This document shows positions 1 to 64,000 of a stretch of DNA of 64,000 nucleotides, one piece after another. The stretch's first letter is position 1; the number at the start of each line of letters is the position of its first letter. Source of the DNA: Candidatus Binatia bacterium (lineage in GTDB: Bacteria > Desulfobacterota > Binatia > UBA9968). The position numbers and the translations under genes were made by a program. The notes beneath the pieces were generated by a model. The model made no database searches. It had not been told where the DNA came from and worked only from the letters and a program-made list of their open reading frames with translations. The stretch is taken from positions 529 through 64,528 of the forward strand of contig JBGPIK010000001.1 in the NCBI GenBank assembly GCA_041484845.1. The letters run 5' to 3'.

Positions 1-405
1 TACCAAAAAGCGAAGGAGCTGCTCATCTGCGCTGACAGCGGCGGAAGCAACGGCTATCGGTCGCACCTGTGGAAACGAGAACTACAGAAACTGGCCAGTC
101 AGCAAAGGCTACGGATCACGGTGTGCCACTTCCCACCCGGGACGAGCAAGTGGAACAAGATCGAGCATCGCCTGTTTTCATACATCAGCATGAACTGGCG
201 TGGGCGTCCGCTGACGGATTACCGGACCGTAGTGAATTTGATTGCGTCCACGACGACGAAAACCGGCCTCACGGTCAAAGTTCGGCTTGATAAAAGATTG
301 TATCAGCGCGGCATCAAGATTTCTCAGGACGAGTTGGAGAAGATCGCGCTCCGACCTCACAATTTCCATGGCGAGTGGAATTACACGATCAGGCCCGCTA
401 GCTAA
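1..405 (+). CDS. ISAzo13-family DDE transposase, C-terminal part (5' end outside window)
   Basis: Frame 1 is open from base 1 (..LICADSGGSNGYRSHLWKRELQKLASQQRLRITVCHFPPGTSKWNKIEHRLFSYISMNW..). The HFPPGTSKWNKIEHRLF block is the hallmark C-terminal motif of ISAzo13-type transposases. Stop TAA at 403-405. Confidence 0.85.
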   Translation, partial: YQKAKELLICADSGGSNGYRSHLWKRELQKLASQQRLRITVCHFPPGTSKWNKIEHRLFSYISMNWRGRPLTDYRTVVNLIASTTTKTGLTVKVRLDKRLYQRGIKISQDELEKIALRPHNFHGEWNYTIRPAS

Positions 406-440
406 GAAACTGTCCATATTATTTTGTCACAAGGTCTAAC
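1..440 (+). mobile_element. Right end of an ISAzo13-family insertion sequence (outer boundary approximate)
   Basis: The transposase ORF ends at 405 and a truncated methyltransferase frame begins near 441, so the IS terminus lies in 406-440. The terminal repeat cannot be defined without the left end. Confidence 0.6.
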
Positions 441-644
441 GGCATCGACACGGCTCCATTTCCGGACGAGTTGGTTGAACGATGTCTCGCTCTTGGATGC
501 CCGCCGCACGGGCTAGTTTTGGATCCATTCGCCGGCGCAGGCACAACCGTTAGAGTTGCTTTAGCGAGCGGACGTTCTGCCTGCGGGATCGAATTGAATC
601 CAACATTCTGTGACTTTATGGTTATGGAGCTGAACCGACTTTAA
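441..644 (+). pseudogene. 3' fragment of an N4/N6 DNA methyltransferase (motif I at the C-terminus); 5' part displaced by the IS
   Basis: Translation is GIDTAPFPDELVERCLALGCPPHGLVLDPFAGAGTTVRVALASGRSACGIELNPTFCDFMVMELNRL*. FP.EL..VLDPFxGxGTT..GR..GIE is the AdoMet-binding end of beta-class N6_N4 methylases. There is no start codon and the frame only opens at 402. Confidence 0.7.
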
Positions 645-1706
645 ATGTATTTAACCTTGGCCAAGATTCAGAATTCTCTTTCCTATCTGGGAAATCTTCA
701 CCCGTTCTTCGGCATCACGTATCTAGTTTGTAAGAAAGGGCAACTGCCGATCGGGAGGAGCAAGCATTTTCCAATAAATAGAGAAGAAGCGGACTTCTTG
801 ACCAAATACTATAAACCGGACGTTACGTCCAAATTCTACTTTCAACCTTTTAGGACTTCCGCGGGCCGTTGGCTCTCACCCAAATATCCATCTTCTGGTT
901 CCCAAAGCACCCGGACAAGAGGCGACTTTGAAAAGGCTTTCATTCACGAGAAGAATACTGATTTGTGGGGCTGGTCCAGGGATTATATAAAAATATTAAA
1001 AGCCAAACTCGCGCGCGACAATACGAAATCGATCCCAGGCTTTTGGCTGGCTGTATGGTTGTTCCGAGAGAAAAACTGGCCGAACAAGACCAACCCAAAA
1101 ACTATCATAGACTCCCTTCTGAGCGAGTTCTCCATCAATGAGGAAGAACGCAGGGAACTGTTTGACCTAAGCGTGCCCGACTCCGCACTAGACCGTTTAC
1201 TAGATGAGAAACCCGGTACCAGCAGAGAGTTGTTGACCATCATTGGGCGACCTCCTGACGCGCTTCCAGAAGTTGGGGGGACTTTACGTTATCTGGAGCT
1301 AGTTGGGATCGGTCCCACGAAATCACTAAAATTCACCCCTGGAGATCGATTAACGGTAATCACAGGAGATAACGGGCTAGGAAAGACTTTCATTCTTGAG
1401 TGTGCTTGGTGGAGTCTCACGGGAACCTGGGCGGGACCGCAAGCGTTTCCTATTAGCCAAGGACAAGAGAAGATCGATCCAAAAATCACCTTTGAGATCT
1501 CAGCGGGGCAAACCGCCTCACAAAAGAAGACCATACGTTATAATTGGGAAACTCAACGCTGGCCAGAAGCGAAAGACAGACCAACAATTCCTGGCCTCAT
1601 TGTATATGCGAGAGTGGATGGCTCCTTCGCGGTTTGGGATCCGGTGCGGCATTTACAACTTGAGAGTCCGCTCGACGGACGGAATCATCTTCTGGTCTTT
1701 TCATGA
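645..1706 (+). CDS. ABC/SMC-like AAA ATPase, N-terminal half (unknown ~210-aa N-domain plus Walker A); ends at an in-frame TGA, probable pseudogene half
   Basis: The ATG directly abuts the methylase stop (TAAATG, 642-647). Walker A is GDNGLGKT. The same frame continues after the single TGA at 1704-1706. Confidence 0.75.
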   Translation: MYLTLAKIQNSLSYLGNLHPFFGITYLVCKKGQLPIGRSKHFPINREEADFLTKYYKPDVTSKFYFQPFRTSAGRWLSPKYPSSGSQSTRTRGDFEKAFIHEKNTDLWGWSRDYIKILKAKLARDNTKSIPGFWLAVWLFREKNWPNKTNPKTIIDSLLSEFSINEEERRELFDLSVPDSALDRLLDEKPGTSRELLTIIGRPPDALPEVGGTLRYLELVGIGPTKSLKFTPGDRLTVITGDNGLGKTFILECAWWSLTGTWAGPQAFPISQGQEKIDPKITFEISAGQTASQKKTIRYNWETQRWPEAKDRPTIPGLIVYARVDGSFAVWDPVRHLQLESPLDGRNHLLVFS

Positions 1707-1724
1707 GACGCGGTCCTAGATGGT

Positions 1725-2525
1725 TTGAATGGAAAGATCGAAGGACTTTTGCGAGATTGGGTCAAGTGGCAACATAGCCCTGATCAATCGACTTTTGATA
1801 CTTTCCGGGCTGTCATGAGGCGGTTGTCCCCTCCTGACATGTCACCGTTGGAACCGGGGGAGCCGATGCGCTTGCCTCGTGAATCCAAGGAGATTCCAAC
1901 GCTGCAGCATCACTATGGGCCTGTGCCATTTCCTCATGAGTCCGCAGGGGTGCGCCGGATAATTACCCTGTCATACCTCATCGTTTGGGCATGGAATGAG
2001 CATCGGATTTATTCGGCGCTCGCGAAAAAAGCGCCACAAAAAAAACTCGTCATTTTGATAGATGAAACAGAGGCCCATCTCCATCCGAAATGGCAACGAG
2101 TGATCTTACCATCTTTGTTAGATGTGACGACCATTCTCTCGAAAGAAATTCAACCCCAGATGATAGTGACTACCCATTCCCCGCTTGTGCTGGCCTCCTT
2201 GGAAACAGTCTTCTCTCAGGCCGAGGACAAACTATACCATCTCCATTTGGCAGATTCCGGAGACGTTGAATTCAAGGACTTGCCGTTCATTCGGTTGGGT
2301 AGCGTTGATGACTGGCTTACATCTGCTGTTTTCGAACTTAAGCAACCGCGTTCGCGTGAGGCAGAAGACGCGGTGGAAACCGCTAAAAACTTGATGGCAC
2401 AAACTGATCCAGAAAAACAAGACATCGTATCAGTGACTGATCAGCTCCGGAGAACTTTACCAGCCGAGGATGTTTTCTGGCATCGGTGGGCCTATTTTGT
2501 TGAAAGGAAAGGCATAAGCATCTGA
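1725..2525 (+). CDS. Same AAA ATPase, C-terminal half (Walker B, D-loop/H-loop); frame is open from 1707
   Basis: KKLVILIDETEAHLHPKWQ (Walker B) and MIVTTHSPLVLASL (H-loop region). It shares the reading frame of 645-1706, separated by only one TGA. Confidence 0.75.
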   Translation: MNGKIEGLLRDWVKWQHSPDQSTFDTFRAVMRRLSPPDMSPLEPGEPMRLPRESKEIPTLQHHYGPVPFPHESAGVRRIITLSYLIVWAWNEHRIYSALAKKAPQKKLVILIDETEAHLHPKWQRVILPSLLDVTTILSKEIQPQMIVTTHSPLVLASLETVFSQAEDKLYHLHLADSGDVEFKDLPFIRLGSVDDWLTSAVFELKQPRSREAEDAVETAKNLMAQTDPEKQDIVSVTDQLRRTLPAEDVFWHRWAYFVERKGISI

Positions 2526-2698
2526 TTCCAGTATCTCTGCAACCGGAACCTTCCTTCTTTGAGCAGCGCGTCAGACGACCTGGGCAATCCTTTTTGCGGT
2601 CGAATCCAAGACCAACAAGTCACCAATTTAAAAAAAAGAATTATTGGCGGGAGTGCCTTCCTGAACTGAGACTGGCATACTCTGAAATCTGCGTTTAC

Positions 2699-2925
2699 CT
2701 TAACGTTGCATAAAAATCCCAGGTCGATGGCCGCGAGAGGCCGATCTGGCGGGGGCTTGAGCCAGATCAGGAGCCTCCAGCTGGACTTCACCAAAAGTGA
2801 ACTCTAGGGAGAGGTAGAAAGTTAAGCGAAAGTATCATCACAAATATTTCAACATTCATAGGTATTTCGGTGCTCGCGGTTACGTGGATTGAACTGTCAG
2901 AACCCGAATTTTATGCAACGTTAAG
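2699..2925. mobile_element. MITE-like non-autonomous element, 227 bp, 17-bp perfect terminal inverted repeats, 6-bp target duplication GTTTAC
   Basis: TIR-L CTTAACGTTGCATAAAA at 2699-2715 and TIR-R TTTTATGCAACGTTAAG at 2909-2925. Direct repeats GTTTAC at 2693-2698 and 2926-2931. No ORF inside. Confidence 0.75.
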
Positions 2926-2958
2926 GTTTACTCTGCCTGTTGGGTTCCACATGGGACT

Positions 2959-3354
2959 GTGGATCACTTCTGGTCGAAGACTGCGCGGCCCGACCTTGCT
3001 TACGAATGGAGCAACTACCGCTTCGCGGCTGAAAAACTCAACAATTACAAAGGGGAAAATGCAGACGTTTTGGACCCTTTTAGCATCCAAGCCGGCTGGT
3101 TTATTTTGAACTTTGACAATTTCTTTGTTGAAGCTAACCAAGGTCTCTTGCGATCACTCGAAGACGCAGTGAAGAAGACGATTTCCGTTTTGAGGCTGAA
3201 CGCTGATGATGCTCTGGTGAATTGGCGGTTTAGCATAGTCAGAGACTACGCTACGAACGATCTTAGCTTCGGATTCCTCGAGCGAAGGTATCCATTCATA
3301 GCGTTTGAGCTTCAACGCCAGAATCTGACGGAACAGATAAAGCAGAATTTCTAA
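2959..3354 (+). CDS. C-terminal ORF of the interrupted HNH nuclease (as given in the ORF track)
   Basis: DHFWSK..AYEWSNYRF..LNNYKG matches the H-N-N core of TIGR02646-type HNH proteins. It is not an independent gene. Confidence 0.6.
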   Translation: MDHFWSKTARPDLAYEWSNYRFAAEKLNNYKGENADVLDPFSIQAGWFILNFDNFFVEANQGLLRSLEDAVKKTISVLRLNADDALVNWRFSIVRDYATNDLSFGFLERRYPFIAFELQRQNLTEQIKQNF

Positions 3355-3591
3355 AACATCGCCGCCTTTCAGGCTGCTTTAATAGGTGACGTGGCGTATT
3401 CGAGCAAAGACTGTCCCTGCCGCCAATCACGCCTCCATGCGGTTTTTTGGCAAGTCCTACGTAATTCACGGACGTTGTTGCCTAGCTGGAATAAGTCTTT
3501 CACGTGCAGCGTGAGATGGGCGTTTCGACAAGAAAATGTGTCTGGGTCGCCAGGCTTCAAACTTAGGAGGCAGGTTTAGCATCGTACGTTT

Positions 3592-4002
3592 TCACCGAGA
3601 AGCAAACGGGTTGCGGATTCTCAGTTTTCGGTCGATGACCTGTCTATCCTGCAGGTCTTCGGAATACAGGATTTTGCATCCAGCGCGGAGCGCCGAGGCC
3701 AGAATCGTCGCGTCATAAAACGAAAATCCATAACGCTCGGCTATTTCAATACCCAGGTCGTGGGTCTCGATGGTTAGTGGCTCAATCTCACAGACGGCGC
3801 GGATGGGAGCAAGGACATCTCTGATTTCGCTCCACGACATGCCTAACTTGCGCGAGGCGACTGCGGCAAACTCATTAAGAACCTGAACGCTGATAACGCC
3901 GCCATTCGCGATGAGTTCCTCAACCCGGTCAGCCTTGGACGCATCTTCCGAGAGCAAATAGAGCAGGATATTCGTGTCGAAAAACGTCTCAGCGGCGGGC
4001 AT
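3592..4002 (-). CDS. vapC: PIN-domain toxin VapC
   Basis: MPAAETFFDTNILLYLL..VLNEF..FYDATILASA is a PIN-domain pattern. It overlaps the upstream antitoxin by 14 nt. An alternative start lies at 4020. Confidence 0.85.
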   Translation of the reverse strand: MPAAETFFDTNILLYLLSEDASKADRVEELIANGGVISVQVLNEFAAVASRKLGMSWSEIRDVLAPIRAVCEIEPLTIETHDLGIEIAERYGFSFYDATILASALRAGCKILYSEDLQDRQVIDRKLRIRNPFASR

Positions 4003-4222
4003 TGGCCTCAACGCGATCAAACTTGAAATCCGCGGGCAGGCGCCCGCGGTACTTTCTTAAACGCGCAAGCAGCTCTCGAGCGCCGGGCATCTTCTTGATC
4101 TCGAAAAGACGCGCTCCCGCAACATCAATCTCGATGTTGTCACCTTCCTTGAGGCCGAGCGCTTCCACTACCGACACGGGTAAGCGGACAGCCAGGCTAT
4201 TTCCCCATTTACAAACCTGCAT
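3989..4222 (-). CDS. vapB: AbrB/SpoVT-MazE-type antitoxin VapB
   Basis: MQVCKWGNSLAVRLPVSVVEALGLKEGD is the swapped-hairpin AbrB-like N-terminus. The internal ATG at 4222 was chosen over the ORF-track start at 4279. Confidence 0.8.
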   Translation of the reverse strand: MQVCKWGNSLAVRLPVSVVEALGLKEGDNIEIDVAGARLFEIKKMPGARELLARLRKYRGRLPADFKFDRVEANARR

Positions 4223-4351
4223 ATTTACCTCTGAGTCGAAAGATATACATAAGCTCGCTATATATCTACCACGCTCCAATCAACCGCGCAAGATGGAGTA
4301 TCTATAACGAGGCAAGACAATGTACCAGGAGTCTTTTCTCGACACGCCGGG

Positions 4352-5086
4352 TCAGCGTAGCGAGGCGGGTTCCCTTGGGGCCTGCTGAATCGAACTCCCG
4401 GTTGCTTCAGATCCAGGGCGTTTGAACAGCACAGCGTAAGTCCGACCGCGCCACGTCTCCGGCCCTCGAATCAACTGAAAGCCGGCGGCCGTCACTTCTT
4501 TCAATACGGTTCCCTTTGGCGTGCCATGTCCGCCGTGACGTTCCGCTGTCTCCGGCCGACCGATCCAGTTCATGATCCCGCCAGGCTCGAAGTCGATGAT
4601 CACCAGCCGGCCACCGGGACGGAGCGCGCGCAAGATGTCCGCGTTGATTGCCGCCGGGTCCGTCAGGTGATGGTAGACGAAGCGACTGAAGAGCGCATCA
4701 CAGCAAGCCTCGGGCAGGTTCGTCCGTGAGACCGCACCTTCGATCACTGTAACGTTCGAGAGCTTCGCTTCTGTGGCGGCTTGTCGAATGTCGGCGAGAC
4801 GTGCGGCATCGAGCTCAGTCGCATACACATGACCTGACGGGCCGACACGGCGCGCCAGCGCTATGGCGAACGTTCCATCGCCTGCGCCCAAGTCGGCAAC
4901 GCGCGTCCCGGGTTGTAACTCGAGCCACGCGGCGAGGCGCTCCACCTCGTCCGCCGTCGTGCCGTGAATGAACGGCAGATACGGCAGACTGGCGACCGCC
5001 AGAACGCCGACGGCCGCGAGCGCCAACAGCCCAACAACGATCCACTGTCTTAATCGACTCGGCATGGTTTGCTCCTGGGATGACAA
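4352..5086 (-). CDS. Class I SAM-dependent methyltransferase with N-terminal membrane anchor
   Basis: VADLGAGDGTF (motif I) and LRPGGRLVIIDF (motif post-II/III); hydrophobic segment WIVVGLLALAAVGVLAVA. Visibly more GC-rich than its neighbours. Confidence 0.8.
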   Translation of the reverse strand: MSSQEQTMPSRLRQWIVVGLLALAAVGVLAVASLPYLPFIHGTTADEVERLAAWLELQPGTRVADLGAGDGTFAIALARRVGPSGHVYATELDAARLADIRQAATEAKLSNVTVIEGAVSRTNLPEACCDALFSRFVYHHLTDPAAINADILRALRPGGRLVIIDFEPGGIMNWIGRPETAERHGGHGTPKGTVLKEVTAAGFQLIRGPETWRGRTYAVLFKRPGSEATGSSIQQAPREPASLR

Positions 5087-5213
5087 GGTTTCTACACCTC
5101 ACTTGGCATAGACTGCTTAAAGAAACAAAAGCAAAACAAAGGGCAAAACAAAAGGGCTCAAATCTCTTTTAGCTCGTGAAGCACCACAGTGTCGGGTTGA
5201 GTAAGAAACTCTC

Positions 5214-5436
5214 ATGGCTCGTCCGTTGCGCATGGAATACCCGGGGGCGTACTAGAATGTGGTGAGCCGGAGCTTTTTGTCGCCGGGTATCGGCAGGGCA
5301 CAATCACAGCGAGAAAGGCAAGGTGATGGGGTTAGAGAATACCTCGCCGGTGAGTTGGCATGCGTAAGAATGAAGGAAACAGTGGCAGCGAGAGGAGGGC
5401 TGGCCCAAAAGGGCGCGGAGGATTGAGAAAGCGCTT
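5214..5436 (+). pseudogene. Remnant of a REP-associated tyrosine (IS200-like, COG1943) transposase
   Basis: ATG at 5214 gives MARPLRMEYPGAY, then TAG, then NVVSRS... MARPLRIEYPGA.YHV..RG is the stereotyped N-terminus of this family. The rest is degenerate. Confidence 0.45.
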
Positions 5437-5892
5437 TATAAGAGCTAAGAGCGGACTCGACCCTGCTGAGTGCGACTGACGGCATCAAAAAACAGTGGTG
5501 GGACCACGTGGCACTACCCAAACCACAAGAGAAGTGAAGGAAGCTGTCCCAACAACAACGGTGAAGAGCCTTGAACTCAGACGGCTCTCAGAGAATCACA
5601 AAAATCACGGTGCTTTTTCTCGGGCCTTCCGTATGACGGGCAGTGCGCCTACAAACAGGATCGCTACTGTGGGGCGCAAAGACAAGTGGATATCGTACTA
5701 ACCTCCGGAAAAGAGGTTGGAATTTGGGGCTGGTTTCAAAAGCGGTCGCTGATTAGATCTGTCTAAAAGTCTTTAAAAGTAGGCGTGCAAGGGAGACTCG
5801 GCCGAAATCGACTTTCAACGTTGGGCGCCGGATATGCCGACAACTGATGAAAGTTTTTTCGACCGATTCGGTGATCGGGAGATTAAAAGTCG

Positions 5893-6228
5893 TTATTCCC
5901 CGTAGTCCTTCTTGATCTGTTCAGGCGTAATGAACCAAGCGCCGGTGCATGAGCGCCGTGCAACTTCGCCGATGTCTTTGCCGTTGGTATTGCTTTCGTA
6001 GTTTCCCGGCACGCCGTAGGTCGCTGTGTAAGCTACGGCGGCACCAGCCTGGGTGCCTAAACAGGTCGCGAGCTTTAACGGAAAATGGAAAATGGACAAC
6101 ACGAAGCTGCCGAGATAAAATGCTCCGTCGTCCTCTTTCATTGTCGTTTGTTGGGTTCTGCCGATAGTTGGAACGGCAACGATGCTCAAAATCAAAATCG
6201 CAATGGACAACCGCAAAACGCGTCTCAT
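5893..6228 (-). CDS. Small secreted protein of unknown function
   Basis: Signal-peptide-like N-terminus MRRVLRLSIAILILSIVAVPTIG; AGGAGG-type RBS upstream. Confidence 0.55.
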   Translation of the reverse strand: MRRVLRLSIAILILSIVAVPTIGRTQQTTMKEDDGAFYLGSFVLSIFHFPLKLATCLGTQAGAAVAYTATYGVPGNYESNTNGKDIGEVARRSCTGAWFITPEQIKKDYGE

Positions 6229-6323
6229 CGTACTTCCTCCTTTTCGGCAATCAGTCTCGCTTTTGAAAGCCTATTCTGCTCGCGTTTCTGTTCAGAGTCA
6301 AGAACCCGGAACCGAAGGCGCTA

Positions 6324-7688
6324 TCACGCGCGTTTAGCCCTTGGTGTAAATTGGCGCTGGCCGTTTCCATTTGATTTTTCCAAAGGTATCTTGGCGAATG
6401 GCTTCGATTCTAACACCTGGGGTTTGTCAAAGATCATAGAAGGATGCCTCAAGAAATCGGTGATCGCATAGGCCGGGATAGGGCGACTGTAATAAAAGCC
6501 CTGAGCCTCATCGCATTGACAGGCCTTGAGCATTTCGTTTGAATCGTAGGTTTCGACCCCTTCGGCAACAACATTCAGTCCCAAGTTGTGGCCCAAATCG
6601 ACAATCGACCTGACGATCACCGCGTTGTCCCGGTCAACTTCCATATTCTGAACAAACGATTTGTCAATCTTAATGCCGGACACCGGCAATTTCTTGAGAT
6701 AGGCCAACGATGAATACCCGGTGCCGAAATCGTCGATCGTGAAGCGAACTCCGAGATCTTTGATGTAGCGCAAGGTCTCCATGACTTGCTGCGGGTCAAT
6801 CATGATTGCGCTTTCCGTGATCTCCAACTCCAGTCTTTCCGGGGATATGTCCACATCTCTGAGGAGCGCCTGAATTTGGTTTGGAAACTGCTGTTCCTCC
6901 AAGTTCCACATCGAGAGGTTGACGGCAATATTGACGTCGACTCCCATCTCTTGCCAGGTGCGGCATTGCAAAAGGGACTGGTGAAGAACCCATAACGTCA
7001 ACGGAATGATCAGCCCGGTACGTTCCGCCACTGGAATGAACTCATTAGGAGAAATAATTCCAAACTCCGGATGCTGCCAGCGCGATAAAACTTCGAGTCC
7101 CGAAATAATGCCTTCCTGGAGTTGTATCTTGGGTTGGTACAGCAAAAAGAGTTCGTCAGAAACTATCGCGTGACGCAGCTCACCCATACGCAAAGGGGCG
7201 TGCTCAGCCGTAGTTTCTTGACAGTAGAGGGAGTAGCTTTGTTTCGTCTGCTTGGCCACCTTTAACGCGCTGTCGGCATGTGCAATCCAAGTATCTGCGT
7301 TAGTGGTGTGTTCAGGGAGAAGGGCAATGCCGATTCGCGGCCAAATGTCGAGTTTAACACCATCAATATCCAAGGGCTCGGTTAATGTCTTTACGATTTT
7401 AAGCGCGACCAAAACCGCATCGTCCGAGCCTGTAATGGACAGAAGCAAAACAGCCACATTGCTGCCATCGACTTGCACCACAATATCGGAATCGCGTAAA
7501 AAGGCACGCAGCCGAATCACCATGTCGTTCAACAGTGGCATGTCAAATTGGCAGACGTTAGACGCGGCTTTCGGCACGTTGTCGAATCCAATGAGTAAAA
7601 GTGCGGCCTGCTTTGGGTTGTGTTGCGCCGCGAGGATTGCTTGGCGAATGACTGCAATGTTTGATAAATCGGTGGCGGCTTGAGTCAT
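6324..7688 (-). CDS. Degenerate-GGDEF / EAL-domain protein (c-di-GMP phosphodiesterase type)
   Basis: EAL-domain motifs LYQPKI, EVLSRW, ELEITES, DDFGTGYSSLAYLKKLP..IKIDKSFV and AEGVET. The N-terminal half is GGDEF-like, with DGSNV in place of GGDEF. Confidence 0.85.
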   Translation of the reverse strand: MTQAATDLSNIAVIRQAILAAQHNPKQAALLLIGFDNVPKAASNVCQFDMPLLNDMVIRLRAFLRDSDIVVQVDGSNVAVLLLSITGSDDAVLVALKIVKTLTEPLDIDGVKLDIWPRIGIALLPEHTTNADTWIAHADSALKVAKQTKQSYSLYCQETTAEHAPLRMGELRHAIVSDELFLLYQPKIQLQEGIISGLEVLSRWQHPEFGIISPNEFIPVAERTGLIIPLTLWVLHQSLLQCRTWQEMGVDVNIAVNLSMWNLEEQQFPNQIQALLRDVDISPERLELEITESAIMIDPQQVMETLRYIKDLGVRFTIDDFGTGYSSLAYLKKLPVSGIKIDKSFVQNMEVDRDNAVIVRSIVDLGHNLGLNVVAEGVETYDSNEMLKACQCDEAQGFYYSRPIPAYAITDFLRHPSMIFDKPQVLESKPFAKIPLEKSNGNGQRQFTPRAKRA

Positions 7689-8119
7689 AAGATATAAGAA
7701 ATCAATGGGTATCGACTCGGGGTCTATTAAATTTCCTCTTTAGTATTCGGCACGCGCACAACTGCGAGGAATATTTGATACAGAAAAAACGTGAGCAAGT
7801 GCCATGCCAGTTTGTCATTACGGTCGAGGGTGCCGAAAATTTTGCATTTGTTGGTCATTGGAAAGAATTAGTAGGCGGTCCGCAGCGTGGGCACGGTCAA
7901 CAGCGAATTGTATATGACAGAAATCTCGACTCGGACGACAAGAATGTACCGACAAACGGAGCTTTAGTAGTTTCAGGAACACCGTTGCGGGGCAAATTTA
8001 GGCAGGTCACTGTCCTCGAACATTTGTGAGGCTCGGATCGTGTTCAACCACAGCCGTCAGAAAGCTCTGATAAGACTTTTAACAATCTCAATCACGCGCT
8101 AATTACGGGTAAGCATGGC

Positions 8120-9676
8120 TCAATTGAATGAAATGGCCTTGCTATATTTATCGATTAGCAATTGGTGCTGGGCATTATTGCGCACGAAGATCGATGCGAC
8201 TTCGTCGGTATAAATAAGCGACCAATTTTTCTGGCTCTTTAGAATCGCCGCGATGGGGGACCGCGGATCAAAGAAGACCCAACTGATATCGTACTTATCG
8301 ATCGTTTCTTGCCATTCCGGCTGACCGTCGGCGATTTTTCGGTAGTCGTTCACACGGTTCGCTCCATACATATCGGAGCGGCCGTCGATAAACACCTTGT
8401 ATTGAGGCCATGCCGCAAAAATCATGTAATCGCCGAATTCATCGAGATTGAAAATATTTCCCGTTACAGCTTCCCGTTTGAGAAACTCAACGGCAGCTAC
8501 CGGGAAGCGGGTTTTGCTAAATTCGAAATGAATGAAACCGACGTTTGCCAGCGCTACAGTCACTGATATCGCGATGGCTGGCCACAGATAATGGCTCATC
8601 GATGCCTCTAATATGGCGAGGTTGTGCGATCTACGCTCATAGACTTGCAGGAGTCGCGGAGGCATACGGGTAAAAACGCCGTCAAGCATTCGAAGCAATG
8701 GACGGGAGACGATTATCGCGAATAATGGGACATACCTCACCGAGTACAGCGCCATGTAGGTTAACAAGACAATTACTCCGACTTCGATCGGATGCAGACG
8801 AGCCCGTGACCATGCAAGTGATGCTATTAAAAGCAGCAGCATGTATTTGAAGGGCAGCGCCTGGTGAAAGTTCGGCGACAGAAACTCGGAAATTCCATCC
8901 ATCAGAACGCGGTCCGACGTGAGCTTAAACGGAAAGAGTAAAATGTTATAGCCGTGCGGATTGATGACCGCAACGGCGGTGCATAAAACCGCCGACAGCG
9001 CGAGTTGCTTTGCTTTGTCGGAGCTTTGCTCCGCGATCGAAGGCGGTGCAGTTAAGAAGCGAAGAAAATTTCCACACGCGTAAATGACAAGTAGCAGGAG
9101 GCCGATCACAAAGCCGCCGTGCAGGTTGACCCACAAGAGCATTAACGGGGGAAGGTAAATCAAGGTGTTTCTGTGGCGAAATTGATAATCGTCGAGGGCC
9201 TGATACCACACAAGCGTGAGCGCTAAGGAAAAAATATGCGGCCGCGCCAGCCAATGACTGGATGATGTTGCCACCGCGACCGCTGTTATCCCGATCACGA
9301 GCACAATGTCGCTGCAGGTGCTTTTTAAGGAGCGATAAAGCAAAACATGCGTGAGGGCGAGAAAGAGGGAAAAACAAATAACGATTCCCGATAACCCCGA
9401 TGCGCGGTAAATGACGGCCATGATGACTTCTGAAAGCCACTCGTGGGCTATCCACGCTGGCGGCGGCGCTAAATAGGAAAATAGATCGTGGGTCGGAATG
9501 GTCCAGTTCTGAATAATATACTCGCCGGTTCGAATATGATAGCCCGTGTCCCCATCGGCGAGAAGGATGCTGCCGGATTTGAGCAGCAAAATTAGAAAAA
9601 TCCCTAAAAAAATTGTGCTGCCGAAAGAAGGTAGAAAACATGAGCGGGATTTCGGCGGCGGACTCATGCTAAGCAT
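8120..9676 (-). CDS. Polytopic membrane protein, possibly a GT-C-fold glycosyltransferase
   Basis: More than 10 hydrophobic segments. The N-terminal GDTGYHIRTGEYI..THDLFSY loop resembles GT-C/PMT-like proteins. Function not established. Confidence 0.5.
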   Translation of the reverse strand: MLSMSPPPKSRSCFLPSFGSTIFLGIFLILLLKSGSILLADGDTGYHIRTGEYIIQNWTIPTHDLFSYLAPPPAWIAHEWLSEVIMAVIYRASGLSGIVICFSLFLALTHVLLYRSLKSTCSDIVLVIGITAVAVATSSSHWLARPHIFSLALTLVWYQALDDYQFRHRNTLIYLPPLMLLWVNLHGGFVIGLLLLVIYACGNFLRFLTAPPSIAEQSSDKAKQLALSAVLCTAVAVINPHGYNILLFPFKLTSDRVLMDGISEFLSPNFHQALPFKYMLLLLIASLAWSRARLHPIEVGVIVLLTYMALYSVRYVPLFAIIVSRPLLRMLDGVFTRMPPRLLQVYERRSHNLAILEASMSHYLWPAIAISVTVALANVGFIHFEFSKTRFPVAAVEFLKREAVTGNIFNLDEFGDYMIFAAWPQYKVFIDGRSDMYGANRVNDYRKIADGQPEWQETIDKYDISWVFFDPRSPIAAILKSQKNWSLIYTDEVASIFVRNNAQHQLLIDKYSKAISFN

Positions 9677-9752
9677 GCCTCATGAGGATAGCCCCGTGGA
9701 ATCGGGGACGGAGGATCGTCACAGGAATCCCGAAAACGTCCATTCGTGGGGC

Positions 9753-10955
9753 TCAAAGAACCTGGCTCGTCTTGCGGACTTCTTGAACCGTTTCTTTTCG
9801 ACGATCAACGCCTACGCTGGGATTTTTGTCGACCCGAAAAAAGGGAGTTTTGATTAAAGTAAACAATCGCCTCCTGCGTAATTGCCGACCTTCGAGAACC
9901 CGCGGTAATACGATTCTAAATGTAGACCCTTTGCCCATTTCGCTATCGACCGTGATCGTCCCCTTGATCTGCTCGAGATGCTTTTTAACGATACTCAACC
10001 CGAGACCGATTCCGCCCCTCGATTGTTCCGTGGAGGTTTTATGAACTTGTATGAAGGGTTCAAAAATGGTGGTTAGATAATGTTGCGGAATCCCCATCCC
10101 GGTATCGCTTACCTCGAAGAGTATGGAGTCGGTAGAGGACACGGGCTCGACACGCACCGAAATAGAGCCTGTATCCGTATATTTCAGCGCGTTCTGCAAT
10201 AAATTGCTTAATATTTCTTTGAGCCTTTCCGCGTCGCTTACCATCGTCGTTAGCTTTGGCGAAACATTCCATTGGAGTTCGATGCCTTTTTGGCGGCACA
10301 GGAAATCGAAGGTATCGCGGAGATCGCTAATAAGTTTGCCTAGAGAAATTTGTTCGATACGGATTGCCTGCTTACTAGATTCTAAGCGCGAGTAGATGAG
10401 AATCTGATCAATCATGTTTTTGAGATGACTCGATTGCTTAGCGACGACCTGTAATATTTCGTGATGCTTGGCCTGGATTTCGCCGTAGAGGCCGTCGGTC
10501 ATGCACTCAATGTAGCCGATAATGACCGCCAATGGAGTTCTAAGCTCGTGCGATACCTGGTTTAGAAACTCTGATTTAAGTCGTGCCAGATGTTCCGCTC
10601 TTTCCTTTTCCTGCTTGAGGACTGCAAGAATCGCATCGCTTTTGTTTTTAGGGGGAGAGGAGGCGCTCGCGATGACCAGCGCCACCATGAGAATGCCGAA
10701 GACCGCGATGCCGCCGTACAGGAGCAGTTCTTTATTTGTCAATAAGTAGATTGCAAAGTTAAAAACTTGATGCCCCGCTTTTTCGGAAATTTCAGAAATG
10801 TTCGGCGGTCTCAAGGAATCGCTATGAGCGGCGCGGGGATGCGAGTAGCTCAAATCCGCTGCACCGTTGGCAGCGTGGCAGCCCGATGGGAACGCGCCGC
10901 CGACAATCATGGCGAGCATGAGAAGCCCGGCAATAATTGCGGTTCTGAGCGCCAT
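9753..10955 (-). CDS. Sensor histidine kinase (HisKA + HATPase_c)
   Basis: H-box FLNQVSHELRTPLAVIIGY, N-box LLQNALKYT, G-boxes DTGMGI and GGIGLGLSIV; two N-terminal TM segments. Confidence 0.9.
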   Translation of the reverse strand: MALRTAIIAGLLMLAMIVGGAFPSGCHAANGAADLSYSHPRAAHSDSLRPPNISEISEKAGHQVFNFAIYLLTNKELLLYGGIAVFGILMVALVIASASSPPKNKSDAILAVLKQEKERAEHLARLKSEFLNQVSHELRTPLAVIIGYIECMTDGLYGEIQAKHHEILQVVAKQSSHLKNMIDQILIYSRLESSKQAIRIEQISLGKLISDLRDTFDFLCRQKGIELQWNVSPKLTTMVSDAERLKEILSNLLQNALKYTDTGSISVRVEPVSSTDSILFEVSDTGMGIPQHYLTTIFEPFIQVHKTSTEQSRGGIGLGLSIVKKHLEQIKGTITVDSEMGKGSTFRIVLPRVLEGRQLRRRRLFTLIKTPFFRVDKNPSVGVDRRKETVQEVRKTSQVL

Positions 10956-10957
10956 TC

Positions 10958-11914
10958 CTAGAAATTGGCGGCGGCTTGATCGAGATTAGTTTTTTTTTCG
11001 GGAGCGCAAACTTCTATCCGATCTTTTCCGCTGTTCTTTGCGACGTAGAGGGCTTGATCGGCGTCCTTCAACATCTGCGGCCACTCGGAATAGCTTCGAT
11101 TCGAGGTTGAACTCAGGCCAATGCTCACGGTCAGGCGGAAGGGCTGATTGGGGGCGCCGAAAGTACAAGATCTGATCGCATCGTGGATTTTGGTGGCAAC
11201 CTGTAGAGCGCTGTCTTGCTCCGTTTCAGGCAATACGAGAACAAACTCTTCGCCGCCGTAGCGTGATGGAAAATCGCTCTGTCGCGTCTTCTCGCGCAGC
11301 GTCTCTGAAATTTTGACGAGTGCCGCGTCGCCGCCGTGGTGACCATAGGTGTCATTGATGAGTTTGAAGTTGTCGATATCGAGCATGAGCAGAGAAAGGG
11401 GATGGTGATAACGCTTGGCGCGCTCAAATTCTTCGTTAAGTTTCTTTTCCGAGGCGCGACGATTAAAGAGGCCGGTCAACGGATCAATATGCGTCTGATG
11501 TTCTAAATGCTGCTGGTACTGGACGACGCGTGATCCGACTCGCACCCGCGCGAGGAGCTCTGAAAAGGAAAACGGCTTCGTGATGTAATCATCCGCTCCC
11601 AGATCCAAACCACGGACCCGGTCGCCTTCCTGAATTCGCGCGGTGATTAGAATCAAATAAATACTCTTGAGAGCTGCGTTGTTTCTAATGCGGTTAATTA
11701 ACTCGAAACCATCCATTTTAGGCATCATAATGTCAGAGAGCGCGATTTGGACCTTTTCGACTTCGAGTTTCTCGAGGGCTTCGACGCCGTTGGCGGCCGT
11801 GACCACTCGATACCCTTCTCTCTGAAGAACGATCGCCAGTAAGTCTCTTTGATCGGGATGGTCCTCTATGACGAGGACGGTTAAAGGCGTCTTGTCTGTT
11901 GCATTATTGTTCAT
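10958..11914 (-). CDS. Response regulator with GGDEF output (PleD-like diguanylate cyclase)
   Basis: Receiver domain (VLVIEDHPD..SDIMMPKMDG..KPF) plus GGDEF domain with an intact GGEEF. Confidence 0.9.
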   Translation of the reverse strand: MNNNATDKTPLTVLVIEDHPDQRDLLAIVLQREGYRVVTAANGVEALEKLEVEKVQIALSDIMMPKMDGFELINRIRNNAALKSIYLILITARIQEGDRVRGLDLGADDYITKPFSFSELLARVRVGSRVVQYQQHLEHQTHIDPLTGLFNRRASEKKLNEEFERAKRYHHPLSLLMLDIDNFKLINDTYGHHGGDAALVKISETLREKTRQSDFPSRYGGEEFVLVLPETEQDSALQVATKIHDAIRSCTFGAPNQPFRLTVSIGLSSTSNRSYSEWPQMLKDADQALYVAKNSGKDRIEVCAPEKKTNLDQAAANF

Positions 11915-12186
11915 CTATTTTCTTTTCCGTTGGACAGTTTCGTCATGTGCCGAGCGTCTACGCTAGCAAAAGCCGTACCCGGTAACGAGCTGTCAATTTG
12001 TTGTCTCATTTCCGGACATGTGATGAACCGCTGAGAGCGGAATTTTGACCAATGTCTCAATATTCCTATCTTATTCGCTAATCAACTACTTTGGCATGAG
12101 ATTCCTAGTGGCGACAGATTTTGGCCGACGCCTAATCTAAACTGTGCAAATAGTGACATCGGCTTGGTCCTGACTGTCAAATTTGG

Positions 12187-12218
12187 CATCCAAGTCACGC
12201 CAGAACGCGACTTGGATG
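12187..12218. promoter_or_regulatory. 10-bp perfect inverted repeat with 12-nt spacer upstream of the flp sigma-54 promoter (candidate activator site)
   Basis: CATCCAAGTC-acgccagaacgc-GACTTGGATG. Confidence 0.4.
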
Positions 12219-12252
12219 GGTCAATACATTGAAAAGGCAAGAAAGTCAGTTC

Positions 12253-12268
12253 TGGCACGGAATCTGCT
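12253..12268 (+). promoter_or_regulatory. Sigma-54 (-24/-12) promoter candidate for the flp/tad operon
   Basis: TGGCAC-ggaat-CTGCT against consensus TGGCAC-N5-TTGCW; GG and GC are correctly spaced; about 150 nt upstream of flp. Confidence 0.55.
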
Positions 12269-12417
12269 CAGGGCACAATCCATAACAGATTGGTTGCGAA
12301 GAAGAACTCAATACAGATTAAAAGCCAGATGACGAAAGAGTGTTCTTCATGAACCAACGATTATCGAACTGACGGAAAAAAGGAAATTGGCTTAATCGGA
12401 AAGGGGGTGAAACTAAT

Positions 12418-12612
12418 ATGGAGCTTCTAAAGAGGTTAGTGCTAGAGGAGGACGGGCAAGGTTTGGTGGAATATACCTTGATTGTTCTGCTCGTGGCGTT
12501 GGTTTTCTGGGTAGCGATTAAGAATACGAACATTGGTACGGCTTTGGCCGATGGATGGAGCAGCATCACAAGTTGCGTGAGCAATCCGACGGGTTGCAGT
12601 GCCTCCTCTTAA
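12418..12612 (+). CDS. flp: Flp-family type IVb pilin
   Basis: EEDGQGLVEYTLIVLLVALVF contains the G/xxxxEY Flp processing motif and hydrophobic stem; RBS GGGGGTGA. Confidence 0.9.
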   Translation: MELLKRLVLEEDGQGLVEYTLIVLLVALVFWVAIKNTNIGTALADGWSSITSCVSNPTGCSASS

Positions 12613-12640
12613 TGACATGGGAATGAAAGTAATCGATGAT

Positions 12641-12671
12641 GAAGTTTGCCCGGAGTTAGGAGGGTAACCTC
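12641..12671 (+). other. Strong stem-loop just downstream of flp (attenuator or mRNA-stabilising hairpin)
   Basis: CCGGAGTTAGGAGG-gtaa-CCTCCTACTCCGG (13 bp with one bulge). No U-tract follows. Confidence 0.5.
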
Positions 12672-12774
12672 CTACTCCGGGGGCGTGTCCAACTGACATC
12701 GGTTGCGAGAATTTCGTTGACAGCCTAGACTCTCATGTGTAGGATTTCGCGAAAACAATGGCGTAACAAAGCTT

Positions 12775-13314
12775 TTGATTCTTTTTGATCTAATTGTCGT
12801 AACCGTTACGAGCCTATCGGTTTTCTTCGATCTGACAGTTCGAAGGATTCCGAATTGGCTTATTTTGTTTGGCCTGGGAGCAGGCTTAATACTCAATTTT
12901 CACCGGAGCCCAAGCGAGTTTTCCTACAGTGTAATCGGGTTTTTTATCGGCGTCGGAACCTTCCTTGTTCCTTTTTCACTTGGCTGGATGGGCGCCGGTG
13001 ATGTAAAATACTCCGGAGTGATTGGTGCGATACTCGGAGTTAAATTGCTTCCCAGAGTTTTATTTTACGCTTCGGTGGTGGCCGGGATAATGGCGATAGG
13101 TTCCGTATTGGTCGGCCGTTGTCGACTAAGCGTTTTGAAAACTACTTGGACCGAATGCAAAATCGCCGCTTTAACTTTTGGTCACCTCCTTCCCGAAACT
13201 GTAACCGTGCGAGTTTCACAGGGTGGCTATTCGTTACCGTGGGGCGTCGCTCTTGGTGCCGGAACGATGCTCGCCTATTTCGTTGATCGCGAAGGACATT
13301 GGGCTGGTTTTTAG
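12775..13314 (+). CDS. cpaA: Prepilin peptidase CpaA/TadV (A24 family)
   Basis: FFDLTVRRIPNWL and GWMGAGDVKY carry the two catalytic Asp motifs; multi-TM; TTG start. Confidence 0.85.
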   Translation: MILFDLIVVTVTSLSVFFDLTVRRIPNWLILFGLGAGLILNFHRSPSEFSYSVIGFFIGVGTFLVPFSLGWMGAGDVKYSGVIGAILGVKLLPRVLFYASVVAGIMAIGSVLVGRCRLSVLKTTWTECKIAALTFGHLLPETVTVRVSQGGYSLPWGVALGAGTMLAYFVDREGHWAGF

Positions 13315-13378
13315 AACTAATTTAGAATCTAATAATGAAGAGAAACGAGTAGTAGCGTTAATTGAAAGAGGAGCTGCC

Positions 13379-14203
13379 ATGCAGAACCGATTGAAAGTCG
13401 CTCTTGTTGTTGCGGTGTTTTTCGGTTTGATCGCCGCCTATGGAATATACAATTTCTTAAATCAACAACGAAAAGCCGCGGAAGCATTCCGTACGACGAC
13501 GCAGGACGTTGTGGTCGCGGCGAAAGATATCGCGCCCGGCACGATGATTAATGAAGATCTCATCAAGAACGGCACGATTAAAACAACGCCGTGGCCGAAG
13601 ACGTCCGTACCGGTAGGGGCATTCTCGTCGCCCCAGCAGGTTATCGGCAAAACAAACCGCGTGAAGATTATTGCGAACGAGCCGATCCTTGAGTCGCGAC
13701 TAGCCGGGGAAGGAGCCGGTCTGACGGTTAGGCTAGAAGCCGGTAAGCGGGCTATGGCCGTAAGGGTCGACGAAATCATCGGCGTGAGTGGATTTATCGT
13801 TCCCGATGATCGTGTCGATGTGATACTTACAACGACGCCTCCGGGAAGCGCGAGCCAGGAGAATCGAATAGCGAAGATTGTCCTGCAGAACAAGCGAGTG
13901 CTTTCGGTCGCTCAAAGCACGGAACAAAAGGATGGAAAGCCACAGCTTGCCCGATCGATAACGTTAGAAGTGACTCCGGAGGATGCTGAAAAACTATCGC
14001 TTGCTTCGCAGGAAGGACAGATCGCTCTGGCGCTTAGAGGACTGGGTGATGATGCGCAAACGGCGACATCGGGCAGTCGCAAAGGGGATCTTCTGGCGGT
14101 CGCTGCGGTTAAAAAGGGAACCCCGGGAACCGTGGTTCGTGCGCCGGAGAAATACCGGGTGGAAGTCATTCAGGGTAATGATCGGAAAGTGGTGGAATTC
14201 TAA
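13379..14203 (+). CDS. cpaB: Flp pilus assembly protein CpaB/RcpC
   Basis: N-terminal TM (KVALVVAVFFGLIAAYGIY) followed by a SAF/RcpC-type region. ATG at 13379 with RBS GAGGAG was chosen over the longer ORF-track start. Confidence 0.8.
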   Translation: MQNRLKVALVVAVFFGLIAAYGIYNFLNQQRKAAEAFRTTTQDVVVAAKDIAPGTMINEDLIKNGTIKTTPWPKTSVPVGAFSSPQQVIGKTNRVKIIANEPILESRLAGEGAGLTVRLEAGKRAMAVRVDEIIGVSGFIVPDDRVDVILTTTPPGSASQENRIAKIVLQNKRVLSVAQSTEQKDGKPQLARSITLEVTPEDAEKLSLASQEGQIALALRGLGDDAQTATSGSRKGDLLAVAAVKKGTPGTVVRAPEKYRVEVIQGNDRKVVEF

Positions 14204-14225
14204 ATTGATTGTAAGGAGAGAACCA

Positions 14226-15707
14226 ATGTTACACTTTCGGTCGTACAAAGGACTGCAACCCATTCTCGGCCTTGGTGCTTTTTGTCTGGTGTTTGTAGCG
14301 TCGCAGCTATTCGCGCAGCAACAGCCGGTCACACCAACCATTACGGTTACCGTTAATAAATCAATGGTTTTTCGACTCGCGGAAAGAGCGAAGCGAGTCT
14401 CCGTTTCACAGCCTCAAGTTGCGGATGTAGTGGTCGTCGCGCCAACCCAGCTTTTAATCAATGGCAAAGCCGTCGGTACGACATCGCTGATCCTATTCGA
14501 CGATAAGGGTGAAGTGTCGAATTATGATTTAATTGTTACCCCTGACGTCGGAGCGCTGCGCGCCCAATTGAGGGTTGTGCTTCCGAATGAAAAAGTGGAG
14601 GTATCGACATCCGCCGCCTTTCTCGTGCTTAGAGGAGAGGTCTCCAATGAGGTCGTGTACGATAAGGTCCTTGAATTGGTGCAATCGTATCTTCCGCCCA
14701 AACCTCCTGCAGCAGTGGCCCCGTCGACAAACACGAGCGTCAGTGTCGGAGCAAGGCAAAGTCGACCTACCATCACTGGGATAAGTCTTGCAGGCGGAGG
14801 CCAGCTTTCGTTTGAGGAGGAATCCTCCTTGGAACATGTGGACAGATGGGAGGACAAGCGAAAACTCGAGGGAATTATTGACCTGCTGGTAATCAAAGAG
14901 GTTCGACAAATCGAGTTGGACGTCATTGTTGCTGAAGTTCAAATGGATAAATTGAGGGACATCGGGTTTAACATTACGCAAAGCAACAAAAATCCCAATC
15001 AGAACTTCAATTCCGTGAATACACTGGGGTCATTGCTTGGCGGTGTCTCTACCGGTTCTTTTTCGTGGGTCAATGGGGCTTACTCTCTTACAACGTTATA
15101 TAGACTGCTCCAGAATAAGGACATTTCAGAAATTCTGGCTCAGCCCCGACTGGTGATGAAGAATGGCCGGTCTGGTACGTTTTTGGCCGGAGGAGAATTT
15201 CCGGTGGTGCAGACTCTGCAGGATTCGTTCTCGGTAGAATTTAAGCCTTTCGGTGTGAAGCTCGATTTTGTTCCGACAATAACCTGGTCGGATCGTATCG
15301 ATCTTAGAGTTTACCCCGAAGTCAGTGAAATTGATGAAGCCATTGCCGTCAACGGAATACCAGGACTCAAGGTGCGTAGAACCGTCAATCGCGTCGAAAT
15401 GACCGACGGTGAGAGTTTGGTCATTGGCGGTCTCTTGGATCGACGAATAACAAAATCCCTTAACAAGTTCCCGCTTTTGGGAGACATCCCGATTTTGGGC
15501 GCGCTTTTTCGCAGCACGCACTTCCAAAACTCCGAGTCGGAACTGGTCTTCGTGATTACTCCGCGAATTGTGAGAGCGATGAAGCCTGGGGAAAAACCGC
15601 AGCTTCCGTCCATCGAAAAATATGATGACCCCGACATTCGACAAATTCCACTGCCTGAGTCTTCCGATGACAGGAGGCCAACGTCGCGGGGGGCAACTAT
15701 TCCATAG
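14226..15707 (+). CDS. cpaC: Secretin CpaC/RcpA
   Basis: Signal peptide, BON-like N-domain, and C-terminal secretin motifs (GESLVIGGLL..PLLGDIPILGALFRS..ELVFVITPRIV). Confidence 0.9.
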   Translation: MLHFRSYKGLQPILGLGAFCLVFVASQLFAQQQPVTPTITVTVNKSMVFRLAERAKRVSVSQPQVADVVVVAPTQLLINGKAVGTTSLILFDDKGEVSNYDLIVTPDVGALRAQLRVVLPNEKVEVSTSAAFLVLRGEVSNEVVYDKVLELVQSYLPPKPPAAVAPSTNTSVSVGARQSRPTITGISLAGGGQLSFEEESSLEHVDRWEDKRKLEGIIDLLVIKEVRQIELDVIVAEVQMDKLRDIGFNITQSNKNPNQNFNSVNTLGSLLGGVSTGSFSWVNGAYSLTTLYRLLQNKDISEILAQPRLVMKNGRSGTFLAGGEFPVVQTLQDSFSVEFKPFGVKLDFVPTITWSDRIDLRVYPEVSEIDEAIAVNGIPGLKVRRTVNRVEMTDGESLVIGGLLDRRITKSLNKFPLLGDIPILGALFRSTHFQNSESELVFVITPRIVRAMKPGEKPQLPSIEKYDDPDIRQIPLPESSDDRRPTSRGATIP

Positions 15708-15774
15708 CGGCCACGACTTAGTGCCCCGGCAAGCCGCCGCATGGACGTAAGGCGACCATCGCCTATATAAGGCA

Positions 15775-16992
15775 ATGAAGTTTCCAATAGTTTTGATAGG
15801 CGAAGACAGTCTCACGTTAGCCTCTCTGAAGCAGCAATTGGAGAAGGAGCCCGCATTTTACGTCGAGCCCCGAATATTCACGTACGCGGAAGCCTTTGAG
15901 GGCTTGCGGAATAAGACCGGACCGACAATTGCTGTTGTAGACTTAACCCTCGACCCGGAGCGCGCATTTACAATTGCCGAAGAGATCAAATTTAAGCTTT
16001 CACATGTGCGCATGGTGATCACGTCACCGACCAGTGATCCGGAAACAATTTTGCGTGCCATGCGATCCGGTGCTGAGGAATTTCTAACTCAACCTTTCAA
16101 CTGGCCGGAGGTGTTTAAGTCTTTCGACGCAATTCGTAAAAAGATCGATATACATACGAATAGGACATCGGACCGGGGGCATATCATTGCGGTATCCTCA
16201 AACAAAGGAGGCGTAGGATCGACTACCGTTGCCACCAATCTTGCCGCTAACCTGGTGACTCACAAAAAATCGGTTTGTCTGGTTGATCTGGTGCTTCAAT
16301 TCGGTTCGGTCACGAGCTTTCTTAATATCGAGGCTACGTACACGATTCTTGACCTCGCGAAAAACTTAAAGCGGATTGATCCCCTGTTTCTTGACGGTTC
16401 TTTAGTAAAACACGGCTCCGGAATCCGGGTGCTCGCGGAACCGTTCTATGCCGAGGACGCGAGACGAATTACGCCGGCGGATATCGATGAGATCCTAGAT
16501 GTCCTTGCGCAGTCCTTTGACTTCGTGATTGTCGACACGCCGAAAGATTTCGGCGAGATGTTGGCGTTGGTGTTGGATAAAGCCCACCTAATTTTGTTTG
16601 CCACTGAAATGGACGTACCGTCGCTGAAGAGTGCCCATCGTGCCTTTGAACTTTATGAGCGCATGGGCATTTATGAGAAAAAAATCCGTCTGATTTTGAA
16701 CCGCTACGTAAAAAGTAAATTGATGAGTTTGGAATCCGTGGAACGGGCGCTCGGCGTCAAAGTCTTTTGGACGTTGCCAAACAATTATCCGGTAGCGATC
16801 GCTGCGGTGAATCAGGGACTCTCCATCGAAGAGTGCGATCCAAGATCCGATATCGCTAAAAGCTATGTGGGGCTCACTGAAGCCGTTATGGAAACTTTTA
16901 TGCTTGCGGGCGTGGCATTGGCTGATGAGCCAGACGAAAAGTCGTCCGGATTATGGGCACGCTTGATGCCTGCGCGGAGCCTCACTAAGTAA
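15775..16992 (+). CDS. cpaE: CpaE/TadZ: atypical receiver domain fused to a ParA/MinD-type ATPase
   Basis: Deviant Walker [17 protein letters not shown]; receiver-like N-terminal ~120 aa. Confidence 0.85.
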
Positions 16993-17003
16993 AGGGTTCG
17001 CCA

Positions 17004-18395
17004 ATGAAAAATCCACCGTTCGATACAGACCGTGACAAATGGGAATCGGAAAGAAGCGCCGGGGACGGTTTCCGTAGCCCGCTGAGACCGATGCAGGCGT
17101 CCAGTTCGGATATTATTTTGCAGGACCTGAGACTACGGATTCATCGTAAGCTCATCGATACACTCGATCTAGCCAAGCTGTCGACTCTGGAAATGGAGCG
17201 GGTCAAGGTCGAGATTCGCAGGATTCTCGAAGATTTGGTCATGTCCGAAGCGATTCCCCTGAGTCGCACCGATCGTGACCGGATTGTGATGGAGGTACAA
17301 CACGAGGTCTTCGGGTTGGGCCCGCTGGAAATATTGATGAAGGATCCGGAGATTTCGGATATTCTGGTTAATACCCCTCACTATGTTTATGTCGAGCGAT
17401 ATGGGAAACTCGAGAAAACCGACGTGCGTTTTCGCGACGATGCGCATCTGATGCAAATTATCGAGCGAATCGTCACTCGCGTCGGCCGGCGAGTGGATGA
17501 AAGCTCGCCGATGGTCGATGCTCGGTTGCCGGACGGCTCGCGCGTGAACGCGATTATTCCGCCGCTCGCGCTTGACGGCCCGATATTGTCGATTCGCCGT
17601 TTCGGTGCCGAACGCCTCACCATTAACGATCTGATTCAGTTCAACTCCGTACCGTCCCAGATTGCCGAAGTCGTGGCGGCGTGCGTCAAGTCGCGGCTCA
17701 ATATTTTGGTGTCGGGTGGAACGGGTGCGGGTAAGACGACGCTTCTCAACTGTTTGTCCAATTACATTCCGGAAAATGAGCGTATCGTGACCATTGAAGA
17801 CTCGGCCGAATTAAAAGTTCAGCGAGAGCACGTTGTTCGACTCGAGACCCGGCCGCCCAATATTGAAGGGCAAGGATCCGTGACGCAGCGAGATTTGCTC
17901 AGAAACGCATTGCGCATGCGGCCGGACCGAATCGTCGTTGGTGAGGTACGAGGTGGTGAAGCCCTCGATATGATGCAGGCGATGAATACCGGTCACGACG
18001 GTTCCATTAGTACAATTCACGCTAATAGCGCGCGGGATGCGCTGTCCCGCTTGGAGACCATGATGTTAATGGCCGGAATTGCCTTGCCGGAGCGTGCATT
18101 GAGGGAGCAGGTCGCTTCGGCCCTGGATGTTATTGTGCAATTAAGTAGATTAAGCGATGGCAGTCGAAAGCTCATAGAATTTACAGAGGTCACGGGCATG
18201 GAAGGCCCTACGATTACCACACAAACGATCTTCAAGTTTGAACAAAGAGGTGTCGAAAACGGCAAGATTGTAGGCGAATTTGTTGCTACCGGCGTGATGC
18301 CGGCCTTTTTAGATCGTCTGGAGCGATACGGGTTTCGTCTTCCAAATACCCACTTTATGTCGGCCGGTTTGGGGGCAAAGAGAAGGGGCTTATGA
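17004..18395 (+). CDS. cpaF: Tad secretion ATPase CpaF/TadA
   Basis: Walker [10 protein letters not shown], Asp box, Walker [10 protein letters not shown], His box MNTGHDGS. Confidence 0.95.
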
Positions 18396-19366
18396 ATTTA
18401 TTACTCATTACGATATTTTCTTTTTTGGCAGCCATGTCTCTTATCGTAATCGTCTTTCTGTTGCCGATGGCCGTGCAGGATACACCGCAGGCCCGCATCC
18501 GTCGACGCCTCACTGCCGTCGGCCGTATGACTTATGCCTCGAGGGCAGACATCCAGAACCTTCTTAAAACATCCGTCTTTAGTGAAGTCCCAGCCGTCAA
18601 TGCCATTCTGACTCGAATACCCATTGTGCAGCAGGTCGACTTGCTCCTCGAGCGCGCCAATGTCGATATGACGCCCGCGCTTTTTTTGCTCTGTTGCGGA
18701 GCTGCGGCGGGGGTGACGATGTTTTTGGCGGGTCTGCTTGACCAAGCTTTTTGGATTATTCTTATCAGCGGCCTCATCGCCCTCTTTTGTCCCTACGTGT
18801 ACTTGAAACTAATCACATGGCGGCGGCTTAGAAAATTTCTCGAGCAGATGCCCGACGGTCTGGACATGATTGGTCAAAGTCTACAAGCCGGTTTGGGGCT
18901 TACCCAAGCCATGGTTTTTGTAGCGAAGGAAATGCCTGATCCTCTAGGAACGGAGTTTGCGGTTTTTATCGAGGAAGTTAATCTTGGTCTTCCGCTTGCT
19001 GATGCTCTCAAGAAATTTGAAACGCGCATGAATTTACCGGAGGTGCGACTTTTTAATACTGCCCTGATGGTCCAGCGAGAAGTGGGCGGGAGTTTAGCCG
19101 AGTTGTTAAACAAGTTGGCGGATATCATCAGAGATAGATTTCGTATCGAGCGGCTTATCAAGAGTTTGACGGCGCAAAACCGGATGAGCGCTTGGACGGT
19201 AAGCGCCATTCCTCCCTTTCTTGCCGTTTTCATGTTCGTCCGCGAGCCGCAAATGATGAGTGAAATGATGGCCAATCCAATGGGCAGAGGGATGCTCGCG
19301 GCGGCGCTGGGATTGGAAGTTCTAGGCATTCTGGTGTTTCGCAAACTTATTAAGATTCATATTTAG
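18392..19366 (+). CDS. tadB: TadB (type II secretion system F family)
   Basis: T2SSF-type membrane protein; ATGA overlap with cpaF. Confidence 0.85.
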
Positions 19367-19376
19367 AGGTTGTCCC

Positions 19377-20306
19377 ATGGAACTACTTATTACCCTTGGG
19401 GTCTTCGGCTTGGTCTCGGGATTAATCTACTTCGTGGTTTCGTCCAGAACTCCGATTTCTGACGAGGCGATACAACGACGGCTCGATAGCATTGGTTCTC
19501 AGGTCACACCGACGCGCCAATTTCGGCTCTACGATACCGAAGAGCTAACGTTCTGGGAACGCGTCACTAACTTTTTCTTTGGCAACAAGGAAATGCCCGC
19601 GCGGTTTAGCCGTATCAGTAGGCGATTGCATCAGGCCGGGTACCGCGGTGCCAGAGCCGTGCGAATTTTTTGGGGCCTGCGGATTTTTCTCGCGGTCGTG
19701 CTCGGCCTCGGCTTGATGTTTGTTGCGATGCTCAGCAAAGCCGCGATGAAGGATTTCCTTATGTTGGGAGGATTGGGAGCTCTAACCGGTTACATGCTTC
19801 CGTTTACAACGGTCTATCGCAAAGCCAAGGCGCGTGTTTTGGAAATGAAAGAGACCCTTCCCGATACGTTAGATTTGCTAGTTGTCTGTGTCGAAGCCGG
19901 AATGGGAGTCGATGCCGCGTTGAATCGCGTTGGTCGGGAGCAGAGTGCGCAGGGGCTCGCTCTCGGTGAAGAGTTGATGTTAGCGAACCAAGAGATGCAG
20001 GCCGGTGCCGTCAGAAAAGAGGCCTTGATTCGGTTGGCTGATCGGGTTGGTCTCGATGAATTTAAAGCACTTGTTACCTTCCTTACGCAAACCGAAGAAC
20101 TTGGCGGAAGCATTGCTCGCTCGCTCAGGGTCTATGCTGAAACCATGCGGGACAAGCGAAGCCAAGCAGCGGAAGAGGCGGCCCGTAAGACGGTTATTAA
20201 GCTTATTTTCCCTCTCGTGTTTTTCATCTTGCCGGCGATTTTTATCTTGATTTTGGGCCCTCCGGGTCTCCAGATCATCAAAGCGTTACAGGATCCCTTG
20301 CATTAG
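19377..20306 (+). CDS. tadC: TadC (type II secretion system F family)
   Basis: Second T2SSF paralogue in the canonical position. Confidence 0.85.
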   Translation: MELLITLGVFGLVSGLIYFVVSSRTPISDEAIQRRLDSIGSQVTPTRQFRLYDTEELTFWERVTNFFFGNKEMPARFSRISRRLHQAGYRGARAVRIFWGLRIFLAVVLGLGLMFVAMLSKAAMKDFLMLGGLGALTGYMLPFTTVYRKAKARVLEMKETLPDTLDLLVVCVEAGMGVDAALNRVGREQSAQGLALGEELMLANQEMQAGAVRKEALIRLADRVGLDEFKALVTFLTQTEELGGSIARSLRVYAETMRDKRSQAAEEAARKTVIKLIFPLVFFILPAIFILILGPPGLQIIKALQDPLH

Positions 20307-20317
20307 AGGTCGTTGCC

Positions 20318-20716
20318 ATGCCCGTGATTAACTTAACGAAGAAGACTTGGCTCGCTACAAAGGTTCGTAAGGCCGATAATTTTATTACTCGTCTTGTGGG
20401 CCTGCTGAAGAGAACTCAGCTAGGACCGGAGGAGGCGCTCTGGCTGATGCCTAGTAAAGGAATTCATACCATCGGTATGAAATTTCCAATCGACGTGATT
20501 TTCCTAAATAAGGAAAACAAGGTCCTTGGAATCAGTTCAGGTATGGCGCCGTACCGAATAAGCTGCGTAAGGCTAAGGGGATATAGTGTTCTCGAGCTGC
20601 CGACGGGCATGATTAGAAAATCCCAGACGGAAATCGGCGATCAGTTGGAAATCTCTTTGGCCGAGTCCTCAGAGATAGATGATTTGAGAGACAGCAGGCT
20701 CAGTCAAGTTGGTTAA
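20318..20716 (+). CDS. DUF192-domain protein
   Basis: MPSKGIHTIGMKFPIDVIFL..VLELP pattern of DUF192/COG1430, frequently the last gene of tad operons. Confidence 0.7.
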   Translation: MPVINLTKKTWLATKVRKADNFITRLVGLLKRTQLGPEEALWLMPSKGIHTIGMKFPIDVIFLNKENKVLGISSGMAPYRISCVRLRGYSVLELPTGMIRKSQTEIGDQLEISLAESSEIDDLRDSRLSQVG

Positions 20717-21148
20717 CGGTACGAGAACTAAGGTAGACCGTTGTTATCGAAAGAATGCTTTTTCTGCTCGCGTGGGTGAGCCATGCGAGCCTCGCCAACA
20801 CTTATTGCCGTTGTCCTCCATGGGACGTGAGATCGCGCGATTGCATTCTTTTGTCGAGGCGCACGTCGCTTAGGTGCGCTTGCGCCTCATAGTCCGGATA
20901 CTTGCCGAATTCGGACCCCATTGTTATGGCTCGCCCGAGCGCTGACACAAGAATGGCTGTGATGTTTCCTTTTGCGATCGATGGGTCGTTTCCGTCAACG
21001 TCTTATTTGTTTGGCGCCCAAAACGACAAGACGCTAAACAACATCAAAGTATAAATCTTCGATATCCCGTGAGCGTTAAATTTGTTTTAAGCAGAGGTAG
21101 CAAAAGTTAAACAGAAGGCAGCCCCGGCCATCGTTAGCCAGTGTTTTT

Positions 21149-22834
21149 ATGGCGCTAATGGATCAACGGTTCATAAATCGGCTTGGAGCAAAGCTACCAG
21201 CCGCCTCCAAAAGCATAGACTTTTCCTTCGGAAACCGTCATTACATAATTCTGCTTTCGTTTCTCCTTTGTGTAGTCAGCTATTGGGGGTTGCAAAAAGA
21301 TATCATCGGAACTTACCATGACGATGGCATCTATGTCGTAACGGCTAAATCTCTTAGCGAGGGGACCGGTTATCGCATCATAAGCTTGCCGGGCTCACCG
21401 CCTCAGACGAAATATCCTATTCTGTACTCTTATATTCTTTCCTGGGCATGGTCGGTCAGTCCCGTGTTTCCAGGAAATATCGCACTGCTGAAATCGGTCA
21501 ACATCATTTTCTTATTCTTCATTTTTATCACCGCGTATCGGTTTTACTGCACGGCAGTCGCTGAAGGGGAAATCGATGGCTATGTCTACGCCGCCTTAGT
21601 AGGTGCGAATCCGGGTATTTTTTCGTTCGCGGAGTTTGCTGTCAGTGACTTGCTTTTCGCCCTAGTCGTTATTCTGACGTGTTGGCTTTATGGCAGCCGC
21701 GATAGCGCTTGGTTCCAGGGCTGGAAAGCCGGCATCTTGGGTCTAATCTGTGTAATTGCTCTGCTTACTCGTTCTGCGGGAATTCCTTTGGCGGTGGCCG
21801 GCGCAATTCATTTTTTATGGATGCGGCGTTTTCGCGAGCTTGCGATATATGGAATAACCTTGGTTCTCGCTATTATGCCTTGGATCGGATGGCGCGTCGG
21901 TAATGCAGTTTCCGTGTCACCTTCGTCGCTGCTAGCATACTACCTCCAGTACGACGTCCATAACACGGCCTTTTATTTAATGTTCTCCGATCCGATTAAA
22001 AGTGGCGAGATGCTCTGGGCGAATTGCAGGTATCTCCTCGATTCACTGGACATGATTTGGTTGTTGCCCGTTTTTCCCCAACTCAGACTGAAGATGTTCG
22101 TGCTGAGCCTTCTTGCCGTAGGCGCATACTGCTCAATTGGGAAGCACTCGGTTTTTCTAACCGCTTTCTTTGGTTTTTACCTACTGCTTATATTGGGATG
22201 GCCTTTTAGTCCGTTTCGCTACGTCTTGCCTATCATACCGCTGCTCTTGCTCTTTGTCTTCAGGGGCATACATGCTCTAGAAAACACAATTCGGCGAATT
22301 TGGCGCGGGGCTGAGAAATTGCCGCTAAGCGTTTTGGTACGAGTTCCCGCTTATCTAATTGTTTGCCTCAACATAGCCTGGCTCGTTTCTACGGTGCAGC
22401 CGTCGAATGACCGCTGGGTAAGAGGAGCTTTCGGTCAGCGACTCGATTATTCGTGGAGCGGTTTCTTGGAAACTTTCGAATGGATTCGTGCCAATACCCA
22501 TAAGGGAGATGTGCTGGCGACCGCGTACGATCCGATGTACTACCTTTACACGGGCAGAAGAGCAATCATGCCGACCTATCACAAGCCTGAAACTTATTTC
22601 TATCCTTATGCAGGGGCAGATCCTGACGTTGGAGCGGTCGAAGAAATCAAGGGCGAATTTAGGCTCCACGACGTGCGCTACTTAATTACGAATCCGCTCG
22701 ATCAACTTCGAGAAGGGAAGGCCGTTGAAAAAGTCATCGCCGCGCTCCTGGCTTCATATTCTACGCGCCCACAGCTCGCTTTTGTGAGCCGTGACGGACG
22801 ACACAGAGTATACAAAATACGCCAAGCGGGCTAA
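21149..22834 (+). CDS. GT-C-fold (family 39/ArnT-like) membrane glycosyltransferase
   Basis: YHDDGIYVVTAKSLSEGTGY first-loop motif, more than 10 TM segments, soluble C-terminal domain. Confidence 0.65.
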   Translation: MALMDQRFINRLGAKLPAASKSIDFSFGNRHYIILLSFLLCVVSYWGLQKDIIGTYHDDGIYVVTAKSLSEGTGYRIISLPGSPPQTKYPILYSYILSWAWSVSPVFPGNIALLKSVNIIFLFFIFITAYRFYCTAVAEGEIDGYVYAALVGANPGIFSFAEFAVSDLLFALVVILTCWLYGSRDSAWFQGWKAGILGLICVIALLTRSAGIPLAVAGAIHFLWMRRFRELAIYGITLVLAIMPWIGWRVGNAVSVSPSSLLAYYLQYDVHNTAFYLMFSDPIKSGEMLWANCRYLLDSLDMIWLLPVFPQLRLKMFVLSLLAVGAYCSIGKHSVFLTAFFGFYLLLILGWPFSPFRYVLPIIPLLLLFVFRGIHALENTIRRIWRGAEKLPLSVLVRVPAYLIVCLNIAWLVSTVQPSNDRWVRGAFGQRLDYSWSGFLETFEWIRANTHKGDVLATAYDPMYYLYTGRRAIMPTYHKPETYFYPYAGADPDVGAVEEIKGEFRLHDVRYLITNPLDQLREGKAVEKVIAALLASYSTRPQLAFVSRDGRHRVYKIRQAG

Positions 22835-22843
22835 GGTTTTAAG

Positions 22844-23746
22844 ATGATTAAGGCTGCCGTTAACTTGTTGCTTGCAGCGCAGAACCCTGATGGAGGGTGG
22901 GGGTGGACTAAGGAAAGGAATAGCACCACGGAGTGCAGTTCTTTGGCGTTACTTGCGTTGGCTGCCTTGAACGACGATACTCAAGCTATCGCCATTCGCC
23001 GAGGCTTGGATTGGCTAATTCAACGGCAAAATGAGCAGGGAAGCTGGGCGTTAAGCGACTCGTTAGCGGCCCCGTCTTGGGCTACCGCAATCGCCATGCT
23101 CGCATTGAATCCCTGGCCCAAATATCACGCGCAGGTCGTAAGGGCCGGTAAATGGGTTCTAACACAAGAGGGGAAGAAGCCCGGCCTCTTGGCTAATCTG
23201 TTGCTAGCGCTATCTTTTCAAAAGAAACCGGTAATATTAAATGAGGATCTTATCGGCTGGCCGTGGACGCCAGGGACTTTCAGTTGGGTTGAACCGACGA
23301 GCTACTTCCTGATTGCGCTGAAACGAATAAGGCCGTATTTAACCGGCACCAATGTTGATGAGCGAATCAAGCAGGGCGAATCCATGATATACGACCGTAT
23401 GTGTAATGGCGGAGGCTGGAACTATGGTAACTCTGTCGTCTACGGGGAGAAGCTGTGGCCGTACGCGGATATAACCGCCATTGCCTTGATCGCGCTTCAG
23501 AATCACCGTGATGCAATGGAGAACCGCGTCAGCTTTGCTGCTCTGGAAAAGGCGGTGAAACAGGAGAATTCAGGGTTAGCGCGCAGCTGGTCGGCAATTT
23601 GCTACGAGATTTACGGAGAAGATCCCGGTTATTTGCGCAAACTCCTAATGAGTGGGTTTGAAGCAACGGGGTTCTTGGGTGAAACGAAAGCCCTTGCGCT
23701 TTATATTCTAGCGCTTGCAGGTGGAGCAAAGTACTTTCGCATGTGA
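22844..23746 (+). CDS. Prenyltransferase/squalene-oxidase repeat protein (alpha/alpha toroid)
   Basis: Repeated QNPDGGWGW, QNEQGSWAL and NGGGWNYG motifs. No DxDD catalytic motif seen. Confidence 0.75.
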   Translation: MIKAAVNLLLAAQNPDGGWGWTKERNSTTECSSLALLALAALNDDTQAIAIRRGLDWLIQRQNEQGSWALSDSLAAPSWATAIAMLALNPWPKYHAQVVRAGKWVLTQEGKKPGLLANLLLALSFQKKPVILNEDLIGWPWTPGTFSWVEPTSYFLIALKRIRPYLTGTNVDERIKQGESMIYDRMCNGGGWNYGNSVVYGEKLWPYADITAIALIALQNHRDAMENRVSFAALEKAVKQENSGLARSWSAICYEIYGEDPGYLRKLLMSGFEATGFLGETKALALYILALAGGAKYFRM

Positions 23747-23749
23747 AAT

Positions 23750-24748
23750 ATGACGATGAACCGGCGCGAATTTCTAAAAGCAACTGTGGCCGCATCCCTG
23801 TTTCCTCTGTTGGACAGTTGCGGAGGCTCGAATCGCTGGGAGCGCGAAGCCTATCGCAAGGCGCGTACCTCACGTGTAGCTATTGTGGCGGCCGAGAGCT
23901 ATGACGGACCCCTTCAAGACATTGTACTGCGGGGGCTCAAGTTATTTGGGCTTGACGTGAGAGGTAAGATCATCCTGCTTAAGCCTAATTTGGTCGAGTT
24001 CGATCCAAACGGGGTTATCAATACGCATCCTGCCCTAGTTGAGGCGGCGATCACTGCTTTCCGACGTGGCGGGGCTCGCGAGGTCATCGTGGGAGAAGGG
24101 CCGGGTCATCGTCGAGACAATGAATATCTACTTCGGGCCTCCGGTCTTTACTCCGTCATTAAGGAACATGCTATCCGCTATGTCGATCTCAATTCAGACG
24201 ACGTTCAGCCAACAACACTTCGAAGCCACTATACCCGATTCAATCAGCTGTATTTGCCCAAGACGCTGTTTCGCGCGGACCTGGTGGTCTCCATGCCTAA
24301 ACTGAAGACTCATCACTGGGCGGGTGTGACCTTGTCGTTGAAAAATATGTTCGGTGTAATGCCCGGATCCGTTTACGGCTGGCCGAAAAATGCCCTTCAT
24401 TGGGCGGGTATTCACGGCAGTATCTTAGATATAAATAGCTCGCTGCCCAGACCTCAATTCGCGATCATCGACGGCATCGTTGGAATGGAAGGGAACGGGC
24501 CTATTCAAGGCCAAGCAAAAAAAAGCGGCGTGGTGATTTTCAGCAACGATCTGGTTGCTGCCGATGCTACGGCGGCAAGACTTATGAAGATCGAGCCACG
24601 GAAGGTCAAGTATTTAGAAATGGCGGGGGAGTTCCTTGGCAATCTCGCCAATGAGTCAATTGAACAAATAGGGGAGCCACTGGAAAAATTTCAGCAGGAC
24701 TTTCGCGTGATACGAGAGTTTCAAGAACTGAAATCTCTGACGGGCTAA
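23750..24748 (+). CDS. DUF362-domain protein with twin-arginine signal
   Basis: MTMNRREFLKATVAASL (Tat motif), then KPNLV..HPALVEA..VGEGPG and KLKTHHWAGVTLSLKN, typical of DUF362. Confidence 0.7.
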   Translation: MTMNRREFLKATVAASLFPLLDSCGGSNRWEREAYRKARTSRVAIVAAESYDGPLQDIVLRGLKLFGLDVRGKIILLKPNLVEFDPNGVINTHPALVEAAITAFRRGGAREVIVGEGPGHRRDNEYLLRASGLYSVIKEHAIRYVDLNSDDVQPTTLRSHYTRFNQLYLPKTLFRADLVVSMPKLKTHHWAGVTLSLKNMFGVMPGSVYGWPKNALHWAGIHGSILDINSSLPRPQFAIIDGIVGMEGNGPIQGQAKKSGVVIFSNDLVAADATAARLMKIEPRKVKYLEMAGEFLGNLANESIEQIGEPLEKFQQDFRVIREFQELKSLTG

Positions 24749-24767
24749 AGCCGGTCCTTACGAATGC

Positions 24768-24807
24768 AAAGAGCCGAACGTTTGCCCAACGCCCGGCTCT
24801 TTTTTTG
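24768..24807. terminator. Hairpin plus T-tract between convergent genes
   Basis: AAAGAGCCG..(17-nt loop)..CGGCTCTTT followed by TTTTT. The loop is long, so strength is uncertain. Confidence 0.4.
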
Positions 24808-24827
24808 CGACCTATCGAAGCCAAAAC

Positions 24828-26249
24828 TTAACCGGCTTGGTCGTCCCCGGGAATGATCAGCTTCTGGCCGATGAAAATATAATTGGGATTTTTCAAAGTG
24901 TCGCGGTTAGCCTCGTAGATTTTCTCCCATTTGGAGACCGCATTATAAAACCGCTCAGCTAATTTGCTCAAAGTATCACCGCTTTTTACGACGTACTGTT
25001 GGGTCGCAGGGGCAGCCGTTTTCGCGGCGGGGGCCTGCGCCGATGGTTGCTTATCGGGCGTCGCCGGTACCTGCTTCGCAACCGGCTTTACTTTTTCGTC
25101 TGTTCCCGCCGGCCTAACCTTCGTCTCTACCGTAGGCGTTTTTTCCTTCGCGGCGGCGGGGCTGGAGGCGGACGCGCTTTCGACGCGTGGGGTTGTCTTC
25201 GCTACCGCTGTAGATTTGTACAGCCGGTCGATAAACCCGCTGCTATCAAGTTCTTTTATGAAAGATACGTCCACGAATTGCTCGGGACGAGCTGCACGCG
25301 CACTCGCGTCCTTCGCTCCCATTTCCCGCAGCATGATTTGAATCCCTTTTATCGTGGGGTAGGGCTTTTCCGGTATTAATGCCTGACCAATTGATTCATA
25401 AGCTTCCTGAAGGGCGTCGGGATCATCTGTTTTAAGATATTTTGCCATTATCGCCAGTGCTTCCTTGCGGTGCGTCTTCATGTAGTGAATACCTTCAACA
25501 AAACCTTTAAGGACGTTACGGACCAGTTCGGGCTGAGATTTAATTAGGTTCTGGTTTACGGCCAGTCCGGTGTGCTGGTATTCGAGCCCGAGCATTTGCA
25601 GATCCGCGAGAGTATTAAAGCCCATTTTAGTCGCCTTTGCGGTCAAGGGAATCGCGATCATGACGCCATGAATTTTTCCGGTTTCCAGCGCGCTGAAGCG
25701 GGCAGGCTGACTGCCGATTTGTATGATAGCGACGTCTTTATCGGGGATAAGGCCGTATTTTTCCAGCGCATATCGAGTAGCAAAATCCGACGACGAGCCG
25801 ATTCGGCTGACAGCGACGGCCTTGCCTTTAAGCTGATCGGGGCGAGTAATTTCCCGAGCGACGATAAGTTTATAGTCCATCGTATTCAAGAATCCCGCGA
25901 TCATCACCACGCCCGATCCCTGAAGATTGCTCTGTAGCACCGAGGTGCCCGCAACTTGGGCGGCGACTACGTCTCCCGAAATTAGTGTTTGTACGGTTCT
26001 GCTTCCGCTCTCGATGAAGATCAGTTGAGCGTCCAAACCGTATTTACGGAATATTCCGCTTTCATATGCTACCCATGCTGGCGCCTGACTGGGCGATATG
26101 CCACTGTACGCAATGACAACTTTCTTCAGGGGCTGCGGGGTTCCGGCGTCTGCGGCAAGAGCGGACGATGGAGAGAGCCCGACGACCGTTAACAATGCGA
26201 ATATAACGCGATAAAACCGATAGAAAAGATTTTCAAGGCTGGTATTCAT
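24828..26249 (-). CDS. NMT1/SsuA-TauA-like periplasmic substrate-binding protein fused to a P/A/K-rich linker and a C-terminal LysM domain
   Basis: Signal peptide; SBP core (VIAYSGISPSQAPAWVA..GLDAQLIF..); C-terminal YVVKSGDTLSKLAERFY..YEANRDTLKNPNYIFIGQKLIIPG is LysM. Confidence 0.8.
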   Translation of the reverse strand: MNTSLENLFYRFYRVIFALLTVVGLSPSSALAADAGTPQPLKKVVIAYSGISPSQAPAWVAYESGIFRKYGLDAQLIFIESGSRTVQTLISGDVVAAQVAGTSVLQSNLQGSGVVMIAGFLNTMDYKLIVAREITRPDQLKGKAVAVSRIGSSSDFATRYALEKYGLIPDKDVAIIQIGSQPARFSALETGKIHGVMIAIPLTAKATKMGFNTLADLQMLGLEYQHTGLAVNQNLIKSQPELVRNVLKGFVEGIHYMKTHRKEALAIMAKYLKTDDPDALQEAYESIGQALIPEKPYPTIKGIQIMLREMGAKDASARAARPEQFVDVSFIKELDSSGFIDRLYKSTAVAKTTPRVESASASSPAAAKEKTPTVETKVRPAGTDEKVKPVAKQVPATPDKQPSAQAPAAKTAAPATQQYVVKSGDTLSKLAERFYNAVSKWEKIYEANRDTLKNPNYIFIGQKLIIPGDDQAG

Positions 26250-26273
26250 TGCTGGTCTCCTTTTTATCCGATG

Positions 26274-27059
26274 TTACTCTCGATTTAGACGCAACATAGC
26301 CGCTTTCAGGCTGGCTCTCATTCTTTCGAGTGAACGCGCCAATTCGCCGACCTCATCGTCGCCTTGAACCGAAACGGATGCGTCCAAATTGCCGCGACTA
26401 ATTTCGTCGGCGCTCGATTTTAGCTCCAGTATCGGGCGGATGGTTTTGCCCGCGATGATAACCGAAATAGCTATACCGATCACGAGGCAAAGCGCAATCA
26501 GGCCAATAATGGGGAGGACCGTACCGCGCACGTCTTGCTGAACGGTGTCGGCCCATAACCCGACGTGGACCGCCCCTAACTGGCCGTCGAGAATAGGCGT
26601 TTGGGTTTCATAAACGGGTTTGCCGTGGATCTTTGTGGTGCGCGACGCAGAGGTCCGCTGGTTGCCGAGGTCAGATGAATCCTTCAGCTCCGCCGGAAAA
26701 GGTTGCAGGCTGCCGGCGAGAATTTCGCCTTTGGGGTCTTGGATATAGGCATAAGCGACGCCATCTAATCTCCCGTATTTGGCGATGAGCGCATCCAATT
26801 CAAGCGTGCTCTTTTTTGATACGTATCCAGCGGCGGCATCACTGAGGTTGGTTGCGATCGCGGCCGAGCGCAAGTCGACCTGTCGCTGTAGCGCATTTCC
26901 CGTGAGGATGTAAACGATGCCAATCACGCAAATGCCTAAAACAATCAGCAGGCCGCTAAAGGCGGTCGTGATCTTCCATTTCAACCCTCCGCTTTGAAAT
27001 GGCAAAGTCATGGACTTTGCAACCTTGGAGCTCTGAAAAGATAATGATTCCTGAGGCAT
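26274..27059 (-). CDS. Membrane sensor-like protein: TM, ~140-aa periplasmic domain, TM, HAMP; no output domain
   Basis: HAMP segment RPILELKSSADEISRGNLDASVSVQGDDEVGELARSLERM. The protein ends about 15 aa later. Confidence 0.75.
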   Translation of the reverse strand: MPQESLSFQSSKVAKSMTLPFQSGGLKWKITTAFSGLLIVLGICVIGIVYILTGNALQRQVDLRSAAIATNLSDAAAGYVSKKSTLELDALIAKYGRLDGVAYAYIQDPKGEILAGSLQPFPAELKDSSDLGNQRTSASRTTKIHGKPVYETQTPILDGQLGAVHVGLWADTVQQDVRGTVLPIIGLIALCLVIGIAISVIIAGKTIRPILELKSSADEISRGNLDASVSVQGDDEVGELARSLERMRASLKAAMLRLNRE

Positions 27060-27092
27060 GTCTCCTCCCGGGTAAATTAAAGGTAGATAACG

Positions 27093-27887
27093 TTAGAATT
27101 TCTTGAAATTAGAAATCTCTTGGAACATTGCTTCTTCAAATTTGTTGCGTACTTGATTGTCTGAGATTTCACGACTCATCAAGGCTATGAGTTCGTCCAA
27201 TTTGGCCTCAGGTAAAGTATCTCGCGATTCACCCAGAGCTTCGATTTGATCCCGCAGTACCATCGATGCCATCGGTCCCATCACCTCAGTGAGGATGGAT
27301 GTAAGCCGGTTTAATAGGGCCGGCGGCACGAGTTCACCCGTAGGTTTTGACGCAGGTGAAACGACCTCGACCAGACCTGATTTATGGAGATTGAAAACGA
27401 CTTTTGCGGTATAGGCGTAAGGAATACGCAACAGCTCCGCGATGTCTTGCATGCTGCGAATCCCATCGATCTTGCTGAGCACGCGCCAGCCGACGTGAGG
27501 AACGGTGATCGGACCGGTTTGTTCCTCACCGAGATCGGCAATACGAAAGACGGTCTTCCCTGACGGAACCACTTCGAGAATGCTTTCCCATTCTCGACTC
27601 ATCGCTTTCACTTCTTCGAGAATCTCCGAAGAGGTCTTTTTGATGGTGGGCGAAGGCGGTGCGCCATTCGGCAGCAAGCTGAAGGTTCCTTCTCCCCAAG
27701 TGACTGGATAAAGCAAAGCCTTTTCACCGTCGCCTATGGGGCAGGTCGCATGCACGATGCTACCATCCACGAAATAAACTTCGACGGTTTCCTTGCCGCG
27801 CGCAAGTTTGAGAATGCCACTCTTCTTGCCACCGGTTGCAAGCAGAAGAATATCGTTAAGGCTGATTTGTGCGAGATTTCCTTGCAT
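27093..27887 (-). CDS. DUF4388 (PATAN-type) domain protein
   Basis: MQGNLAQISLNDILLLATGGKKSGILKLARGKETVEVYFVDGSIVHA is the canonical DUF4388 N-terminus. Confidence 0.8.
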   Translation of the reverse strand: MQGNLAQISLNDILLLATGGKKSGILKLARGKETVEVYFVDGSIVHATCPIGDGEKALLYPVTWGEGTFSLLPNGAPPSPTIKKTSSEILEEVKAMSREWESILEVVPSGKTVFRIADLGEEQTGPITVPHVGWRVLSKIDGIRSMQDIAELLRIPYAYTAKVVFNLHKSGLVEVVSPASKPTGELVPPALLNRLTSILTEVMGPMASMVLRDQIEALGESRDTLPEAKLDELIALMSREISDNQVRNKFEEAMFQEISNFKKF

Positions 27888-27915
27888 AGTCTTGACCGGG
27901 TTAACAGATTACCTG

Positions 27916-28242
27916 TTAACGGTCCTCCATCGAACGACGAGAGTTGACTCCCACTGTAGACTTTTTCCCATGCTCGTTGGTATCATCGTGCCCATTCAGG
28001 GTGACTTTGAGCGCCTTGATAACCGCGAGACTTTTGCTGATTCCAACCATCTGATCCATGGTGGATTTAATTTGGCTCTGCAATAAGTCGACCTCTTCGG
28101 CAGATATGGTTTGTAATTGCGTTTGCAGCTCGTCGTAGAGCCGTGTGATGCCGTCGATTTGTCCCAACGACTCCGTTTTTTGGGTGATGCCTTCGTAGAG
28201 TCGAGAGATATCTTCCGTGAGATTTTGCAGTTCGTTTTTCAT
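27916..28242 (-). CDS. Small coiled-coil protein, unknown function
   Basis: ATG at 28242 lies 22 nt after the upstream stop, with AAGGAGAG upstream. The longer ORF-track start at 28365 would overlap the previous gene. Confidence 0.55.
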   Translation of the reverse strand: MKNELQNLTEDISRLYEGITQKTESLGQIDGITRLYDELQTQLQTISAEEVDLLQSQIKSTMDQMVGISKSLAVIKALKVTLNGHDDTNEHGKKSTVGVNSRRSMEDR

Positions 28243-28264
28243 ACCGTTATTCCACCCTCTCTCC

Positions 28265-29611
28265 TTATGGTCTATTTTTGAGTCGAGAATTATTTTCCGT
28301 TTCGTGGAGCGCGCCTTTTTCAGCAACGGTTGCGCCGGGCCGGTTTGCAAGGCTGTCGTGATCACTGGATCCGGCCGAAGTGGAGGGACGGCTCTGAGCC
28401 GGTGTCGAAGTTTGCGAGTTCATGGCTCTCGGCGAGAAATAATAAAAGCCTGAAAAGATGAGAGCGAGGAGTAAAAATGCAGCAATCACGCCGGTTTTGA
28501 GGTTAATCGGGCTTTGGCGTGGATAAAGATCATATTCGCCGTAGTCCTTGATCAGTTTTTTTAATTGCCGATCGAGGTCGCCGTTTGTCTTAGTGCTCGG
28601 AAGATTTTTTCTTTCAAACTCGATCTCGGTCGAGCGCACGGTAGGATCGGCGTAAATTTTGGTGGTGTTCACAGGAGGAGAATCCGGAATTTCGATTGTT
28701 GGGGAGGACTTCCGAGAAGCCGCGAATTCTCCATAGTTCTTTATGAGATCGTCGAGAAGTCTTTGATCAAAGTCCGTGCTCGCGGTTGTAGCAACCGTGT
28801 CCTTGGTCTCTTCCTCGTTTGCCGTGGCTGCTGGAGAAGTGAAGCGCGGGCTTGCTTCCGTATTTGCGTCGCAGCTTCCAGACGCTGCTGAGTCGCAGAT
28901 GTCGATCTGCGGCTCGTCCACCGGCAAAATTTCTGAATCCGGTGTCAGGAGCGGATCGAACGCTGTCGCCGACGACAAATCCGCGACCCGTGAAGCCAAT
29001 TGATCTTCAAGGCCATTTTCTTGCTCTACCACGGTGGCGGTGGTGATCTCGGTTTGAATCGCCGACTGCGAGGTCAAAGCGGGGAGATTGATTGCTTCGA
29101 GGGATTGCGCTGCGTCGCCCTTTTCGCTGTCTTCGGCCACTCTTGGTATTGGCGCATCATTTTCTTGGACCTGCGCGCACGTCCTGATGGATTGGTCCGC
29201 GTCGCCGGCGATTTGAGTGCCTGGAATCTTCGCTGACTTGTTTAAGCGCGGGAATTGGATGAGTTTGTTCGCCTGCATGAATGTTTGAATGGGGGCATGT
29301 TTTTCTACGGCGTCGAGTTTAGCGATCTCAGCACAGTCACTCAAAGGTTGCTCTACAGCATCGCGCACGGCAGCCATAGACGCTTTGATTTCCGTGAACG
29401 TTTCCAGCTTTCCCCGCAGGTCGGATAGGCGTAATAGGAGGGTTTGAGTCTTATCATGGGCGTTACCTACATCATCAGCGCTAAAGTTTTCAAGTCGCTG
29501 CTGGAGGCCCTGAATAGAGTTGACCACCTTACCGAAAGAGCCCAGGTTGGGTAGATCGTCCGGAGAAGTGCCCGCTGCAAGTCGTATCTCTTCTTTTTGT
29601 GCTGATAGCAT
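28265..29611 (-). CDS. Unknown 448-aa protein: N-terminal coiled coil, acidic low-complexity centre, duplicated LIK(N/D)YGE(F/Y) motif, single TM near the C-terminus
   Basis: First gene after the sigma-54 promoter; TM GVIAAFLLLALIFSGFYYF at aa 374-392. Confidence 0.65.
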   Translation of the reverse strand: MLSAQKEEIRLAAGTSPDDLPNLGSFGKVVNSIQGLQQRLENFSADDVGNAHDKTQTLLLRLSDLRGKLETFTEIKASMAAVRDAVEQPLSDCAEIAKLDAVEKHAPIQTFMQANKLIQFPRLNKSAKIPGTQIAGDADQSIRTCAQVQENDAPIPRVAEDSEKGDAAQSLEAINLPALTSQSAIQTEITTATVVEQENGLEDQLASRVADLSSATAFDPLLTPDSEILPVDEPQIDICDSAASGSCDANTEASPRFTSPAATANEEETKDTVATTASTDFDQRLLDDLIKNYGEFAASRKSSPTIEIPDSPPVNTTKIYADPTVRSTEIEFERKNLPSTKTNGDLDRQLKKLIKDYGEYDLYPRQSPINLKTGVIAAFLLLALIFSGFYYFSPRAMNSQTSTPAQSRPSTSAGSSDHDSLANRPGATVAEKGALHETENNSRLKNRP

Positions 29612-29662
29612 GACTGCAAATCCCGTAAAAGCCTAGCGATTTAGCGCACCGTGTTTGTCTAA

Positions 29663-29678
29663 AGCAAAACAGTTGCCA
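29663..29678 (-). promoter_or_regulatory. Sigma-54 (-24/-12) promoter
   Basis: The minus strand reads TGGCAA-ctgtt-TTGCT, with the -12 element about 50 nt upstream of the ATG at 29611. Confidence 0.65.
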
Positions 29679-29718
29679 TCAGTTGTCAGCGGAAAAAATT
29701 CGTCTTTTCAGTAACATA

Positions 29719-29734
29719 AGGACAGTTTTGTCCT
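29719..29734. promoter_or_regulatory. Palindrome AGGACA-N4-TGTCCT upstream of the sigma-54 promoter (candidate enhancer site)
   Basis: Perfect 6+6 inverted repeat 41-56 nt upstream of the -24 element. Confidence 0.35.
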
Positions 29735-29818
29735 AAAAGTGCTAGATTATTCCCACAGTTCTGTTCATCTTGAACAATATTGTACGTGGTTGTGTGCCGC
29801 TAATTTGTTGCTTGACAA

Positions 29819-30622
29819 CTACCGTGGCTCCAAAATGAGGAGCTGCCTCCGCGAATCAATGGAAGTATGAAAACGACTAAGGAAGTCCAGTCCGAGTAAA
29901 CCGCCTAGCGTTGAGTGGGCGGAAATGTCATGAATGGCGACGGTAAGATTTGTCGCCTCGGCAGCGCCTACTTTTATCGAGCCTAGGCGGGCCAAAGCAA
30001 CGTTGATGAGTCCGTTTGCAGTTGAAATGGTAGCGCGCGATGCCTCGTTGAGACTGAGACTCGCGGCAAGTTGACGTGAAACTACGGTATAGCTCGCGCC
30101 CGTATCCAGTAGCATAAAAGCTTGAACTGTGCGGTTGAGCGTTACGGTCACAAAGGCAGCGGAGCCGGTCATATGAATCGGCACTAGAACGGCACTGGAT
30201 GATGTCGAATCCGACGAAACCGAAGGTATTTCAACCGGAAGCGTCGAAGCGCGTCGACTGGGCAAAGATCTAAAAAAGTCCTCCGTCCGTTTCGCGTCGT
30301 CGGAATCTCCGGCTTTGATCCAGCCGACGAGGCCGCTTTGGGTTTTTACCAAGTACCATTTTGAACCCTCGCTGCCAATTGTTTCCGCGACCGGCAATAG
30401 AGCATCATCCGACTTCGGTACTTCGATCTGAGGCGATGACTCATCGGGCGCTGTGAATAGTCGTAGCGCGCGAGTTACTTTGAGTGGCGGACGGGTAGGA
30501 CCGGTTTGTGCAGCGGCAAAAGGTGTAAGTAGCAGGAGCAAAATCAGCACGGCTGAAGTATTTCGCACCGTTTTTACCAAACTGGTTCTTGATCGATGTC
30601 CAGTACGACGGCCGGAAAACAA
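29819..30622 (-). CDS. Secreted retropepsin-like (clan AA) aspartic protease with an SH3-like N-domain
   Basis: Signal peptide; WYLVKTQSGLVGWIKAGD (bacterial SH3-like); LLDTGASYTVVS (DTGA active site) and GLLGLDFL. Confidence 0.75.
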   Translation of the reverse strand: MFSGRRTGHRSRTSLVKTVRNTSAVLILLLLLTPFAAAQTGPTRPPLKVTRALRLFTAPDESSPQIEVPKSDDALLPVAETIGSEGSKWYLVKTQSGLVGWIKAGDSDDAKRTEDFFRSLPSRRASTLPVEIPSVSSDSTSSSAVLVPIHMTGSAAFVTVTLNRTVQAFMLLDTGASYTVVSRQLAASLSLNEASRATISTANGLINVALARLGSIKVGAAEATNLTVAIHDISAHSTLGGLLGLDFLSRFHTSIDSRRQLLILEPR

Positions 30623-30630
30623 AAGCCACG

Positions 30631-31911
30631 CTATAGCGGCAGTGCAAACTTCTCGATTTTGCGATACAGCGTCCGGGTTGATATTCCCAGAGCCTCTGCT
30701 GCCTTGGCCTTGTTGCCATTCGTTTGACGGAGGGCGTCCTCAATAAGCGTTTTTTCGCCCTCTTCGATGTTACGTATTGCTTTTGTGCCGATCTCTTCGC
30801 GACGTCCGGTTGCATACTGCTGCAAATTCATGGGTAAATCACTGATCGTAATATATTCACCATCAGACACCATGACGGAGCTTTCGATCACGCTTCTCAG
30901 TTCCCGAATATTTCCTGGCCAATGGTAGTCTAAGAAAAGCGCCTTGACCGAACTAGTGAGCTTTTTCAGCGGCTTCTGATACTGGTTGCAACAGTGATAC
31001 ACGAAGTTTGCAACCATGAGGATGATATCTTCTCTTCGTTCTCGTAGTGGAGGAAGTATGACTCTGGCACTGTTGAGGCGAAAGTACAGGTCTTTTCTGA
31101 AACCGTTGTTCTGAATGGCATCTTCAAGTTCTTTGTTGGTTGCTGCAATGATTCGAACGTCGCTTATTCGAGGCGATGATTCGCCCACCTTGTAGAACTC
31201 GCGCGTCTCGAGAAAGCGCAAGAGCTTCAACTGGATGGCCGGCGCAAGATCGCCAATTTCGTCGAGGAACAAAGTCCCGCCTTCGGCGGCTTCGATCAGC
31301 CCCTTTTTGTTGCGATCCGCCCCTGTGAAGGCTCCCCTGACGTAACCGAACAGTTCGCTTTCAACCAGGGTTTCGGGAATTGCTGTCATGTTGCATCCAA
31401 CGAAAGGTCTATTTGTCCGAGAGCCTTGCGAATGTATGTACTGGGCCATGATTTCTTTGCCGGTGCCGGTTTCACCCGTGATGAGTACCGTAATGTCGTG
31501 CATGGCGTAACGATTGGCGAGATTCAAAACTTCATGAAACTGGGGCGTCTCGCCGATCATTTGCGGTACATTGAGGGCTACGGCGGTTTTGCCCTCGTCC
31601 GTCGATTGTGCAAAATGGCCGATCAGGGTGTAGAGATTGTGCGCGTGTTCAGCATGGTAACAAACGAGTGAGAGATCGGCAGGATGGTCGCGGACCCGCT
31701 CCATAAATTTTTCCCAGCCGTCGCCACGGCACAGCGCCATGTCCGCAAAGATAACTTTAACCTGATCCAACGGAAAACCCGAAAACACTCGCTCCGCCTC
31801 TTGTACGTTGCGGCTCACATGAACTGAGAAATCCCTCGCCTCCAATATTTTTAAAAGTGAAATAAGTGCGGAGTCGAGTGGCTGGATCAGGAGGGCTAAA
31901 GGTTTTGGCAT
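30631..31911 (-). CDS. Sigma-54-dependent transcriptional activator (receiver-like N-domain, AAA+, Fis-type HTH)
   Basis: GETGTGKE Walker A, GAFTGA loop, LFLDEIG Walker B, C-terminal GNKAKAAEALGISTRTLYRKI. Confidence 0.9.
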   Translation of the reverse strand: MPKPLALLIQPLDSALISLLKILEARDFSVHVSRNVQEAERVFSGFPLDQVKVIFADMALCRGDGWEKFMERVRDHPADLSLVCYHAEHAHNLYTLIGHFAQSTDEGKTAVALNVPQMIGETPQFHEVLNLANRYAMHDITVLITGETGTGKEIMAQYIHSQGSRTNRPFVGCNMTAIPETLVESELFGYVRGAFTGADRNKKGLIEAAEGGTLFLDEIGDLAPAIQLKLLRFLETREFYKVGESSPRISDVRIIAATNKELEDAIQNNGFRKDLYFRLNSARVILPPLRERREDIILMVANFVYHCCNQYQKPLKKLTSSVKALFLDYHWPGNIRELRSVIESSVMVSDGEYITISDLPMNLQQYATGRREEIGTKAIRNIEEGEKTLIEDALRQTNGNKAKAAEALGISTRTLYRKIEKFALPL

Positions 31912-31918
31912 AATCGAT

Positions 31919-33382
31919 TTATTCGTGGGATGGTGGAGCGGGGAGGATCACCATATTTTCCAGCGAATCCGCGAGTAACTCAGGCGTGATGCGACGGGAG
32001 GAGCCAAGATAGTTCGAGGCTGCGATTACGTGTTCGGCGATAAACTTCGGATGGAATCCGGCCAATGGAACCTTGTGCTTTAAATAAAAGGTATTGAGCA
32101 AATGGGCCATCATCTCGGGTGAAAATTCCAATCCATAGGAATCGCAAATTCTGCAGAAAATCTCTTTGTATTCCTCGATCGTGGGCGGGTTAATCTTAAG
32201 CTTGTAATGAACTCGGCGCAGCTGCGCGGGATCCATGAGCTCTTCCGGTGGAAAGTTGGTAGCGAAGATGACCAATTGATCGAACAGAAGGGCGAATTTT
32301 TTTCCCGTGTGAAGGGTGAGGTAATCCACCTTGCGTTCCAGAGGGAAAATCCATCGGTTTAGCAATTCATGAGGGCGCACGCGCTGTCGCCCGAAGTCAT
32401 CGATCACGAATACTCCGCCTGTGGCTTTCAATTGCAGCGGGGCTTCGTAATATTTCGAGTAAGGATCAAAATCCAGGTCCAGCATCTCGAGAGTTAGCTC
32501 ACCCCCCGAAATGATATAAGGCCTTTTGCACCGTATCCAACGCGGGTCGTAGTCCATTTGAGGCAGGAACATCGGATGGGAGTCGCCAGAATCGCCACGG
32601 TTGTCACTGTGAGAAGGCGGGAGCGGTACATGCACCGATGAGTCGTAAATCTTGATGATCTGCCCGTCAGCCGCGATAGCATAGGGAATATAAGTCGGCT
32701 GTTCGAATGCGCTGACCAAAGCCTCAGCGATCGATGTTTTGCCGTTCCCAGCGGCTCCGTAAATCAAAATGGCCCTCCCGGAATTAGCCGCGGGCCCAAG
32801 GCGCCGAACGATCTCGTCCGAGAGCACGAGATGAGACAACGCCTTTCGTAGCTTCTCGATGCTAATGATCTCATTGGTAATTGTCTGCTTTTGAACTTGA
32901 ACTTGGTACATTTCGAGCGGAACAGGAACCGGTCCAATATACTCACAACGTCGTAGCGCTTCGCTCGCCCTTTCTTTGCCGGCATGGGTAAGAGCATAGC
33001 GTAAGATGTTGTAGTTTTTTGCCGACGGACCGCGTATTTCAACCAGCGCTTCTTTTTTTGCAAATGCTAAAAGTTCTTCAATGACGGGCCGAGTAAGCTT
33101 AATCTGCTCAGAGAGCTCCGGAATAGTTTCCAGGGCCGAGATGTACATGGTTCGCAGAAGGCAATTGAGCAGAAAATTAGACTCCAGCCCCGTTTGTTCA
33201 ATAGTTTTGGCAACACGAGGCGGCTCCTGAAGAATCTCATCAAGCCTATCCCGAGTGACGTACCCGAGCGCAACCAGATTATCACCGAGGCGGCCGCCGG
33301 CGATTTTCTGCTGATGGAGCACTTTTTTGAGCTGCTCCTCGTTGATGACATTATTTTCTAGTAAAAGTTTACCGATGGCCAT
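31919..33382 (-). CDS. MshEN (T2SSE_N)-domain protein fused to a MoxR/AAA_5-like AAA+ ATPase
   Basis: The N-terminus carries two tandem 24-aa MshEN-type motifs. Walker A GAAGNGKTS, Walker B VFVIDDFG, LLNRWIFPLE..VIFATNFPP. Confidence 0.75.
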   Translation of the reverse strand: MAIGKLLLENNVINEEQLKKVLHQQKIAGGRLGDNLVALGYVTRDRLDEILQEPPRVAKTIEQTGLESNFLLNCLLRTMYISALETIPELSEQIKLTRPVIEELLAFAKKEALVEIRGPSAKNYNILRYALTHAGKERASEALRRCEYIGPVPVPLEMYQVQVQKQTITNEIISIEKLRKALSHLVLSDEIVRRLGPAANSGRAILIYGAAGNGKTSIAEALVSAFEQPTYIPYAIAADGQIIKIYDSSVHVPLPPSHSDNRGDSGDSHPMFLPQMDYDPRWIRCKRPYIISGGELTLEMLDLDFDPYSKYYEAPLQLKATGGVFVIDDFGRQRVRPHELLNRWIFPLERKVDYLTLHTGKKFALLFDQLVIFATNFPPEELMDPAQLRRVHYKLKINPPTIEEYKEIFCRICDSYGLEFSPEMMAHLLNTFYLKHKVPLAGFHPKFIAEHVIAASNYLGSSRRITPELLADSLENMVILPAPPSHE

Positions 33383-33546
33383 AAAATGATATTTAAGTCA
33401 TGGAAACAACACTGCTTTTGGCGAGGCAAACGATTGTATTCATGGTGTTTTCAGAAAAACTTGCAAAAAACCCTTTCATTATAGGTTATAATCAGCACGT
33501 GTCAAGAAAAGTTTCCTGATGGGTCGTGGCCGAAAGGGATTCGGAA

Positions 33547-35667
33547 ATGAGATTTAGATGTTTGCTGATGAAAGCGGCGATGGCGACACTGTCCTATTTT
33601 GTTATCGGCTGTTCCTTATCGGAGCAAAATGCAAAAAAAACCACTCCAGTCGGGTTTATTACCACCCCGGCTTCGTATTACAGCTCAGCGAAGGCGCGAT
33701 ACCTTGGCGCGAAATATAAGGAAAACTTAGATCGATTGGCCGAACGCATCGTGCGCAATCCTAAAACGGCCAATCTGCAATTCGCCAATAACATTTCCTC
33801 CGTTGGAGGCATCGGTTTTTTTACTCATTCAGCAACGAATACCCCTGATGAACGGTATTTGGAAGTCATTGTTAGCGCGCCTCAAAGTTTTGAAAAGAAG
33901 GAGATTTTCAACACCAAGGTCGCGCGGATTTTTGCCGCATACGGAACAGAGTTGTTGTCTATTCTTGCCGGCGATCCAGCCATTTATCAAGAAAACGAAG
34001 TCAGCGGCTATGGTTTGAATCTGACCTGGAGAAGCCTTGTCCAGGGTTCAACCGGGAGCGGTATCACTCTGGAGGGCGCGGTGATGTATTTTTCGAAAGA
34101 AACAGTTAGAGCCTTCCTACATCAAGACATCGATCAAAACAATTTTCTCACGAGAGCAATCATCTTCGCGGCTGAAGAAAACGGCCCACTGAACTTAATT
34201 TCTTATCGCCAACCGGATCCGGGGCCGGATACGCGGTTACCTATTCACGAGGAACCCCTTAGCGTGCCGCAAATAGACGCTCAAACGGAATCGGGCTCTT
34301 TATCCCAGCCGCGAATTGAAGCAGCAAGAGAGACGGCACCGCCTTTAGCCGTGGCCAACGATGAGCGATTGACGTCAAGCGCTCGTGTCGTTCCGATTAC
34401 CGCAGCAAGGCAACAGTCCGCAGATGGCAAGGGGCAAGAGCAAGTCGCAATTAACAAATCACCACAACCGGCTATTGCCTTCGAAGCCCCGATCGTGCAA
34501 CCGCCGTTGGTCCCGTCAAAGACACAGCCGGCACGGACTGTAGAACCTACGACTACTAAGAGGACGGAAAGTACTTCGGTTACCAAGCGACCCGATGAAC
34601 AATCTGATTTGCATAAAGCCGAACAACAAGCGAATGCATCTCAAGTATCAAAAGCGGATAGATTTCACCAAATAAAACCGTCGAAGGATGAGCGCAAGTC
34701 TGCTTCTGGGGAAATGTCGGCGCCGAAAAACGGCGGGCCTGGCACCGAAATACCGAAAGCGGCGACGACCAACAAAGCTCAGTCGCAAGGCGCCATTGGC
34801 GAACAATTGGCATCCGAGACTTCCAGGGTGGCGGGGAAATCAGGTGACGAAAAGAAAGCAGCCGCATTGTCTAAGACCACATCTGAAGCTCAAGCCTTTC
34901 CCGTGAAAGCAGCGCAACCGGAAGCAAAAAATAAATTTGAGCCATTGACGAGCGAGCAGGTCGCTCTCGCCCGGAAGAATTCGGTTGCCGGCAGTCAAGA
35001 GACGCCGCGCCAAATTGTAAGTGCATTGCCGACGCAAGGGAGCCGAGTGGAAATAGCGAAACCTCTGCCAAATCCGGTCACGAAAAAACCAGCGCGTGAT
35101 GATCCTCAGAACGAAGAAATCGTTGAGGCCGCACCTCTGAGTACTGACGCAGACAAGAGTGCTCGAGGGAAAAACCATGAAGCCGCGGTTGTCGCGAAAT
35201 CAACGGTCAAGGCTCCGAGTCTCGCGCCATTGCCGGCAAAAAGTACGGCTAAGGAAAATTCGCCACCGCTAAGGGCCAAGTTACCCAACGAGCAGATTGG
35301 ACTGCTATTAACTAAGCCCAGTGGGACCGCACCTGAAAAACGAGCTGTCGCACGCTCGCGGCCCAAAGCGTTGGAAGGTTATATTATTCAAGTGGGGTTT
35401 AACAACAAAAACGACGCGCAGCGCTGGGCCGAAACGCTCGAGCGACGCGGCTACGCCGTCTCTGTGACACAGGCGGACGGCGCGGGGTCGGTGCGTTTAC
35501 GATTAGGGAACTTTTCCGTTCGCGACGAAGCCGAGAGACAGCTTAAGTCCCTGAAGCAGGAAGGACTGAGCGGAATCGTCATCAACCTGCCCCAAGCCTA
35601 TCGGCCCGAGGTGCCCGTGCCGGCTTCTGAAGAATCGCAACCGCAATCTGTACGAACTAACAATTGA
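33547..35667 (+). CDS. SPOR-domain lipoprotein with a long low-complexity linker
   Basis: Lipobox YFVIGCS; C-terminal YIIQVGFNNKNDAQRWAETLERRGYAV..RLRLGNF is SPOR. The start is ambiguous (33526, 33547 or 33568). Confidence 0.75.
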   Translation: MRFRCLLMKAAMATLSYFVIGCSLSEQNAKKTTPVGFITTPASYYSSAKARYLGAKYKENLDRLAERIVRNPKTANLQFANNISSVGGIGFFTHSATNTPDERYLEVIVSAPQSFEKKEIFNTKVARIFAAYGTELLSILAGDPAIYQENEVSGYGLNLTWRSLVQGSTGSGITLEGAVMYFSKETVRAFLHQDIDQNNFLTRAIIFAAEENGPLNLISYRQPDPGPDTRLPIHEEPLSVPQIDAQTESGSLSQPRIEAARETAPPLAVANDERLTSSARVVPITAARQQSADGKGQEQVAINKSPQPAIAFEAPIVQPPLVPSKTQPARTVEPTTTKRTESTSVTKRPDEQSDLHKAEQQANASQVSKADRFHQIKPSKDERKSASGEMSAPKNGGPGTEIPKAATTNKAQSQGAIGEQLASETSRVAGKSGDEKKAAALSKTTSEAQAFPVKAAQPEAKNKFEPLTSEQVALARKNSVAGSQETPRQIVSALPTQGSRVEIAKPLPNPVTKKPARDDPQNEEIVEAAPLSTDADKSARGKNHEAAVVAKSTVKAPSLAPLPAKSTAKENSPPLRAKLPNEQIGLLLTKPSGTAPEKRAVARSRPKALEGYIIQVGFNNKNDAQRWAETLERRGYAVSVTQADGAGSVRLRLGNFSVRDEAERQLKSLKQEGLSGIVINLPQAYRPEVPVPASEESQPQSVRTNN

Positions 35668-35707
35668 GCCATCGTGTGGCTTGAGAGCCAGCGGAAGAGG
35701 GTCAACG

Positions 35708-37156
35708 CTAGCCGGCGAGTTTAAGCTTTTGCTTGAGGATCTCGTTAACTTTGTGTGGACTGGCTTTGCCTTGAGTTGCCTTCATCACTTGACCCACTAA
35801 AAAACCAAAAACCTTTTCGTTGCCCGCGTGGTACTGCGCAACCTGCTGGGCGTTTGTCTCAAGCACCTGCTGAACGGCTGTTTCGATACTTTCGGCATCC
35901 GAAAGTTGCTCAAGACCTTGCTCCTTGACAATGTCACTCGGCGATCGGCCCGAATCGATTAGGCTATCGAATACGGTTTTGGCAATTTTGCCACTGATCT
36001 TGTCTTCATCGATAAGACGAACAAGTTCCGCCACGTGCCGCGCTGGTACGGGCCAGGAGCGGATATAGAGCTGCTCGTCGAGGCCGCGTTCTTTGATCAC
36101 GCGAAACAAATCGCCGATAATCCAGTTGCTGATCGCCTTAGAATTTGAGTGTATTGCGACGGCCGCTTCAAAAAAATCAGCGACGTCTTTGCGGCTGGTA
36201 AGCAGTCCGGCGTCATACACGGAAAGCGCGTATTGGGCAATGAACCGCGTTTTACGCGGATCGGGAAGCTCGGGCAGAGAATTGCGGATTGCATCGGTCC
36301 AGTTCTCATCAATGATGAGTGGGAGCAAATCGGGATCGGGAAAGTAACGGTAGTCATGCGCAAACTCTTTGGTTCGCATGGAACGGGTAACCTCGCGGTC
36401 CGGATCCCACAGACGCGTTTCTTGAACCAGGCGGCCACCATCGGTAAGTGTGTCGATGTGCCTGGCGATCTCATACCGTAAGGCTTTTTCCACGGCTTTG
36501 AACGAGTTGAGGTTTTTTAACTCGGCTTTGGTGCCCAATGCCTCCGTTCCTTCAGGCCTCACGGAAATGTTGGCATCGCAACGAAAACTACCTTCCTCCA
36601 TATTGCCGTCGCAAATTTCGAGATATTGCAGGATCACCCGTAAGGCGCGTAGATAACTTCCCGCCTCCGCAGCCGTGCGCAGGTCAGGTTCGCTGACAAT
36701 TTCTAACAGAGGCACGCCGGCGCGATTGAGATCCACCAGGCTAGAGTCTCCATGGAGGTCGTGAATATTCTTTCCGGCATCTTCCTCCATATGAATGCGC
36801 GTGATTCGAATCCGCCGCGATTTTCCATCGACGTCAATGTCAACATAGCCGTTTGTACAAACAGGAAGTTCGTATTGACTGATCTGATAACCTTTAGGCA
36901 GATCGGGATAAAAATAATTTTTTCGCGCGAAACGGCTCGAAGGCGCAATCTGACAATGAGTCGCGAGGCCCGCTTTAATGGCGAAGTCCACCACTTTTTT
37001 GTTTAAAACGGGTAAAACGCCGGGAAAACCGGCGCAGACCGGGCAGGTATGGTGATTAGGCTCGGCGCCAAAGCGGGTCGAGCAACCACAAAAGATTTTC
37101 GACTGGGTAAGCAGTTGAGCGTGAACTTCGAGCCCGATGACCGATTCGTATTTCAT
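35708..37156 (-). CDS. gatB: Asp-tRNA(Asn)/Glu-tRNA(Gln) amidotransferase subunit B
   Basis: [21 protein letters not shown].. is the canonical GatB N-terminus; full length. Confidence 0.97.
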
Positions 37157-37162
37157 AGCGCG

Positions 37163-38620
37163 TTAGAGCCTAGGCTTTTGCGTATGCCACTCCGTTGCTT
37201 GTTCATAGGCATAGGCAATGCGGAGAACGGTCGTTTCGTCGAAATGCTTGCCGATGATCTGCATGCCGATCGGGAGCGCCTCGGAGTCGAAGCCGCAGGG
37301 CAGCGACAATGCCGGCAACCCCGCAAGATTGATCGACAGCGTATAAATGTCCGATAGGTACATCTGTAACGGATCATCGGTTTTTTCACCGATTCTAAAG
37401 GCCGTACTTGGAGCCGTAGGAGTTACAATGACATCGCAATGCTCAAACGCATTATCGAAGTCTCTCTTGATCAGCGTGCGCACTTTTTGAGCCTTCAAAT
37501 AGTACGCATCATAGTAACCCGCCGAGAGTGCGTAGGTTCCGAGCATGATCCTGCGCTTAACTTCCGCGCCGAAGCCTTCTTGCCGGCTCATCATATAAGT
37601 TTCTAGGAGATCGTTCGCTCGCGCGCGATGTCCGAAACGTATGCCATCGTAGCGCGCCAGGTTGGAACTCGCCTCGGCAGTCGCCACAACATAATATACC
37701 GCGACTGCATATTGCGTGTGCGGAAGGGAAATCTCCTCTATCCTGGCGCCGTTTTTTTCCAACAGACAAATGGCCGCGCGGACCGCATGTTCTACCTCGG
37801 GCTGCATTCCGGCAACGAAGTACTCCTTTGGGATGCCCACGCGGAGGCCTTCGATTTCGCCCGTTAGCCGGGCCGAATAGTGTGGAACGGGTAGGTTGAC
37901 CGAAGTAGAATCCGCCGGGTCGTAACCGGCGATGGCTTCGAGCATCAGCGCGCAATCCGGTACGTTCTTGGTCAGGGGACCCACCTGATCCATCGATGAG
38001 GCAAAGGCAATGATGCCGTAACGGCTGACGCGCCCGTAGGTGGGCTTGAGCCCGACAATTCCACAATAAGCCGCAGGTTGGCGAATGGATCCGCCGGTGT
38101 CCGTTCCCAGCGCGACGATGCATTGATCGGCGGCCACGGCAGCGGCTGAACCCCCGGAGGACCCGCCCGGCACGCGCTCGAGGCTCCAGGGATTTCGTGT
38201 GGGGAAAAAGGCCGAGTTCTCGGTTGATGAGCCCATGGCAAATTCATCAAGATTCGTCTTGCCGGTAAAAACCGAGCCGGCGGAGCGAAGCTTCGCGACT
38301 ACGGTCCCGTCGTAAGGCGAAATGAAGTTGTCGAGGATCTTTGAGGCGCATGTCGTGCGCACGCCGTGAGTCAAAAAATTATCCTTAATCGCAATCGGTA
38401 TTCCGAGCAAAGGATCTTTGCTTGTGCCGTCGCTAAACCGTTCGTCGGCCCGCTTGGCCTGCTCCCGTGCGCTGTCGCGGCACAGCGTAATATACGCGTG
38501 AACCCGATCGTCAGTCTCCGTGATGCGTCGTAAAATCGCTTCGGTGAGATCCGTCGATGAGATTTCACGTTTGCGCAATTTCTCATGCGCTTCTAAAAGG
38601 GTGAGCGCGGCGATATTCAT
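37163..38620 (-). CDS. gatA: Glutamyl-tRNA(Gln) amidotransferase subunit A
   Basis: Amidase signature [13 protein letters not shown]; full length. Confidence 0.97.
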
Positions 38621-38904
38621 TCAAGGATTTTTGGAACCTTAAAGAAGGATTGATCTTTTTCCGGCGCGTTAGCCAGCAAATCTGCGGCACGGGCGTGGTT
38701 GGTGACGTCATCGTCACGGAAGGCATTTACGATCTCGACGGCGTGCGCGAACGGCTCGATTTGGGAGGCGTCCAACTGATCGAGCTTGTCGACATACTGT
38801 AAAATCTTATCCAGTTGGCCGGTAAGCCGCTCTTCTTCTTCCGGCGTCAATTGCAGTCGGGCGAGCATGGCGACGCTTCGAACTTCTTCCGGGGTTATTT
38901 TCAC
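38617..38904 (-). CDS. gatC: Amidotransferase subunit C
   Basis: 95 aa with [18 protein letters not shown]; overlaps gatA by 4 nt. Confidence 0.92.
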
Positions 38905-39077
38905 TGGTGTTTTCTAACACAAGGACAGGGCCTTTTCCAATCGGATTCGCGTCTGAATGATGAAACGAGCCGTACGATTGAGGGTTTGAGGTAGTCGGCG
39001 CAGCCAGAAGAGGCAGCCTAAAATCACCCGCGGACTTATTTGCAGTTATTTCTTCTTTTGGCTAATAAAGGAAGTCA

Positions 39078-39806
39078 ATGAATGCCGGCCAATTTTCACT
39101 GTCTGAGGAATTTATCCAGCCCATTTTACCCGGGGCCATCGAAGAACAAACCTATTCACGCGGCTACAAGCGCATAGCCGGTTTAGACGAAGTCGGCAGG
39201 GGGCCTCTCGCAGGACCGGTAGTGGCCGCGGCGGTGGTCTTCCCCCGAGGTTTTTCTCATCCAGACATCAAGGATTCGAAATTGTTGAGCGCAAGGCAGC
39301 GCGAAAAGTTGGTGCCTATCATCAGGCGGAACGTAATGGGGTGGGGAATCGGTATCGTCGAGGTTGAGGAAATCGATCGCATTAATATCCTTAACGCGAG
39401 TTTGCAGGCCATGGTGCAGGCGCTGGCCGCGCTGCGCCCGCTGCCTGATTGTTTGCTCATTGACGGCAATCAAATAATTCCCGGGGAATTGTTTGACGGC
39501 AAGAAGGTGTTCAAAGTTCGCCCGCACCAGAGGACAATAATCAAGGGAGATCAATTGTGTTTTTCCATCGCCGCCGCGTCCATTCTCGCCAAGGTGACCC
39601 GCGATGCGTTGATGGTTAAACTCGACAAGAGATATCCGGAATATGGCTTTGCCCACCATAAGGGATATGGTAGTGTCGCGCATTTGGAGGCCTTGCGACG
39701 CTACGGGCCGTCCCCGGTCCATCGGCGGAGCTTCAAGCCCGTGCGCGATCTTTGTAGCACCCCGGATGCGACCTTAACTCTTTTCTCTCCGGCACAGGAT
39801 GATTAA
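39078..39806 (+). CDS. rnhB: Ribonuclease HII
   Basis: AGLDEVGRGPLAGPVVAAAV and DSKLL motifs. Confidence 0.93.
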   Translation: MNAGQFSLSEEFIQPILPGAIEEQTYSRGYKRIAGLDEVGRGPLAGPVVAAAVVFPRGFSHPDIKDSKLLSARQREKLVPIIRRNVMGWGIGIVEVEEIDRINILNASLQAMVQALAALRPLPDCLLIDGNQIIPGELFDGKKVFKVRPHQRTIIKGDQLCFSIAAASILAKVTRDALMVKLDKRYPEYGFAHHKGYGSVAHLEALRRYGPSPVHRRSFKPVRDLCSTPDATLTLFSPAQDD

Positions 39807-40164
39807 CCTTCGGCAAGTTTTGGGAAAGCAGGGCGAAGAAGTTGCCGAACGCTATCTCATGAAAAAGGGATATAAATTGGTTCAGCGCAATTACCGATGT
39901 GCGGCGGGAGAAGTAGATCTGATCGTATTGGACCGTCGCGTGATTGTTTTTGTTGAAGTGAAAACTCGCTCTGGTGACCGCTTCGGCAGCCCTCTTGAGG
40001 CGGTCGAGTGGCGTAAGCAACGTAAGATGGTGCGCGCGGCGCAATTTTTTCTCAGCCAAAAACGGCTTCATCAACGGGATGCTCGTTTCGACGTTGTCGG
40101 GATTTCGTGGTCGGGGGGGAAGCCGATCGTCGAGCACATCGAAAATGCGTTCGAAGTGTTGTAG
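39799..40164 (+). CDS. yraN: YraN-family (UPF0102) endonuclease
   Basis: GEEVAERYL..GYKLVQRNYRC..GEVDLIVLD..VVFVEVK. Confidence 0.9.
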   Translation: MINLRQVLGKQGEEVAERYLMKKGYKLVQRNYRCAAGEVDLIVLDRRVIVFVEVKTRSGDRFGSPLEAVEWRKQRKMVRAAQFFLSQKRLHQRDARFDVVGISWSGGKPIVEHIENAFEVL

Positions 40165-41445
<1,281 letters not shown>

Positions 41446-41646
41446 TCGAGTCAATCGTCGGTGTGGATCATCCGCAATCCGGTGGTGAGTGACGCATCCC
41501 GCCCCGAGTACGGCATTTCTGCTGTTGTGATCTCTCGGTCGGTGGTGAGAGTTCATGTCTTGTATCCCGGCGTCTGAATTTATATCCTCAAATCGGGCAG
41601 CGCTTTGCCGCGGCATGGACTGCAATCGATTCTAGCGCGTTGTTGT

Positions 41647-41685
41647 GGAGGGGTGGGTGAGTGGTTGAAACCACCGGTCTTGAAA
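41647..41685 (+). repeat. attL: orphan copy of nucleotides 1-39 of tRNA-Ser(UGA), from acceptor 5' strand through the anticodon loop
   Basis: GGAGGGGTGGGTGAGTGGTTGAAACCACCGGTCTTGAAA is identical to 50294-50332. No T-arm or 3' acceptor strand follows. Confidence 0.9.
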
Positions 41686-41721
41686 TACCGTACCGGGGGA
41701 AAATCAATTTCTGAAAAAGGA

Positions 41722-41753
41722 CGGGGAGTTAGGGATAACTTCCCGTTTTTTTT
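41722..41753 (+). terminator. Rho-independent terminator just inside attL
   Basis: CGGGGAGTT-agggat-AACTTCCCG followed by T8. Confidence 0.7.
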
Positions 41754-41826
41754 ATTCTTTCTCGTTACCATCCTATTTTCCACATTCAATCACATTGTCC
41801 ACAAAAACACCCATTTTTGACGAAAA

Positions 41827-41854
41827 TTGTTCCCAGGGTGTTCCCAAGGATTCC
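41827..41854 (+). promoter_or_regulatory. Candidate integrase arm-type sites (tandem GTTCCCA), attL side
   Basis: TTGTTCCCAgggTGTTCCCAAGGATTCC matches 50222-50249 at 26 of 28 positions. Confidence 0.45.
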
Positions 41855-41872
41855 CCGGGGAAGGTGTTGGCT

Positions 41873-42493
41873 TCAGGAGGGGCCGCTAGGTTTCCACACA
41901 CCTTTAACACGATTCTGTTTTCTCTCCGGCTTCGTATTATGATGGTCCCATCGACACTGATCGCTACAAAATTTCTTCCTTTTGGTTCTGTAGACGCTAA
42001 GACTTTCGCAATGTGCACAGAAACCGATCCGTTCGATTTCACCACTAAGCAAACATTTCAACAGCGCATCATACATGACCTCGCTGAGTGTCAACTTCAA
42101 CGGCGTTCCGACAGCTAATACGAGCGAATTCTTTCCTAGAGTTAGTTTCTTCGTGAGATCGACGATCCGATAATGATCCAGGTCAGCGGTAGATGAGGCC
42201 AGGTTGACTTGAATGGGGCCGCGGTTAAACCGGTTCAGTGTTCGTTCCACATATTCGAGATCTTTGCACTTAAGAATGCCATCTAGGCAGCGCTTCAAAT
42301 TCCGTTTTAGTTCGCGTTCCGATCTGCGCGACGGATATTTAACTGCGGCCCTCGTGCCAGGTCGTTCAAGATTCATTTGCCTGACGACCTGCCCAAGCGT
42401 CGCCATAATATTACGCGTCTCATTACCATTCATGAAATTGCAAATAAATTGCCCCGCCGCTTGGTAACCGATTCCGCCAGATACACGGTTCAT
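41873..42493 (-). CDS. Unknown protein with a C-terminal CxxC...FCSxxC zinc ribbon, divergent from the HTH gene (candidate element regulator)
   Basis: ATG at 42493 with AGGAGG RBS (the ORF-track start at 42739 is probably too long). C-terminus CAHCESL..KKFCSDQCRWDHH. Confidence 0.6.
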   Translation of the reverse strand: MNRVSGGIGYQAAGQFICNFMNGNETRNIMATLGQVVRQMNLERPGTRAAVKYPSRRSERELKRNLKRCLDGILKCKDLEYVERTLNRFNRGPIQVNLASSTADLDHYRIVDLTKKLTLGKNSLVLAVGTPLKLTLSEVMYDALLKCLLSGEIERIGFCAHCESLSVYRTKRKKFCSDQCRWDHHNTKPERKQNRVKGVWKPSGPS

Positions 42494-42614
42494 AGTCAGC
42501 TCCCTCCTTTTTCGTGTACACGAATTATTTTGACAATACGCGTACCTTACTCTAAATTCAGTGTCAAGGCACATGGTGAGAAGAACAAGGAAACATTTAC
42601 CGGAGGTGAAAACG

Positions 42615-42830
42615 ATGGATCTCTTAACGACAGGCGAGGCCGCAAGGCTCTTGGATCTCTCGCCAGACTCAGTCAGACGGTTTGAGCGGGAGGGCTTATT
42701 GTCGGCGATCCGAGTAGGAAAGGGGCAGCGCCTATTCACTAAGTCCGAGATTGAGCGTCTTTCAGACCAAAGAAAAATCGATCATAGGACGGAAGCAGAG
42801 CGAGCAACGAGTGAGCGACCGAGGAAATGA
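42615..42830 (+). CDS. MerR/excisionase-type HTH protein
   Basis: MDLLTTGEAARLLDLSPDSVRRFEREGLL; RBS GGAGGTG. Confidence 0.7.
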   Translation: MDLLTTGEAARLLDLSPDSVRRFEREGLLSAIRVGKGQRLFTKSEIERLSDQRKIDHRTEAERATSERPRK

Positions 42831-43453
42831 TTGAGGCGCGGATGCAAGGTAAGCCCGACATTCGCGAAGTTATCAGCGAGCGCGTCGAGCTTCGCAAAGC
42901 TGGCAAGGAAAATCTCGGGCTTTGCCCGTTTCATGCCGACAAAACCCCATCGTTTAGTGTGAATGCAGACAAGGGTGTGTTTCATTGCTTTGGTTGCGGC
43001 GCCAGCGGCGACGTTTTCGATTTCATAATGCGCCTGGACGGTTTGACCTTTCCCGAGGCACGCAAGTCTCTCGGTATCGACACCATGGGCAAGCGTCCGG
43101 AGCCGAGGGTATCGCCAAATCGCAAGGCGGCATCGTTGCTCGCCGGCTGGCTCAATCAACAATACCTTTTGCTAGGCTCCCGTCTACGCGAGCTATCGCG
43201 TCAAATCGGCATAGCCGATCCCGAGCTTAAAGAGATCCTTGAGCGTGAGTGGGAAATTCTGTCTGACCTTCACGAGGATTTGCAGCAACCGGAATACGCG
43301 GAGGAACTTTTCCGGGCTAAAGACTCAATCGAGCGAATCACGGAATTTGCTCCAGCGGAACCGTTGCTGGAATTTCCCGAGTTCACGCCGGAATATCGGG
43401 CTTTCCTGCGGGCACACCTACCGACTAAGGAAAAAAATGAGGCCTCATGTTAA
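42827..43453 (+). CDS. CHC2 (DnaG-type) zinc-finger protein, primase-related
   Basis: CPFHADKTPSFSVNADKGVFHCFGCGASGDVFDFIM. No TOPRIM domain recognisable. Confidence 0.75.
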   Translation: MIEARMQGKPDIREVISERVELRKAGKENLGLCPFHADKTPSFSVNADKGVFHCFGCGASGDVFDFIMRLDGLTFPEARKSLGIDTMGKRPEPRVSPNRKAASLLAGWLNQQYLLLGSRLRELSRQIGIADPELKEILEREWEILSDLHEDLQQPEYAEELFRAKDSIERITEFAPAEPLLEFPEFTPEYRAFLRAHLPTKEKNEASC

Positions 43454-44637
43454 CCGCCCACGAGGTTGAACAGCATTTTGAGCGGATCAGCGGAGATCAT
43501 ACGAGCGGCGTTGAGCCTGCCGGCATAAAGGCAGGTTCTCCGATCACCGTAAGGATCAGCGACGTTCAGCGCGAAGAGGTGAGATGGCTTTGGAACAAAA
43601 GAATCCCACGCGGCAAGTTGACCTTGATCGAAGGCGATCCGGGGGTCGGTAAAAGTCAACTAACATTGGCAATATCCGCACCAATCACCAAGGGGTTACC
43701 CATCTTCGGCGACGACGGCGAACGTGAGCCAGAAAACATACTCATCATGACCGCCGAGGACGGCTTTGGCGATACTGTCAGGCCGCGCCTTGAGTCGATG
43801 GAAGCCGATCTTTCGCGGGTCGTCGCATTGACGGCGATGATTGGCGAGGATTTGAAAGAACGGGCCGTCACGCTGAGCGACCTGGCAACTATTGAGACTG
43901 CGATAATCGAGCACAAGCCGGGACTTGTCATCGTGGATCCCATCGTCGCATTTACGGGTCAAGCGGATACCTACCGGTCGAACGAAGTTCGAGGACTTTT
44001 GGCACCGCTGGCAGCGCTGGCAGCGAGGCACGGTTGCGCGGTTGTGGCGGTACGGCACCTAACCAAGGCAACCGGCGGGAAGACAATTTACCGGGGCCAA
44101 GGTAGTATCGACTTCTTCGCGGCGGTTCGGTCTTGCCTATTGGTCGGCAAAAGCCCAGACAACCCCAAGGAGAAGATCATTGTCCACCAGAAATCGAACC
44201 TTGGACCTGAAACACCATCATTAAAGTTTTCGATTGAAGAAGGCCGTTTTGAGTGGATTGGTGAAACGACTATCACCGCCGACCAGGTTCTAAACACCCC
44301 AACCGATAGCGACGAGCGGAGCGAGATTGACGAAGCGGTCGAGTTTTTAAGGGACACCTTAAAAGATGGCGCCGTGTCATCAAAGGACGTTTTCCGGCAA
44401 GCGAAGGCGGCCGGGGTTAGCGAGCGGACCCTTTGGCGGGCAAAGAAACGGCTTGGGGTTAAGGCCGTGAAATCCGGCTTTGACGGTTCTTGGAAATGGT
44501 CTCTAGCCGCCGAAGTCTGCCAAGACCCCCCCAAGACTGCCACATCTCTATGTATAGAAAACGCGGCAGACTTCGATGAAGTTGGCAGACTTCGACAAAC
44601 CGAGGCCGCCGAGTGGACGGAGATCAAAACGTCATGA
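43447..44637 (+). CDS. RepA/AAA_25-like replicative ATPase with a C-terminal winged-helix-like region
   Basis: Walker A GDPGVGKSQLTL, Walker B LVIVDPI, and VVAVRHLTK. Confidence 0.7.
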   Translation: MLTAHEVEQHFERISGDHTSGVEPAGIKAGSPITVRISDVQREEVRWLWNKRIPRGKLTLIEGDPGVGKSQLTLAISAPITKGLPIFGDDGEREPENILIMTAEDGFGDTVRPRLESMEADLSRVVALTAMIGEDLKERAVTLSDLATIETAIIEHKPGLVIVDPIVAFTGQADTYRSNEVRGLLAPLAALAARHGCAVVAVRHLTKATGGKTIYRGQGSIDFFAAVRSCLLVGKSPDNPKEKIIVHQKSNLGPETPSLKFSIEEGRFEWIGETTITADQVLNTPTDSDERSEIDEAVEFLRDTLKDGAVSSKDVFRQAKAAGVSERTLWRAKKRLGVKAVKSGFDGSWKWSLAAEVCQDPPKTATSLCIENAADFDEVGRLRQTEAAEWTEIKTS

Positions 44638-45005
44638 GGGCGGAGATCGAGATCAAGAAAACCGGCGACGGTCGTTTACTTGCCCGCCGAATGGACGGCA
44701 GGCCGCTAACAAGCGAGGACGTAGAGGCGGCAAGGCTACTAGGCAAGGCGCCGGCTGCAACAAGCACGGAGATGGCGCCGGCAGACCCAACCGAGGGCGA
44801 GATCATCGCCGTCTTGATTTGCGCGCACCTCTTAGAGGCCGAAATATGGTTCGCGCTGGATGAAAGTTTCAAGCCCGACCCGGGCGATGGGCGCGCCGTG
44901 TTCTATGCCAGCGAGCTTCCATTCCTGCGCACCAAAAGCCCGGACACCTTGCGGGAGATCCACAAGGTAAAACTGACATTCGGTGGCGGGAGGGTGAGGC
45001 AGTGA
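44634..45005 (+). CDS. Hypothetical protein
   Basis: ATGA overlap with the upstream gene; no recognisable motif. Confidence 0.45.
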   Translation: MRAEIEIKKTGDGRLLARRMDGRPLTSEDVEAARLLGKAPAATSTEMAPADPTEGEIIAVLICAHLLEAEIWFALDESFKPDPGDGRAVFYASELPFLRTKSPDTLREIHKVKLTFGGGRVRQ

Positions 45006-45271
45006 AGCTGCTCTCAGTGAAAGAAACCGCCGAAGCGCTAGGCGTCTCGCGCCAGACTGCGATGCGCATGATTGCCGAGGGGTTGCCAGCAATCTGCCTG
45101 CGATCGGGACGGCGAAAAAAGGTGTGGCGAGTTCGGGAAGCAGCCTTAGAAGGCTGGCTACTTCAGCATGAAAAGCAGGCCGCGCGAGCGCACGTTGGTG
45201 GACGAAATGGAAAAGTCGAAACTTTGAAAGGAGAGAATGCAAATGGAGCAAATGAAATTTTTAAACAATGA
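45002..45271 (+). CDS. Excisionase-family HTH DNA-binding protein
   Basis: LLSVKETAEALGVSRQTAMRMIAEGLPAI; GTGA overlap with the upstream gene. Confidence 0.65.
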   Translation: MKLLSVKETAEALGVSRQTAMRMIAEGLPAICLRSGRRKKVWRVREAALEGWLLQHEKQAARAHVGGRNGKVETLKGENANGANEIFKQ

Positions 45272-45599
45272 GACACGAAGGCGGCGCCTTCAGATTCGCG
45301 AGCTTGATGCGCGAATCGACTGGCTGAACGATTATATCGAAAGGTTTGACCCGAAAAGGCACCTTGAATACCGCGTGGCGCATGCACAGTCCTGCGAGCT
45401 TGTCGCTGCATGGACGATCGAGCTTGCCGAGAAACGGCAGTTAAAGCTGGACCTCGCCGAAGGCCGTTCGGTGAGCCAAGCCGAGATTGACGCCAAAACT
45501 CCGATCGTCCCAATACTCAAACTAATACTCAAAAGGTTTGCCGCACCGAGCGGCAGGGGCGTGCGGGAAAACGCAATGCAGTTCGGAAAGCGTCGATAA
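45237..45599 (+). CDS. Hypothetical protein
   Basis: ORF in operon context only. Confidence 0.4.
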   Translation: MQMEQMKFLNNETRRRRLQIRELDARIDWLNDYIERFDPKRHLEYRVAHAQSCELVAAWTIELAEKRQLKLDLAEGRSVSQAEIDAKTPIVPILKLILKRFAAPSGRGVRENAMQFGKRR

Positions 45600-45630
45600 A
45601 AAGCGACCCAAAAAAAAGGAGAAGAACATC

Positions 45631-46206
45631 ATGAAAACATTCCAAAAACCACCGGCGATAATTGAACTTGAGGCCAAACGCTTGAAGGTGCAGTTCGAGC
45701 TTAACGACGTTGAGGCCGAGATCAACGCGCGATGCAGCCACTTGGTGGACGACACAAAGCCGCGGCTATCGAAAGTCCAAGCTGAGGCGCTTGGGGTCGT
45801 GGACGGTGTAGATGTGCACCACGCTGGCGACGATGAAACGCGCGAGGAATTAAGCACGCTCTATCACCGCCGCACAGTATTGCAGGAAGCTCTCAAAGAG
45901 ATCGACAAGCGAATCCAGCCGCTGAAGAGTGAGCACGACAAAGCAGCCTGCCTTCAGGTTCGCCCGGAATACATTAAGATCGGCGCCAGGCTGTTGGATG
46001 CCATAAAGGCATTATGCGCCGCGTCCACGCAAGAGAAAGAGTTTTATGAAGAGCTGCGTGACGGCGGAATCGATAGTGTCGCGTCGTACCTGCCGCGTCT
46101 CATGTTTCATGGGGATTGGAAATGGGACGACCCGAACGGCGGGGTGATCCACTACTGGAAAAGTTTTGTCACGGAAAATTATCCCGAACTCAAAGCGCAA
46201 GGATGA
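45631..46206 (+). CDS. Hypothetical protein
   Basis: ATG at 45631 with AAGGAGAAG RBS. The ORF-track start at 45538 is probably too long. Confidence 0.5.
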   Translation: MKTFQKPPAIIELEAKRLKVQFELNDVEAEINARCSHLVDDTKPRLSKVQAEALGVVDGVDVHHAGDDETREELSTLYHRRTVLQEALKEIDKRIQPLKSEHDKAACLQVRPEYIKIGARLLDAIKALCAASTQEKEFYEELRDGGIDSVASYLPRLMFHGDWKWDDPNGGVIHYWKSFVTENYPELKAQG

Positions 46207-46218
46207 TGAGTGAATAGC

Positions 46219-46386
46219 ATGTCCATCCTTCGCAAGATGATTCTATCCATCAGCGTGAACGATGCTGTCTTTGTCCTCGCGTCCGCGGCTTTGGGCTATG
46301 GGCTTTGGTGTATACACGAGGCAATGGCGTACATCGTGATGGGTTCGCTTTTCTTACTGCTTGCGACGTGGGGGAGGCTCAAATGA
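46219..46386 (+). CDS. Small (55-aa) two-TM membrane protein, not in the ORF track
   Basis: MSILRKMILSISVNDAVFVLASAALGYGLWCIHEAMAYIVMGSLFLLLATWGRLK. Confidence 0.35.
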   Translation: MSILRKMILSISVNDAVFVLASAALGYGLWCIHEAMAYIVMGSLFLLLATWGRLK

Positions 46387-46629
46387 CGGACGCACCCAAA
46401 AAAAAAGATCGCGAATCGCACCTTCGGGAAAAACGGCGGCGCAAACAAGACCGCCGTGAGCGACGACGAGAGCGAGCAGGCCGTGAAGGAGCACCACCCC
46501 CGGGGGGTGGCGGCCAAAAAGTCGACGGGGTTTTCCCTGTAGACCGTTTCCCCCAGGAAGCGTGCAACATCGCAAAAATCAACTTACCGGGGAAAATTCA
46601 ATTGAGATTCCGGGAAAAGGAGCGACGAA

Positions 46630-46950
46630 ATGAACCAAAAGGCTGGAACGGCGGACGCAAAACGTCCAGATCCACCGGAGCACTTAAGCAAACAAATGAA
46701 GGAGTTTTGGACTGGCGTGTTCGAGCGTAAAAACCTACAGCCGCATGAGGCGATCATCTTTTTGAAAGCGTGTGAGGCTCACGACAGAGGCGAGCAGGCG
46801 CGCCAGACTCTCGATAGGGAAGGTTGCACCTACGAGGATCGGTTCAAACAGCCGCATAGCCGGCCGGAAGTCGCCATTGAGCGAGACAGCCGGGCGGCAT
46901 TCGCTAAACTGCTCAGTCAAATTAACTTGCACACCCCCGTGGCTTGGTGA
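46630..46950 (+). CDS. Phage terminase small subunit, P27 family
   Basis: PPEHLSKQMKEFWTGVF..EAIIFLKACEAHDRGEQARQTL..GCTYEDRFKQPHSRPEVAIERDSRAAFAKLLSQINL follows the P27-family pattern; RBS AAAGGAG. Confidence 0.65.
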   Translation: MNQKAGTADAKRPDPPEHLSKQMKEFWTGVFERKNLQPHEAIIFLKACEAHDRGEQARQTLDREGCTYEDRFKQPHSRPEVAIERDSRAAFAKLLSQINLHTPVAW

Positions 46951-47081
46951 CTTCCGGTTATGCAACCTCAGCCCCCGTGGCCGAAGTGTCTCACCCACAC
47001 ACGCGCGGGCGACGGTACAACCGGACGAAGAGGGCGAACGATGGGAGCAGAGGAAACCAACACACCCAGGCAACGGACAAA

Positions 47082-47291
47082 ATGTCCACTGCCACCGCCG
47101 AGACCCTAGCGGCGCAGCACCACGTAACCGAGCGCACGATACGGCGCGACGGCAAGCGCAACCTGACACCGTTCAGGAGCGCCGCGAAGTTCTTGTGTGA
47201 GTTGGACAGTGGAACGGTTGCGGCCGCCAAAGGAGCATTGAGAGATGACATTGCCGTGGCGATAAGGACGCACAAGCCATGGAAGGAATGA
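47082..47291 (+). CDS. Possible small HTH protein
   Basis: MSTATAETLAAQHHVTERTIRRDGKR is HTH-like. Weak call. Confidence 0.3.
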   Translation: MSTATAETLAAQHHVTERTIRRDGKRNLTPFRSAAKFLCELDSGTVAAAKGALRDDIAVAIRTHKPWKE

Positions 47292-47355
47292 TTTGCCGAA
47301 GCTATTGGGGCAACCCTACCTAAACAACTCGTCTCAGCCGTGGCCGTGAAGGATA

Positions 47356-47940
47356 CTAGAATTTTGGGGCAGCCTGCCCCGTGCGTGAATAGTAGCGGTC
47401 TGACAGCTCCCTGTCGGTGAGGATTACTTCGATGCCACCTTTAAAATTCTTTTTCAAGTTCAAAAGGGTTTGATCATCAAACCACTTCGCTTCGGAATAG
47501 CCATTGGTTATCGGTGCCCCATACTTGTCGGCTGTGGTTTTAATCATTCGCTCCCAATAATTCACATTGGACTCTTTATAGGTGATATGGATTTGAACGA
47601 GGCGCTGATCCACGAAAAATATCTTGAGTTCACTAATATCCCCAGACGGCAATCCGATAAACCCTTGGCCACCAAACTTATCCGGCTGGGATGGAGTCCA
47701 GTTTTTCGAACTGCGAAAAGAAGAATCTGGTTCTTTCAGCGTCAGGCCAGCGGGCGACCGATCAATCTTAGCCTTGCTCTTGCCTGGTTCATCTGTAGAA
47801 TTCTGTTGATTTGTCGGTGACGGCTCTCGACCCGTGCCTTGGGCCTCAAAGTGGGTCACGCCCTTTTCGTCCGTCCATTGTTTGACTTGCGCAAGCGCAA
47901 GGGTCGGGATCAATAGAAATATCGCTATGAGGAGTTTCAT
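47356..47940 (-). CDS. Secreted protein with a DUF4124-like N-terminus
   Basis: Signal peptide MKLLIAIFLLIPTLALA followed by QVKQWTDEKGVTHFEAQG. Confidence 0.55.
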   Translation of the reverse strand: MKLLIAIFLLIPTLALAQVKQWTDEKGVTHFEAQGTGREPSPTNQQNSTDEPGKSKAKIDRSPAGLTLKEPDSSFRSSKNWTPSQPDKFGGQGFIGLPSGDISELKIFFVDQRLVQIHITYKESNVNYWERMIKTTADKYGAPITNGYSEAKWFDDQTLLNLKKNFKGGIEVILTDRELSDRYYSRTGQAAPKF

Positions 47941-48231
47941 GTCGGCATTACCCCACCGCGCCTCGATTTACATCTCTCCGGCGCGGGTTGTCAACCATGT
48001 GCGAAGTTTTCGGGCTTCGGGCTTGGGGCGCATCAAATCTTGAGAAGTCCCTCTTTTGCAGACCCGTCCGCATCATCAGGTTCAAAGCCGCGAAATTGGA
48101 AATGAGTTTTCCCGAGGCAGAAAATTCAAGAGTGGGCCACATTGACACGGCCAACCGTTTGGCGAGCTTAAAATGCAAACCGGCAATCGACTATCCTTGA
48201 TTTATTTGGTAGCGATTGTTACAAGGGGAGT

Positions 48232-48429
48232 ATGTCACCTAAGCAAATCAGAAAATTGAGGGGAGCGCTTGGACTAACGCAGCGAGAATTAGCCGAGAGA
48301 ATAGCGGGGCATCGCGTGAGCGTTGCCAGGTGGGAAACCGGAGCGAGTAGGCCGACCGGAGCGTATCTCAAGCTGTTGGAGGTGTTAGCGGAGCAGCTAG
48401 GGGCGAAGGCGAAAAAAAGACGGGGGTGA
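48232..48429 (+). CDS. XRE-family HTH protein
   Basis: IRKLRGALGLTQRELAERIAGHRVSVARWETGASRP. Confidence 0.75.
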   Translation: MSPKQIRKLRGALGLTQRELAERIAGHRVSVARWETGASRPTGAYLKLLEVLAEQLGAKAKKRRG

Positions 48430-48567
48430 AAGTTCTATGGCCGACATTACAATCACTCACACCTGCACTCCTTATTGTAAGCCCGAACTTGGAGAGCCTA
48501 GAAGCCGCCTCTCCCCGTCGCGGTATTTTTTCGGCACAATAGGGTCGACAGCCCAAAGACAAACAAC

Positions 48568-48972
48568 ATGAGACCCTCAATCCTGATCCTATGCGCCGTC
48601 CTGCTCGTGAGCACGGCAATGTATTTTTGGCCCAAGAATACCGACGACACCCCGGAATTCAGGCAGGCGATATTTAAAGAGCTACAGGCAAGCAAGGATG
48701 TCTATACCGCCGCCTGGCAGGTCCATCAGATTGCAGACATCGCGAAGGAATTTGACCGGGATATGTGGCTTAATTACAAGCTGGACGAATGCAAAAAGGA
48801 AGTCGAGTTGCGTAGCTTATTCCTGCCCATCGAAAAGAAGGTGCGCGCCAAACATGGCGGTGATACTTTGCCGGATTGGTTCACTCAATCCCGCGACTGG
48901 CAAATAATCGACCGGCATTTAAAAGAGAGCAAGTTTGTTACGCCTGGCGATGGTTGCAAGCGGCTAGGGTAA
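48568..48972 (+). CDS. Signal-anchored protein, unknown function
   Basis: MRPSILILCAVLLVSTAMYFW hydrophobic N-terminus. Confidence 0.5.
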   Translation: MRPSILILCAVLLVSTAMYFWPKNTDDTPEFRQAIFKELQASKDVYTAAWQVHQIADIAKEFDRDMWLNYKLDECKKEVELRSLFLPIEKKVRAKHGGDTLPDWFTQSRDWQIIDRHLKESKFVTPGDGCKRLG

Positions 48973-49112
48973 AGGTGGAGAAATCACGAAGCCGAGCGCC
49001 GCAAACCGCTATCCAACAAAAAACGAGAACCGTGCAGGACGCATTAAAAGGCGTCTTGTGATGAAAGGAGGGCAAGAGATGAAAACACATTCCAGGGAAA
49101 GGAGGGCAAGGC

Positions 49113-50282
49113 ATGGAAGAAACCTTTGAGCGAGTAGGCGAGCATCTTTATAAACGGCAGTACCAGAGCGCCGGGGGCGAGTGGAAAACAATCTTCTACG
49201 GCATCTTCACGGACTGGAAGGGCAAGCGGCGCAAGGTGTCGCTCGGGGCCGATCTGAAGGCCGCGAAGGACGGCTTGAGCATCCGGCTTGCGGATAACGT
49301 CAAAAAGGTAGACTTCGACGAGGAAAAGCAACGGACTCGGGAACAGGGCATGACCGTTGCCAAGTGGTCGCAATGTTACCTTGAGCTAGAGCAGGTTAAG
49401 AAGAAACGAAACCTTCGCCGCGAGCGCGAGCTGATAGCCGCGATCAATCGCCGTTTAGGATCTATCTTGTTGACTGAGGTCAAGCGGGAACACCTGTTCA
49501 AGTACAAGAACGAGCGCCTTGAAGAGCATATTATTCGCTCCGGGAAACCGCGCGCCAAGACCATTTCCCTCGGCACAGTTGCCAACGAGATTTCTTGCCT
49601 GCGAACCATGCTGAATAAGGCGAGAGAGTGTGAGATCCAAGCCGCTACGCCGTCGTTTAAGGGGTTGATACAGAGAGCGCAGCGTGACCGGATCCTTGAC
49701 GCCGACGAAGAGGCCGCGATGTTAGAAGCTTATCCGGCATGGCTCAAGCGGTTGAGCATCGTAGCGAAAGAAACCTGTCTGTCTCAAGGCGACATCATCC
49801 GGTTGACCAAGGGCATGATTGATCGGCAGCGCCGGGAGATCGTACCGGCTGGCGGTAGAGTAAAAACGGGCGTTGAGCAGCGCGCGCCATTAACAGACCG
49901 CGTTCTCGAAGTCTTGGATGAGCTAGAGCGCGAAAAGCGCCGTGGAAAGATCGTTGCCAACGTCAACGGTTTGATATTCACCAGGGACGACGGCCGGGCG
50001 ATCAAAAAGGACATGATCACGCAGGCCGTGAGAGTAGCGCGCAAACGGGCCGGCGTTGCTGACTTTCGCTTCCACGATTACCGACACTGCGCCCAAACCG
50101 GATGGGCGAGAGAGGGCCGACCTGTTGAGGCCGCCATGCTCGCGGCAGGTCATAAAAGCGTCGCCATGCACCAACGATATGTGAATTTGAAGCCGGGCGA
50201 CGTTGCAAAAGCATTCGCAATTTGTTCCCATAGTGTTCCCAAGGATTCCGTCACGGACCGGGCGAGTAATGCAAGTAGTTGA
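49113..50282 (+). CDS. int: Tyrosine-type site-specific integrase
   Basis: Catalytic R (GDIIRL), HDYRH (H-x-x-R) and GHKSVAMHQRYVN (H..Y). The N-terminus resembles an arm-binding domain. The gene ends 11 nt before the tRNA. Confidence 0.9.
   Translation: MEETFERVGEHLYKRQYQSAGGEWKTIFYGIFTDWKGKRRKVSLGADLKAAKDGLSIRLADNVKKVDFDEEKQRTREQGMTVAKWSQCYLELEQVKKKRNLRRERELIAAINRRLGSILLTEVKREHLFKYKNERLEEHIIRSGKPRAKTISLGTVANEISCLRTMLNKARECEIQAATPSFKGLIQRAQRDRILDADEEAAMLEAYPAWLKRLSIVAKETCLSQGDIIRLTKGMIDRQRREIVPAGGRVKTGVEQRAPLTDRVLEVLDELEREKRRGKIVANVNGLIFTRDDGRAIKKDMITQAVRVARKRAGVADFRFHDYRHCAQTGWAREGRPVEAAMLAAGHKSVAMHQRYVNLKPGDVAKAFAICSHSVPKDSVTDRASNASS
50222..50249 (+). promoter_or_regulatory. Candidate integrase arm-type sites (tandem GTTCCCA), attR side, inside the int 3' end
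   Basis: TTGTTCCCAtagTGTTCCCAAGGATTCC. Confidence 0.45.
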
Positions 50283-50293
50283 TATTAAAAGCC

Positions 50294-50382
50294 GGAGGGG
50301 TGGGTGAGTGGTTGAAACCACCGGTCTTGAAAACCGGCGTCCACTTCGTGGACCGCGAGTTCGAATCTCGCCCCCTCCGCCA
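50294..50382 (+). tRNA. tRNA-Ser (anticodon UGA), class II long variable arm, encoded CCA
   Basis: Acceptor GGAGGGG/CCCCTCC, anticodon stem CCGGT/ACCGG with loop CTTGAAA, T-arm GCGAG-TTCGAAT-CTCGC. The first 39 nt are the attR repeat. Confidence 0.92.
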
Positions 50383-50719
50383 AATTTATCAATAATAACA
50401 GGCAAATCACATCACGGGGTTATTGAGAGCTGTTAGAAGTTATGAGCAACCTTCGGAGCCACGGAGGGTGGCCGGCAACAAGGTGTTTTTCTCACCGTCT
50501 TTCAAGGTAGGCTCTCGGGTGTGCGCATTGGGTAATCTCCCTTCGAAGGAAAGCTCTGATACCGGGTATACGATCCCATTTTTCTCCGCCATTTCGTTCT
50601 TGTGTAGCCGTGCGAGATTAAGCACCCTGTGCTCAAAACGAACGGTTGCAAGTCTTGCCTATGAAGAGTAGTTTGCAACGGTCCTGTTAGCGAAACTCGC
50701 CTATCTGGAGGTTTGACCT

Positions 50720-51742
50720 ATGGCCAAAGCAACGACAATCCGAACTCGGCGATCGAAGCCAGAAGTGGAAAAGGAATTCGTTAAAATCGTGGATGAAGTC
50801 GCAGAACGAAAAGAAAGCAGTGACTCCAAGGCCGAGGAGCTTGCCAGGCTGCGCCAAGCAGAGATAGACCAAGCAGTCGAGGGGATTTCCGTAGAGGGGG
50901 TTGTTCAAAAGGTATCCAACCTGGGCCTGGAGATTTCCAAGGCTCTTTCGGAGATTTCAGGAAAACTTGTTGCCGAAGTGGAACGATTGACCTCCATCCG
51001 CGAGGCGGTCGCCCTACAAACCAAGGAAATAGAGCGGCTTCACAAGATTGATATTGCGGCCACGGCCATCGATCATCTCGTCCAGGATTACGAATCGCAG
51101 AAGCAGAAGCTAGAAGCGGAGATATCGGCTCAACGCGAGGCATGGTCCACAGAAGAACAGCAGCGCGGCCGGGAGGACAAGGAGTACGAGGACAATCTCA
51201 AAAAACAGCGCCAGCGCGAGGTAGAAGATTACGAATACAAGAAGGCCTTAGAACGCAAGAAGGCCCAGGACAAATACGAAGAAGAAATGCGCCTCCTCGA
51301 AAAGAAGAACAAGGAGAAGCAGGAAGAACTCGAGAAGAGCTGGAAGCAGCGCGAAACGGCTCTCAGAGAAAAAGAGGAGGAGTGGCCGCGCCTCCGCAAG
51401 GAAATCGATGAATTCCCTGTCCGGCTCAAAACTGAGGTTGATCTGGCCGTTAGTAACGCGGTTAAATCAGCGGAGCAGAAGTTTGAGCAGGAAAGGATTT
51501 TGCTCAAGAAGGATGGCGAATCGGAAAGGCGTCTCGCCGAACTTCAGATTAAAGCGCTGCAGGACACGGTAGCACGGCAGTCAGCGGAAATCGAAAAAAT
51601 CCAGGTTCAGGTTGAAGAAGCCAAGCGTCAGGTTCAGGACATCGCAGTAAAAGCCATCGAAGGAGCATCTGGAGCGCAGGCCCTAAGCCATATTAACAAG
51701 ATCGCCATGGAGCAGGCGAAGCCTCGCGCACCACAAAGCTAG
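50720..51742 (+). CDS. Glu/Lys-rich coiled-coil protein, unknown function
   Basis: 340-aa ORF with RBS GGAGG and heptad-rich composition. Confidence 0.6.
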   Translation: MAKATTIRTRRSKPEVEKEFVKIVDEVAERKESSDSKAEELARLRQAEIDQAVEGISVEGVVQKVSNLGLEISKALSEISGKLVAEVERLTSIREAVALQTKEIERLHKIDIAATAIDHLVQDYESQKQKLEAEISAQREAWSTEEQQRGREDKEYEDNLKKQRQREVEDYEYKKALERKKAQDKYEEEMRLLEKKNKEKQEELEKSWKQRETALREKEEEWPRLRKEIDEFPVRLKTEVDLAVSNAVKSAEQKFEQERILLKKDGESERRLAELQIKALQDTVARQSAEIEKIQVQVEEAKRQVQDIAVKAIEGASGAQALSHINKIAMEQAKPRAPQS

Positions 51743-51771
51743 AGCCTGAGAGCACGCTATCAAGAGAACTA

Positions 51772-52030
51772 AGTGGCAAACTGCTTGCGTCGCTTAAGGA
51801 AGCGATTCCCAAAGTCTCCCGCGTAGCCTGCCTCTGGGATCCGGCCAATACATCAGCCCGAGTTGCATTAGCAGAAACGGAGGTCGCGGCGCGGTCGTTA
51901 GGGATACAGCTTCAATGTCTCGACGTATGGGCTCCGACTCCGGACATCGAGGGCGGGCAGGCGGCGTCGATGAGATGTGCAATGGCCCTTATTGTGATCG
52001 CGGATTTCCTCATTCAAAGGTGGTATCGTT
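51772..52030 (+). pseudogene. Internal fragment of a COG2984-type ABC substrate-binding protein
   Basis: LLASLKEAIPKVSRVACLWDPANTSARVALAETEVAARSLGIQLQCLDVWAPTPDIEGG..ALIVIADFL. There is no start codon (the frame opens after TAA at 51769) and similarity is lost after about 52030. Confidence 0.55.
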
Positions 52031-52196
52031 GCCAATACCTTTTTTCTTCCTTTTCCGAACCTTTTAAAATACCACAGTCCGCACTTGTATTTGCGCCACT
52101 CTGCTGCGCCGTTAGTTTGATCCAACCATCTCGGTTGATTGCTCACCTGCCTCCAAACCGCTCGGCTTCTTGACTTGAGCATGGTATGTTAAATTT

Positions 52197-52478
52197 GTGA
52201 TCTATGAGTGGGATCCGAGAAAAGCGAAGGATAATCTTCGTAAACATGGTGTCTCTTTCGAAGAGGCAGCAACAGTGTTCTTGGATCCCTTCGCTACAAC
52301 CTTTCCCGACCCCGATCACTCCCACGAAGAAGACCGAGAAATCACCATAGGGGCGACCACGAAACATCGGGTTGTATTTGTATCGCACGTTCCGAGAGCA
52401 GGTCGCACCCGGATCATCGGTGCACGTAGGACGACTCGAAAGGAGCGCAAACAGTATGAAGAAGGTACCTACCAATAA
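52197..52478 (+). CDS. brnT: BrnT-family (DUF497) toxin
   Basis: MIYEWDPRKAKDNLRKHGVSFEEAATVFLDP..R.RIIGARRTTRKERKQYE. Confidence 0.85.
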   Translation: MIYEWDPRKAKDNLRKHGVSFEEAATVFLDPFATTFPDPDHSHEEDREITIGATTKHRVVFVSHVPRAGRTRIIGARRTTRKERKQYEEGTYQ

Positions 52479-52743
52479 ACAGGTCGACGAGCTACGGCCA
52501 GAATATGACCTTTCAAAATTGAAGGGTGGGGTCCGTGGAAAATACTACGAGCGGGCTCGTGCCGGGACCAACCTGGTCTTGATTGAACCAGACTTGGCAA
52601 ACGTCTTCCCCGATACAGATTCAGTGAACCGAGCGTTGCGGTTGTTGGCAGACACGGCAGAGGCAGCCGCGGGTCACACAGAGCGTGCGCGCCACAGGCC
52701 GAACAAGCGGCATAAGCGGACTACTGGAAAACCAGCCGCTTAG
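52456..52743 (+). CDS. BrnA-like antitoxin
   Basis: ATG at 52456 overlaps brnT by 23 nt; PEYDLSKLKGGVRGKYY motif. Confidence 0.65.
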   Translation: MKKVPTNKQVDELRPEYDLSKLKGGVRGKYYERARAGTNLVLIEPDLANVFPDTDSVNRALRLLADTAEAAAGHTERARHRPNKRHKRTTGKPAA

Positions 52744-52785
52744 CCTTCGCGTTATGGCCGACGTGAGGGCATCTGATGCCAGCTC

Positions 52786-53061
52786 GTGATCGATCAGCGG
52801 ACGTGGTTCCCGGAAGTGGTTGAGGCACTGCGCGCGGGATGGAGAGACCAGATGTGCTGGGACGACTTGATCGCACTCTGCGATCGGCTGGACAACGGGC
52901 TTCAGCACATTCGCTACTCGCGCAACATGACGCCTGCCACGACATCGATGTTGTGCACCTGCTCTGGAGGTCCAACGGTCCAGGGCGCAGCGAGCGTTTC
53001 GGTGCGCGCAACCATCCTTGCTCTTGGATGGTTCGGGATCGCACCAGAAGCCGAAAGGTAA
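52786..53061 (+). CDS. Hypothetical protein (weak call in a GC-rich stretch with ORFs on both strands)
   Basis: ORF only. Confidence 0.3.
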   Translation: MIDQRTWFPEVVEALRAGWRDQMCWDDLIALCDRLDNGLQHIRYSRNMTPATTSMLCTCSGGPTVQGAASVSVRATILALGWFGIAPEAER

Positions 53062-53298
53062 GGACTCAGTTGGGTTGGGTGGCGACTCGGAACAAAGGCA
53101 CAATGCCACGAGCAATCTCAATTCGCCGTGGGCTACAAAGCCTAGCAGAGCCACGCACACAAACTTTTCGCCTTTAATGGTTCCGCCGTACCTTGTCGCA
53201 CAATTGCGATATCGCGGTTTCAGTTGTACAAGTACGAGTGATGCAAATCAGATGTAAGCCGCGCTTTCCGGCGTTAAGGATAGATCGGGGTAGGTCAG

Positions 53299-54708
53299 TT
53301 GATAGCGGGAGATAATCCAAAACTATCTTTGCACTTTCTCGGCGCGGCGGGTGGAGTGACCGGATCGAAGTTCCTTGTTGGTTATGGGCGGCAACAGTTC
53401 TTGCTGGACTGTGGCCTATTTCAGGGGCTTAAAGAACTTAGATTACGCAATTGGGCGCCACCGCCGCTCGATGTTAACCGCTTAAACGGAATCATTCTTA
53501 CCCATGCGCACATCGATCATTCGGGGTATCTGCCGCGTCTAGTGGCGCGCGGATTTCATGGGCCGGTCTACGCGACGGCGGCGAGTTGCGACCTCCTAAA
53601 GATTCTCCTGCTGGATGCTGCGCACTTGCAAGAAGAAGAAGCGCGCTATGCGAACAAGGAGGGCTATTCGAAACATAGTCCGGCATTGCCGCTTTATACG
53701 ATTGAAGACGCGGAGCGTGCCCTGCATTTGTTAAGACCGACAAAAATCGGCGAGGAAGTGCAGTTGGGCGCGGGAATCTGGGTTGGGTTTTCCCCTGTGG
53801 GTCATATTCTCGGCGCCGCCGCGGTGAAAGTCCGCTGCGATATGGGCGGGCGAACAAAACACCTGGTGGACTCGGGAGATCTCGGACGCTATGGTAGACC
53901 TATCCTGAAAGATCCCGAGCCCGTGAAAAAAGCCGACTGGCTTATGGTGGAGTCGACTTACGGTGACCGGCATCATCCGGAGCATCCCGAAGCCGAGCTC
54001 GCCAAGATCATCAATGAAGTGGCAGATCGGGCCGGATCATTGATTATTCCCTCATTTGCTGTTGGTCGCACACAAGAGCTGATCTACACGATCAAGAAGT
54101 TGGAAGATGAAAATAAAATACCCGCGCTGCCGGTCCATCTCGACAGTCCGATGGCGATTAACGCCACGGAGATTTACTCTAATCATCCGGAAGAGCATAG
54201 CCTGGATATTCAAGTGCTCCGGAAGGGAGCACGCGATCCGCTGCGCAGCCGGCACTTTTTCATTCACAGGACTCAGGAAGAATCGAAATCGCTGAACGCC
54301 ATCAACGGGCCATTTATATTATTGAGTTCGAGTGGTATGGCCACGGGTGGCCGGATTCTTCATCACCTGCGGCAACGATTGCCGGATCCGAAAAGCACGA
54401 TCTTGTTCGTCGGTTATCAAGCCGAGGGAACGCGGGGCCAGCATCTGCAGCAGGGGGCGCAGGAGGTAAAAATGCTTGGTCAGATGATTCCGGTACGAGC
54501 GAAGATCAGAACGATCGACGGATTTTCGGCGCATGCTGATCAGTCGGAGATCTTGCGCTGGTTGCAAGGATTCGAGCAACCGCCGCAAAAGACCTTTGTC
54601 ATTCATGGAGAGGCTCAGGCCGCAAACGCTCTAGCCCAAGCCATCCGAGATCGATTGCAATGGAACGTCGAAATACCGGCGTTTGGAGCCAAATGCGAAT
54701 TGAGCTAA
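53299..54708 (+). CDS. MBL-fold beta-CASP hydrolase (RNA-metabolising type)
   Basis: THAHIDHSGYLP (HxHxDH), beta-CASP region, C-terminal GFSAHAD and HGE motifs. Confidence 0.88.
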   Translation: MIAGDNPKLSLHFLGAAGGVTGSKFLVGYGRQQFLLDCGLFQGLKELRLRNWAPPPLDVNRLNGIILTHAHIDHSGYLPRLVARGFHGPVYATAASCDLLKILLLDAAHLQEEEARYANKEGYSKHSPALPLYTIEDAERALHLLRPTKIGEEVQLGAGIWVGFSPVGHILGAAAVKVRCDMGGRTKHLVDSGDLGRYGRPILKDPEPVKKADWLMVESTYGDRHHPEHPEAELAKIINEVADRAGSLIIPSFAVGRTQELIYTIKKLEDENKIPALPVHLDSPMAINATEIYSNHPEEHSLDIQVLRKGARDPLRSRHFFIHRTQEESKSLNAINGPFILLSSSGMATGGRILHHLRQRLPDPKSTILFVGYQAEGTRGQHLQQGAQEVKMLGQMIPVRAKIRTIDGFSAHADQSEILRWLQGFEQPPQKTFVIHGEAQAANALAQAIRDRLQWNVEIPAFGAKCELS

Positions 54709-55049
54709 GGACTGGATGGAGAACACGCCGCTCTGCGCCCTGACGATAACACTTCCGATGCCAGTCCTTGCGGAATGTCATCATTTGGGCTAGTGCTGTT
54801 AGCGATTTGCTTTAAGCCATTCGATTCGGGCAGTCAATCATTGCCATTGCCCAAGAAATAACATAGGCGCATAAGTTTTCAGCAAGCTGTTGCGTCCAGC
54901 CCTTTACATTATTTTTTGAGTTAGAGTAAGTTAGTGCAAAATTCGGCGTGAAGACACCGCCGAGCATTTAGGGCATATGGATTGCCGTACGACGCACCGT
55001 GGGATTAGCCTCCACGCCGATCAAGGCCAGAAAGCGCAGCTACTAAAGC

Positions 55050-56168
55050 ATGGCGATCATTAAGGTTGAAGGACTGCTCAAGACATTCAGTGACGTCAAA
55101 GCGTTGGACAATGTCAGCTTTGAGTTCGAGAAGGGTATTCTCTCTTTTTTAGGTCCCTCCGGATGCGGCAAGACCACCCTGCTTCGGTCGATCGCGGGCC
55201 TAGAAATTCCCGATGCCGGTTCTATCTCGATTGCGAATAAACTCCAGACCTCCATCGATCAAGGTGTTCTTGTCCCGCCCTATTCAAGAGAGATTGGTTT
55301 CGTCTTCCAGAATTACGCCCTCTGGCCGCACATGACGGTGTTCGCCAATGTTGCCTTCGCTCTCAAGCTGCGCAAAGTCGCCGCGGAAGAAATGAAGCGC
55401 CGAGTCTTGGCGTCTTTAGAACTGGTCGGATTGAAAGGCCGGGAAGATCGTTATCCATCGCAGCTGAGCGGCGGGCAACAGCAACGGGTTGCCTTGGCTC
55501 GCAGTATTGTTCTGGAACCTCAGTTGATTCTACTCGACGAACCGTTGAGCAATCTCGATGCCAAGCTCAGGGAGGAAATGCGGGTCGAGCTAAAAAAATT
55601 AATCAAGAAAGTCGGCATTAGCGCGCTGTACGTCACTCATGACCAGGAGGAGGCTTTTGTCATTTCGGACAAGGTGATCGTCATGAATGGCGGAAGGATT
55701 CTGCAGTACGACACGCCGGATGAGATTTATAACCACCCGGCGGACCCCTTCGTGGCAGCGTTCATCGGTCATTCGACTCTGGTGGAGGGGAAGATTACCA
55801 AAGTTGACGGGTGTGACTGTGTTGTGACGATACCGGAATTCGATAACGCGAGCTTGGTGTGTACCGCGCCGAAAGACGCTGTATCGGGCGAACCATGCAG
55901 TGTCGTCATTAAGAATGGCGATCTACGATTGAGCAGTGATAAATTCGCCGGCGCCACGGCGAACGTTTTGGAGGGGTCGATGACCAGCCGGGAATATCGT
56001 GGCGGTTTGACCGACCATAGAATCCAAGTCGGGTCGAAAGAGGTCGTGGTCACATCGCACAGGCTTTGCCCCATGATTAGCGTTAACGGCGATGACGGAA
56101 AAATCTTTCTCTGTATCGATCGATCGGCCATCAGTCTCATCCCCCATCGCGCGGGCGCGTATGCGTAG
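55050..56168 (+). CDS. ABC importer ATP-binding protein (PotA/FbpC-like, with a C-terminal TOBE-like domain)
   Basis: GPSGCGKTT, LSGGQQQRVALAR, LLDEPLSNLD. Confidence 0.92.
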   Translation: MAIIKVEGLLKTFSDVKALDNVSFEFEKGILSFLGPSGCGKTTLLRSIAGLEIPDAGSISIANKLQTSIDQGVLVPPYSREIGFVFQNYALWPHMTVFANVAFALKLRKVAAEEMKRRVLASLELVGLKGREDRYPSQLSGGQQQRVALARSIVLEPQLILLDEPLSNLDAKLREEMRVELKKLIKKVGISALYVTHDQEEAFVISDKVIVMNGGRILQYDTPDEIYNHPADPFVAAFIGHSTLVEGKITKVDGCDCVVTIPEFDNASLVCTAPKDAVSGEPCSVVIKNGDLRLSSDKFAGATANVLEGSMTSREYRGGLTDHRIQVGSKEVVVTSHRLCPMISVNGDDGKIFLCIDRSAISLIPHRAGAYA

Positions 56169-56265
56169 CCTGCTTCGTTTTAAGTTGCTACCTGAGTAAC
56201 CTCAGAGGAGAAGCGTCACGGCAAACTGGAAAGTCATTAGGCTCGCGTTTCGTCAGGGTGCCCTC

Positions 56266-57918
56266 GTGCCTTTATTCGCCAGCATGCTCGCCGGCGGAGC
56301 GATTATGACGCCCGTCTTGATCGTGCTTATCCGCAGTTTCACGACCGGTAAGCTTGGTGCTTTTGTGGGTTTTACCTGGGATAACTATTTCAGGGTGGTC
56401 ACCGACAAGGATATTCTGCCGATGATTAGCAACTCCATTCTTTATGCGGCAGGTTCGGCGGCCTTGGGTACCGGCATCGGCGCATTGCTTGCCTGGATCG
56501 TGGCACGGACCAATACTCCCGGCAAGACGCTCGTCGAGTTGCTGCCGCTCTACCCGATTCTCATGCCGCCGATCATGAAGAATATCGCCTGGATTCTTCT
56601 TCTGGCTCCTAGATCCGGAATCTTGAATGGTTTGCTGGAAGAGTTTTTCGGCATCAAAGAGCTGGTCTTTAATGCTTTCAGTATGGCCGGGATGATTTGG
56701 GTTTTCGGCCTGGCCTGCGTGCCTCTCGGGTATCTCTTTTTGCTTCCCGTATTTCTCTCCTTCGATCCATCATTGGAAGAAAGCGCCTACATCGCCGGCA
56801 GCAAACCGGTGAACACGATGCTTAAGATCACCTTTCCGCTGGCGTTGCCGGCGTTCTTGTCGGCCTTCGTGCTGAATTTTTTGCGTGGCCTGCGCTCTTT
56901 CGAGACGCCCGTGCTGCAGGGCACGCCGGCGGGAATCAAAGTCTTCGTGAGCCGGGTTTATGACTCCATGGCCTTGGAGTTCAATACCGGTCTGGGCACA
57001 GCGTACAGCATGGTGCTCGTGGTACTTTCAGTGATCACGCTCTTTTTCTATGTTCGGGCAACGCGATTCTCTGAGCGTTACGCGACCATCACGGGAAAGG
57101 GATACAAGGTTCGTGTAATCGATATCGGCCCCTGGAAGTATGTGACCTTTCTGGCGGTGTTTGCCTATTTCCTCGCGGGAATCGTGCTGCCCTTCGTGGT
57201 TTTAATCGTCGTATCCATGATCCCGTACTACGACTTCGAAACCTTCATGAAGTTCCCCTCTAACGCGGCTCTGAAAAATTATTACACGGTACTGCACCAC
57301 CCGAGCTTCGTGACCGGACTCTACAATTCGCTCACCTTGTCGATCACCATCGCTATCATCACGGTACTTTGCGGGATTGTCATGGCCTTCACGATTCACC
57401 GAACCAAAACCTACGGCACTAAGATTTTCGAATTTATCGGCACCATCCCCTTGGCGTTCCCGCCGCTGGTGCTTTCCGTCGGACTGGTGATCATCTTCCT
57501 TGGCACTCCACTCTACAACAGTATGTGGGCCCTCGGTCTCGGTCTCTTCGTTGCCTATTTTCCCTACGCTTTTCGAAACGCTTCCGGGGCTATCGTCAAC
57601 ATCCACAAGGAGCTGGATGAAGCTGCGTGGGTTCACGGGGCCAGATGGCGCCACGTCTTTTTCAAAATCACCCTGCCGATCTTAAAGCCTTCGGTCGGCG
57701 GGGCGCTCTTTTACATTTTTATCGAGGCCTTGCGGAATGTCGACGTCGCGGTGCTGCTCACTTCGCCGGGCAACGAGTACGGACCGGTTACGTTGTTCGA
57801 ATACTTCCGGGTTGGCCAATGGGCCGAGGCGGCGGCCGGGGGCGTGATCTATCTCATCATCCTGATCGCCGCGGTTTCCATCGCTAAGTTTGCATTCAAG
57901 ATGAAATTTAGTCTATGA
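56266..57918 (+). CDS. ABC importer permease, duplicated (two-module) FbpB-like
   Basis: Two EAA-loop modules (EESAYIAGSKP.. and DEAAWVHGARW..). The GTG start is uncertain. Confidence 0.85.
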   Translation: MPLFASMLAGGAIMTPVLIVLIRSFTTGKLGAFVGFTWDNYFRVVTDKDILPMISNSILYAAGSAALGTGIGALLAWIVARTNTPGKTLVELLPLYPILMPPIMKNIAWILLLAPRSGILNGLLEEFFGIKELVFNAFSMAGMIWVFGLACVPLGYLFLLPVFLSFDPSLEESAYIAGSKPVNTMLKITFPLALPAFLSAFVLNFLRGLRSFETPVLQGTPAGIKVFVSRVYDSMALEFNTGLGTAYSMVLVVLSVITLFFYVRATRFSERYATITGKGYKVRVIDIGPWKYVTFLAVFAYFLAGIVLPFVVLIVVSMIPYYDFETFMKFPSNAALKNYYTVLHHPSFVTGLYNSLTLSITIAIITVLCGIVMAFTIHRTKTYGTKIFEFIGTIPLAFPPLVLSVGLVIIFLGTPLYNSMWALGLGLFVAYFPYAFRNASGAIVNIHKELDEAAWVHGARWRHVFFKITLPILKPSVGGALFYIFIEALRNVDVAVLLTSPGNEYGPVTLFEYFRVGQWAEAAAGGVIYLIILIAAVSIAKFAFKMKFSL

Positions 57919-57965
57919 AAGAGAAACTTTAATTTTTAATTTTACATTAAAGGGGGAAAAATAGC

Positions 57966-59105
57966 ATGACAAAGAAAACTTCGTTGGCGTTAGCCATCGC
58001 ATTTCTGGCTATCCCTGTCGCTCGGGGAACCGGAACAACGGCTGAAGGTACGCTTAAGAAAGCAGGGGAGAAGGCGCAGACGGTTGTGAAACAAGCCGCT
58101 CAGAAGTCCGGTCAAAACGAGACCGCCGCCGCCGAGGCCGCGTTTCAAAAGCTTGCCAAGGAGGTCTATCCAAAGGCTCAGAAGGAGGGCGCTTTAATCA
58201 TTTATTCAGTTTGGGACATAGATCACCTCCGCGCCATCACCGACGCATTTATGAAAAGGTACCCCGGGATCAAAGCTACCTACTGGCAGGGCAGAAATCC
58301 GGAAATCGTGACTCGTGTTTTGACAGAGTTTCAAGGTGGCCAAGCGAGCGTCGATATCATTCTTTCGGATAACGCGCCCCCTGTAGTGCGCGCCGCAGGT
58401 GCTATAGCCCCGTACGATACTGTCCAGAGAAATGTCCTGGTGATTCATGATCCAACGATGGCGACCGTCAGTTTGCAGATTCAAGCGCTGACCTACAACA
58501 CGAAGAAGCTCAAACCTGCCGATCTACCCAAGAGCTGGGAAGATGTCGCCAATCCGAAATACAAAGGGATGGTGGCGCTCGACGATCCGATGAGGGCGGG
58601 CCCGCTCAGCTCAATGTTAGCCGGCCTTCGGGATCAGTGGAAAGACGAAAGAAGGTTTAACAACTTCGTCAAAGGCCTAAAGGCCCTGAGCGTGCCGGTG
58701 CATCAAAGCACGAGCGCTATGTTCAGGCTGGTCATCTCCGGCGAGTATGCCATCGCAATGCCAGCGCTTCTTCACGATGTCATGGAGGAAAAGGAAAAGG
58801 GGACACCCATCGATTATGTGAAAACAGTTCCGCCGATCGTTTTCCCGCGTCAAGCCGCGATCTATGCAAAGGCACCCAATCCCAATGCAGCAAAGTTATT
58901 CGCTGAGTGGGCGATTTCACAGGAGGGGCAGAAGGTCATTGACTCCGTAGGGAGGGAGTCTTCGCGAAAAGATTTCAAATCGAAAACATCACTGGAGTCG
59001 GCATTCCCAAAAGGCACCAAAGCCGTTCCCGTCACCGACAAGGCATTCCTCGAGGATCCAAAGAAGTGGTTGGACACCCACGTGAAACCGATTTGGGAAG
59101 GATAG
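57966..59105 (+). CDS. ABC importer periplasmic substrate-binding protein (Fe3+/polyamine-type family 1)
   Basis: Signal peptide; SBP_bac_1/6-like core. Confidence 0.8.
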   Translation: MTKKTSLALAIAFLAIPVARGTGTTAEGTLKKAGEKAQTVVKQAAQKSGQNETAAAEAAFQKLAKEVYPKAQKEGALIIYSVWDIDHLRAITDAFMKRYPGIKATYWQGRNPEIVTRVLTEFQGGQASVDIILSDNAPPVVRAAGAIAPYDTVQRNVLVIHDPTMATVSLQIQALTYNTKKLKPADLPKSWEDVANPKYKGMVALDDPMRAGPLSSMLAGLRDQWKDERRFNNFVKGLKALSVPVHQSTSAMFRLVISGEYAIAMPALLHDVMEEKEKGTPIDYVKTVPPIVFPRQAAIYAKAPNPNAAKLFAEWAISQEGQKVIDSVGRESSRKDFKSKTSLESAFPKGTKAVPVTDKAFLEDPKKWLDTHVKPIWEG

Positions 59106-59484
59106 GGATCAGCGCGGCAAAAGCTTCCTAACGCACGATCGCAGGGTGGGGGCTTCGGAATGGTGCACAAGCTCTCCCGAAGTCATCCTCACCCTACGGT
59201 TCAGGCGAACGGCGACATTACTACTCGTGCAGTCTAATTCTTTTGTCGAGATTATTTCACGTTTGTTTTGGTCTAACTACGCCGTGACTTGTTCTGAATG
59301 GGCGCCAGCCAACCCGCAACAGTACATTAATCCACGCTGCAAGACGGGCATGGTTTACCGGCCTGTGGAAAATGCCGCTTTCCTGTGCTACGTTCCAAGC
59401 CGGCGAGCGGGCATTTGAATCCTTCGCCCGCAGCGACGCATAATTCAATCTTTTAGCTTGACGAGCTTACGCCACCCTTGTTAC

Positions 59485-59575
59485 GGAGAGATGGCCGAGT
59501 GGTCTAAGGCGCACGCCTGCTAAGCGTGTGTACCTCAAAAGGGTACCGAGGGTTCAAATCCCTCTCTCTCCGCCA
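59485..59575 (+). tRNA. tRNA-Ser (anticodon GCU), class II, encoded CCA
   Basis: Acceptor GGAGAGA/TCTCTCC, anticodon stem CACGC/GCGTG with loop CTGCTAA, T-arm GAGGG-TTCAAAT-CCCTC. Confidence 0.92.
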
Positions 59576-59966
59576 TTTCCCTTCGAAGTTTGGATCGTTT
59601 GCGCACTCTTTTATTACCTTTCATGGGTGCGTCACTCGGTACCTCTGCCGTGTAACATAATCCACTAAATACCCCGCCTCACTTCACCGGCCTGGTCCCT
59701 TTTCAGAGTTTTTCTTCTCCCCCCTCAGTGTTTTTCCAACCTATCTAAGGCTTTTACCTGATAGTCCAGCCTTCCCTCCGCCGTATTCTCCGCTTAAAAT
59801 GAGGGCTCGAAAAGTGACGTAGGTGACGTAGCCCAGGGAGTTTCACAGGAGAATATGAATACAACGATCGTGATCATCAATGGCTTCGATACGAAGAGGA
59901 GTGGCCTTAGATCGAGATCATCCTTATGACTGTTTACTCCGAGCCTGAATTGGCGGAGGGCGGCCT

Positions 59967-60503
59967 TTGAGAAGGGGGCCAACGGTTTGCGCCGGTCCGG
60001 ATAGGGTCGTTCTACTTGGGATTACACCCGAGGCACCGGAAGTGGAATACAGTTTGATTGAACCGGGCTCTCCCATCCATACCAGAAGCACTGGGACTCT
60101 CCACTGCGTGCACCGATTCTGGGAGAAGCCGGCATTCGCGCTTGCCCAGGCTCTCCTGGGACGGGGCTGCTTATGGAATAGTTTCGTGATGGCGGGGACG
60201 ACTGCGGGTTTTCTTCGGTTGATTCGTCAAGCCGCCCCGACATTATACTTTGCCTTCGATGAGATGCGAACCGTTCTCGGGACGCCGCAATACAAGGCTT
60301 CCATGGAAAATCTTTATCGCCAACTTCCCTCGCTGAATTTTTCCAAGGAGGTCCTTGTCCCGCGCGGTGCTGACTTAGCGCTGCTGCCAGTAAGCGGAGT
60401 GACGCGGAGCGACTTAGGAACACCTCATCGCGTAGTTCATTCCCTGGCACGATACAGGACACAGAACGAAGGAGTCCGGCTCGAGGGATTGACCAATGTA
60501 TGA
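59967..60503 (+). pseudogene. 5'-truncated sugar-phosphate nucleotidyltransferase (ManC-like) fragment
   Basis: VVLLGITPEAPEVEY..VHRFWEKPAFALAQALL..CLWNSFVMAG matches the middle and C-terminal part of mannose-1-P guanylyltransferases. The frame only opens at 59949, and the N-terminal GxGxR nucleotide-binding part is missing. Confidence 0.55.
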
Positions 60504-60697
60504 TCCGAAGAGGGATTAGAGATGACTCAGCGTTTCCTTTTTTGTCGCTGTTTTACATCAATGTCGATTTTTGTCCATTTTTGCTCAGTACGGCCCGGGA
60601 AAACCGTCTCTGCCGCCTATTATTACTCTTTGTTTACGAAATGTTAGGGCCAAACTGATAGCTGGCATGCTCATTGCCCGTTTAAGGATAGGCGCCG

Positions 60698-60894
60698 ATG
60701 GCGAGTAATCACAAGGAAGTTAAGTTTCTATCTCTGGAGCATCTGCAGAGATTCTTCAGGTATCCAAACGAACTGCGCATGGACTTATCAAAAGGAAGCA
60801 AATGCCAGAAATCAAGGTCGCCGGCCAGTGGCCCATTCGAGAGACCGAATTCAAAAAATGGGTTGACGAGAATGATAAGCTGGTATCGGACTGA
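60698..60894 (+). pseudogene. Excisionase-family HTH gene, apparently frameshifted near its 5' end
   Basis: Frame 1 gives [56 protein letters not shown] with no start codon (TAA just upstream). The only ATG (60698) is in another frame. Confidence 0.45.
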
Positions 60895-60997
60895 ATTCGA
60901 TCAAGCTGGAACTGATGCTCCGGCGTTGTCGCGGGGTAGAGTCTTGATCGCACAACTAAGAGCTCAAGCGGATTATCTCAGCAGGGCTTATGGGTTT

Positions 60998-63900
60998 ATG
61001 ACTCGACTATACCGCTCCAGTCTTCGCGCGCGTATCTTTCTTCTTGTTTTTCTCGCTCTGCTCCCTCCCTTCGCCTTGATTGTTTACAACGCCAGCGAAC
61101 AAACCCATACGGCCATTGCAGAGGCTGAAAAAACCGCGCTGCGACTTGTCCGGCTTACTGCTCAAAACCAGGAGCAATCGATCGCTAACACCCACGGACT
61201 CTTTATCCTCCTGTCTCGCTTACCTCATATTTTGCTCAATTCTGCAACTTGCAACAGCCTGTTCGCCGATTTTCCGCGACGATATCCGGACTTCACCAAC
61301 TTCGCGGTTATCACCCCAGAAGGTAACCTAACGTGTAGTTCCATTCCTGTCATCAAAGGAGTCAACTATGCTGACCGAGCTTGGTTCAAGAACGTGCTAA
61401 TGAGCCGAGCGTTCACGGCCAGCGATTATCTGGTCGGCAAGATTACCAAAAAACCTAGCGTTGCCTTTGCCTTCCCCGTGCTCGATGCCGCCGGGAACGT
61501 GGCAGCCGTGATCGCCGCTTCCACGCAACTGCAGTGGCTTACTCGTCTCAGCAAGGAAACACAGTTGCCGGAGGGCTCGACCATCACGGTATTCGATGGG
61601 AATGGCACGATATTAGCCCGAGAGCCGGATTCCGACAAATGGATCGGCACCTCCCTCCCGCAAGGGGGTAATGTTAAGGAGATACTGAGAGAGAAATCTG
61701 AGGGGACAGTCGAAGCCATTGGACTAGACAGGGTCACACGACTCTACGCATTCAAACGTCTGGGTGAACGCGACGGGATCAAGAGCTGGTATATCTCCAT
61801 CGGCATCCCCAAAGAGGCATACTATAGGTCCGCTCGGACCCTTTTGACGAAGAATCTCGCGTGGATGAGCCTCATTACGATTTTAGTTCTGGCGACGGCG
61901 TGGATAGGCGCCCATACGATGATTTTGCGGCGCATTCGCGCGCTTATCGCCGCCAGCAAAAAGTTGGGTAAAGGGGATCTTAATGTGCGCACGGAGCTGG
62001 GTCGTGAGGCGGACGAAATCGGCCAATTAGCCGATTCGTTCGATCAGATGGCCGAATCGCTCCAAGCACGAGAGGCGGCTAGGCAACAATCCGAACAAAT
62101 GCGCGCTCGTTTGGCAGCCATCGTGGAGTCCTCCAACGATGCCATCATCGGCAGAACGCCGGATGGGATTATTAGGAGTTGGAACAAGGGAGCGGAAGAA
62201 ATTTACGGCTACTCTGCCGACGAGGCGATAGGCCAACCCACGATCATGTTAATCCCTGCTGAACGAACGGGGGGCGTGCAGAAAAACTATGAAAGGATTC
62301 AACGGGGGGAACACATTGAGCCCTACGAGACGGTCCACGTGAGAAAAGACGGCAGGCGCATCGATGTTTCGGTCGCTGTGTCGCCCGTCAGAGACGAGAG
62401 CGGAAAGATAATCGGCTCGTCAGCGATTACGCGGGATATTACTGAGCACAAACGGGCAGAGAGGAAGTTCCGGTCACTGTTAGAGTCCGCTCCTGACGCC
62501 ATGGTGATTATCAACAAGGAGGGCAAGATCGTCCTGATCAATGCGCAGACGGAAAAACTTTTCGGCTACCAGCGCGAGGAGTTGTTAGGACAGTTGGTAG
62601 AGGTCTTGGTGCCGGCGCGCTTCCAAGATAAACATACGGGTCACCGCAGCCGTTGCCTCGGTGATGACAAGGTTCGATCCATGGCTTCAGGCCTGGATCT
62701 TTACGGCCGGCGAAAAGACGGCAGTGAGTTCCCGGTGGAGATAAGCCTAAGCCCTCTCGAAATTGACGCGGGCATTCTGATCGCAAGTGCTATCCGCGAT
62801 ATCAGTGAACGCAAGCGGGTAGAGGACAGACTAAAAGCCCTGTATGACATCAACCTGGCGATGACCTCGACTTTGGATCTCTCGGCGGTTTTGCAAATTT
62901 TGCTCGAAAAGATCGATATTCTCCTACCGTATGCAGCGGCCCATATCAGGCTATTCAACTCTACTGGGAGATTGGAGAAGTTGGTCTGTCGCAACATTGA
63001 CGAAGCGCGATGGAGAGCCGCACCCGATACAATCAACACTTCGATTTACCGGATGATCCTGGAATCCGAGAAGCCCCTAGTCATTTGCGATATCCAGCAA
63101 GACGAACGCTTTTCGCGCAAGGATTTTTACGGCCAACAAGGAATGGTGTCTTATCTTGGAATGCCGCTGATCTCCAGGGGAAAAGTTATCGGAGTACTTT
63201 CCCTGTTTACTAAGGAGAAACATCAGGCTACGAATGAGGAGATTACGTTTGTTGAGACCTTAGCCGAGCAAGCAAGCATCGTCATTCATAACTCCCAGCT
63301 TTACGAGCAGATCAAATCGAAGTCGCAGAATCTCCTGGATAGTGAACAGCAGATCCGGGCACTGGCGAGCGGCCTGATTTACGCCCAGGATGAAGAAGCC
63401 AAACGGATCGCCCGTGTGCTCCACGACGAATCGGGGCAGTTGCTGGCCGCTGTCTATATCACCGTGGATCAGATCGCCAAGCGGCTACCGGCGCCAGCCA
63501 CAGCGCAACTTGAAAAAGTTAAAAGACTTCTGGATCAAGTGGAAGATCGGCTACGTGATCTCTCTCACGAGCTGCACTCGACAATCCTCGACGATCTCGG
63601 CCTTTTGCCCAGCCTCGTGTTCCTGACGCGGCAGATCTCGAAACGAACCGGTATCAAGATCAAACTCGAGGGATCCATCGACAAGCGTCTTTCACCCTTA
63701 TTGGAGTTATCACTCTACCGCTGCTTCCAGCAGGCCTTGAACAACATAGTGCGACACGCCCATGCCACCAAGGTTCGCATTCGAATGCTGGAAAACGAAA
63801 ACCTAATTCAGTGCTCCATCCAGGATTATGGCGTCGGCTTTGACGTTAGAGCAGTTTTAAAGAGAGCGGGAAAGCGCGGAGCGGGTTTGGGTTTAAGCGG

Positions 63901-64000
63901 AATGCGGGAGCGCGTGGAGGCCATAGACGGGACACTTCAAATTCTATCGGTGCCGGGAAGCGGCACCGAGCTGCTTATTACAATTCCACAGGAGAAAATA
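60998..64000 (+). CDS. Multidomain sensor histidine kinase (TM, Cache-like, TM, HAMP, PAS, PAS, GAF, HisKA_3, HATPase_c); 3' end runs off the window; absent from the ORF track
   Basis: Frame 2 is open from 60698 to 64000. The ATG at 60998 gives [34 protein letters not shown] ([28 protein letters not shown]), two PAS (SNDAIIG..; APDAMVII..), GAF, H-box [14 protein letters not shown], and [20 protein letters not shown]. Confidence 0.85.

Follow-up and report, generated by a model that had tools for sequence, protein, structure and literature searches.

Remnant of an anti-phage operon of a DNA methylase, a Septu ATPase and an HNH nuclease in a Candidatus Binatia genome

Three broken genes lie side by side in a 64,000-nucleotide stretch of DNA from a Candidatus Binatia bacterium (contig JBGPIK010000001.1; hereafter, the window), raising the question of which defence system they once formed and how it was lost. 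The locus is a pseudogene remnant of an anti-phage operon that comprised a DNA methylase, an ATPase and an HNH nuclease. With a probability of roughly three in four, we read it as a recently inactivated copy of a conserved operon of methylase, long-form PtuA and PtuB that moves by horizontal transfer and in which a Septu effector is combined with restriction-modification logic.

Three lesions in a methylase, ATPase and HNH operon

The window opens inside an insertion sequence of the ISAzo13 family, the right end of which occupies positions 1–435 of the forward strand and which extends beyond the window start. Positions 1–402 encode 132 residues from the C terminus of a DDE transposase of the ISAzo13 type (PF07592, DDE_Tnp_ISAZ013, 201.7 bits; profile positions 177–308 of 308); the left part of the element precedes the window. 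The transposase 3′ part (1–405, forward strand) ends with a stop codon at 403–405 and is followed by a terminal non-coding part (406–435). Position 406 is a break point in two other assemblies. Neither the window nor the fetched loci contained further copies of the insertion sequence end.

From position 436 the sequence is homologous to intact methylase genes. What is left of a gene for a beta-class DNA methyltransferase (436–644, forward strand) is its 3′ part, codons 238–306 of 306 and the TAA stop, the first 237 codons having been removed by the ISAzo13 element; these last 69 codons align to residues 238–306 of the methylase of the sister allele L084. The stop codon (642–644) directly adjoins the ATG of ptuA at 645. 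The remnant retains the SAM-binding motif I, DPFAGAGTT (PF01555 positions 163–217 of 221, E = 1.4e-15), whereas the catalytic motif IV (SPPY) and the middle of the protein fall within the removed codons; the 5′ part of the gene was not found elsewhere in the 64-kb window. Intact relatives carry both motifs, with SPPY or SPPF in 111 of 111 full-length methylases, and the L084 enzyme scores 128.8 bits against PF01555. The methylase is also matched, over nearly its full length, by the PADLOC MTase_II model PDLC03387 (E = 4.7e-75), and DNA cytosine-N4 methyltransferases are among its listed PDB matches. Given the S-P-P-Y/F catalytic motif, the methylase is probably an N4-cytosine (m4C) enzyme.

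The ptuA pseudogene (645–2525, forward strand, 626 codons) is of the long form, with an N-terminal domain preceding an ABC/OLD-type ATPase, and is a single reading frame interrupted by one in-frame TGA at 1704–1706 (forward strand, codon 354). The stop replaces an Arg that is nearly invariant in the PtuA alignment; the codon is AGA in L084 and in a second relative, L001 (PtuA 79% identical), and the lesion is therefore one A-to-T change. Recoding of the TGA is ruled out, as the relatives have Arg at this position and ptuA itself ends in TGA. The protein has Walker A (GDNGLGKT), ILIDETEAHLHP, Walker B (ILIDE) and H-loop (TTHSP) motifs and keeps 138 of 138 family-invariant residues. It covers positions 1–626 of the 627 of the PADLOC PtuA model PDLC00270 (E = 7e-234) and scores above the cut-offs of Pfam AAA_15, AAA_21 and AAA_23. 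The fold of P0001, a protein 79% identical to it, matches Septu PtuA 8EEA (Foldseek, E = 3.9e-15), with PtuA structures making up all of the top 50 listed PDB fold matches; PDB sequence matches are led by PtuA, followed by AriA.

The ptuB pseudogene is split into a 5′ part (2522–2698, forward strand, codons 1–59; tblastn match to residues 1–59 of L001 PtuB) and a 3′ part (2932–3354, forward strand, codons 60–199 and TAA; tblastn match to residues 56–200), the latter encoding the HNH core DHFW...WSN...NNYKG and a helical C-terminal part. Between them lies a MITE-like insertion of exactly 227 bp (2699–2925, no strand assigned) that has no long ORF, carries at its ends inverted repeats that are perfect over 17 nt (CTTAACGTTGCATAAAA) and 95% identical over an extended 22 nt, and is flanked by a 6-bp target-site duplication, GTTTAC, at 2693–2698 and 2926–2931. 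With 233 bp removed, the gene again reads as a frame of 199 codons. L001 and L084 have an empty site, and the insert thus has the makings of a MITE: short, without transposase, with inverted repeats and a target-site duplication, and absent from relatives. Within the 64-kb window the terminal repeat is confined to the two ends of the insert (chance expectation, 0), and no second copy of the insert turned up there or among the fetched loci.

PtuB keeps 41 of 42 family-conserved columns, and the repaired protein matches the PADLOC PtuB model PDLC00348 over 1–194 of 198 positions (E = 7e-64). It scores 20 bits against TIGR02646, below the curated cut-off of 52.15; a Pfam scan returned no HNH domain, and the best PDB sequence match, retron Ec78 PtuB, is weak (E = 0.0076). 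After in-silico repair both proteins match their PADLOC models end to end, and the ATPase and HNH pair is Septu PtuA/PtuB. The start codon of ptuB is CTG, which overlaps the ptuA stop by 4 nt as CTGA. The same CTG is present in the otherwise intact L084, and the 121 other loci all have ATG, TTG or GTG; CTG is therefore a trait of the lineage, and a fourth lesion is ruled out.

Sequencing or assembly error is also ruled out, as independent assemblies share the lesions. GCA_041496665.1, 99.86% identical over 11.3 kb without gaps, has both the TGA and the insert, and a contig of JGI 3300052992, with 100% identity over 2.4 kb, shares the TGA and breaks off within the insert; the lesions are therefore real. 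Assemblers stop at repeats, and the end of this metagenome contig inside the insert suggests that the insert is one. All three lesions occur together in every assembly that covers them. L084, a metagenome allele with 96.3% DNA identity, has neither the insertion sequence nor the MITE, and its three genes are intact (methylase, 306 aa; PtuA, 626 aa; PtuB, 200 aa), as is the triplet of L001. Relative to L084, dN/dS is 0.12 for PtuA, 0.19 for the methylase remnant and 0.48, the highest value, for PtuB. The lesions are recent, since PtuA has so low a dN/dS and retains all of its invariant residues. A branch-wise analysis with L001 as outgroup found no non-synonymous excess on the branch of the window copy (5 non-synonymous changes to 13 synonymous, compared with 5 and 11).

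The initial annotation, made from the letters alone, had described lesions in all three genes: an ISAzo13 element cutting the methylase, one in-frame TGA in the ATPase and a 227-bp insertion in the HNH gene. Each of these was recovered here, as were an ABC-type ATPase and a Septu PtuA/PtuB pair. Two details were revised. The methylase 3′ fragment, recognized from VLDPFAGAGTT and the TAA abutting the ATG, begins at 436 rather than 441, and the nuclease, labelled a TIGR02646-type HNH protein, is a PtuB by its PADLOC match and stays under the threshold of that family.

This genome has recently lost a defence system through three independent lesions, two of which came from mobile elements.

The methylase and the N-terminal domain in relatives

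Of 125 assessable long-form loci, about 110 (about 88%) have a homologous methylase −13 to +35 nt from the ATPase start; none of the 12 assessable short-form PtuA loci has one. In the genome scan, the distance from the end of the methylase to the start of PtuA is −10 to +35 nt at 55 of 66 long-form loci; in the metagenome scan, 55 long-form loci have the methylase and 1 does not. The loci are the best 80 of each scan and include some near-duplicates, and these proportions are therefore approximate. In the roughly 110 linked loci the methylase is orthologous, on the same strand as ptuA and separated from it by a tight gap or overlap, and hosts of long-form loci belong to more than 15 bacterial phyla. 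Intact syntenic triplets, the search for which had been suggested at the outset, were found in 94 loci. Pairwise distances of the methylase and the ATPase core are correlated (r = 0.78, 95 loci), and the nuclease arm is thus genetically coupled to the methylase, as in restriction-modification systems, in strand, gap, co-inheritance and confinement to the long form. The methylase is a genuine conserved partner of long-form Septu and no chance neighbour, as the initial annotation had held.

The additional N-terminal domain of long-form PtuA, approximately 210 aa (645–1283, forward strand), contains the conserved motif YPSSGSQSTRTRG. Short-form PtuA can be aligned only from residue ~213 of the long form, and the domain is absent from structurally characterised PtuA and restricted to the methylase-linked form, in agreement with the earlier proposal that it lies outside classical Septu. 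Its AF2 model is confident (pLDDT 91.7, pTM 0.88). A Foldseek search with this model gave no PDB match below E = 1.8, the best matches being insignificant ones to winged-helix proteins (E about 2), and sequence searches found no PDB match (best profile-search E = 0.8), no Pfam family and no recognizable resemblance to known readers of DNA or of methyl marks. A profile search for the domain outside PtuA returned only truncated or split PtuA fragments, among them a split gene (L164) and one cut by a resolvase/Rep insertion (L166).

The fate of the domain after loss of the methylase varies. In methylase-less Anabaena/Dolichospermum loci, the fraction of invariant residues retained is 0.59–0.69 in the N-terminal domain and 0.90 in the ATPase core, compared with 0.88–0.91 for the N-terminal domain in methylase-bearing peers; three further loci (L012, L013 and L015) are methylase-less yet have a fully conserved N-terminal domain. 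Once shared ancestry is accounted for, the domain and the methylase covary only weakly (partial Mantel test, partial r = 0.12), and this is therefore not counted as support for their co-evolution. The methylase and the N-terminal domain together define a distinct and widespread subtype of Septu. No description of a methylase-coupled PtuAB was found in a full-text search of the literature.

Order of decay

The initial annotation had proposed that the insertion sequence first destroyed the protective methylase and that selection against self-restriction then favoured knock-outs of PtuA and PtuB. This order, which one would logically expect if the operon were a true restriction-modification system, is possible but doubtful. 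All three lesions are recent and co-occur, and a brief neutral decay would seem to need fewer than two lesions in the nuclease arm. However, no intermediate allele was found, the sole other allele, L084, being fully intact, and the relatives have decayed by both routes: the methylase is lost or broken with PtuA/PtuB intact in 14 loci, and PtuA or PtuB is broken with the methylase intact in about 8, and decay therefore begins from either arm. In restriction-modification systems in general, moreover, loss of the nuclease first is the safer and commoner path. The CTG start and the dN/dS of PtuB are features of the intact allele as well, which speaks against the methylase having gone first and hints that the nuclease arm of this lineage was weakening before any of the three lesions arose. 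The proposed sequence of events is therefore not borne out.

Loss of the methylase is evidently survivable with both reading frames of the nuclease arm open. The 14 loci with intact PtuA/PtuB and an absent or truncated methylase would not be expected of a classical restriction enzyme and call for caution, unless another locus encodes an isospecific methylase or the nuclease has been disabled by hidden missense changes.

Relation to known systems and possible function

Stand-alone PtuA/PtuB, or Septu type I, was reportedly described by Doron in 2018; its structures are 8EE4, 8EE7 and 8EEA. Common features are an ABC/OLD-type ATPase gene followed by an overlapping HNH gene, the Walker A/B and H-loop motifs and the HNH core. 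In contrast, the solved PtuA structures have no ~210-aa N-terminal domain, the methylase is fixed upstream in the present family, so that these loci are not self-sufficient two-gene systems, and PtuB falls below the TIGR02646 cut-off; the window copy, with a stop in ptuA and a split ptuB, is moreover a triple pseudogene.

Similar in organization are Septu type II and the type I-A retrons (Ec78/Eco7 and Ec83), three-component systems in which PtuAB follows an upstream sensor or regulator (PMC8565338, PMC12819146). Here, however, the upstream gene encodes a DNA methyltransferase rather than a reverse transcriptase, and what this PtuA lineage has gained is an N-terminal domain, not loops that bind msDNA. 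Membership among the retrons is ruled out by the identity of the upstream gene in relatives and by the scores against the NCBIfam retron equivalogs, which lie far under the cut-offs (PtuA, 71.8 versus 500 bits; PtuB, 28.2 versus 150 bits). Restriction-modification systems of the CglI/NgoAVII type have a separate methylase and an NTPase-driven nuclease arm, a helicase/PLD or McrBC-type pair. They share with the present operon the division into separate polypeptides and a gene order and coupling typical of restriction-modification; unlike them, it encodes an ABC/OLD-type ATPase and a PtuB-type HNH nuclease, which would be a candidate for sequence-specific, methylation-sensitive cleavage.

In the mechanism that we propose, the methylase would mark host DNA, the N-terminal domain of PtuA would couple the ATPase–HNH complex to the modification state of DNA, its presumed target, and unmodified incoming DNA would license the nuclease. 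Restriction-modification logic would thus be grafted onto a Septu effector, comparable to the reverse-transcriptase/msDNA sensor that type I-A retrons place on the same effector; co-option of PtuAB by a separate sensor has precedent (PMC12819146, PMC8565338). It is a tentative proposal, at somewhat less than even odds, that the domain is a new reader of modification state which, with an m4C methylase, forms an ATP-dependent restriction-modification enzyme and a third wiring of PtuAB. Characterised PtuAB from Septu and retrons act largely by abortive cleavage of tRNA-Tyr or by ATP-regulated DNA nicking (PMC13096335, PMC12819146); these precedents differ from site-specific restriction and would count against such an enzyme. 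Of the modification-protected, ATP-driven HNH restriction variant suggested initially, the methylase and the N-terminal domain thus stand as conserved additions, and restriction itself is putative.

An unlikely alternative casts the methylase as a guarded or sequestering partner, to which the N-terminal domain would bind or whose activity it would sense. A phage that blocked methylation or depleted SAM, by anti-restriction proteins or SAM hydrolases, would release PtuAB, and cleavage of tRNA or DNA would then kill the cell in an abortive infection. Such a role would resemble that of known PtuAB, which are abortive and restrained by partners, as in type I-A retrons, where reverse transcriptase/msDNA sequesters PtuAB (PMC12819146, PMC12640716), and in E. 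coli Septu, which cleaves tRNA-Tyr (PMC13096335). The tight gene overlap would suit complex formation, and of the four parts it is the methylase that has diverged least (mean distance 0.40 versus 0.51–0.64), a pattern that fits conserved specificity equally well. However, long-form PtuAB is intact without an adjacent methylase in 10–14 loci, in which loss of restraint should be toxic, and the N-terminal domain is fully conserved in the three methylase-less loci noted above. A loose association, in which a Septu pair and a Type II or orphan methylase, both of the ordinary kind, share defence islands without being coupled in function, is very improbable: defence genes do cluster, PADLOC handles the parts separately (MTase_II; PtuA/PtuB) and some long-form loci have no methylase, but the methylase is orthologous, co-oriented and tightly spaced across about 110 loci and more than 15 phyla, never accompanies short-form PtuA and covaries in distance with the ATPase, and the N-terminal domain decays where it is gone.

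How Septu senses infection is debated, with ATP level, phage tail fibre and tRNA targeting among the proposals. If the restriction-modification reading is true, a Septu subtype with a methylase and a sensor-like domain ties Septu to self/non-self discrimination by DNA modification and would represent, across more than 15 phyla, a third, independent wiring of PtuAB to a sensor, after the stand-alone and retron-coupled forms. The long form already falls within the PADLOC PtuA model, and surveys therefore count it as ordinary Septu; current tools would label such a locus "Septu type I" plus an apparently orphan Type II methylase, which mis-states both. Another methylase-containing candidate defence operon associated with Septu in surveys is Hma (helicase, m5C methylase and ATPase), which commonly lies close to Septu type I (PMC8565338). 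Hma is a separate operon of three genes that include a helicase and a C5 methylase, whereas the methylase described here is of the N6_N4 beta class, is coupled to ptuA and is accompanied by no helicase.

Lesions of the operon and its intact allele

The window copy is a pseudogene remnant of a methylase-coupled PtuAB family. Its 5′ end encodes the last 132 residues of a DDE transposase of the ISAzo13 type (window 1–402, stop codon 403–405; PF07592, 201.7 bits). The junction between the IS element and its target is placed at 435|436, because alignment to the intact methylase genes of relatives starts at 436: the metagenome locus L084 aligns from 436 at 96.3% identity, and L001, a locus with an intact gene triplet, from 438 at 75.7%. 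The methylase remnant, delimited by this alignment, consists of codons 238–306 and the TAA at 642–644 (window 436–644). It matches positions 163–217 of the 221 in PF01555 (E = 1.4e-15) and retains motif I (DPFAGAGTT), and it lacks the catalytic motif and all sequence upstream of that motif; the missing 5′ part was not found anywhere in the 64-kb window. A class I SAM-dependent methyltransferase on the minus strand (window 4352–5086; assigned to Methyltransf_11, _23 and _25 in the annotation precomputed for L002) differs in kind from the lost DNA methylase and is not an obvious substitute.

The ptuA frame of 626 codons runs from the ATG at 645, directly after the methylase TAA, to the TGA at 2523–2525, and is interrupted by one internal TGA (1704–1706). 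Codon 354 is AGA (Arg) in L084, so the stop arose by one A-to-T substitution at an arginine that is nearly invariant. The ptuB gene overlaps the ptuA stop as CTGA and reads LIPVSLQPEP... to codon 59, where it is interrupted by a 227-bp insert (window 2699–2925) with perfect 17-nt terminal inverted repeats (CTTAACGTTGCATAAAA...TTTTATGCAACGTTAAG), flanked on either side by the directly duplicated 6-bp sequence GTTTAC. Removing 233 bp restores a frame of 199 codons ending with the TAA at 3352–3354. Its CTG start (window 2522–2524; L084 3822–3824) is shared with the intact allele and is unique among 122 loci, the remaining 121 using ATG, TTG or GTG; either it works as a non-canonical start through translational coupling, or it reflects an older weakening of the nuclease.

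The initial annotation had described this triple-lesion locus, and its account holds overall: the methylase 3′ fragment cut by an ISAzo13 element is supported by the PF07592 match and by the alignment to intact relatives, and the single in-frame TGA in the ATPase gene and the 227-bp insertion in the HNH gene are both present. Two small corrections are required, as the fragment starts at 436 and the insert is a MITE-like element, with terminal inverted repeats and a target duplication.

The lesions are real, the same sequence being present in two independent assemblies. Contig JBGQFA010000185.1 (GCA_041496665.1) is 99.86% identical to the window over 11.3 kb without gaps, and shares the TGA as well as the insert. 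A contig from JGI 3300052992 (L003), identical (100%) over 2.4 kb (window 406–2810), has the TGA, together with the insert's initial 112 bp. Both contigs end at window position 406, and the JGI contig also terminates within the insert. Contigs ending at an element are the usual assembly signature of repeats, which suggests that the IS end and the insert are both multi-copy in the JGI 3300052992 community; no second copy of the insert was found in the window or the fetched loci.

The L084 allele (Ga0326597_10052364) is 96.3% identical, has neither IS element nor insert, and encodes all three genes intact (methylase, 306 codons; PtuA, 626; PtuB, 200). Between the window and L084, dN/dS (Nei–Gojobori) is lowest in PtuA (0.12), followed by the methylase remnant (0.19), and highest in PtuB (0.48), where the counts are small (18.5 non-synonymous and 10.5 synonymous changes). 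The window keeps 138 of 138 family-invariant residues in PtuA and 41 of 42 conserved columns in PtuB, and no excess of amino-acid changes was detected on its branch when polarised with L001. Purifying selection thus maintained the genes until not long before the three lesions arose.

The initial annotation also proposed that the methylase was lost first, followed by selection against the nuclease. This order gains no support from the data: sequences covering the region show all three lesions, apart from the only other allele, which is fully intact, and decay in relatives starts on either arm. In this lineage the unique CTG start and least constrained sequence of ptuB hint, if at anything, that the nuclease arm weakened first.

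A Septu subfamily with a partner methylase

The ATPase and HNH proteins are a divergent Septu PtuA/PtuB subfamily already modelled by PADLOC. With the lesions repaired in silico, the ATPase matches the PADLOC PtuA model PDLC00270 over positions 1–626 of 627 (E = 7e-234) and the HNH protein the PtuB model PDLC00348 over 1–194 of 198 (E = 7e-64), with the same outcome for the L084 proteins. The Pfam domains AAA_15, AAA_21 and AAA_23 fall within the last two thirds of the ATPase, and neither its residues 1–215 nor the HNH protein has a Pfam match. All 50 top PDB matches listed for the AlphaFold model of a 79%-identical homologue (P0001; pLDDT 84.6) are PtuA structures, including E. coli Septu 8EEA (E = 3.9e-15) and PtuA of retrons Ec78/Ec83, and a PDB sequence profile search agrees. 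The earlier Septu assignment therefore stands for PtuA/PtuB, and fails for membership of TIGR02646, which, like the NCBIfam retron-type PtuA and PtuB models, scores far under its curated cut-off.

Long-form PtuA, which carries an additional N-terminal domain of about 210 residues, has the methylase as a constant partner. Methylase, PtuA and PtuB form a tight triplet in the nearest relatives, L001 and L084. A genome scan with one genome per species recovered 80 loci from more than 15 phyla, including Acidobacteriota, Cyanobacteriota, Chloroflexota, Planctomycetota, Verrucomicrobiota, Spirochaetota, Bacillota and several proteobacterial classes. A homologous same-strand methylase ORF ends −10 to +35 nt from the PtuA start in 55 of its 66 long-form loci, and no short-form locus (PtuA matched only from residue ~213) has a methylase match within the ~14 kb fetched. 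The metagenome scan returned 55 long-form loci with a methylase versus one without. Among the best 80 hits of each of the two pattern-seeded scans, near-duplicates included, all three genes are intact in 94 loci, PtuAB is intact with the methylase absent in 10 or truncated in 4, PtuA or PtuB is broken beside an intact methylase in about 8, and several genes are broken in 2. Intact syntenic triplets were thus found in relatives, and the adjacency is not accidental, in line with the coupling proposed by the initial annotation. Pairwise distances of methylase and ATPase core are correlated (r = 0.78, 95 intact loci), which indicates inheritance of the module as a unit.

Motif IV is S-P-P-Y or S-P-P-F in all 111 full-length methylases, a signature of N4-cytosine rather than N6-adenine methylases. 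The PDB sequence matches listed include DNA cytosine-N4 methyltransferases, and the PADLOC Type II MTase model is matched almost end to end. Independent truncations in the relatives' loci L096/L097 (about 5100–5150) and L126 (737–1066) leave only the last 35 or ~105 methylase codons, followed by PtuA and PtuB genes that appear intact; in L126, a 251-codon opposite-strand ORF, identified by none of the searches, overlaps the site of the missing 5′ part. In five alphaproteobacterial loci (L045, L047, L050, L051 and L054) the upstream methylase is far more divergent (about 185 bits, against 320–370 at loci of similar PtuA divergence) and lies 27–35 nt from ptuA, and the N-terminal-domain motif is still of the common QxxNTQ-T class; this methylase may have been replaced or changed in specificity.

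The N-terminal domain and a possible mechanism

Residues 1–213 have a confident predicted fold (pLDDT 91.7, pTM 0.88). Searches of the PDB with this domain gave nothing significant by fold (best, winged-helix regulators, E about 2, TM 0.24) or by sequence, and a profile search returned only PtuA or PtuA fragments, with no other protein context. In methylase-less Anabaena/Dolichospermum loci, retention of the domain's invariant residues falls to 0.59–0.69 and the YPSSGSQSTRTRG motif is lost, while the ATPase core holds at about 0.90; at equal core divergence, proteins from methylase-bearing loci retain 0.88–0.91 in the domain. This decay points to a functional tie between domain and methylase, as judged from sequence conservation. 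Two observations count against a simple reader role: domain and methylase co-vary only weakly once shared descent is accounted for (partial r = 0.12), and the domain is intact in the methylase-less loci L012, L013 and L015. The relative L164 (4150–7513) encodes domain (200 aa) and ATPase (403 aa) in two distinct ORFs with 70 nt between them, flanked by an intact methylase gene on one side and the HNH gene on the other; this is either a naturally split arrangement or one more copy in decay.

From the conserved three-gene architecture we infer a mechanism, most likely, and most simply, restriction–modification logic set on a Septu effector: the methylase would mark self DNA, and the N-terminal domain would render the ATPase–HNH complex responsive to unmodified DNA. 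Co-option of PtuAB by a separate sensor has a documented parallel in retron RT/msDNA systems (PMC8565338, PMC12819146). A guard model competes seriously with this reading: inhibition of the methylase would trigger PtuAB. This would suit known PtuAB systems, which target tRNA-Tyr in an abortive response or make ATP-regulated nicks in DNA (PMC13096335, PMC12819146). The 14 loci with intact PtuAB and no intact methylase are awkward for the guard and restriction–modification models alike.

Novelty and neighbourhood

The full texts searched describe Septu type I and the retron-linked type II, and also the Hma operon, which is unrelated. Methylase-coupled PtuAB is described in none of these texts, and an earlier account may exist in REBASE or subscription journals.

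Homology between the window and L084 stops at about 3451, so the Septu module lies in differing neighbourhoods in the two genomes, consistent with a mobile defence module. Just downstream of ptuB, the window encodes an overlapping VapBC-like pair on the minus strand (3592–4279), whose toxin has a PIN domain (PF01850) and whose antitoxin is of the MazE/AbrB type (PF04014). In L084, a stand-alone gene for a phage-type HNH_3 endonuclease (441–917, minus strand) adjoins the intact operon on its upstream side.

Follow-up and report, generated by a model that had tools for sequence, protein, structure and literature searches.

Bacterial MITEs arise from insertion sequences (IS) by internal deletion, as in the IS630-derived RUP of Streptococcus pneumoniae and the cyanobacterial Nezha. 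The IS1380 family is characterized in ISfinder by elements of about 1.5-2 kb with a single ORF, ends starting with CC and direct repeats of 4-5 bp. IS1247, one of its members, is listed with a 5-bp direct repeat, and in the literature IS1380 itself has served as a distant prokaryotic outgroup to piggyBac, whose target is TTAA. A limited literature search returned no IS1380-derived MITE, which is weak evidence of novelty.

We have analyzed how ptuB, which encodes the HNH nuclease of a predicted Septu operon, is interrupted within a window of 64 kb (the window is the whole stretch of DNA that was analyzed). Our reading of the locus, which we hold to be very probably correct, is that a MITE derived from an IS1380-family element recently inserted in ptuB and broke it. 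The element resembles the known bacterial MITEs in its small size, below about 500 bp, its repeats matching those of an IS, a duplication as long as is usual for that IS, the lack of a transposase, its dispersed copies and the disruption of a gene; it is unlike RUP and Nezha in that its parent family is predicted to be IS1380. In every defining respect it is an ordinary bacterial MITE, and the insertion is a clean but ordinary knock-out of a defence gene, unsurprising to a specialist. The features of the locus are listed here by window coordinates.

645..2525, forward strand: ptuA, predicted Septu ATPase gene with an in-frame TGA at 1704-1706 (PADLOC PDLC00270)
2522..2697, forward strand: 5' part of ptuB, codons 1-59; start CTG at 2522 or ATT at 2525, overlapping the ptuA stop
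2694..2697, no strand: left copy of the target-site duplication, TTTA; length fixed by other copies
2698..2926, forward strand: MITE of 229 bp, predicted non-autonomous internal-deletion derivative of the IS1380 family; ends set by comparison of copies
2698..2718, forward strand: left terminal inverted repeat, CCTTAACGTTGCATAAAAATC; from a repeat search and an 18-mer count
2863..2926, forward strand: stretch of the MITE that stems from the right end of the IS, with the final ~10 transposase codons and the stop codon
2906..2926, reverse strand: right terminal inverted repeat, CCTTAACGTTGCATAAAATTC when read inward; 20/21 match to the left arm
2927..2930, no strand: right copy of the target-site duplication, TTTA; length fixed by other copies
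2931..3354, forward strand: 3' part of ptuB, codons 60-199 and stop; HNH core D70 H71 ... N87 ... N96

From 2693 to 2931 the window reads tgcGTTTAC followed by CTTAACGTTGCATAAAA at the left junction, and TTTTATGCAACGTTAAG followed by GTTTAC and tctgcc at the right, as an earlier sequence-only reading of this DNA had given it. That reading described a MITE-like element of 227 bp, without an ORF and with perfect terminal repeats of 17 bp. The MITE-like character and the lack of an ORF stand, while the length is corrected by comparison of copies to 229 bp, with CC...GG ends; the terminal repeats are indeed perfect, over 18 nt rather than 17, and match at 20 of 21 positions overall. A repeat search recovers inverted arms at 2697-2718 and 2906-2927 (22 nt, 95% complementary). 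The 64-kb window contains the 18-mer CCTTAACGTTGCATAAAA just two times, on opposite strands at 2698 and 2926; the chance expectation with up to 3 mismatches is 0.05 in the window, and none of 100 shuffles reached two occurrences. No ORF of 40 aa or more was found inside the 229-bp element, and a consensus scan found no outward promoter or terminator in it.

When folded as single-stranded DNA, the element is considerably more stable than its shuffled versions (z = -5.3), which could be taken in favour of another kind of insert in ptuB, such as an intron, an insert coding for an intein or a gene for a structured RNA. The low fold energy is, however, due to pairing of the terminal repeats, and a search of window positions 2400-3400 gave no relevant Rfam family at E values up to 1. 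In addition, the length of 229 nt is not divisible by three, a stop follows after 4 codons, and the insert is accompanied by a target-site duplication, by dispersed copies and by homology to both ends of an IS. An insert other than a transposon is thus extremely improbable.

With 233 nt (2699-2931) removed, the two frames become continuous and stay open for 199 codons. This confirms that excision restores the HNH reading frame, as the sequence-only reading had proposed with an estimate of ~197 aa, and the restored product matches PtuB. Its match to the PADLOC PtuB profile PDLC00348 (E = 7.2e-63) is a single stretch, 2-195/198, that runs across the junction. The PtuA profile PDLC00270 likewise covers 1-338 and 357-627 of 627 in the two ptuA halves. 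The NCBIfam PtuB equivalog, of the retron Ec78 type, scores 28 bits against a cutoff of 150, indicating that the protein belongs to a different PtuB subfamily. Judged by the profile matches, the adjacency of the genes and the overlap of stop and start, ptuA and ptuB make up a predicted Septu operon, with the gene pair (PtuA ATPase and PtuB HNH nuclease), the gene order, the stop/start overlap and the profiles of known Septu systems. No second Septu system was found in the bin.

A database search returned 121 homologues, and 14 full-length ones with 43-71% identity were aligned with the restored protein. Comparison with uninterrupted orthologues had been suggested in the sequence-only reading, and it bears out the proposed junction: all 14 orthologues lack the insert and align across this point without a gap, with ICVY followed by SACWV in the restored PtuB against the consensus ICAYSACWI. 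The restored protein also keeps 25 of the 25 residues that are invariant in this alignment, including D70, H71, N87 and N96. The insertion point lies inside codons 58-59. Read without removal of the element, the frame continues from V58 and Y59 through L, N, V and A to a TAA inside the left repeat; the HNH core is encoded beyond the insertion and has no in-frame start that links it to the N-terminal part. The interrupted ptuB is thus predicted to yield only a 63-residue N-terminal peptide (59 residues plus LNVA).

One of the homologues (P0006) led to an ENA contig, L124, that represents a natural empty site, without exactly the 233 nt (229 + 4) in question. Up to the insertion point, L124 and the window align over 2256 nt with 96.3% identity, and past this point their identity is 93.7%; the site reads TGTGCGTACTCT in L124 and TGCGTTTACTCT in the window after removal. 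L124 has CGTA at the position of the window's TTTA, and for this reason we infer, rather than read directly, the pre-insertion target of the window lineage. The residue at the site is Val (GTT) in the window lineage and Ala in L124 and in 13 of the 14 orthologues, so the TTTA target would owe its existence to a derived Ala to Val change in the window lineage.

L124 carries an intact ptuA of 626 aa and, directly upstream, a full DNA methyltransferase gene of 226 aa; a methyltransferase gene occupies this position next to Septu in both genomes. Relative to L124 the window has three lesions, one in each gene: ptuB holds the MITE, ptuA a nonsense codon and the methyltransferase gene an IS. These three independent lesions, in or beside the operon, and the methyltransferase gene upstream set the window apart from known Septu systems. 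The TGA at 1704-1706 splits ptuA into two ORFs and corresponds to AGA (Arg) in L124; by this comparison it would be an A-to-T nonsense change, or else a consensus error, but not a TGG-to-TGA change. The methyltransferase gene is cut at about window position 436 by an ISAzo13-family IS (Pfam PF07592, E = 1.8e-59). The 5' part of this N6/N4 methyltransferase is found on contig C638 (1-141), with the IS at window 1-436; the ends of this ISAzo13-type element read ...TGTGACAAAATAATAT.GACA, and its flanks have TAA in common. With the MITE in ptuB and the nonsense codon in ptuA, the Septu system is almost certainly inactive in this genome, and a loss of the defence that it provides would be expected.

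The ptuB gene has no ATG, GTG or TTG start; instead, a CTG-ATT at 2522-2527 overlaps the ptuA stop (ATCTGATT). This arrangement suggests translational coupling with a non-canonical start codon. The non-ATG start was also considered as a possible fourth lesion and rejected, since the same CTG-ATT is present in the intact L124 and several orthologues begin with L. Just downstream of ptuB, at window 3592-4279 on the reverse strand, are two small, overlapping ORFs that, judged from their translations, resemble a VapC (PIN) toxin and an AbrB/SpoVT-type antitoxin.

The MAG from which the window comes totals 7.03 Mb and is split into 644 contigs, the shortest of 2545 bp; its contamination is 7.75%. 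A count of copies across the genome, which the sequence-only reading had put forward as a check on its proposal, gave three copies of the window-type MITE (that on the window's own contig C1, one on C65 and one divided between C508 and C33) together with a diverged derivative on C79. Apart from the window copy, the elements are as follows.

C65, 12396-12624: MITE copy, 93.4% identity to the window copy, flanks TTAA / TTAA
C508 (left part) and C33 (right part): MITE copy, 100% and 98.6% identity, flanks TCTT / TCTT
C79, 13558-13765: derivative of 208 bp, diverged from the window copy, flanks without a match
C53 at 20980 and C124 at 13107: solo right ends

The C79 element retains IS 1-123 plus 1568-1646. 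These deletion breakpoints differ from those of the window MITE, and C79 is thus an independent deletion derivative of the same IS. The solo ends on C53 and C124 were considered as full elements but are only fragments, and an IS1380-like ORF at the end of C53 was rejected as a partner because it lies 1.6 kb from the solo end and is too divergent.

The quality of the assembly raises the question of whether the MITE was mis-assembled into ptuB, or is present in only a sub-population. The MAG is fragmented and contaminated to the extent given above, and other copies of the repeat do break contigs, as at C508/C33. The window copy, by contrast, lies 3.2 kb into a contig of 73 kb, where the sequence to its left and right is unique, and it is bordered by a perfect 4-bp duplication, as are the independent copies; a chimeric join would not make one. 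We therefore consider an assembly artefact or minority variant very unlikely.

Eight contig edges of the MAG are the ends of a larger IS, four of them left ends (C533, C429, C399, C171) and four right ends (C457, C342, C293, C56), and their identity to the MITE halves is 84-86%. Some of them can be paired by a 4-bp duplication, C171 with C293 by TTTA and C429 with C56 by TTGA. The first 18 nt of the right end of this resident IS are the same as both MITE ends, whereas its left repeat differs from that of the MITE at 3 of the first 8 positions. Given these differences and the 84-86% identity of the ends, the true parent may be another, unassembled IS. A tblastn search of the MAG with a related transposase gave no match to the interior of the resident IS, and k-mer walking from the contig ends gave no continuation into it; this is what one would expect of a multi-copy IS when the contigs of a MAG are cut off at 2.5 kb.

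When metagenomes were scanned with the left end of the IS, one contig was found, L125 (Ga0075283_1003611), which holds a full-length IS of 1646 bp at 361-2006. Its ends are 98.6% and 95% identical to the contig-edge ends of the present genome. MITE positions 1-142 align to 1-143 of this IS with 84% identity and positions 166-229 to 1583-1646 with 86%, while the 23 nt between the two parts have no match to it. The left part corresponds to the terminal repeat and untranslated leader, and the right part to the last ~10 residues of the transposase and its stop. The IS right end of the present genome translates to ...GRLTLTLGLNDTVRATLLHYLGALGYAA and a stop, matching the C-terminus of full-length transposases (...GKLTLTMNANPRVKKGLLHYLDRLQRAA and a stop). 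The single long ORF in the L125 IS spans 458 codons and is interrupted once, by an in-frame TAG at a position that is Gln in relatives; the transposase of this IS scores 232.5 bits on the NCBIfam IS1380 model NF033539 (cutoff 180) with coverage of 2-416/419. The flanks of the L125 element show no matching duplication (TTTA vs TCAA) and each of them matches, at about 85%, a separate contig of the present genome (C133 and C394).

Whereas the sequence-only reading could not assign an IS family from the terminal repeats, the transposases of relatives score above the NF033539 cutoff and place the putative parent of the MITE in the IS1380 family, an assignment in which the transposase is scored on relatives and not on a copy from this genome. 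The full-length elements recovered in the course of this work agree with the family in size (1518, 1541 and 1646 bp), in having one long ORF each, in their CC...GG ends and in their 4-bp duplication.

The distribution of related elements was followed by scanning the right-end 17-mer in a collection of species-representative genomes, which gave at least 113 loci. By our own estimate about 70 matches are expected by chance, and therefore only loci with paired ends were used. Most 17-mer loci are in MAGs labelled Nitrospirae/Nitrospirota, and others are in MAGs with the labels Deferribacteres, delta proteobacterium, Desulfobacterales and Desulfobacterota. A first scan of the same genome-contig collection with the left-end 20-mer gave no match. 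By length, the elements with paired ends fall into two groups: full-length ones, of 1518 bp (7 copies, in one long-read MAG) and 1541 bp, and many short ones of ~210-260 bp. The 1518-bp element (L045 3120-4637) encodes an intact transposase, with 227.6 bits on NF033539 (cutoff 180) and a match to Pfam PF13701 at 5e-40, and has the same right end as the resident IS. The short elements of other genomes have only their termini in common with the window MITE, indicating that MITEs arose repeatedly in this clade. Many 213-bp MITE copies are present in the MAG WFVK01, and L079 982-1195 is a short example. A search of 60 relatives revealed only an 80-nt remnant of the IS left end, with 80% identity, in one relative (G008). 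This remnant (L002 1500-1580) is found upstream of a gene for a tripartite tricarboxylate transporter receptor-like protein and has no right end nearby; the relative that carries it belongs to the same family.

These copies also settle the length of the target-site duplication. The sequence-only reading had given a 6-bp duplication, GTTTAC, but comparison of copies shows the true length to be 4 bp (TTTA); in the window it looks like 6 bp because the flanking G is the same as the last G of the element and the flanking C the same as its first C. The number of nucleotides removed (233) and the restored frame are identical under either model. The 4-mers that flank the other copies in the MAG are TTAA at C65, TCTT at C508/C33, TTTA at C171/C293 and TTGA at C429/C56. 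In other genomes, 19 of 48 paired elements show a duplication that is exact at 4 bp, against 0-3 for other lengths; with shuffled partners the number is 5 on average and 13 at most. A 6-bp duplication occurs in none of the 48 pairs and was rejected for the present genome as well, where the copies fit 4 bp: the 6-mers at C508/C33 are GTCTTC and GTCTTG, and C65 also fails. A 2-bp duplication with ACC...GGT ends was likewise rejected, as the left end of C508 has a T where this model calls for an A, and as 4-mers that are not palindromes occur as direct repeats.

Across the 48 flanks the four target positions are T in 44, T in 32, A in 29 and A in 39, which is TTAA-like. The exact duplications among the pairs comprise TTTA (five), TTAA (three), TTGA (two) and others, a relaxed preference and not a strict TTAA. 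That several are non-palindromic (TTTA, TTGA, TGAA, TAGA, ATAC) identifies the four bases as duplicated target and not as part of the terminal repeat. A single IS1380 clade with the terminus CCTTAACGTTGCATAAA thus inserts at TTAA-like targets and makes 4-bp duplications. Its members, from uncultured environmental lineages (MAGs labelled Nitrospirota and Desulfobacterota), are like the IS1380 family, as known from IS1380, IS1247 and ISEcp1, in having a transposase above the cutoff, a single ORF, a length of 1518-1646 bp, CC ends and a short duplication. The clade differs from the named members in its strict 4-bp duplication at TTAA-like targets and in a terminus that we could not match to a named IS.

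With piggyBac the clade has in common a 4-bp duplication at a TTAA-type target and termini that begin CC(C); it differs from piggyBac in the lack of a sequence match to solved transposases and in its relaxed target, which includes TTTA, TTGA, TGAA and TCTT. A comparison of the transposase with solved structures, piggyBac included, gave no detectable sequence similarity. These likenesses bear on a reading in which a piggyBac-related transposase cuts the MITE out precisely and so turns ptuB, and with it Septu, on and off. IS1380 transposases are distant prokaryotic relatives of piggyBac in the literature, the duplication and target of the clade are of the kind just described, and clean removal with one copy of the duplication restores a frame that keeps every invariant residue. 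The operon, however, has other, irreversible lesions: with a nonsense codon in ptuA and a methylase gene cut by an IS, excision alone would not restore the system, and together with the missing similarity to piggyBac structures this makes a reversible switch highly improbable at this locus. We know of no IS1380 member for which precise excision has been shown. A broader form of the proposal would make the whole clade with terminus CCTTAACGTTGCATAAA a precisely excising prokaryotic counterpart of piggyBac, whose MITEs act as reversible switches, here on the Septu nuclease, and form independent families in several uncultured phyla; this too we consider distinctly improbable.

We return to the simpler reading, a recent insertion that broke the gene. 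A recent date is suggested by the perfect duplication, the perfect repeat of 18 nt, a sister copy at 98.6-100% identity and the lack of an excess of derived changes in ptuB. Relative to L124, 17 of 26 codon differences in ptuB are nonsynonymous, as against 18 of 60 in ptuA (Fisher p = 0.004). When the amino-acid changes in ptuB are polarised with outgroups, 8 are derived in the window lineage and 9 in L124. Relaxed selection after insertion was accordingly rejected as the source of the ptuB excess, which is split between the two lineages and gives no sign of post-insertion decay.

The MITE would have formed when an IS1380-family IS lost about 1.44 kb, nearly the whole of its transposase gene, leaving the left 143 nt and the right 64 nt with a 23-nt stretch of unassigned origin between them. 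Such an element would be unable to move alone, and its transposase would be supplied in trans by the resident IS or by a closer, unassembled relative. Since both MITE ends are identical to the 18-nt right end of the resident IS, which is present in at least four copies, trans mobilisation by that IS is likely. The sequence-only reading had also called for mobilisation in trans, and the absence of an ORF together with the identity of the ends lends weight to this view. By the route expected of a DDE transposase, a staggered 4-bp cut would be made at a TTWA-type target; the MITE ends would then be joined to it, and gap repair would leave TTTA on both sides.

These results explain the split ptuB, which should be annotated as a pseudogene with a mobile element of exact boundaries and not as two orphan ORFs. 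For transposon biology they add an IS1380-derived MITE, as predicted here, and a clade that inserts at TTAA-like sites, which is of some interest given the kinship of this family to piggyBac. For the organism, the locus presents a defence island dismantled by mobile DNA, with three lesions in the methylase-ptuA-ptuB segment that is intact in a 96%-identical relative.

Follow-up and report, generated by a model that had tools for sequence, protein, structure and literature searches.

An eight-gene block of Candidatus Binatia bacterium seems, in our judgement with about even confidence, to be the regulatory and sensory arm of the Tad (Flp) pilus super-locus of Binatia, forming a module that is plausibly responsive to c-di-GMP. 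Tad pilus regulation is poorly known beyond a few model species, and we know of no c-di-GMP-binding domain in the Tad motor ATPase. The block spans positions 24828-33382 of the window, the whole 64,000-nt stretch of DNA analysed here (GCA_041484845.1, JBGPIK010000001.1, positions 529-64,528 of the forward strand), and is convergent, tail to tail, with a complete Tad/Flp pilus locus at 12418-24748 (Table 1). A first-pass annotation of the same DNA had described a self-contained sigma-54 module whose output is envelope- or peptidoglycan-associated, an interpretation that holds in part only, since the block does not prove to be self-contained. Its remark that no described system has such a composition still stands, as we likewise found no published description of the block.

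The eight genes were all confirmed on the minus strand at the coordinates originally given, with domains essentially as given, in two transcription units. Intergenic spacing is 7 and 8 nt in the first (ATPase, activator and protease) and 22-33 nt in the second (five genes); the gap between the protease gene and the 448-aa gene, which holds the sigma-54 promoter, is 207 nt, not the 196 nt first counted. In relatives, the three genes that end convergently with the block prolong the Tad operon. The pair of histidine kinase and response-regulator diguanylate cyclase (RR-GGDEF) genes on the other side of flp, with the cyclase gene itself at 10958-11914, also occurs in L086, L087, L168 and L169.

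Table 1. Features of the block and of the neighbouring pilus locus (window coordinates)
Feature	Position	Strand	Remarks
GGDEF-EAL gene	6324..7688	-	sigma-54 motif upstream
Exact sigma-54 motif TGGCATGGCACTTGCT	7794-7809	-	105 nt upstream of the GGDEF-EAL gene
Histidine kinase and RR-GGDEF	9753..11914	-	divergent from flp
Sigma-54-type promoter TGGCACGGAATCTGCT	12253..12268	+	upstream of flp
flp pilin, TadV peptidase, RcpC/CpaB, secretin, TadZ, TadA, TadB, TadC, DUF192	12418..20716	+	
Three genes: 561 aa, uncharacterised; 300 aa, alpha-alpha-toroid-like; DUF362	21149..24748	+	end convergent with the block
Terminator-like hairpin	24773..24790	-	after the last gene (SBP-LysM); consensus scan only
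Secreted solute-binding protein, NMT1/SsuA-type (SBP-LysM)	24828..26249	-	low-complexity linker and C-terminal LysM
Membrane sensor: TM, periplasmic sCache_3_2, TM, HAMP	26274..27059	-	without output domain
PATAN (DUF4388) adaptor	27093..27887	-	weak winged-helix segment, C-terminal DUF8082
108-aa helical protein	27916..28242	-	63-88% identical among relatives
448-aa bitopic scaffold	28265..29611	-	no family match
Sigma-54 promoter TGGCAACTGTTTTGCT	29663..29678	-	52 nt ahead of the ATG of the 448-aa gene
Second inverted repeat GGACAAAACTGTCC	29720..29733	-	between upstream site and promoter; conserved only in closest relatives
Probable (predicted) activator site GTACAATATTGTTCAAGATGAACAG, palindromic	29761..29785	-	half-sites conserved, spacer variable
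Retropepsin-like aspartyl protease, secreted, 267 aa from TTG start	29819..30622	-	signal peptide and retropepsin domains (1e-16)
Sigma-54 enhancer-binding protein, 426 aa	30631..31911	-	degenerate pseudo-receiver, GAFTGA AAA+ core, Fis-type HTH
ATPase, 487 aa: MshEN-like N-domain, winged helix, AAA+	31919..33382	-	member of a large uncharacterised family
Sigma-70 promoter, TTGACA-16-TATAAT, 12/12	33478..33505	-	serves the ATPase-activator-protease operon
SPOR-domain lipoprotein gene	33526..35667	+	divergent from the block; syntenic in Binatia

The ATPase belongs to a winged-helix AAA+ family that is without a Pfam model and, at 50% identity, comprises over 3,000 clusters; the protein itself matched no Pfam family above threshold, and its AAA+ Walker A and B motifs are present. 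Residues 3-53 match the NCBIfam MshE-related c-di-GMP domain NF053729 (58.9 bits against a cutoff of 38), and the family profile finds the N-domains of PilF, MshE and PilB in the PDB (E 4e-20). MshEN (GSPII) is the c-di-GMP receptor domain of these pilus ATPases (PMC5013675, PMC11731258). Against the relaxed published motif (PMC5013675), two tandem 24-residue copies of [RKPN]hGxxhhxx[GAS]hhxxxxhxxxhxx[QNKRYWST], the window ATPase satisfies 9/11 and 10/11 specified positions, deviating at positions 1 and 10 of motif I and 24 of motif II; some family members match fully. Despite these deviations the domain may bind c-di-GMP, and the earlier idea of c-di-GMP gating appears plausible given this homology and the RR-GGDEF and GGDEF-EAL genes in the neighbourhood. 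The AlphaFold2 model (pLDDT 88.5) is closest in fold to an archaeal AAA+ hexamer (8p49, E 4e-13). This protein, Q8U0N8 of Pyrococcus furiosus, forms a hexameric ring with a flexible N-domain and likewise has no Pfam assignment (PDB 8p49; bioRxiv 10.1101/2023.06.09.544317). As it is archaeal, of uncharacterised function and only 15-16% identical to the block ATPase, no function can be transferred from it.

The activator is a genuine sigma-54 AAA+ protein, as annotated, with matches to Sigma54_activat (3e-65), AAA_lid_14 and HTH_8 and a GAFTGA loop in the translation. Its supposedly receiver-like N-domain is degenerate: it scores 14 bits only against Response_reg, one orthologue has Gln in place of the putative acceptor Asp, and by its sequence the domain is a pseudo-receiver. 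No kinase is paired with the activator. For the protease, the signal peptide and retropepsin assignments were upheld, and the SH3-like domain also ascribed to it is weak (SH3_3, 19 bits, under its cutoff). Its gene is absent from L150, L155 and L157; judging from gene content, the protease is a dispensable member of the block.

CTTGAC-N17-TATAAT, at the near-consensus sigma-70 promoter of the ATPase operon, is unchanged across five loci. The sigma-54 promoter reported earlier, TGGCAA-N5-TTGCT, is real: -24 GG and -12 GC elements stand upstream of the five-gene operon with canonical spacing, and TGGCA-N6-TTGC precedes the 448-aa gene exactly in 22/22 related loci, well beyond chance. In 20 of the 22, a palindrome, GTACA-N4-TGTTC-N5-GAACA, lies at a fixed distance of 106-107 nt upstream of the -24 element, within the ~80-150 bp typical of the sigma-54 upstream activator site that it is predicted, from sequence, to be. 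Because promoter and palindrome are both conserved, the adjacent activator likely drives the five-gene operon, and the view that the regulators and their probable target belong together is supported. The second inverted repeat is possibly a site for a bending protein or a second activator site. Upstream of flp, TGGCA[CT]-N5-[CT]CTGCT occurs in all flp loci (5/5); a palindrome-like site near flp of the window (12341-12354) is downstream of the putative promoter and not conserved in L086 or L087.

In the gene-neighbourhood analysis that the first-pass annotation had proposed as a check, all Binatia-type loci of sufficient length show one gene order: GatB, SPOR, ATPase-activator-(protease), 448-108-PATAN-HAMP-SBP-LysM. 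Both transcription units travel together, genes on the downstream side of the block vary, and its position next to gatCAB is fixed in many lineages. Such unity could suggest a free-standing sigma-54 module, with regulators and target operon that serve the envelope or peptidoglycan separately from the pilus and with no more than inherited synteny behind the Tad adjacency; synteny inside one class could indeed partly stem from shared ancestry, not function. The LysM domain, the conservation of the divergent SPOR gene in Binatia and one locus, L003, with no Tad genes in ~3 kb of sequence beyond the block also favor this reading. It is nevertheless rather unlikely, as linkage between the ATPase and tad genes recurs across phyla. 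Within Binatia, block and Tad genes adjoin in the window and in L086, L087, L097, L102, L106, L125, L131, L135, L149, L150, L168 and L169. In L085, genes for an ATPase of 53% and an activator of 58% identity lie immediately next to DUF192-TadC-TadB-TadA-TadZ-secretin, and both the other six block genes and the SPOR gene are absent beside this pair. In Vicinamibacteria and Gemmatimonadota, ATPase homologues without MshEN lie inside tad operons directly after tadC/DUF192. The ATPase gene comes after tadC/DUF192, in the same orientation, in L043, L064, L070, L079 and L082, and its ORF overlaps tadC by 4 nt in L043. In a rough NJ tree, members linked to Tad genes appear in at least three clades. 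Tad linkage thus holds for the Binatia block, the L085 pair and the ATPase in Vicinamibacteria and Gemmatimonadota, and not for most MshEN-type homologues elsewhere, those in Acidobacteriota and Alphaproteobacteria being mostly without Tad genes or other conserved neighbours. A self-contained module is hard to reconcile with the convergent Tad locus, the L085 pair, ATPases that are tad-embedded in other phyla or stand alone, and the dispensable protease. A peptidoglycan-associated output, moreover, over-reads two anchoring domains: no gene for a peptidoglycan-acting enzyme lies within the block, and PATAN and MshEN each have published links to pilus motors.

The five genes taken for the output seem to encode sensors and adaptors rather than effectors. 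The 448-aa protein has conserved N-terminal helices, a variable disordered linker, two conserved LIKxYGE-type repeats, one TM helix and a short (~60 residues), variable and unconserved periplasmic tail; it has drifted to ~30% identity in some loci, and the gene order is kept even there. Relatives carry the same gene as that for the 108-aa protein, called at 106-108 aa. The PATAN/DUF4388 domain of the third product is N-terminal (53.2 bits against a cutoff of 25) and its C-terminal part gave no Response_reg match; lacking a receiver, it is a PATAN protein and not a PatA-type regulator. The membrane sensor had been called HAMP-only and in fact also carries a periplasmic sCache_3_2 domain (1e-11). 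It is neither a histidine kinase nor a chemoreceptor, stopping 9 residues past HAMP with no kinase, MCP or other output domain. The matches of the binding protein to the NMT1, NMT1_2 and SsuA families raise the prospect of a nutrient circuit, where binding protein and sCache would respond to a compound such as an organic sulfonate, nitrate or a pyrimidine-like molecule, and where the activator would regulate both its own sensor operon and unlinked uptake genes. A paralogous triad, in which DUF8082 (fused to a GspA/ExeA-like ATPase) is encoded immediately upstream of sCache-HAMP and SBP-LysM, has the same sensor pair in a neighbourhood of transporters and a cyclase, at a distance from pilus genes. 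Such a circuit is improbable, however, in that no ABC permease or ATPase genes lie in the block or adjoining it, the LysM fusion suits a tethered sensor and not a transport shuttle, and the ATPase-tad linkage would be left unexplained.

A polarity scaffold under regulated proteolysis, as with PodJ and PerP of Caulobacter, would have the 448-aa protein recruit TadZ for pilus placement and the retropepsin trim it. PodJ, a scaffold with coiled-coil and disordered regions and a TM segment, recruits CpaE for a Tad-type pilus (PMC9684454), and PerP is cited as a retroviral-type aspartic protease in a passage of PMC4140852. The block is alike in its coiled-coil, disordered, single-TM scaffold, periplasmic retropepsin-type protease and Tad link; it differs in that homology is undetectable, the peptidoglycan-binding function is on a separate protein and the protease is missing from some lineages. 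With no sequence similarity found for the 448-aa protein and only its short, unconserved tail in the periplasm, this explanation is quite improbable. The 448-aa protein was rejected as a PodJ homologue, having no family match and no periplasmic peptidoglycan-binding domain; the resemblance is architectural only. Anti-phage defence by an IetA-like ATPase and a protease is very improbable, since the weak local PADLOC and NCBIfam matches to IetA/IteA and a candidate-system aspartyl protease span 30-60 residues only (<=36 bits), the locus is fixed beside gatCAB over many lineages without mobile-element genes, and the ATPase keeps 80-95% identity over more than 120 clusters, unlike fast-evolving defence genes; nor is it an IetAS-type system, which has a full-length IetA and an IetS serine protease, the protease here being aspartic and the ATPase match local.

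If the block does serve the Tad pilus in regulation and sensing, a signaling route can be proposed. With a degenerate receiver and no paired kinase, the activator probably responds to contact with another protein. The likeliest partner is the ATPase, whose gene lies 7 nt upstream and whose MshEN-like domain may bind c-di-GMP produced by the neighbouring RR-GGDEF. Active activator would bind the palindrome and turn on the five-gene operon; it may switch on flp too, although the palindrome-like site near flp is not conserved in L086 or L087. The five products would form an envelope-spanning input chain from SBP-LysM to sCache-HAMP and on to DUF8082-PATAN: the peptidoglycan-tethered binding protein would hand a periplasmic signal to the sensor, which would signal to DUF8082 of the adaptor. 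The paralogous triad, where DUF8082 again precedes this sensor pair, speaks for such a chain. PATAN, with the 448-aa and 108-aa scaffolds, could then target either the Tad motor or the MshEN domain. The analogy here is that PATAN binds PilC-NTD and, in PilB1, the N-terminal half, and that PATAN-GspE_N fusions occur (bioRxiv 10.1101/2021.06.11.447907). Very tentatively, the ATPase family as a whole could be an unrecognised accessory Tad component, its MshEN subfamily supplying in trans the c-di-GMP input that TadA lacks and, in Binatia, being wired to transcription via the kinase-less sigma-54 activator.

The analysis provides a testable set of candidate regulators, comprising an AAA+ family found repeatedly among the tad genes of three phyla, a kinase-less sigma-54 activator with a defined predicted binding site, and the recurring SBP-LysM, sCache-HAMP and DUF8082 cassette. 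This cassette suggests how output-less HAMP sensors signal to separate cytoplasmic adaptors. Eight conserved genes of Binatota, an abundant uncultured soil phylum, are now given a likely role.

Several known systems resemble parts of this arrangement. PilS-PilR exerts sigma-54 control over type IVa pilin genes. As there, the gene for a sigma-54 activator neighbours pilus genes and a -24/-12 promoter precedes the pilin gene, but the pilus is of the Tad/Flp type, the activator, probably coupled to an MshEN-AAA+ ATPase, combines a pseudo-receiver with the lack of a paired kinase, and the target shown by conservation is a sensory operon instead of a pilin gene. In the FleQ-FleN pair of Pseudomonas, genes for surface behaviour are under a sigma-54 activator that has no functional phosphorylation and whose activity depends on c-di-GMP and a partner ATPase. 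The block shares a non-phosphorylated-type activator with a proposed partner ATPase; this partner is AAA+ with MshEN rather than MinD/ParA-type, and the putative c-di-GMP site is on it, not on the activator. The N-domain of the block ATPase is homologous to those of MshE, PilB and PilF and likewise found in a pilus context, but is joined to a winged helix and an AAA+ ring ATPase in place of a PilB-type secretion ATPase, with motifs degenerate at three positions and c-di-GMP binding putative. Cyanobacterial PatA-type regulators, finally, share the PATAN domain, which in published work acts by binding the extension motor and the platform of the pilus. In contrast to them, the block protein has no receiver, ends in DUF8082 and is encoded next to an output-less sCache-HAMP sensor, and it would serve a Tad pilus whose TadA is without the N-domain that PATAN binds in PilB1.

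The eight minus-strand genes at 24828-33382 are read here, with moderate confidence, as a regulatory module of the Tad (Flp) pilus. The first-pass annotation had described a self-contained sigma-54 module with envelope or peptidoglycan output. Six-frame ORFs and domain scans recovered all eight genes where it had placed them, with intergenic gaps of 7-8 nt and 22-33 nt and a promoter gap measured at 207 nt, not 196 nt. The block is not self-contained: in Binatia it lies tail-to-tail with a Tad locus (also in L086, L087, L097, L102, L106, L125, L131, L135, L149, L150, L168 and L169; L numbers denote homologous loci from other genomes or contigs), and an ATPase-activator pair in L085 and several tad-embedded ATPases occur without the other block genes. 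The three genes at the distal end of the window's Tad locus form a conserved trio in Binatia: the first product (561 aa) matches no family, the second (300 aa) has weak repeats of squalene-hopene-cyclase/prenyltransferase type, and the third is a DUF362 protein. In relatives this trio continues the Tad operon after tadE, tadE, tadG and DsbA, which lie between DUF192 and the 561-aa gene (L168 11391-14624). In the window, a gap of 430 nt (20717-21148) is all that lies there, so its minor-pilin genes are elsewhere or lost.

Coordinates of the block, its promoters and the neighbouring pilus and c-di-GMP genes
Feature	Position	Strand	Remarks
GGDEF-EAL gene	6324-7688	-	exact sigma-54 motif TGGCATGGCACTTGCT 105 nt upstream (region 6324-7809)
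Histidine kinase and RR-GGDEF cyclase	9753-11914		divergent from flp
flp sigma-54-type promoter	12253-12268	+	TGGCA[CT]-N5-[CT]CTGCT
Tad core locus	12418-20716	+	flp (G/xxxxEY pilin), TadV, RcpC, secretin, TadZ, TadA, TadB, TadC, DUF192
Tad continuation, three genes	21149-24748	+	ends 80 nt from convergent SBP-LysM gene
NMT1-type binding protein fused to LysM			last gene of five-gene operon
PATAN/DUF4388-DUF8082 protein			third gene of five-gene operon
108-aa helical protein			second gene of five-gene operon
Sigma-54 promoter	29663-29678	-	TGGCAACTGTTTTGCT, 52 nt 5' of 448-aa gene ATG
Palindrome, window copy	29761-29785	-	
Protease	29819-30622	-	signal peptide and retropepsin domains
Activator	30631-31911	-	canonical sigma-54 enhancer-binding protein: Sigma54_activat 3e-65, GAFTGA, HTH_8
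ATPase	31919-33382	-	c-di-GMP domain related to MshE at the N-terminus (NCBIfam NF053729), 58.9 bits vs cutoff 38
Sigma-70 promoter	33478-33505	-	12/12 match, precedes ATPase gene
Further exact TGGCA-N6-TTGC matches	51774-51788; 55549-55563; 60663-60677	+; -; +	other two at 7795 and 29664

Within Binatia the block is strongly conserved. ATPase homologues of 80-95% identity occupy the best 120 clusters, the named ones being mostly Candidatus Binatia, and the gene-neighbourhood check bore out the order GatB, SPOR, ATPase, activator, (protease), 448-aa, 108-aa, PATAN, HAMP and SBP-LysM in every Binatia-type contig with enough sequence, even with the 448-aa protein down to about 30% identity. Homologues of the five-gene operon all come from Binatia among the closest 80-120 matches listed; the only more distant version found is a paralogous triad in L167. 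An exact-sequence look-up with the window PATAN protein gave zero matches; the sole RNA genes returned by Rfam and tRNA scans of the window are two for tRNA-Ser, which have no relation to the block.

The sigma-54 promoter proposed for the five-gene operon proved invariant, with exact TGGCA-N6-TTGC in all 22 loci from which the promoter region could be extracted. Twenty of these also carry the palindrome GTACA-N4-TGTTC-N5-GAACA, starting 106-107 nt upstream of the -24 element (97 nt in one); its spacer is variable and its half-sites are conserved, the sequence signature of a putative protein-binding palindrome. The sigma-70 hexamers before the ATPase gene are invariant in five loci. Together these promoters predict that ATPase, activator and protease form an operon that looks constitutive, and that the five-gene operon after it depends on the activator. 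Across the 64-kb window, the exact sigma-54 motif occurs five times versus ~0.5 expected from base frequencies.

A sigma-54-type motif also precedes flp in five of five loci, representing three diverged intergenic sequences, at 66-149 nt from the ATG (in relatives at L086 2940, L087 2937, L168 2947 and L169 2933). L086, L087 and L169, each about 21 kb long, contain just two matches to the sigma-54 motif, one before flp and one before the 448-aa homologue. These motifs suggest that Tad pilin expression in Binatia is sigma-54-dependent. No such motif lies upstream of flp in L043 (Vicinamibacterales), where the ATPase has no paired activator; this is the sole tad-embedded locus with recognisable flp ORFs, none being found in L064, L070, L079 or L082. 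A 13-nt inverted repeat (CATCCAAGTCACG / CGCGACTTGGATG, 12187-12218) lies 35-66 nt upstream of the window's flp motif and is unlike the palindrome of the 448-aa operon. A palindrome at 12341-12354, which resembled a second activator site, was rejected as one, being downstream of the flp promoter and absent from L086 and L087. Upstream of the GGDEF-EAL gene, no palindrome like that of the 448-aa operon was seen.

The ATPase has AAA+ Walker motifs, and the domain scan gave no Pfam family above threshold. Its family profile matches the N-domains of PilF, MshE and PilB (PDB, E 4e-20), and the protein agrees with the relaxed published MshEN motif at 9/11 and 10/11 positions (PMC5013675). AF2 models the ATPase with confidence (pLDDT 88.5); the closest fold to this model is 8p49, an archaeal AAA+ hexamer yet to be characterised (bioRxiv 10.1101/2023.06.09.544317), followed by the archaeal LonB ATPase domain, BchI, NtrX/NtrC1 and RuvB. 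For the adjacent activator, GAFTGA stood as first described; the "receiver-like" N-domain reaches just 14 bits against Response_reg and is better called a pseudo-receiver, because one orthologue has Gln in place of the putative acceptor Asp.

Beyond Binatia, the ATPase family comprises 3,350 clusters at 50% identity (E ≤ 1e-3), sharing a core of residues ~55-480, with MshEN in a subset only. Eighty comparison loci were taken from species-representative genomes and L001-L004 from metagenome contigs that carry close homologues of the ATPase; among the loci compared, the other seven block genes occur only in the Binatia-type L001-L005. For MshEN-type homologues in Acidobacteriota and Alphaproteobacteria, no conserved neighbours or partners were found. 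In Vicinamibacteria and Gemmatimonadota (L043, L064, L070, L079, L082), tadC/DUF192 is directly followed by the ATPase on the same strand, with a 4-nt overlap between ATPase and tadC in L043. The pair in L085 (ATPase 53%, activator 58% identity) abuts DUF192-tadC-tadB-tadA-tadZ-secretin, and none of the other six block genes is present. Tad-linked ATPases fall in at least three clades of a rough NJ tree. A Desulfuromonas MAG (L029 10001-12889) encodes the MshEN-AAA+ ATPase as two tandem paralogues. In Anaerolineae (L050, L052, L058, L060, L071, L080, L081, L083 and others), a homologue without MshEN keeps conserved company with a GT2 glycosyltransferase, a glycerophosphodiester phosphodiesterase (GDPD), a GH3 hydrolase, a Ser/Thr kinase and an FHA winged-helix protein, which looks like lineage synteny.

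The five-gene operon begins with the 448-aa protein, for which domain scans gave no family match. Its N-terminal helical region and two repeats, F[DN]xRLLxDLIxxYGEF and LDRxLKxxxKDYGE, are conserved; the rest consists of a disordered linker that varies, a single TM helix and a periplasmic tail that is short and not conserved. The sensor, previously called HAMP-only, also has sCache_3_2 on its periplasmic side. In the paralogous Binatia cassette of L167 (7879-11296), which adjoins an adenylate/guanylate cyclase gene, a GspA/ExeA-like AAA_22 ATPase fused to a C-terminal DUF8082 (48% identity to that of the block over 77 residues) is followed by sCache-HAMP and then SBP-LysM. From this arrangement, the output-less HAMP sensor likely has DUF8082 as its partner in the cytoplasm, and the N-terminal domain joined to DUF8082 is exchangeable. 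For PATAN, two-hybrid work found binding to the N-terminal half of PilB1 and to the PilC N-domain, and the same authors noted PATAN-GspE_N fusions (bioRxiv 10.1101/2021.06.11.447907). An envelope module independent of the pilus could draw on the LysM fusion; set against the Tad linkage of the block, it is unlikely. A solute-sensing circuit, to which the binding protein, the sCache domain and the L167 cassette, with no pilus genes within about 8 kb, could point, faces the same linkage and is less likely still.

The protease retains its signal peptide and retropepsin domains; the match to the SH3-like domain once assigned to it is under cutoff. The gene is absent between activator and 448-aa homologue in L150, L155 and L157, where only ~430-450 nt of non-coding DNA remain, carrying the sigma-54 promoter. 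With the protease thus dispensable and the likeness confined to architecture, a PodJ/PerP-like pair of scaffold and protease is a shade less probable again. Anti-phage defence is scarcely credible, its matches being weak and local and the chromosomal context stable.

Built on the promoters, the conservation, the Tad linkage and the window's own Tad locus, the mechanism that we infer for a Tad regulatory module is held, link by link, less firmly than the general reading. The ATPase, translationally adjacent to the kinase-less activator, would control it, perhaps by responding to c-di-GMP, and the activator would bind the palindrome to switch on the five-gene operon, perhaps flp too. A periplasmic signal may pass from SBP-LysM to sCache-HAMP and on to DUF8082-PATAN, with the Tad motor or the MshEN domain as its target.

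As first proposed, no described system combining these parts emerged from the literature searched, nor did those searches find an AAA+ component in a characterised Tad machine; the ATPase family is possibly a general Tad accessory factor. Each of the domain families is already known or at least catalogued, and control of pili through sigma-54 and c-di-GMP is itself well established.

Follow-up and report, generated by a model that had tools for sequence, protein, structure and literature searches.

A small integrative element with a lone small terminase gene, probably a phage satellite, in a Binatota-like bacterium

We analyzed a 64-kb stretch of DNA (the window) and identified an 8,647-bp element that is probably an intact integrative phage satellite, similar to PICIs and VEIMEs, in an uncultured Binatota-like bacterium. 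We infer satellite status from the gene content: integrase and switch genes, a replication helicase and a single phage DNA-packaging gene are present, virion genes are not. As the initial annotation held, its integrase, HTH regulators/excisionase, replication module and lone small terminase (TerS) match the functional definition of PICIs, which lists five core components, four of them present here (PMC10085698). No helper phage was found within the 64-kb window, and neither a packaged form nor the attP junction of the proposed circular form was found. The host SerRS is 75-82% identical to those of Ca. Binatia / 'Deltaproteobacteria bacterium' MAGs. By this sequence similarity the host is Binatota-like and, as first suggested, neither enterobacterial nor firmicute.

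The element is measured start to start between perfect 39-bp direct repeats, located exactly where the initial annotation had placed them (41647-41685 and 50294-50332). The left copy (attL core, plus strand) is a displaced piece of tRNA-Ser(UGA), nucleotides 1-39, and the right copy (attR core) constitutes nucleotides 1-39 of the complete tRNA-Ser(UGA) gene (50294-50382, plus strand; ARAGORN; Rfam tRNA, 61.6 bits). The tyrosine integrase gene (49113-50282, plus strand; Pfam Phage_integrase, phrog_1) abuts this tRNA, with its stop codon 11 nt upstream. A perfect 39-mer pair with one copy within a tRNA and an integrase ending at this distance is not a chance match. Intact, empty attB sites, which had been proposed as a check, were seen in related MAGs (L010 and L040). 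An independent JGI contig carries an integrase end 100% identical to that of the element; the element itself was not found in IMG/VR.

The element is extremely unlikely to be the terminal part of a larger prophage or ICE. An extra 2.9 kb to the right of the tRNA, missing in L013, encodes a coiled-coil protein with a PHROG match and a toxin homolog and could be read that way. However, both flanks are syntenic with host genes in relatives (o242-YraN-SerRS on the left, beta-CASP-ABC transporter on the right), the repeats border the element exactly, empty sites exist, and no conjugation or virion genes were found in the window around the element. The syntenic flanks and empty attB sites thus bear out its description as a discrete element. 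The same 39-bp core borders at least nine other small islands, namely L008 and eight metagenomic junctions (L100-L107) that have at least five different left ends. The tRNA-Ser(UGA) site is a hotspot for related small islands.

Just inside attL lies a strong 18-pair hairpin with an A-run and a T-run on either side (41714-41753, plus strand), likely a bidirectional terminator judging from its sequence. The hairpin is kept in the left arm of L107, and the left arm is 75-88% identical in L008, L101, L103-105 and L107. It is followed by a 34-nt repeat with tandem TGTTCCC motifs (41821-41854, plus strand), and a repeat search located its 88% identical direct copy within the 3' end of the integrase gene (50216-50249, plus strand). 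Exact matches to TTGTTCCCA occur only in these two repeats within the 64-kb window, and the TGTTCCC motif is kept in L107. These tandem repeats are candidate arm-type sites of the integrase, with the left copy as the P' arm and the right copy as the P arm.

The left end of the element is organized around a 121-nt divergent control region. Leftward, and divergent from the main operon, an ORF on the minus strand (41873-42493) encodes a protein of 206 aa whose C-terminus bears a CxxC...CxxC zinc ribbon; its start was refined to the ATG at 42493, preceded by an AAGGAGG ribosome binding site. This protein had no family match in Pfam, PHROGs, NCBIfam or PADLOC and is weakly similar to proteins at the same position in L107 (E=1e-3) and L101 (E=4e-9); it is a candidate regulator. 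The best promoter-like site in the control region is sigma-70-like (42530-42558, plus strand; TTGACA-17-TAAATT, 10/12). The first gene of the rightward operon (42615-42830, plus strand) matches Pfam MerR_1 and HTH_17 as well as phrog_66, annotated as 'excisionase and transcriptional regulator', and its product is predicted to be an AlpA/excisionase-type regulator.

Replication genes follow. The first encodes a CHC2 zinc-binding-domain protein (42827-43453, plus strand; 103 bits; Zn_ribbon_DnaG, residues 5-82 only), whose PDB matches span only the primase zinc-binding domain. Fused CHC2 relatives carry a TOPRIM or Prim-Pol catalytic domain that is absent here, and the sequence indicates a DnaG zinc-binding domain without a catalytic primase domain. 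Calling this protein 'primase-like' was therefore right as to the zinc finger but overcalled. The adjacent gene (43447-44637, plus strand) encodes an AAA_25 protein (RecA-fold, DnaB/RepA-like; AAA_25, 115 bits; PHROG primase/helicase families) with a C-terminal DNA-binding-like domain, a putative replicative helicase. Among its 717 homologs, N-terminal primase modules are swapped. Three exact copies of GGCAGACTTCG, two direct and one inverted, lie at the 3' end of the helicase gene (44511-44595), with no other exact copies in the 64-kb window, and are candidate origin iterons. The next ORF, of unknown function (44634-45005, plus strand), has a counterpart that likewise follows AAA_25 in the related element L003 (60% identical across 57 aa).

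Downstream, a second HTH_17 protein (45002-45271, plus strand; Pfam HTH_17, phrog_66 and the excisionase family phrog_12527) is 49% identical to the product of the L107 gene at the same position and is a candidate excisionase/RDF. Three ORFs of unknown function (45237-46386, plus strand) encode proteins of 120 aa, 191 aa (ATG at 45631) and a small membrane protein of 58 aa; none matched Pfam, PHROGs or PADLOC except the 58-aa ORF (phrog_502, 'membrane protein'). To the right of terS, Pfam searches delineated a cargo/accessory block (47356-48972) with a DUF4124 secreted protein (minus strand), an XRE HTH protein (48232-48429, plus strand) and a 134-aa membrane-like ORF (plus strand). PADLOC detected no defence system in this block, and an XRE homolog (57%) is located just upstream of the integrase gene in L067/L068 also. 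The other gene calls of the initial annotation (zinc ribbon, MerR HTH, AAA_25, second HTH, TerS, cargo and tyrosine integrase) held up.

Pfam, PHROGs, NCBIfam and tblastn with phage probes detected no TerL, portal, capsid, tail or lysis gene in the element, confirming the absences first reported. No capsid-morphogenesis/remodelling or interference gene was recognized in it either, and no relaxase or T4SS gene was detected with Pfam and PHROGs. Every recognizable gene has phage homologs, as would be expected of a decayed prophage that retained its integrase, regulators, replication genes and terS. We regard such decay as improbable. The genes are intact and compactly arranged, with starts that are coupled or overlap, and the att repeats show no mismatch; fragments of structural or lysis genes are absent, and L107 and L111 have the same small architecture. 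A real remnant is present at the same tRNA-Ser site in L104, and it is unlike the element studied here, with 1.8 kb and only an integrase fragment.

The lone small terminase gene belongs to the P27/Terminase_4 family (46630-46950, plus strand). Its product scores 28.0 bits against Pfam Terminase_4 (gathering score 24.7) and matches phrog_83 and phrog_1496, and its AF2 model is confident (pLDDT 88.5), with nearly all named BFVD top matches being TerS (TMq 0.63-0.73). The top three PDB matches are HK97 TerS, all of them weak, and there was no sequence-level match to any solved TerS. Against the NCBIfam P27 equivalog TIGR01558 it reaches 31.8 bits, under the 45.6-bit cut-off, so that the P27 assignment of the initial annotation passed in Pfam and PHROGs but not at this threshold. 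No cultured-phage relative was found. All motifs shared with the phage TerS P0156 are kept. Profile matches and the predicted fold together support a real TerS, by sequence a divergent member of the family. The 243-nt gap upstream of terS (46387-46629, plus strand) contains blocks conserved in alignments with L064 and L067 and is a candidate packaging-operon promoter or pac/cos site.

Homologs of this TerS occur in several contexts. In two phages, they are encoded directly upstream of TerL-portal-protease-capsid (L066) or TerL (L073); in L076 and L088 they adjoin an HNH endonuclease gene. One phage lineage has a second family copy at a non-canonical location between the capsid gene and the tail genes, so family members may have a role other than canonical packaging initiation. 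Lone TerS genes were found in at least six independent islands with an integrase or recombinase and no detected TerL (L064, L065, L067/68, L107/108 and L111), and the integrase/recombinase and replication modules differ among these islands. In L065 the second ORF downstream of TerS is scaffold-like, and L111 is from cultured Mesorhizobium caraganae. L107/108 shares the att site and a homologous arm with our element and carries Prim-Pol-AAA_25, HTH_17 and TerS. Its TerS has the same relative position yet is only 32% identical, which argues for selection on packaging function. Four circular (DTR) IMG/VR contigs of 8-14 kb encode members of this TerS family alongside replication and recombinase genes. 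Some of them also have a capsid or protease gene, and no TerL, portal or tail gene was found in the ORFs scanned.

We assign a smaller but appreciable probability to a self-replicating genomic island independent of phage, immobile or with an unrecognized transfer route, in which the Terminase_4 gene would survive as a relic or have been co-opted as a small DNA-binding regulator. L002 and L003, the nearest relatives by AAA_25, share the backbone and lack TerS, and L008 uses the same int/att module for a 3.35-kb, cargo-only island (Int 49% identical); both speak against a satellite. The sub-threshold NCBIfam score, the paralogs in non-packaging positions in one phage lineage and the lack of helper or packaging evidence point the same way. 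However, the recurrence of lone TerS in islands with differing modules, its presence on small circular contigs, its kept position in L107 and the lack of detected relaxase/T4SS genes favor a phage satellite.

Within the satellite reading, it is unlikely that TerS acts like Rpp of E. coli PICIs, forming mixed complexes with helper TerS that are retargeted to the element's cos site, with helper TerS not replaced. The family is P27-type, its HNH linkage in L076 and L088 points to cos-type helpers, and two paralogs coexist in one phage lineage; for such helpers, retargeting of the Rpp type is the known route (PMC6739421). In contrast, the full-length TerS fold and the P0156 motifs are kept, making direct replacement of helper TerS equally plausible.

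For a phage satellite, we propose the following cycle. Int and an HTH_17 directionality factor would carry out recombination at the core, crossing over close to the anticodon loop, with the TGTTCCC motifs of both arms as probable arm sites. By analogy with Stl or AlpA control, the divergent zinc-ribbon/MerR switch would be triggered by a helper phage. An origin, possibly the three GGCAGACTTCG repeats, would then be fired by the AAA_25 helicase together with the CHC2 protein, and priming would be supplied by the host or helper, since the element has no catalytic primase domain. The P27-type TerS would bind an element-specific site, possibly the conserved gap upstream of terS, and recruit helper TerL (together with HNH in the case of an HK97-type cos helper), and concatemers of the element would be packaged into helper virions. 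Because no capsid-remodelling gene is recognizable, VEIME-like multi-copy packaging into full-size heads is the default expectation.

P4-like satellites resemble the element in being tRNA-integrated, about 10 kb long and helper-dependent for all virion proteins, with an integrase, an AlpA/Vis-type regulator and a primase-helicase, but their psu/delta/sid genes and alpha-type primase were not detected here. P4 has a cos site and no TerS. PICIs with their own TerS (SaPI1/SaPIbov1 type; PMC10085698, PMC6092414) share with the element a terminal integrase, a divergent regulatory region with MerR/AlpA-type HTH proteins, a replication module (the iteron origin of the element being a candidate), a lone terS, the absence of virion/lysis genes, and a dedicated att site used by small islands. 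This is a likeness of architecture, and we claim no sequence homology to PICI genes. The element differs from PICIs in size (8.6 kb, below their 12-15 kb; PMC6092414), in that integrase and switch lie at opposite ends once it is integrated, in its putative replication proteins (an AAA_25 helicase and a zinc-binding domain, with no catalytic primase), in lacking a recognizable capsid-morphogenesis gene, in its P27/Terminase_4-type TerS and in its Binatota-like host. The minimalist PICMIs (PMC10803314) likewise combine an integrase and an AlpA-type regulator with a primase/replication gene and show no capsid remodelling, and they are packaged as concatemers, as proposed for the element. However, they are restricted to Vibrionaceae, integrate beside fis and do not have TerS as a defining gene, whereas the element has a TerS and a tRNA site. 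Same-family TerS also occurs on 8-10-kb circular contigs (L093 and L087) that also encode a capsid protein, a recombinase and a replication protein of the AAA_25 or D5 type, reminiscent of cfPICIs and of the small circular HK97-capsid 'mini' genomes (PMC10085698; bioRxiv 10.1101/2025.06.18.659913). In the element, by contrast, capsid, protease, portal, TerL and HNH genes are all missing.

VEIMEs range from <5 to 16.8 kb and encode a tyrosine integrase, excisionase/AlpA, primase/helicase and TerS homologs without capsid genes (PMC9618062). The element is like them in size, gene content and a non-model host phylum, and packaging of concatemers into full-size heads, as in VEIMEs, would be the most fitting mechanism for it. 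VEIMEs are marine and were defined by sequencing from virions as concatemers, whereas the element was seen integrated in a chromosome, has relatives in soil or groundwater-type MAGs and resides in a different phylum. The initial annotation had seen an extension of the range of satellites. The host phylum is new, but satellites beyond enterobacteria and Firmicutes have already been published, with the same VEIME gene logic in Alphaproteobacteria, Cyanobacteria and Verrucomicrobia (PMC9618062), and satellites are also reported in Streptomyces and Mycobacteriaceae, so the extension is only incremental. If it is a satellite, the element would be of a general kind already known, in a new host phylum.

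We delimited the element by a perfect 39-bp direct repeat (the core) at 41647-41685 (attL) and 50294-50332 (attR), 8,647 bp apart from start to start. The right copy corresponds to nt 1-39 of a tRNA-Ser(tga) gene (50294-50382, called by both ARAGORN and Rfam, the latter with 61.6 bits) and reaches through the anticodon loop. The GC content of the element is 53.6% versus 51.9% for the window, so the two are not distinguishable by composition. The SerRS encoded left of attL shares 75-82% identity with MAGs named 'Candidatus Binatia' or 'Deltaproteobacteria bacterium', which points to a Binatota-like host. No exact match to the SerRS or AAA_25 proteins of the window was on record.

The leftmost gene discussed here lies on the minus strand and encodes a zinc-ribbon protein with a C-terminal CxxC...CxxC (most plausible start, the ATG at 42493 with an AAGGAGG RBS). 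It had no family match in Pfam, PHROGs or NCBIfam, and its single-sequence AlphaFold model reached a pLDDT of only 32.7. A faint zf-CGNR flag on its positional equivalent in a related locus (L003) raised the possibility of a CGNR-type protein, which we rejected because the two proteins share no similarity. A 121-nt control region follows, with TTGACA-17-TAAATT (42530-42558) as its best sigma-70-like site, and then a MerR_1/HTH_17 protein (42615-42830; Pfam and PHROG). The CHC2 zinc-finger protein and the AAA_25 ATPase (both Pfam) come next, the start of the latter overlapping the stop of the former. They are accompanied by an ORF of 123-130 aa, the counterpart of which adjoins AAA_25 in L003 too, and by a second HTH_17 protein (45002-45271). 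Three ORFs without an assigned family and a 243-nt gap (46387-46629) precede terS (46630-46950), which encodes a 106-aa Terminase_4 protein (Pfam). The accessory block comprises a minus-strand gene for a secreted DUF4124 protein, an XRE HTH protein (48232-48429) and a 134-aa ORF (Pfam); PADLOC detected no defence system in this cargo. The last gene is a tyrosine integrase (49113-50282; Phage_integrase, phrog_1). Just upstream of it, two copies of the 22-nt GAAAGGAGGGCAAGAGATGAAA, each with an RBS and ATG, lie 34 nt apart (49063-49118), and the second copy provides the int start codon.

Comparison with related loci revealed that the left flank (o242-YraN-SerRS) keeps its synteny in all SerRS-matched relatives and the right flank (a beta-CASP nuclease and an ABC transporter) in three (L005, L008 and L013). 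In two relatives (L010 and L040), tRNA-Ser(tga) lies ~100 nt after serS with nothing between, representing the empty attB. L008 carries the 39-mer with one mismatch twice, 3.35 kb apart, enclosing a small island without a replication gene and without TerS. The integrase of this island is 49% identical to that of the window and also abuts the tRNA. Scanning metagenomes for the core without the rest of the tRNA after it recovered a further eight junctions, among which five or more left ends could be distinguished, and no attP of the window element was among these eight loci. The initial annotation had suggested looking for an empty attB in relatives and for circular junction reads; the empty attB was found, and no circular junction was among the loci of the metagenome scan.

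Most elements at this site are 75-88% identical over the 80-170 nt beside the core. This shared left arm contains tandem TGTTCCC motifs as well as a strong hairpin and its T-run (41714-41753), and a second TGTTCCC pair lies within the int 3' end. In a circular form, the TGTTCCC pairs would flank the core, as expected of integrase arm sites. Given the shared arm and the islands recurring at one core, the tRNA-Ser site is a hotspot for integration, used by a single integrase/attP family. In a sample of about ten loci, the occupants seen at the core were small islands or remnants throughout; one PICI criterion is an att site that prophages never occupy (PMC6092414). The window element does not form one end of a larger prophage or ICE.

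Other occupants of the core include a 1.8-kb remnant with an integrase fragment alone between two cores (L104, 529-2353) and, in L105 (694-3468), an integrase with a frameshift, then a core, then the left end of another element, which is a tandem or attP-like arrangement. Several assemblies break at informative places. One contig (L006) stops precisely where the 39-bp core ends, the window's JGI twin (L001) begins 311 nt upstream of int, and three assemblies of one related element (L107/L108/L109) all stop ~300 nt past terS. These breaks suggest population-level variation in cargo and site occupancy. An int end identical to that of the window is present in JGI 3300052992. We found no terminal overlap indicative of circular assembly in L064, L065, L067/68, L002 or L003, and IMG/VR contained no copy of the window element or of a conserved 25-mer from its left arm.

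The region 3' of the tRNA also varies. In the window, ~2.9 kb (50383-53298) separate the 3' end of tRNA-Ser(UGA) from beta-CASP and have no counterpart in L013, where beta-CASP directly follows the tRNA. Its products include a coiled-coil protein of 340 aa (phrog_29668, E=1e-15) and one of 93 aa that matched a solved 'toxin' (7vd7, E=4.5e-14), and no integrase is present in it. This tRNA may thus have received another small insertion, at its 3' side. In L010 (7229-7585) and L040 (2783-3133), the genes for tRNA-Ser(tga), tRNA-Ser(gct) and tRNA-Arg(acg) adjoin one another. In the window (50294-59575), 9.1 kb with the beta-CASP and ABC transporter genes split the two tRNA-Ser genes, and the corresponding distance in L005 is 6.7 kb.

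Elements that target tRNA genes usually duplicate the 3' part of the tRNA. Here, it is the 5' half of tRNA-Ser(UGA) that is duplicated. The element therefore sits upstream of the tRNA, with the integrase ORF ending at 50282, 11 nt short of it, and supplies the 5' half of the tRNA and, presumably, its promoter. Integration into the 5' half of a tRNA is an unusual point of this element.

The replication genes had initially been annotated as primase-like/RepA-like. The CHC2 zinc-finger call holds, and the primase-like label does not: the CHC2 protein matches the DnaG zinc-binding domain only (TIGR01391 positions 9-86; the N-termini of PDB 1d0q and 2au3), with no TOPRIM or Prim-Pol domain detected in it. 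In relatives with CHC2 fused to AAA_25, TOPRIM motifs (EGESD, or EGEKD...DND) lie between both domains, and other AAA_25 relatives have Prim-Pol/PriCT or DnaB_N modules in their place. Because its CHC2 match is limited to the zinc-binding domain, the element encodes a helicase and a zinc-finger partner without a recognisable primase catalytic domain, which is unusual for this class. Three exact GGCAGACTTCG repeats lie at 44511-44595, with no further exact copies in the 64-kb window. Across the AAA_25 family (P0003-P0120), the N-terminal module is widely swapped: it can be Prim-Pol+PriCT_1, TOPRIM, DnaB_N or a CHC2 zinc finger, or be missing, and both fused and separately encoded versions occur. 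The AAA_25 backbone also occurs without TerS, in L002 and L003.

The initial call of terS as a small terminase gene withstood profile and fold searches. Its product scored 28.0 bits against Pfam Terminase_4 (PF05119; gathering score 24.7) and matched phrog_83 and phrog_1496, both 'terminase small subunit'. It remained below the cut-off of the NCBIfam equivalog TIGR01558 (31.8 versus 45.6 bits) and is thus a divergent family member. We modelled the protein with AlphaFold from 23 homologs (pLDDT 88.5) and compared the model with predicted viral structures (BFVD). The ten best matches had E<1e-3 (from 9e-5) and a query-normalised TM (TMq) of 0.63-0.73. Among the top thirty, nearly all named matches carried the label 'terminase small subunit / COG3747 / P27 family'; no adaptor appeared there. 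Against the PDB, the best three matches were the HK97 small terminase, at a weak E=0.1-0.5, and the family sequence profile found no solved relative there, only spurious catenin matches.

We profiled the gene neighborhoods of the TerS family. No match was found by tblastn against 50,697 cultured-phage records or in a single-protein scan of IMG/VR; the IMG/VR relatives described here come from an alignment-based scan. In two phage contigs, homologs occupy the canonical position, 8 nt upstream of TerL-portal-ClpP-capsid (L066, 40% identity) or directly upstream of a TerL (L073, 49%). This adjacency is absent in the window element, which has no TerL. With a GC content of 64-66%, these two phages probably have different hosts. 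The islands L064, L067 and L107, each with a lone TerS, are at 52-53% GC and so match the window. In one phage lineage (L070, L074, L076, L081, L088 and L090), a TerS-family copy lies between the major capsid and the tail tube/tape-measure genes, often right after an HNH endonuclease (L076, 2126-13879). L076 and L081 have a separate TerL nearby, which in L076 is preceded by a TerS. L076 also has a 'replication initiation'-type protein at the expected portal position. The post-capsid position raised the possibility that the Terminase_4 homolog is really a head-tail adaptor; we rejected this because the fold searches matched small terminases and not adaptors and because L066 and L073 have the canonical TerS-TerL order.

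Elsewhere the gene stands alone. Lone TerS genes were found in small integrase/recombinase islands with no TerL detected (L064, 68% identity; L067/L068, 67%; L065, ~51%; and L110), and on the chromosome of cultured Mesorhizobium caraganae (L111), in the order int, HTH_17, HTH_36 protein and TerS, likewise with no TerL detected. The Mesorhizobium island lies at roughly 3.675-3.695 Mb of CAXURK020000001.1 (assembly GCA_964253735.2). The island in L065 (70% GC) has both a tyrosine integrase and a serine recombinase. Two ORFs 3' of its terS, a 146-aa gene product (10043-10483) matches a 'head scaffolding protein' (phrog_233, E=1e-11) and is a candidate CpmB-like capsid-remodelling factor. The element in L107/L108/L109 uses the same tRNA core, and its left arm is 85-88% identical to that of the window. 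It has a minus-strand zinc-ribbon gene at the same position and, in the same order as in the window, a Prim-Pol-PriCT-AAA_25 fusion, an HTH_17 protein (49% identical) and a Terminase_4 protein (31 bits) that shares just 32% identity with the window TerS.

Four IMG/VR contigs with the TerS family have direct terminal repeats of 44-144 nt and are thus circular. They are L093 (8.06 kb, from an 8,186-nt contig; HK97-type capsid, integrase and AAA_25), L087 (9.5 kb, 9,625 nt; HK97-type capsid, serine recombinase and D5-type primase-helicase), L092 (10.3 kb, 10,464 nt; S49 protease and primase-like protein) and L086 (13.8 kb, 13,833 nt; AAA_25). No TerL, portal or tail gene was found in the large ORFs scanned. 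These circles resemble 'mini' HK97 genomes, an encapsulin-enriched clade of which was reported without terminases (bioRxiv 10.1101/2025.06.18.659913).

Taken with the gene content, this distribution makes it reasonably probable that the element is a phage satellite. The lone TerS recurs with differing integrases and replication modules, in islands and circles that fall short of the size of a phage. Its relative position is kept in the window and L107 elements, which share the att arm and have very divergent TerS sequences. Both are as expected under selection for a role of the gene in packaging into another's capsids. An island that is independent of phages, its TerS being a relic or co-opted, is a less likely alternative; a relic is hard to square with this recurrence and kept position.

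Among known satellites, PICIs have a functional core of integrase, alpA/merR/stl regulation, primase-replicase, capsid morphogenesis and small terminase (PMC10085698). Three of these are clear in the element: the integrase, TerS and regulators of the alpA/merR/stl type (42615-42830, 45002-45271 and 48232-48429). A fourth, the primase-replicase, may be represented by the AAA_25 helicase, whose partner matches the DnaG zinc-binding domain and lacks both TOPRIM and Prim-Pol; counted in this way, the element has four of the five components. A capsid morphogenesis gene, which is optional and found mainly in proteobacterial PICIs (PMC10085698), went undetected, with no Pfam or PHROG match for any unassigned ORF. 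The element has none of the components forbidden in PICIs, namely tail, holin, portal and head-tail connector genes (PMC10085698). TerL, portal, capsid, tail, holin, endolysin and head-tail connector genes were undetected with Pfam, PHROGs, NCBIfam and tblastn with phage probes. At 8,647 bp, it is smaller than PICIs (~12-15 kb; PMC6092414). PICI criteria also include induction that depends on a helper phage, interference, and packaging into phage particles (PMC6092414); the likeness described here is one of genes.

The element fits the size and gene logic of marine VEIMEs, which are 5-17 kb long, carry int, xis/AlpA and primase/helicase genes, in some cases with TerS, and lack a capsid gene (PMC9618062). 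Concatemeric VEIME DNA was recovered from virions (PMC9618062), and the comparison with our element is drawn from gene content. It differs from cfPICIs, as no capsid, portal, protease, TerL, HNH or head-tail adaptor gene of its own was detected, and from P4-like satellites, as no psu-delta-sid operon, epsilon or alpha primase was matched in PHROGs, Pfam or NCBIfam. None of its ORFs had a Pfam or NCBIfam match to the relaxase, coupling protein or T4SS genes of ICEs/IMEs; an oriT may be present.

Beyond this anatomy, we infer the following life cycle. A helper phage would trigger the divergent switch, and Int together with an HTH_17 factor would excise the element. The AAA_25 helicase would then replicate it, possibly from an origin at the three GGCAGACTTCG repeats. 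The element TerS would recruit the TerL of the helper, plus HNH if present. Packaging would probably start at a site within the gap that precedes terS, which is conserved in part, and probably proceed as concatemers. No helper phage was visible in the 64-kb window.

The satellite concept is not new, and VEIMEs and PICMIs are similar environmental satellites already published. The expectation that the element extends where satellites occur stands only in that a new uncultured phylum is added, since satellites of the same logic have been described in Alphaproteobacteria, Cyanobacteria and Verrucomicrobia (PMC9618062), and Vibrionaceae have them too (PMC10803314). Satellites are also reported from Streptomyces and Mycobacteriaceae. 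In a full-text literature search, Binatota and prophage were co-mentioned only in a plant-microbiome study.

We tentatively propose, as a joint reading that is possible but doubtful in full, that the uncultured phylum Binatota may here have its first satellite lineage to be recognised, distinct in three respects. It would hijack HK97/HNH-type packaging through a lone P27-type TerS instead of a cos site or an Rpp protein; the helicase and zinc-finger partner would replicate it without a primase catalytic domain; and it is integrated in the 5' half of tRNA-Ser(UGA), which it would then supply, presumably together with the promoter. The analysis also defines a set of small elements with one TerS family, comprising the serS/tRNA-Ser hotspot islands, the 8-14-kb circles and the Mesorhizobium caraganae island, and the last, being in a cultured host, makes the packaging hypothesis testable in the laboratory. 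Binatota are known from MAGs alone, and their phages are essentially unknown. If the element is a working satellite, the interplay of phage, satellite and host extends into this phylum.
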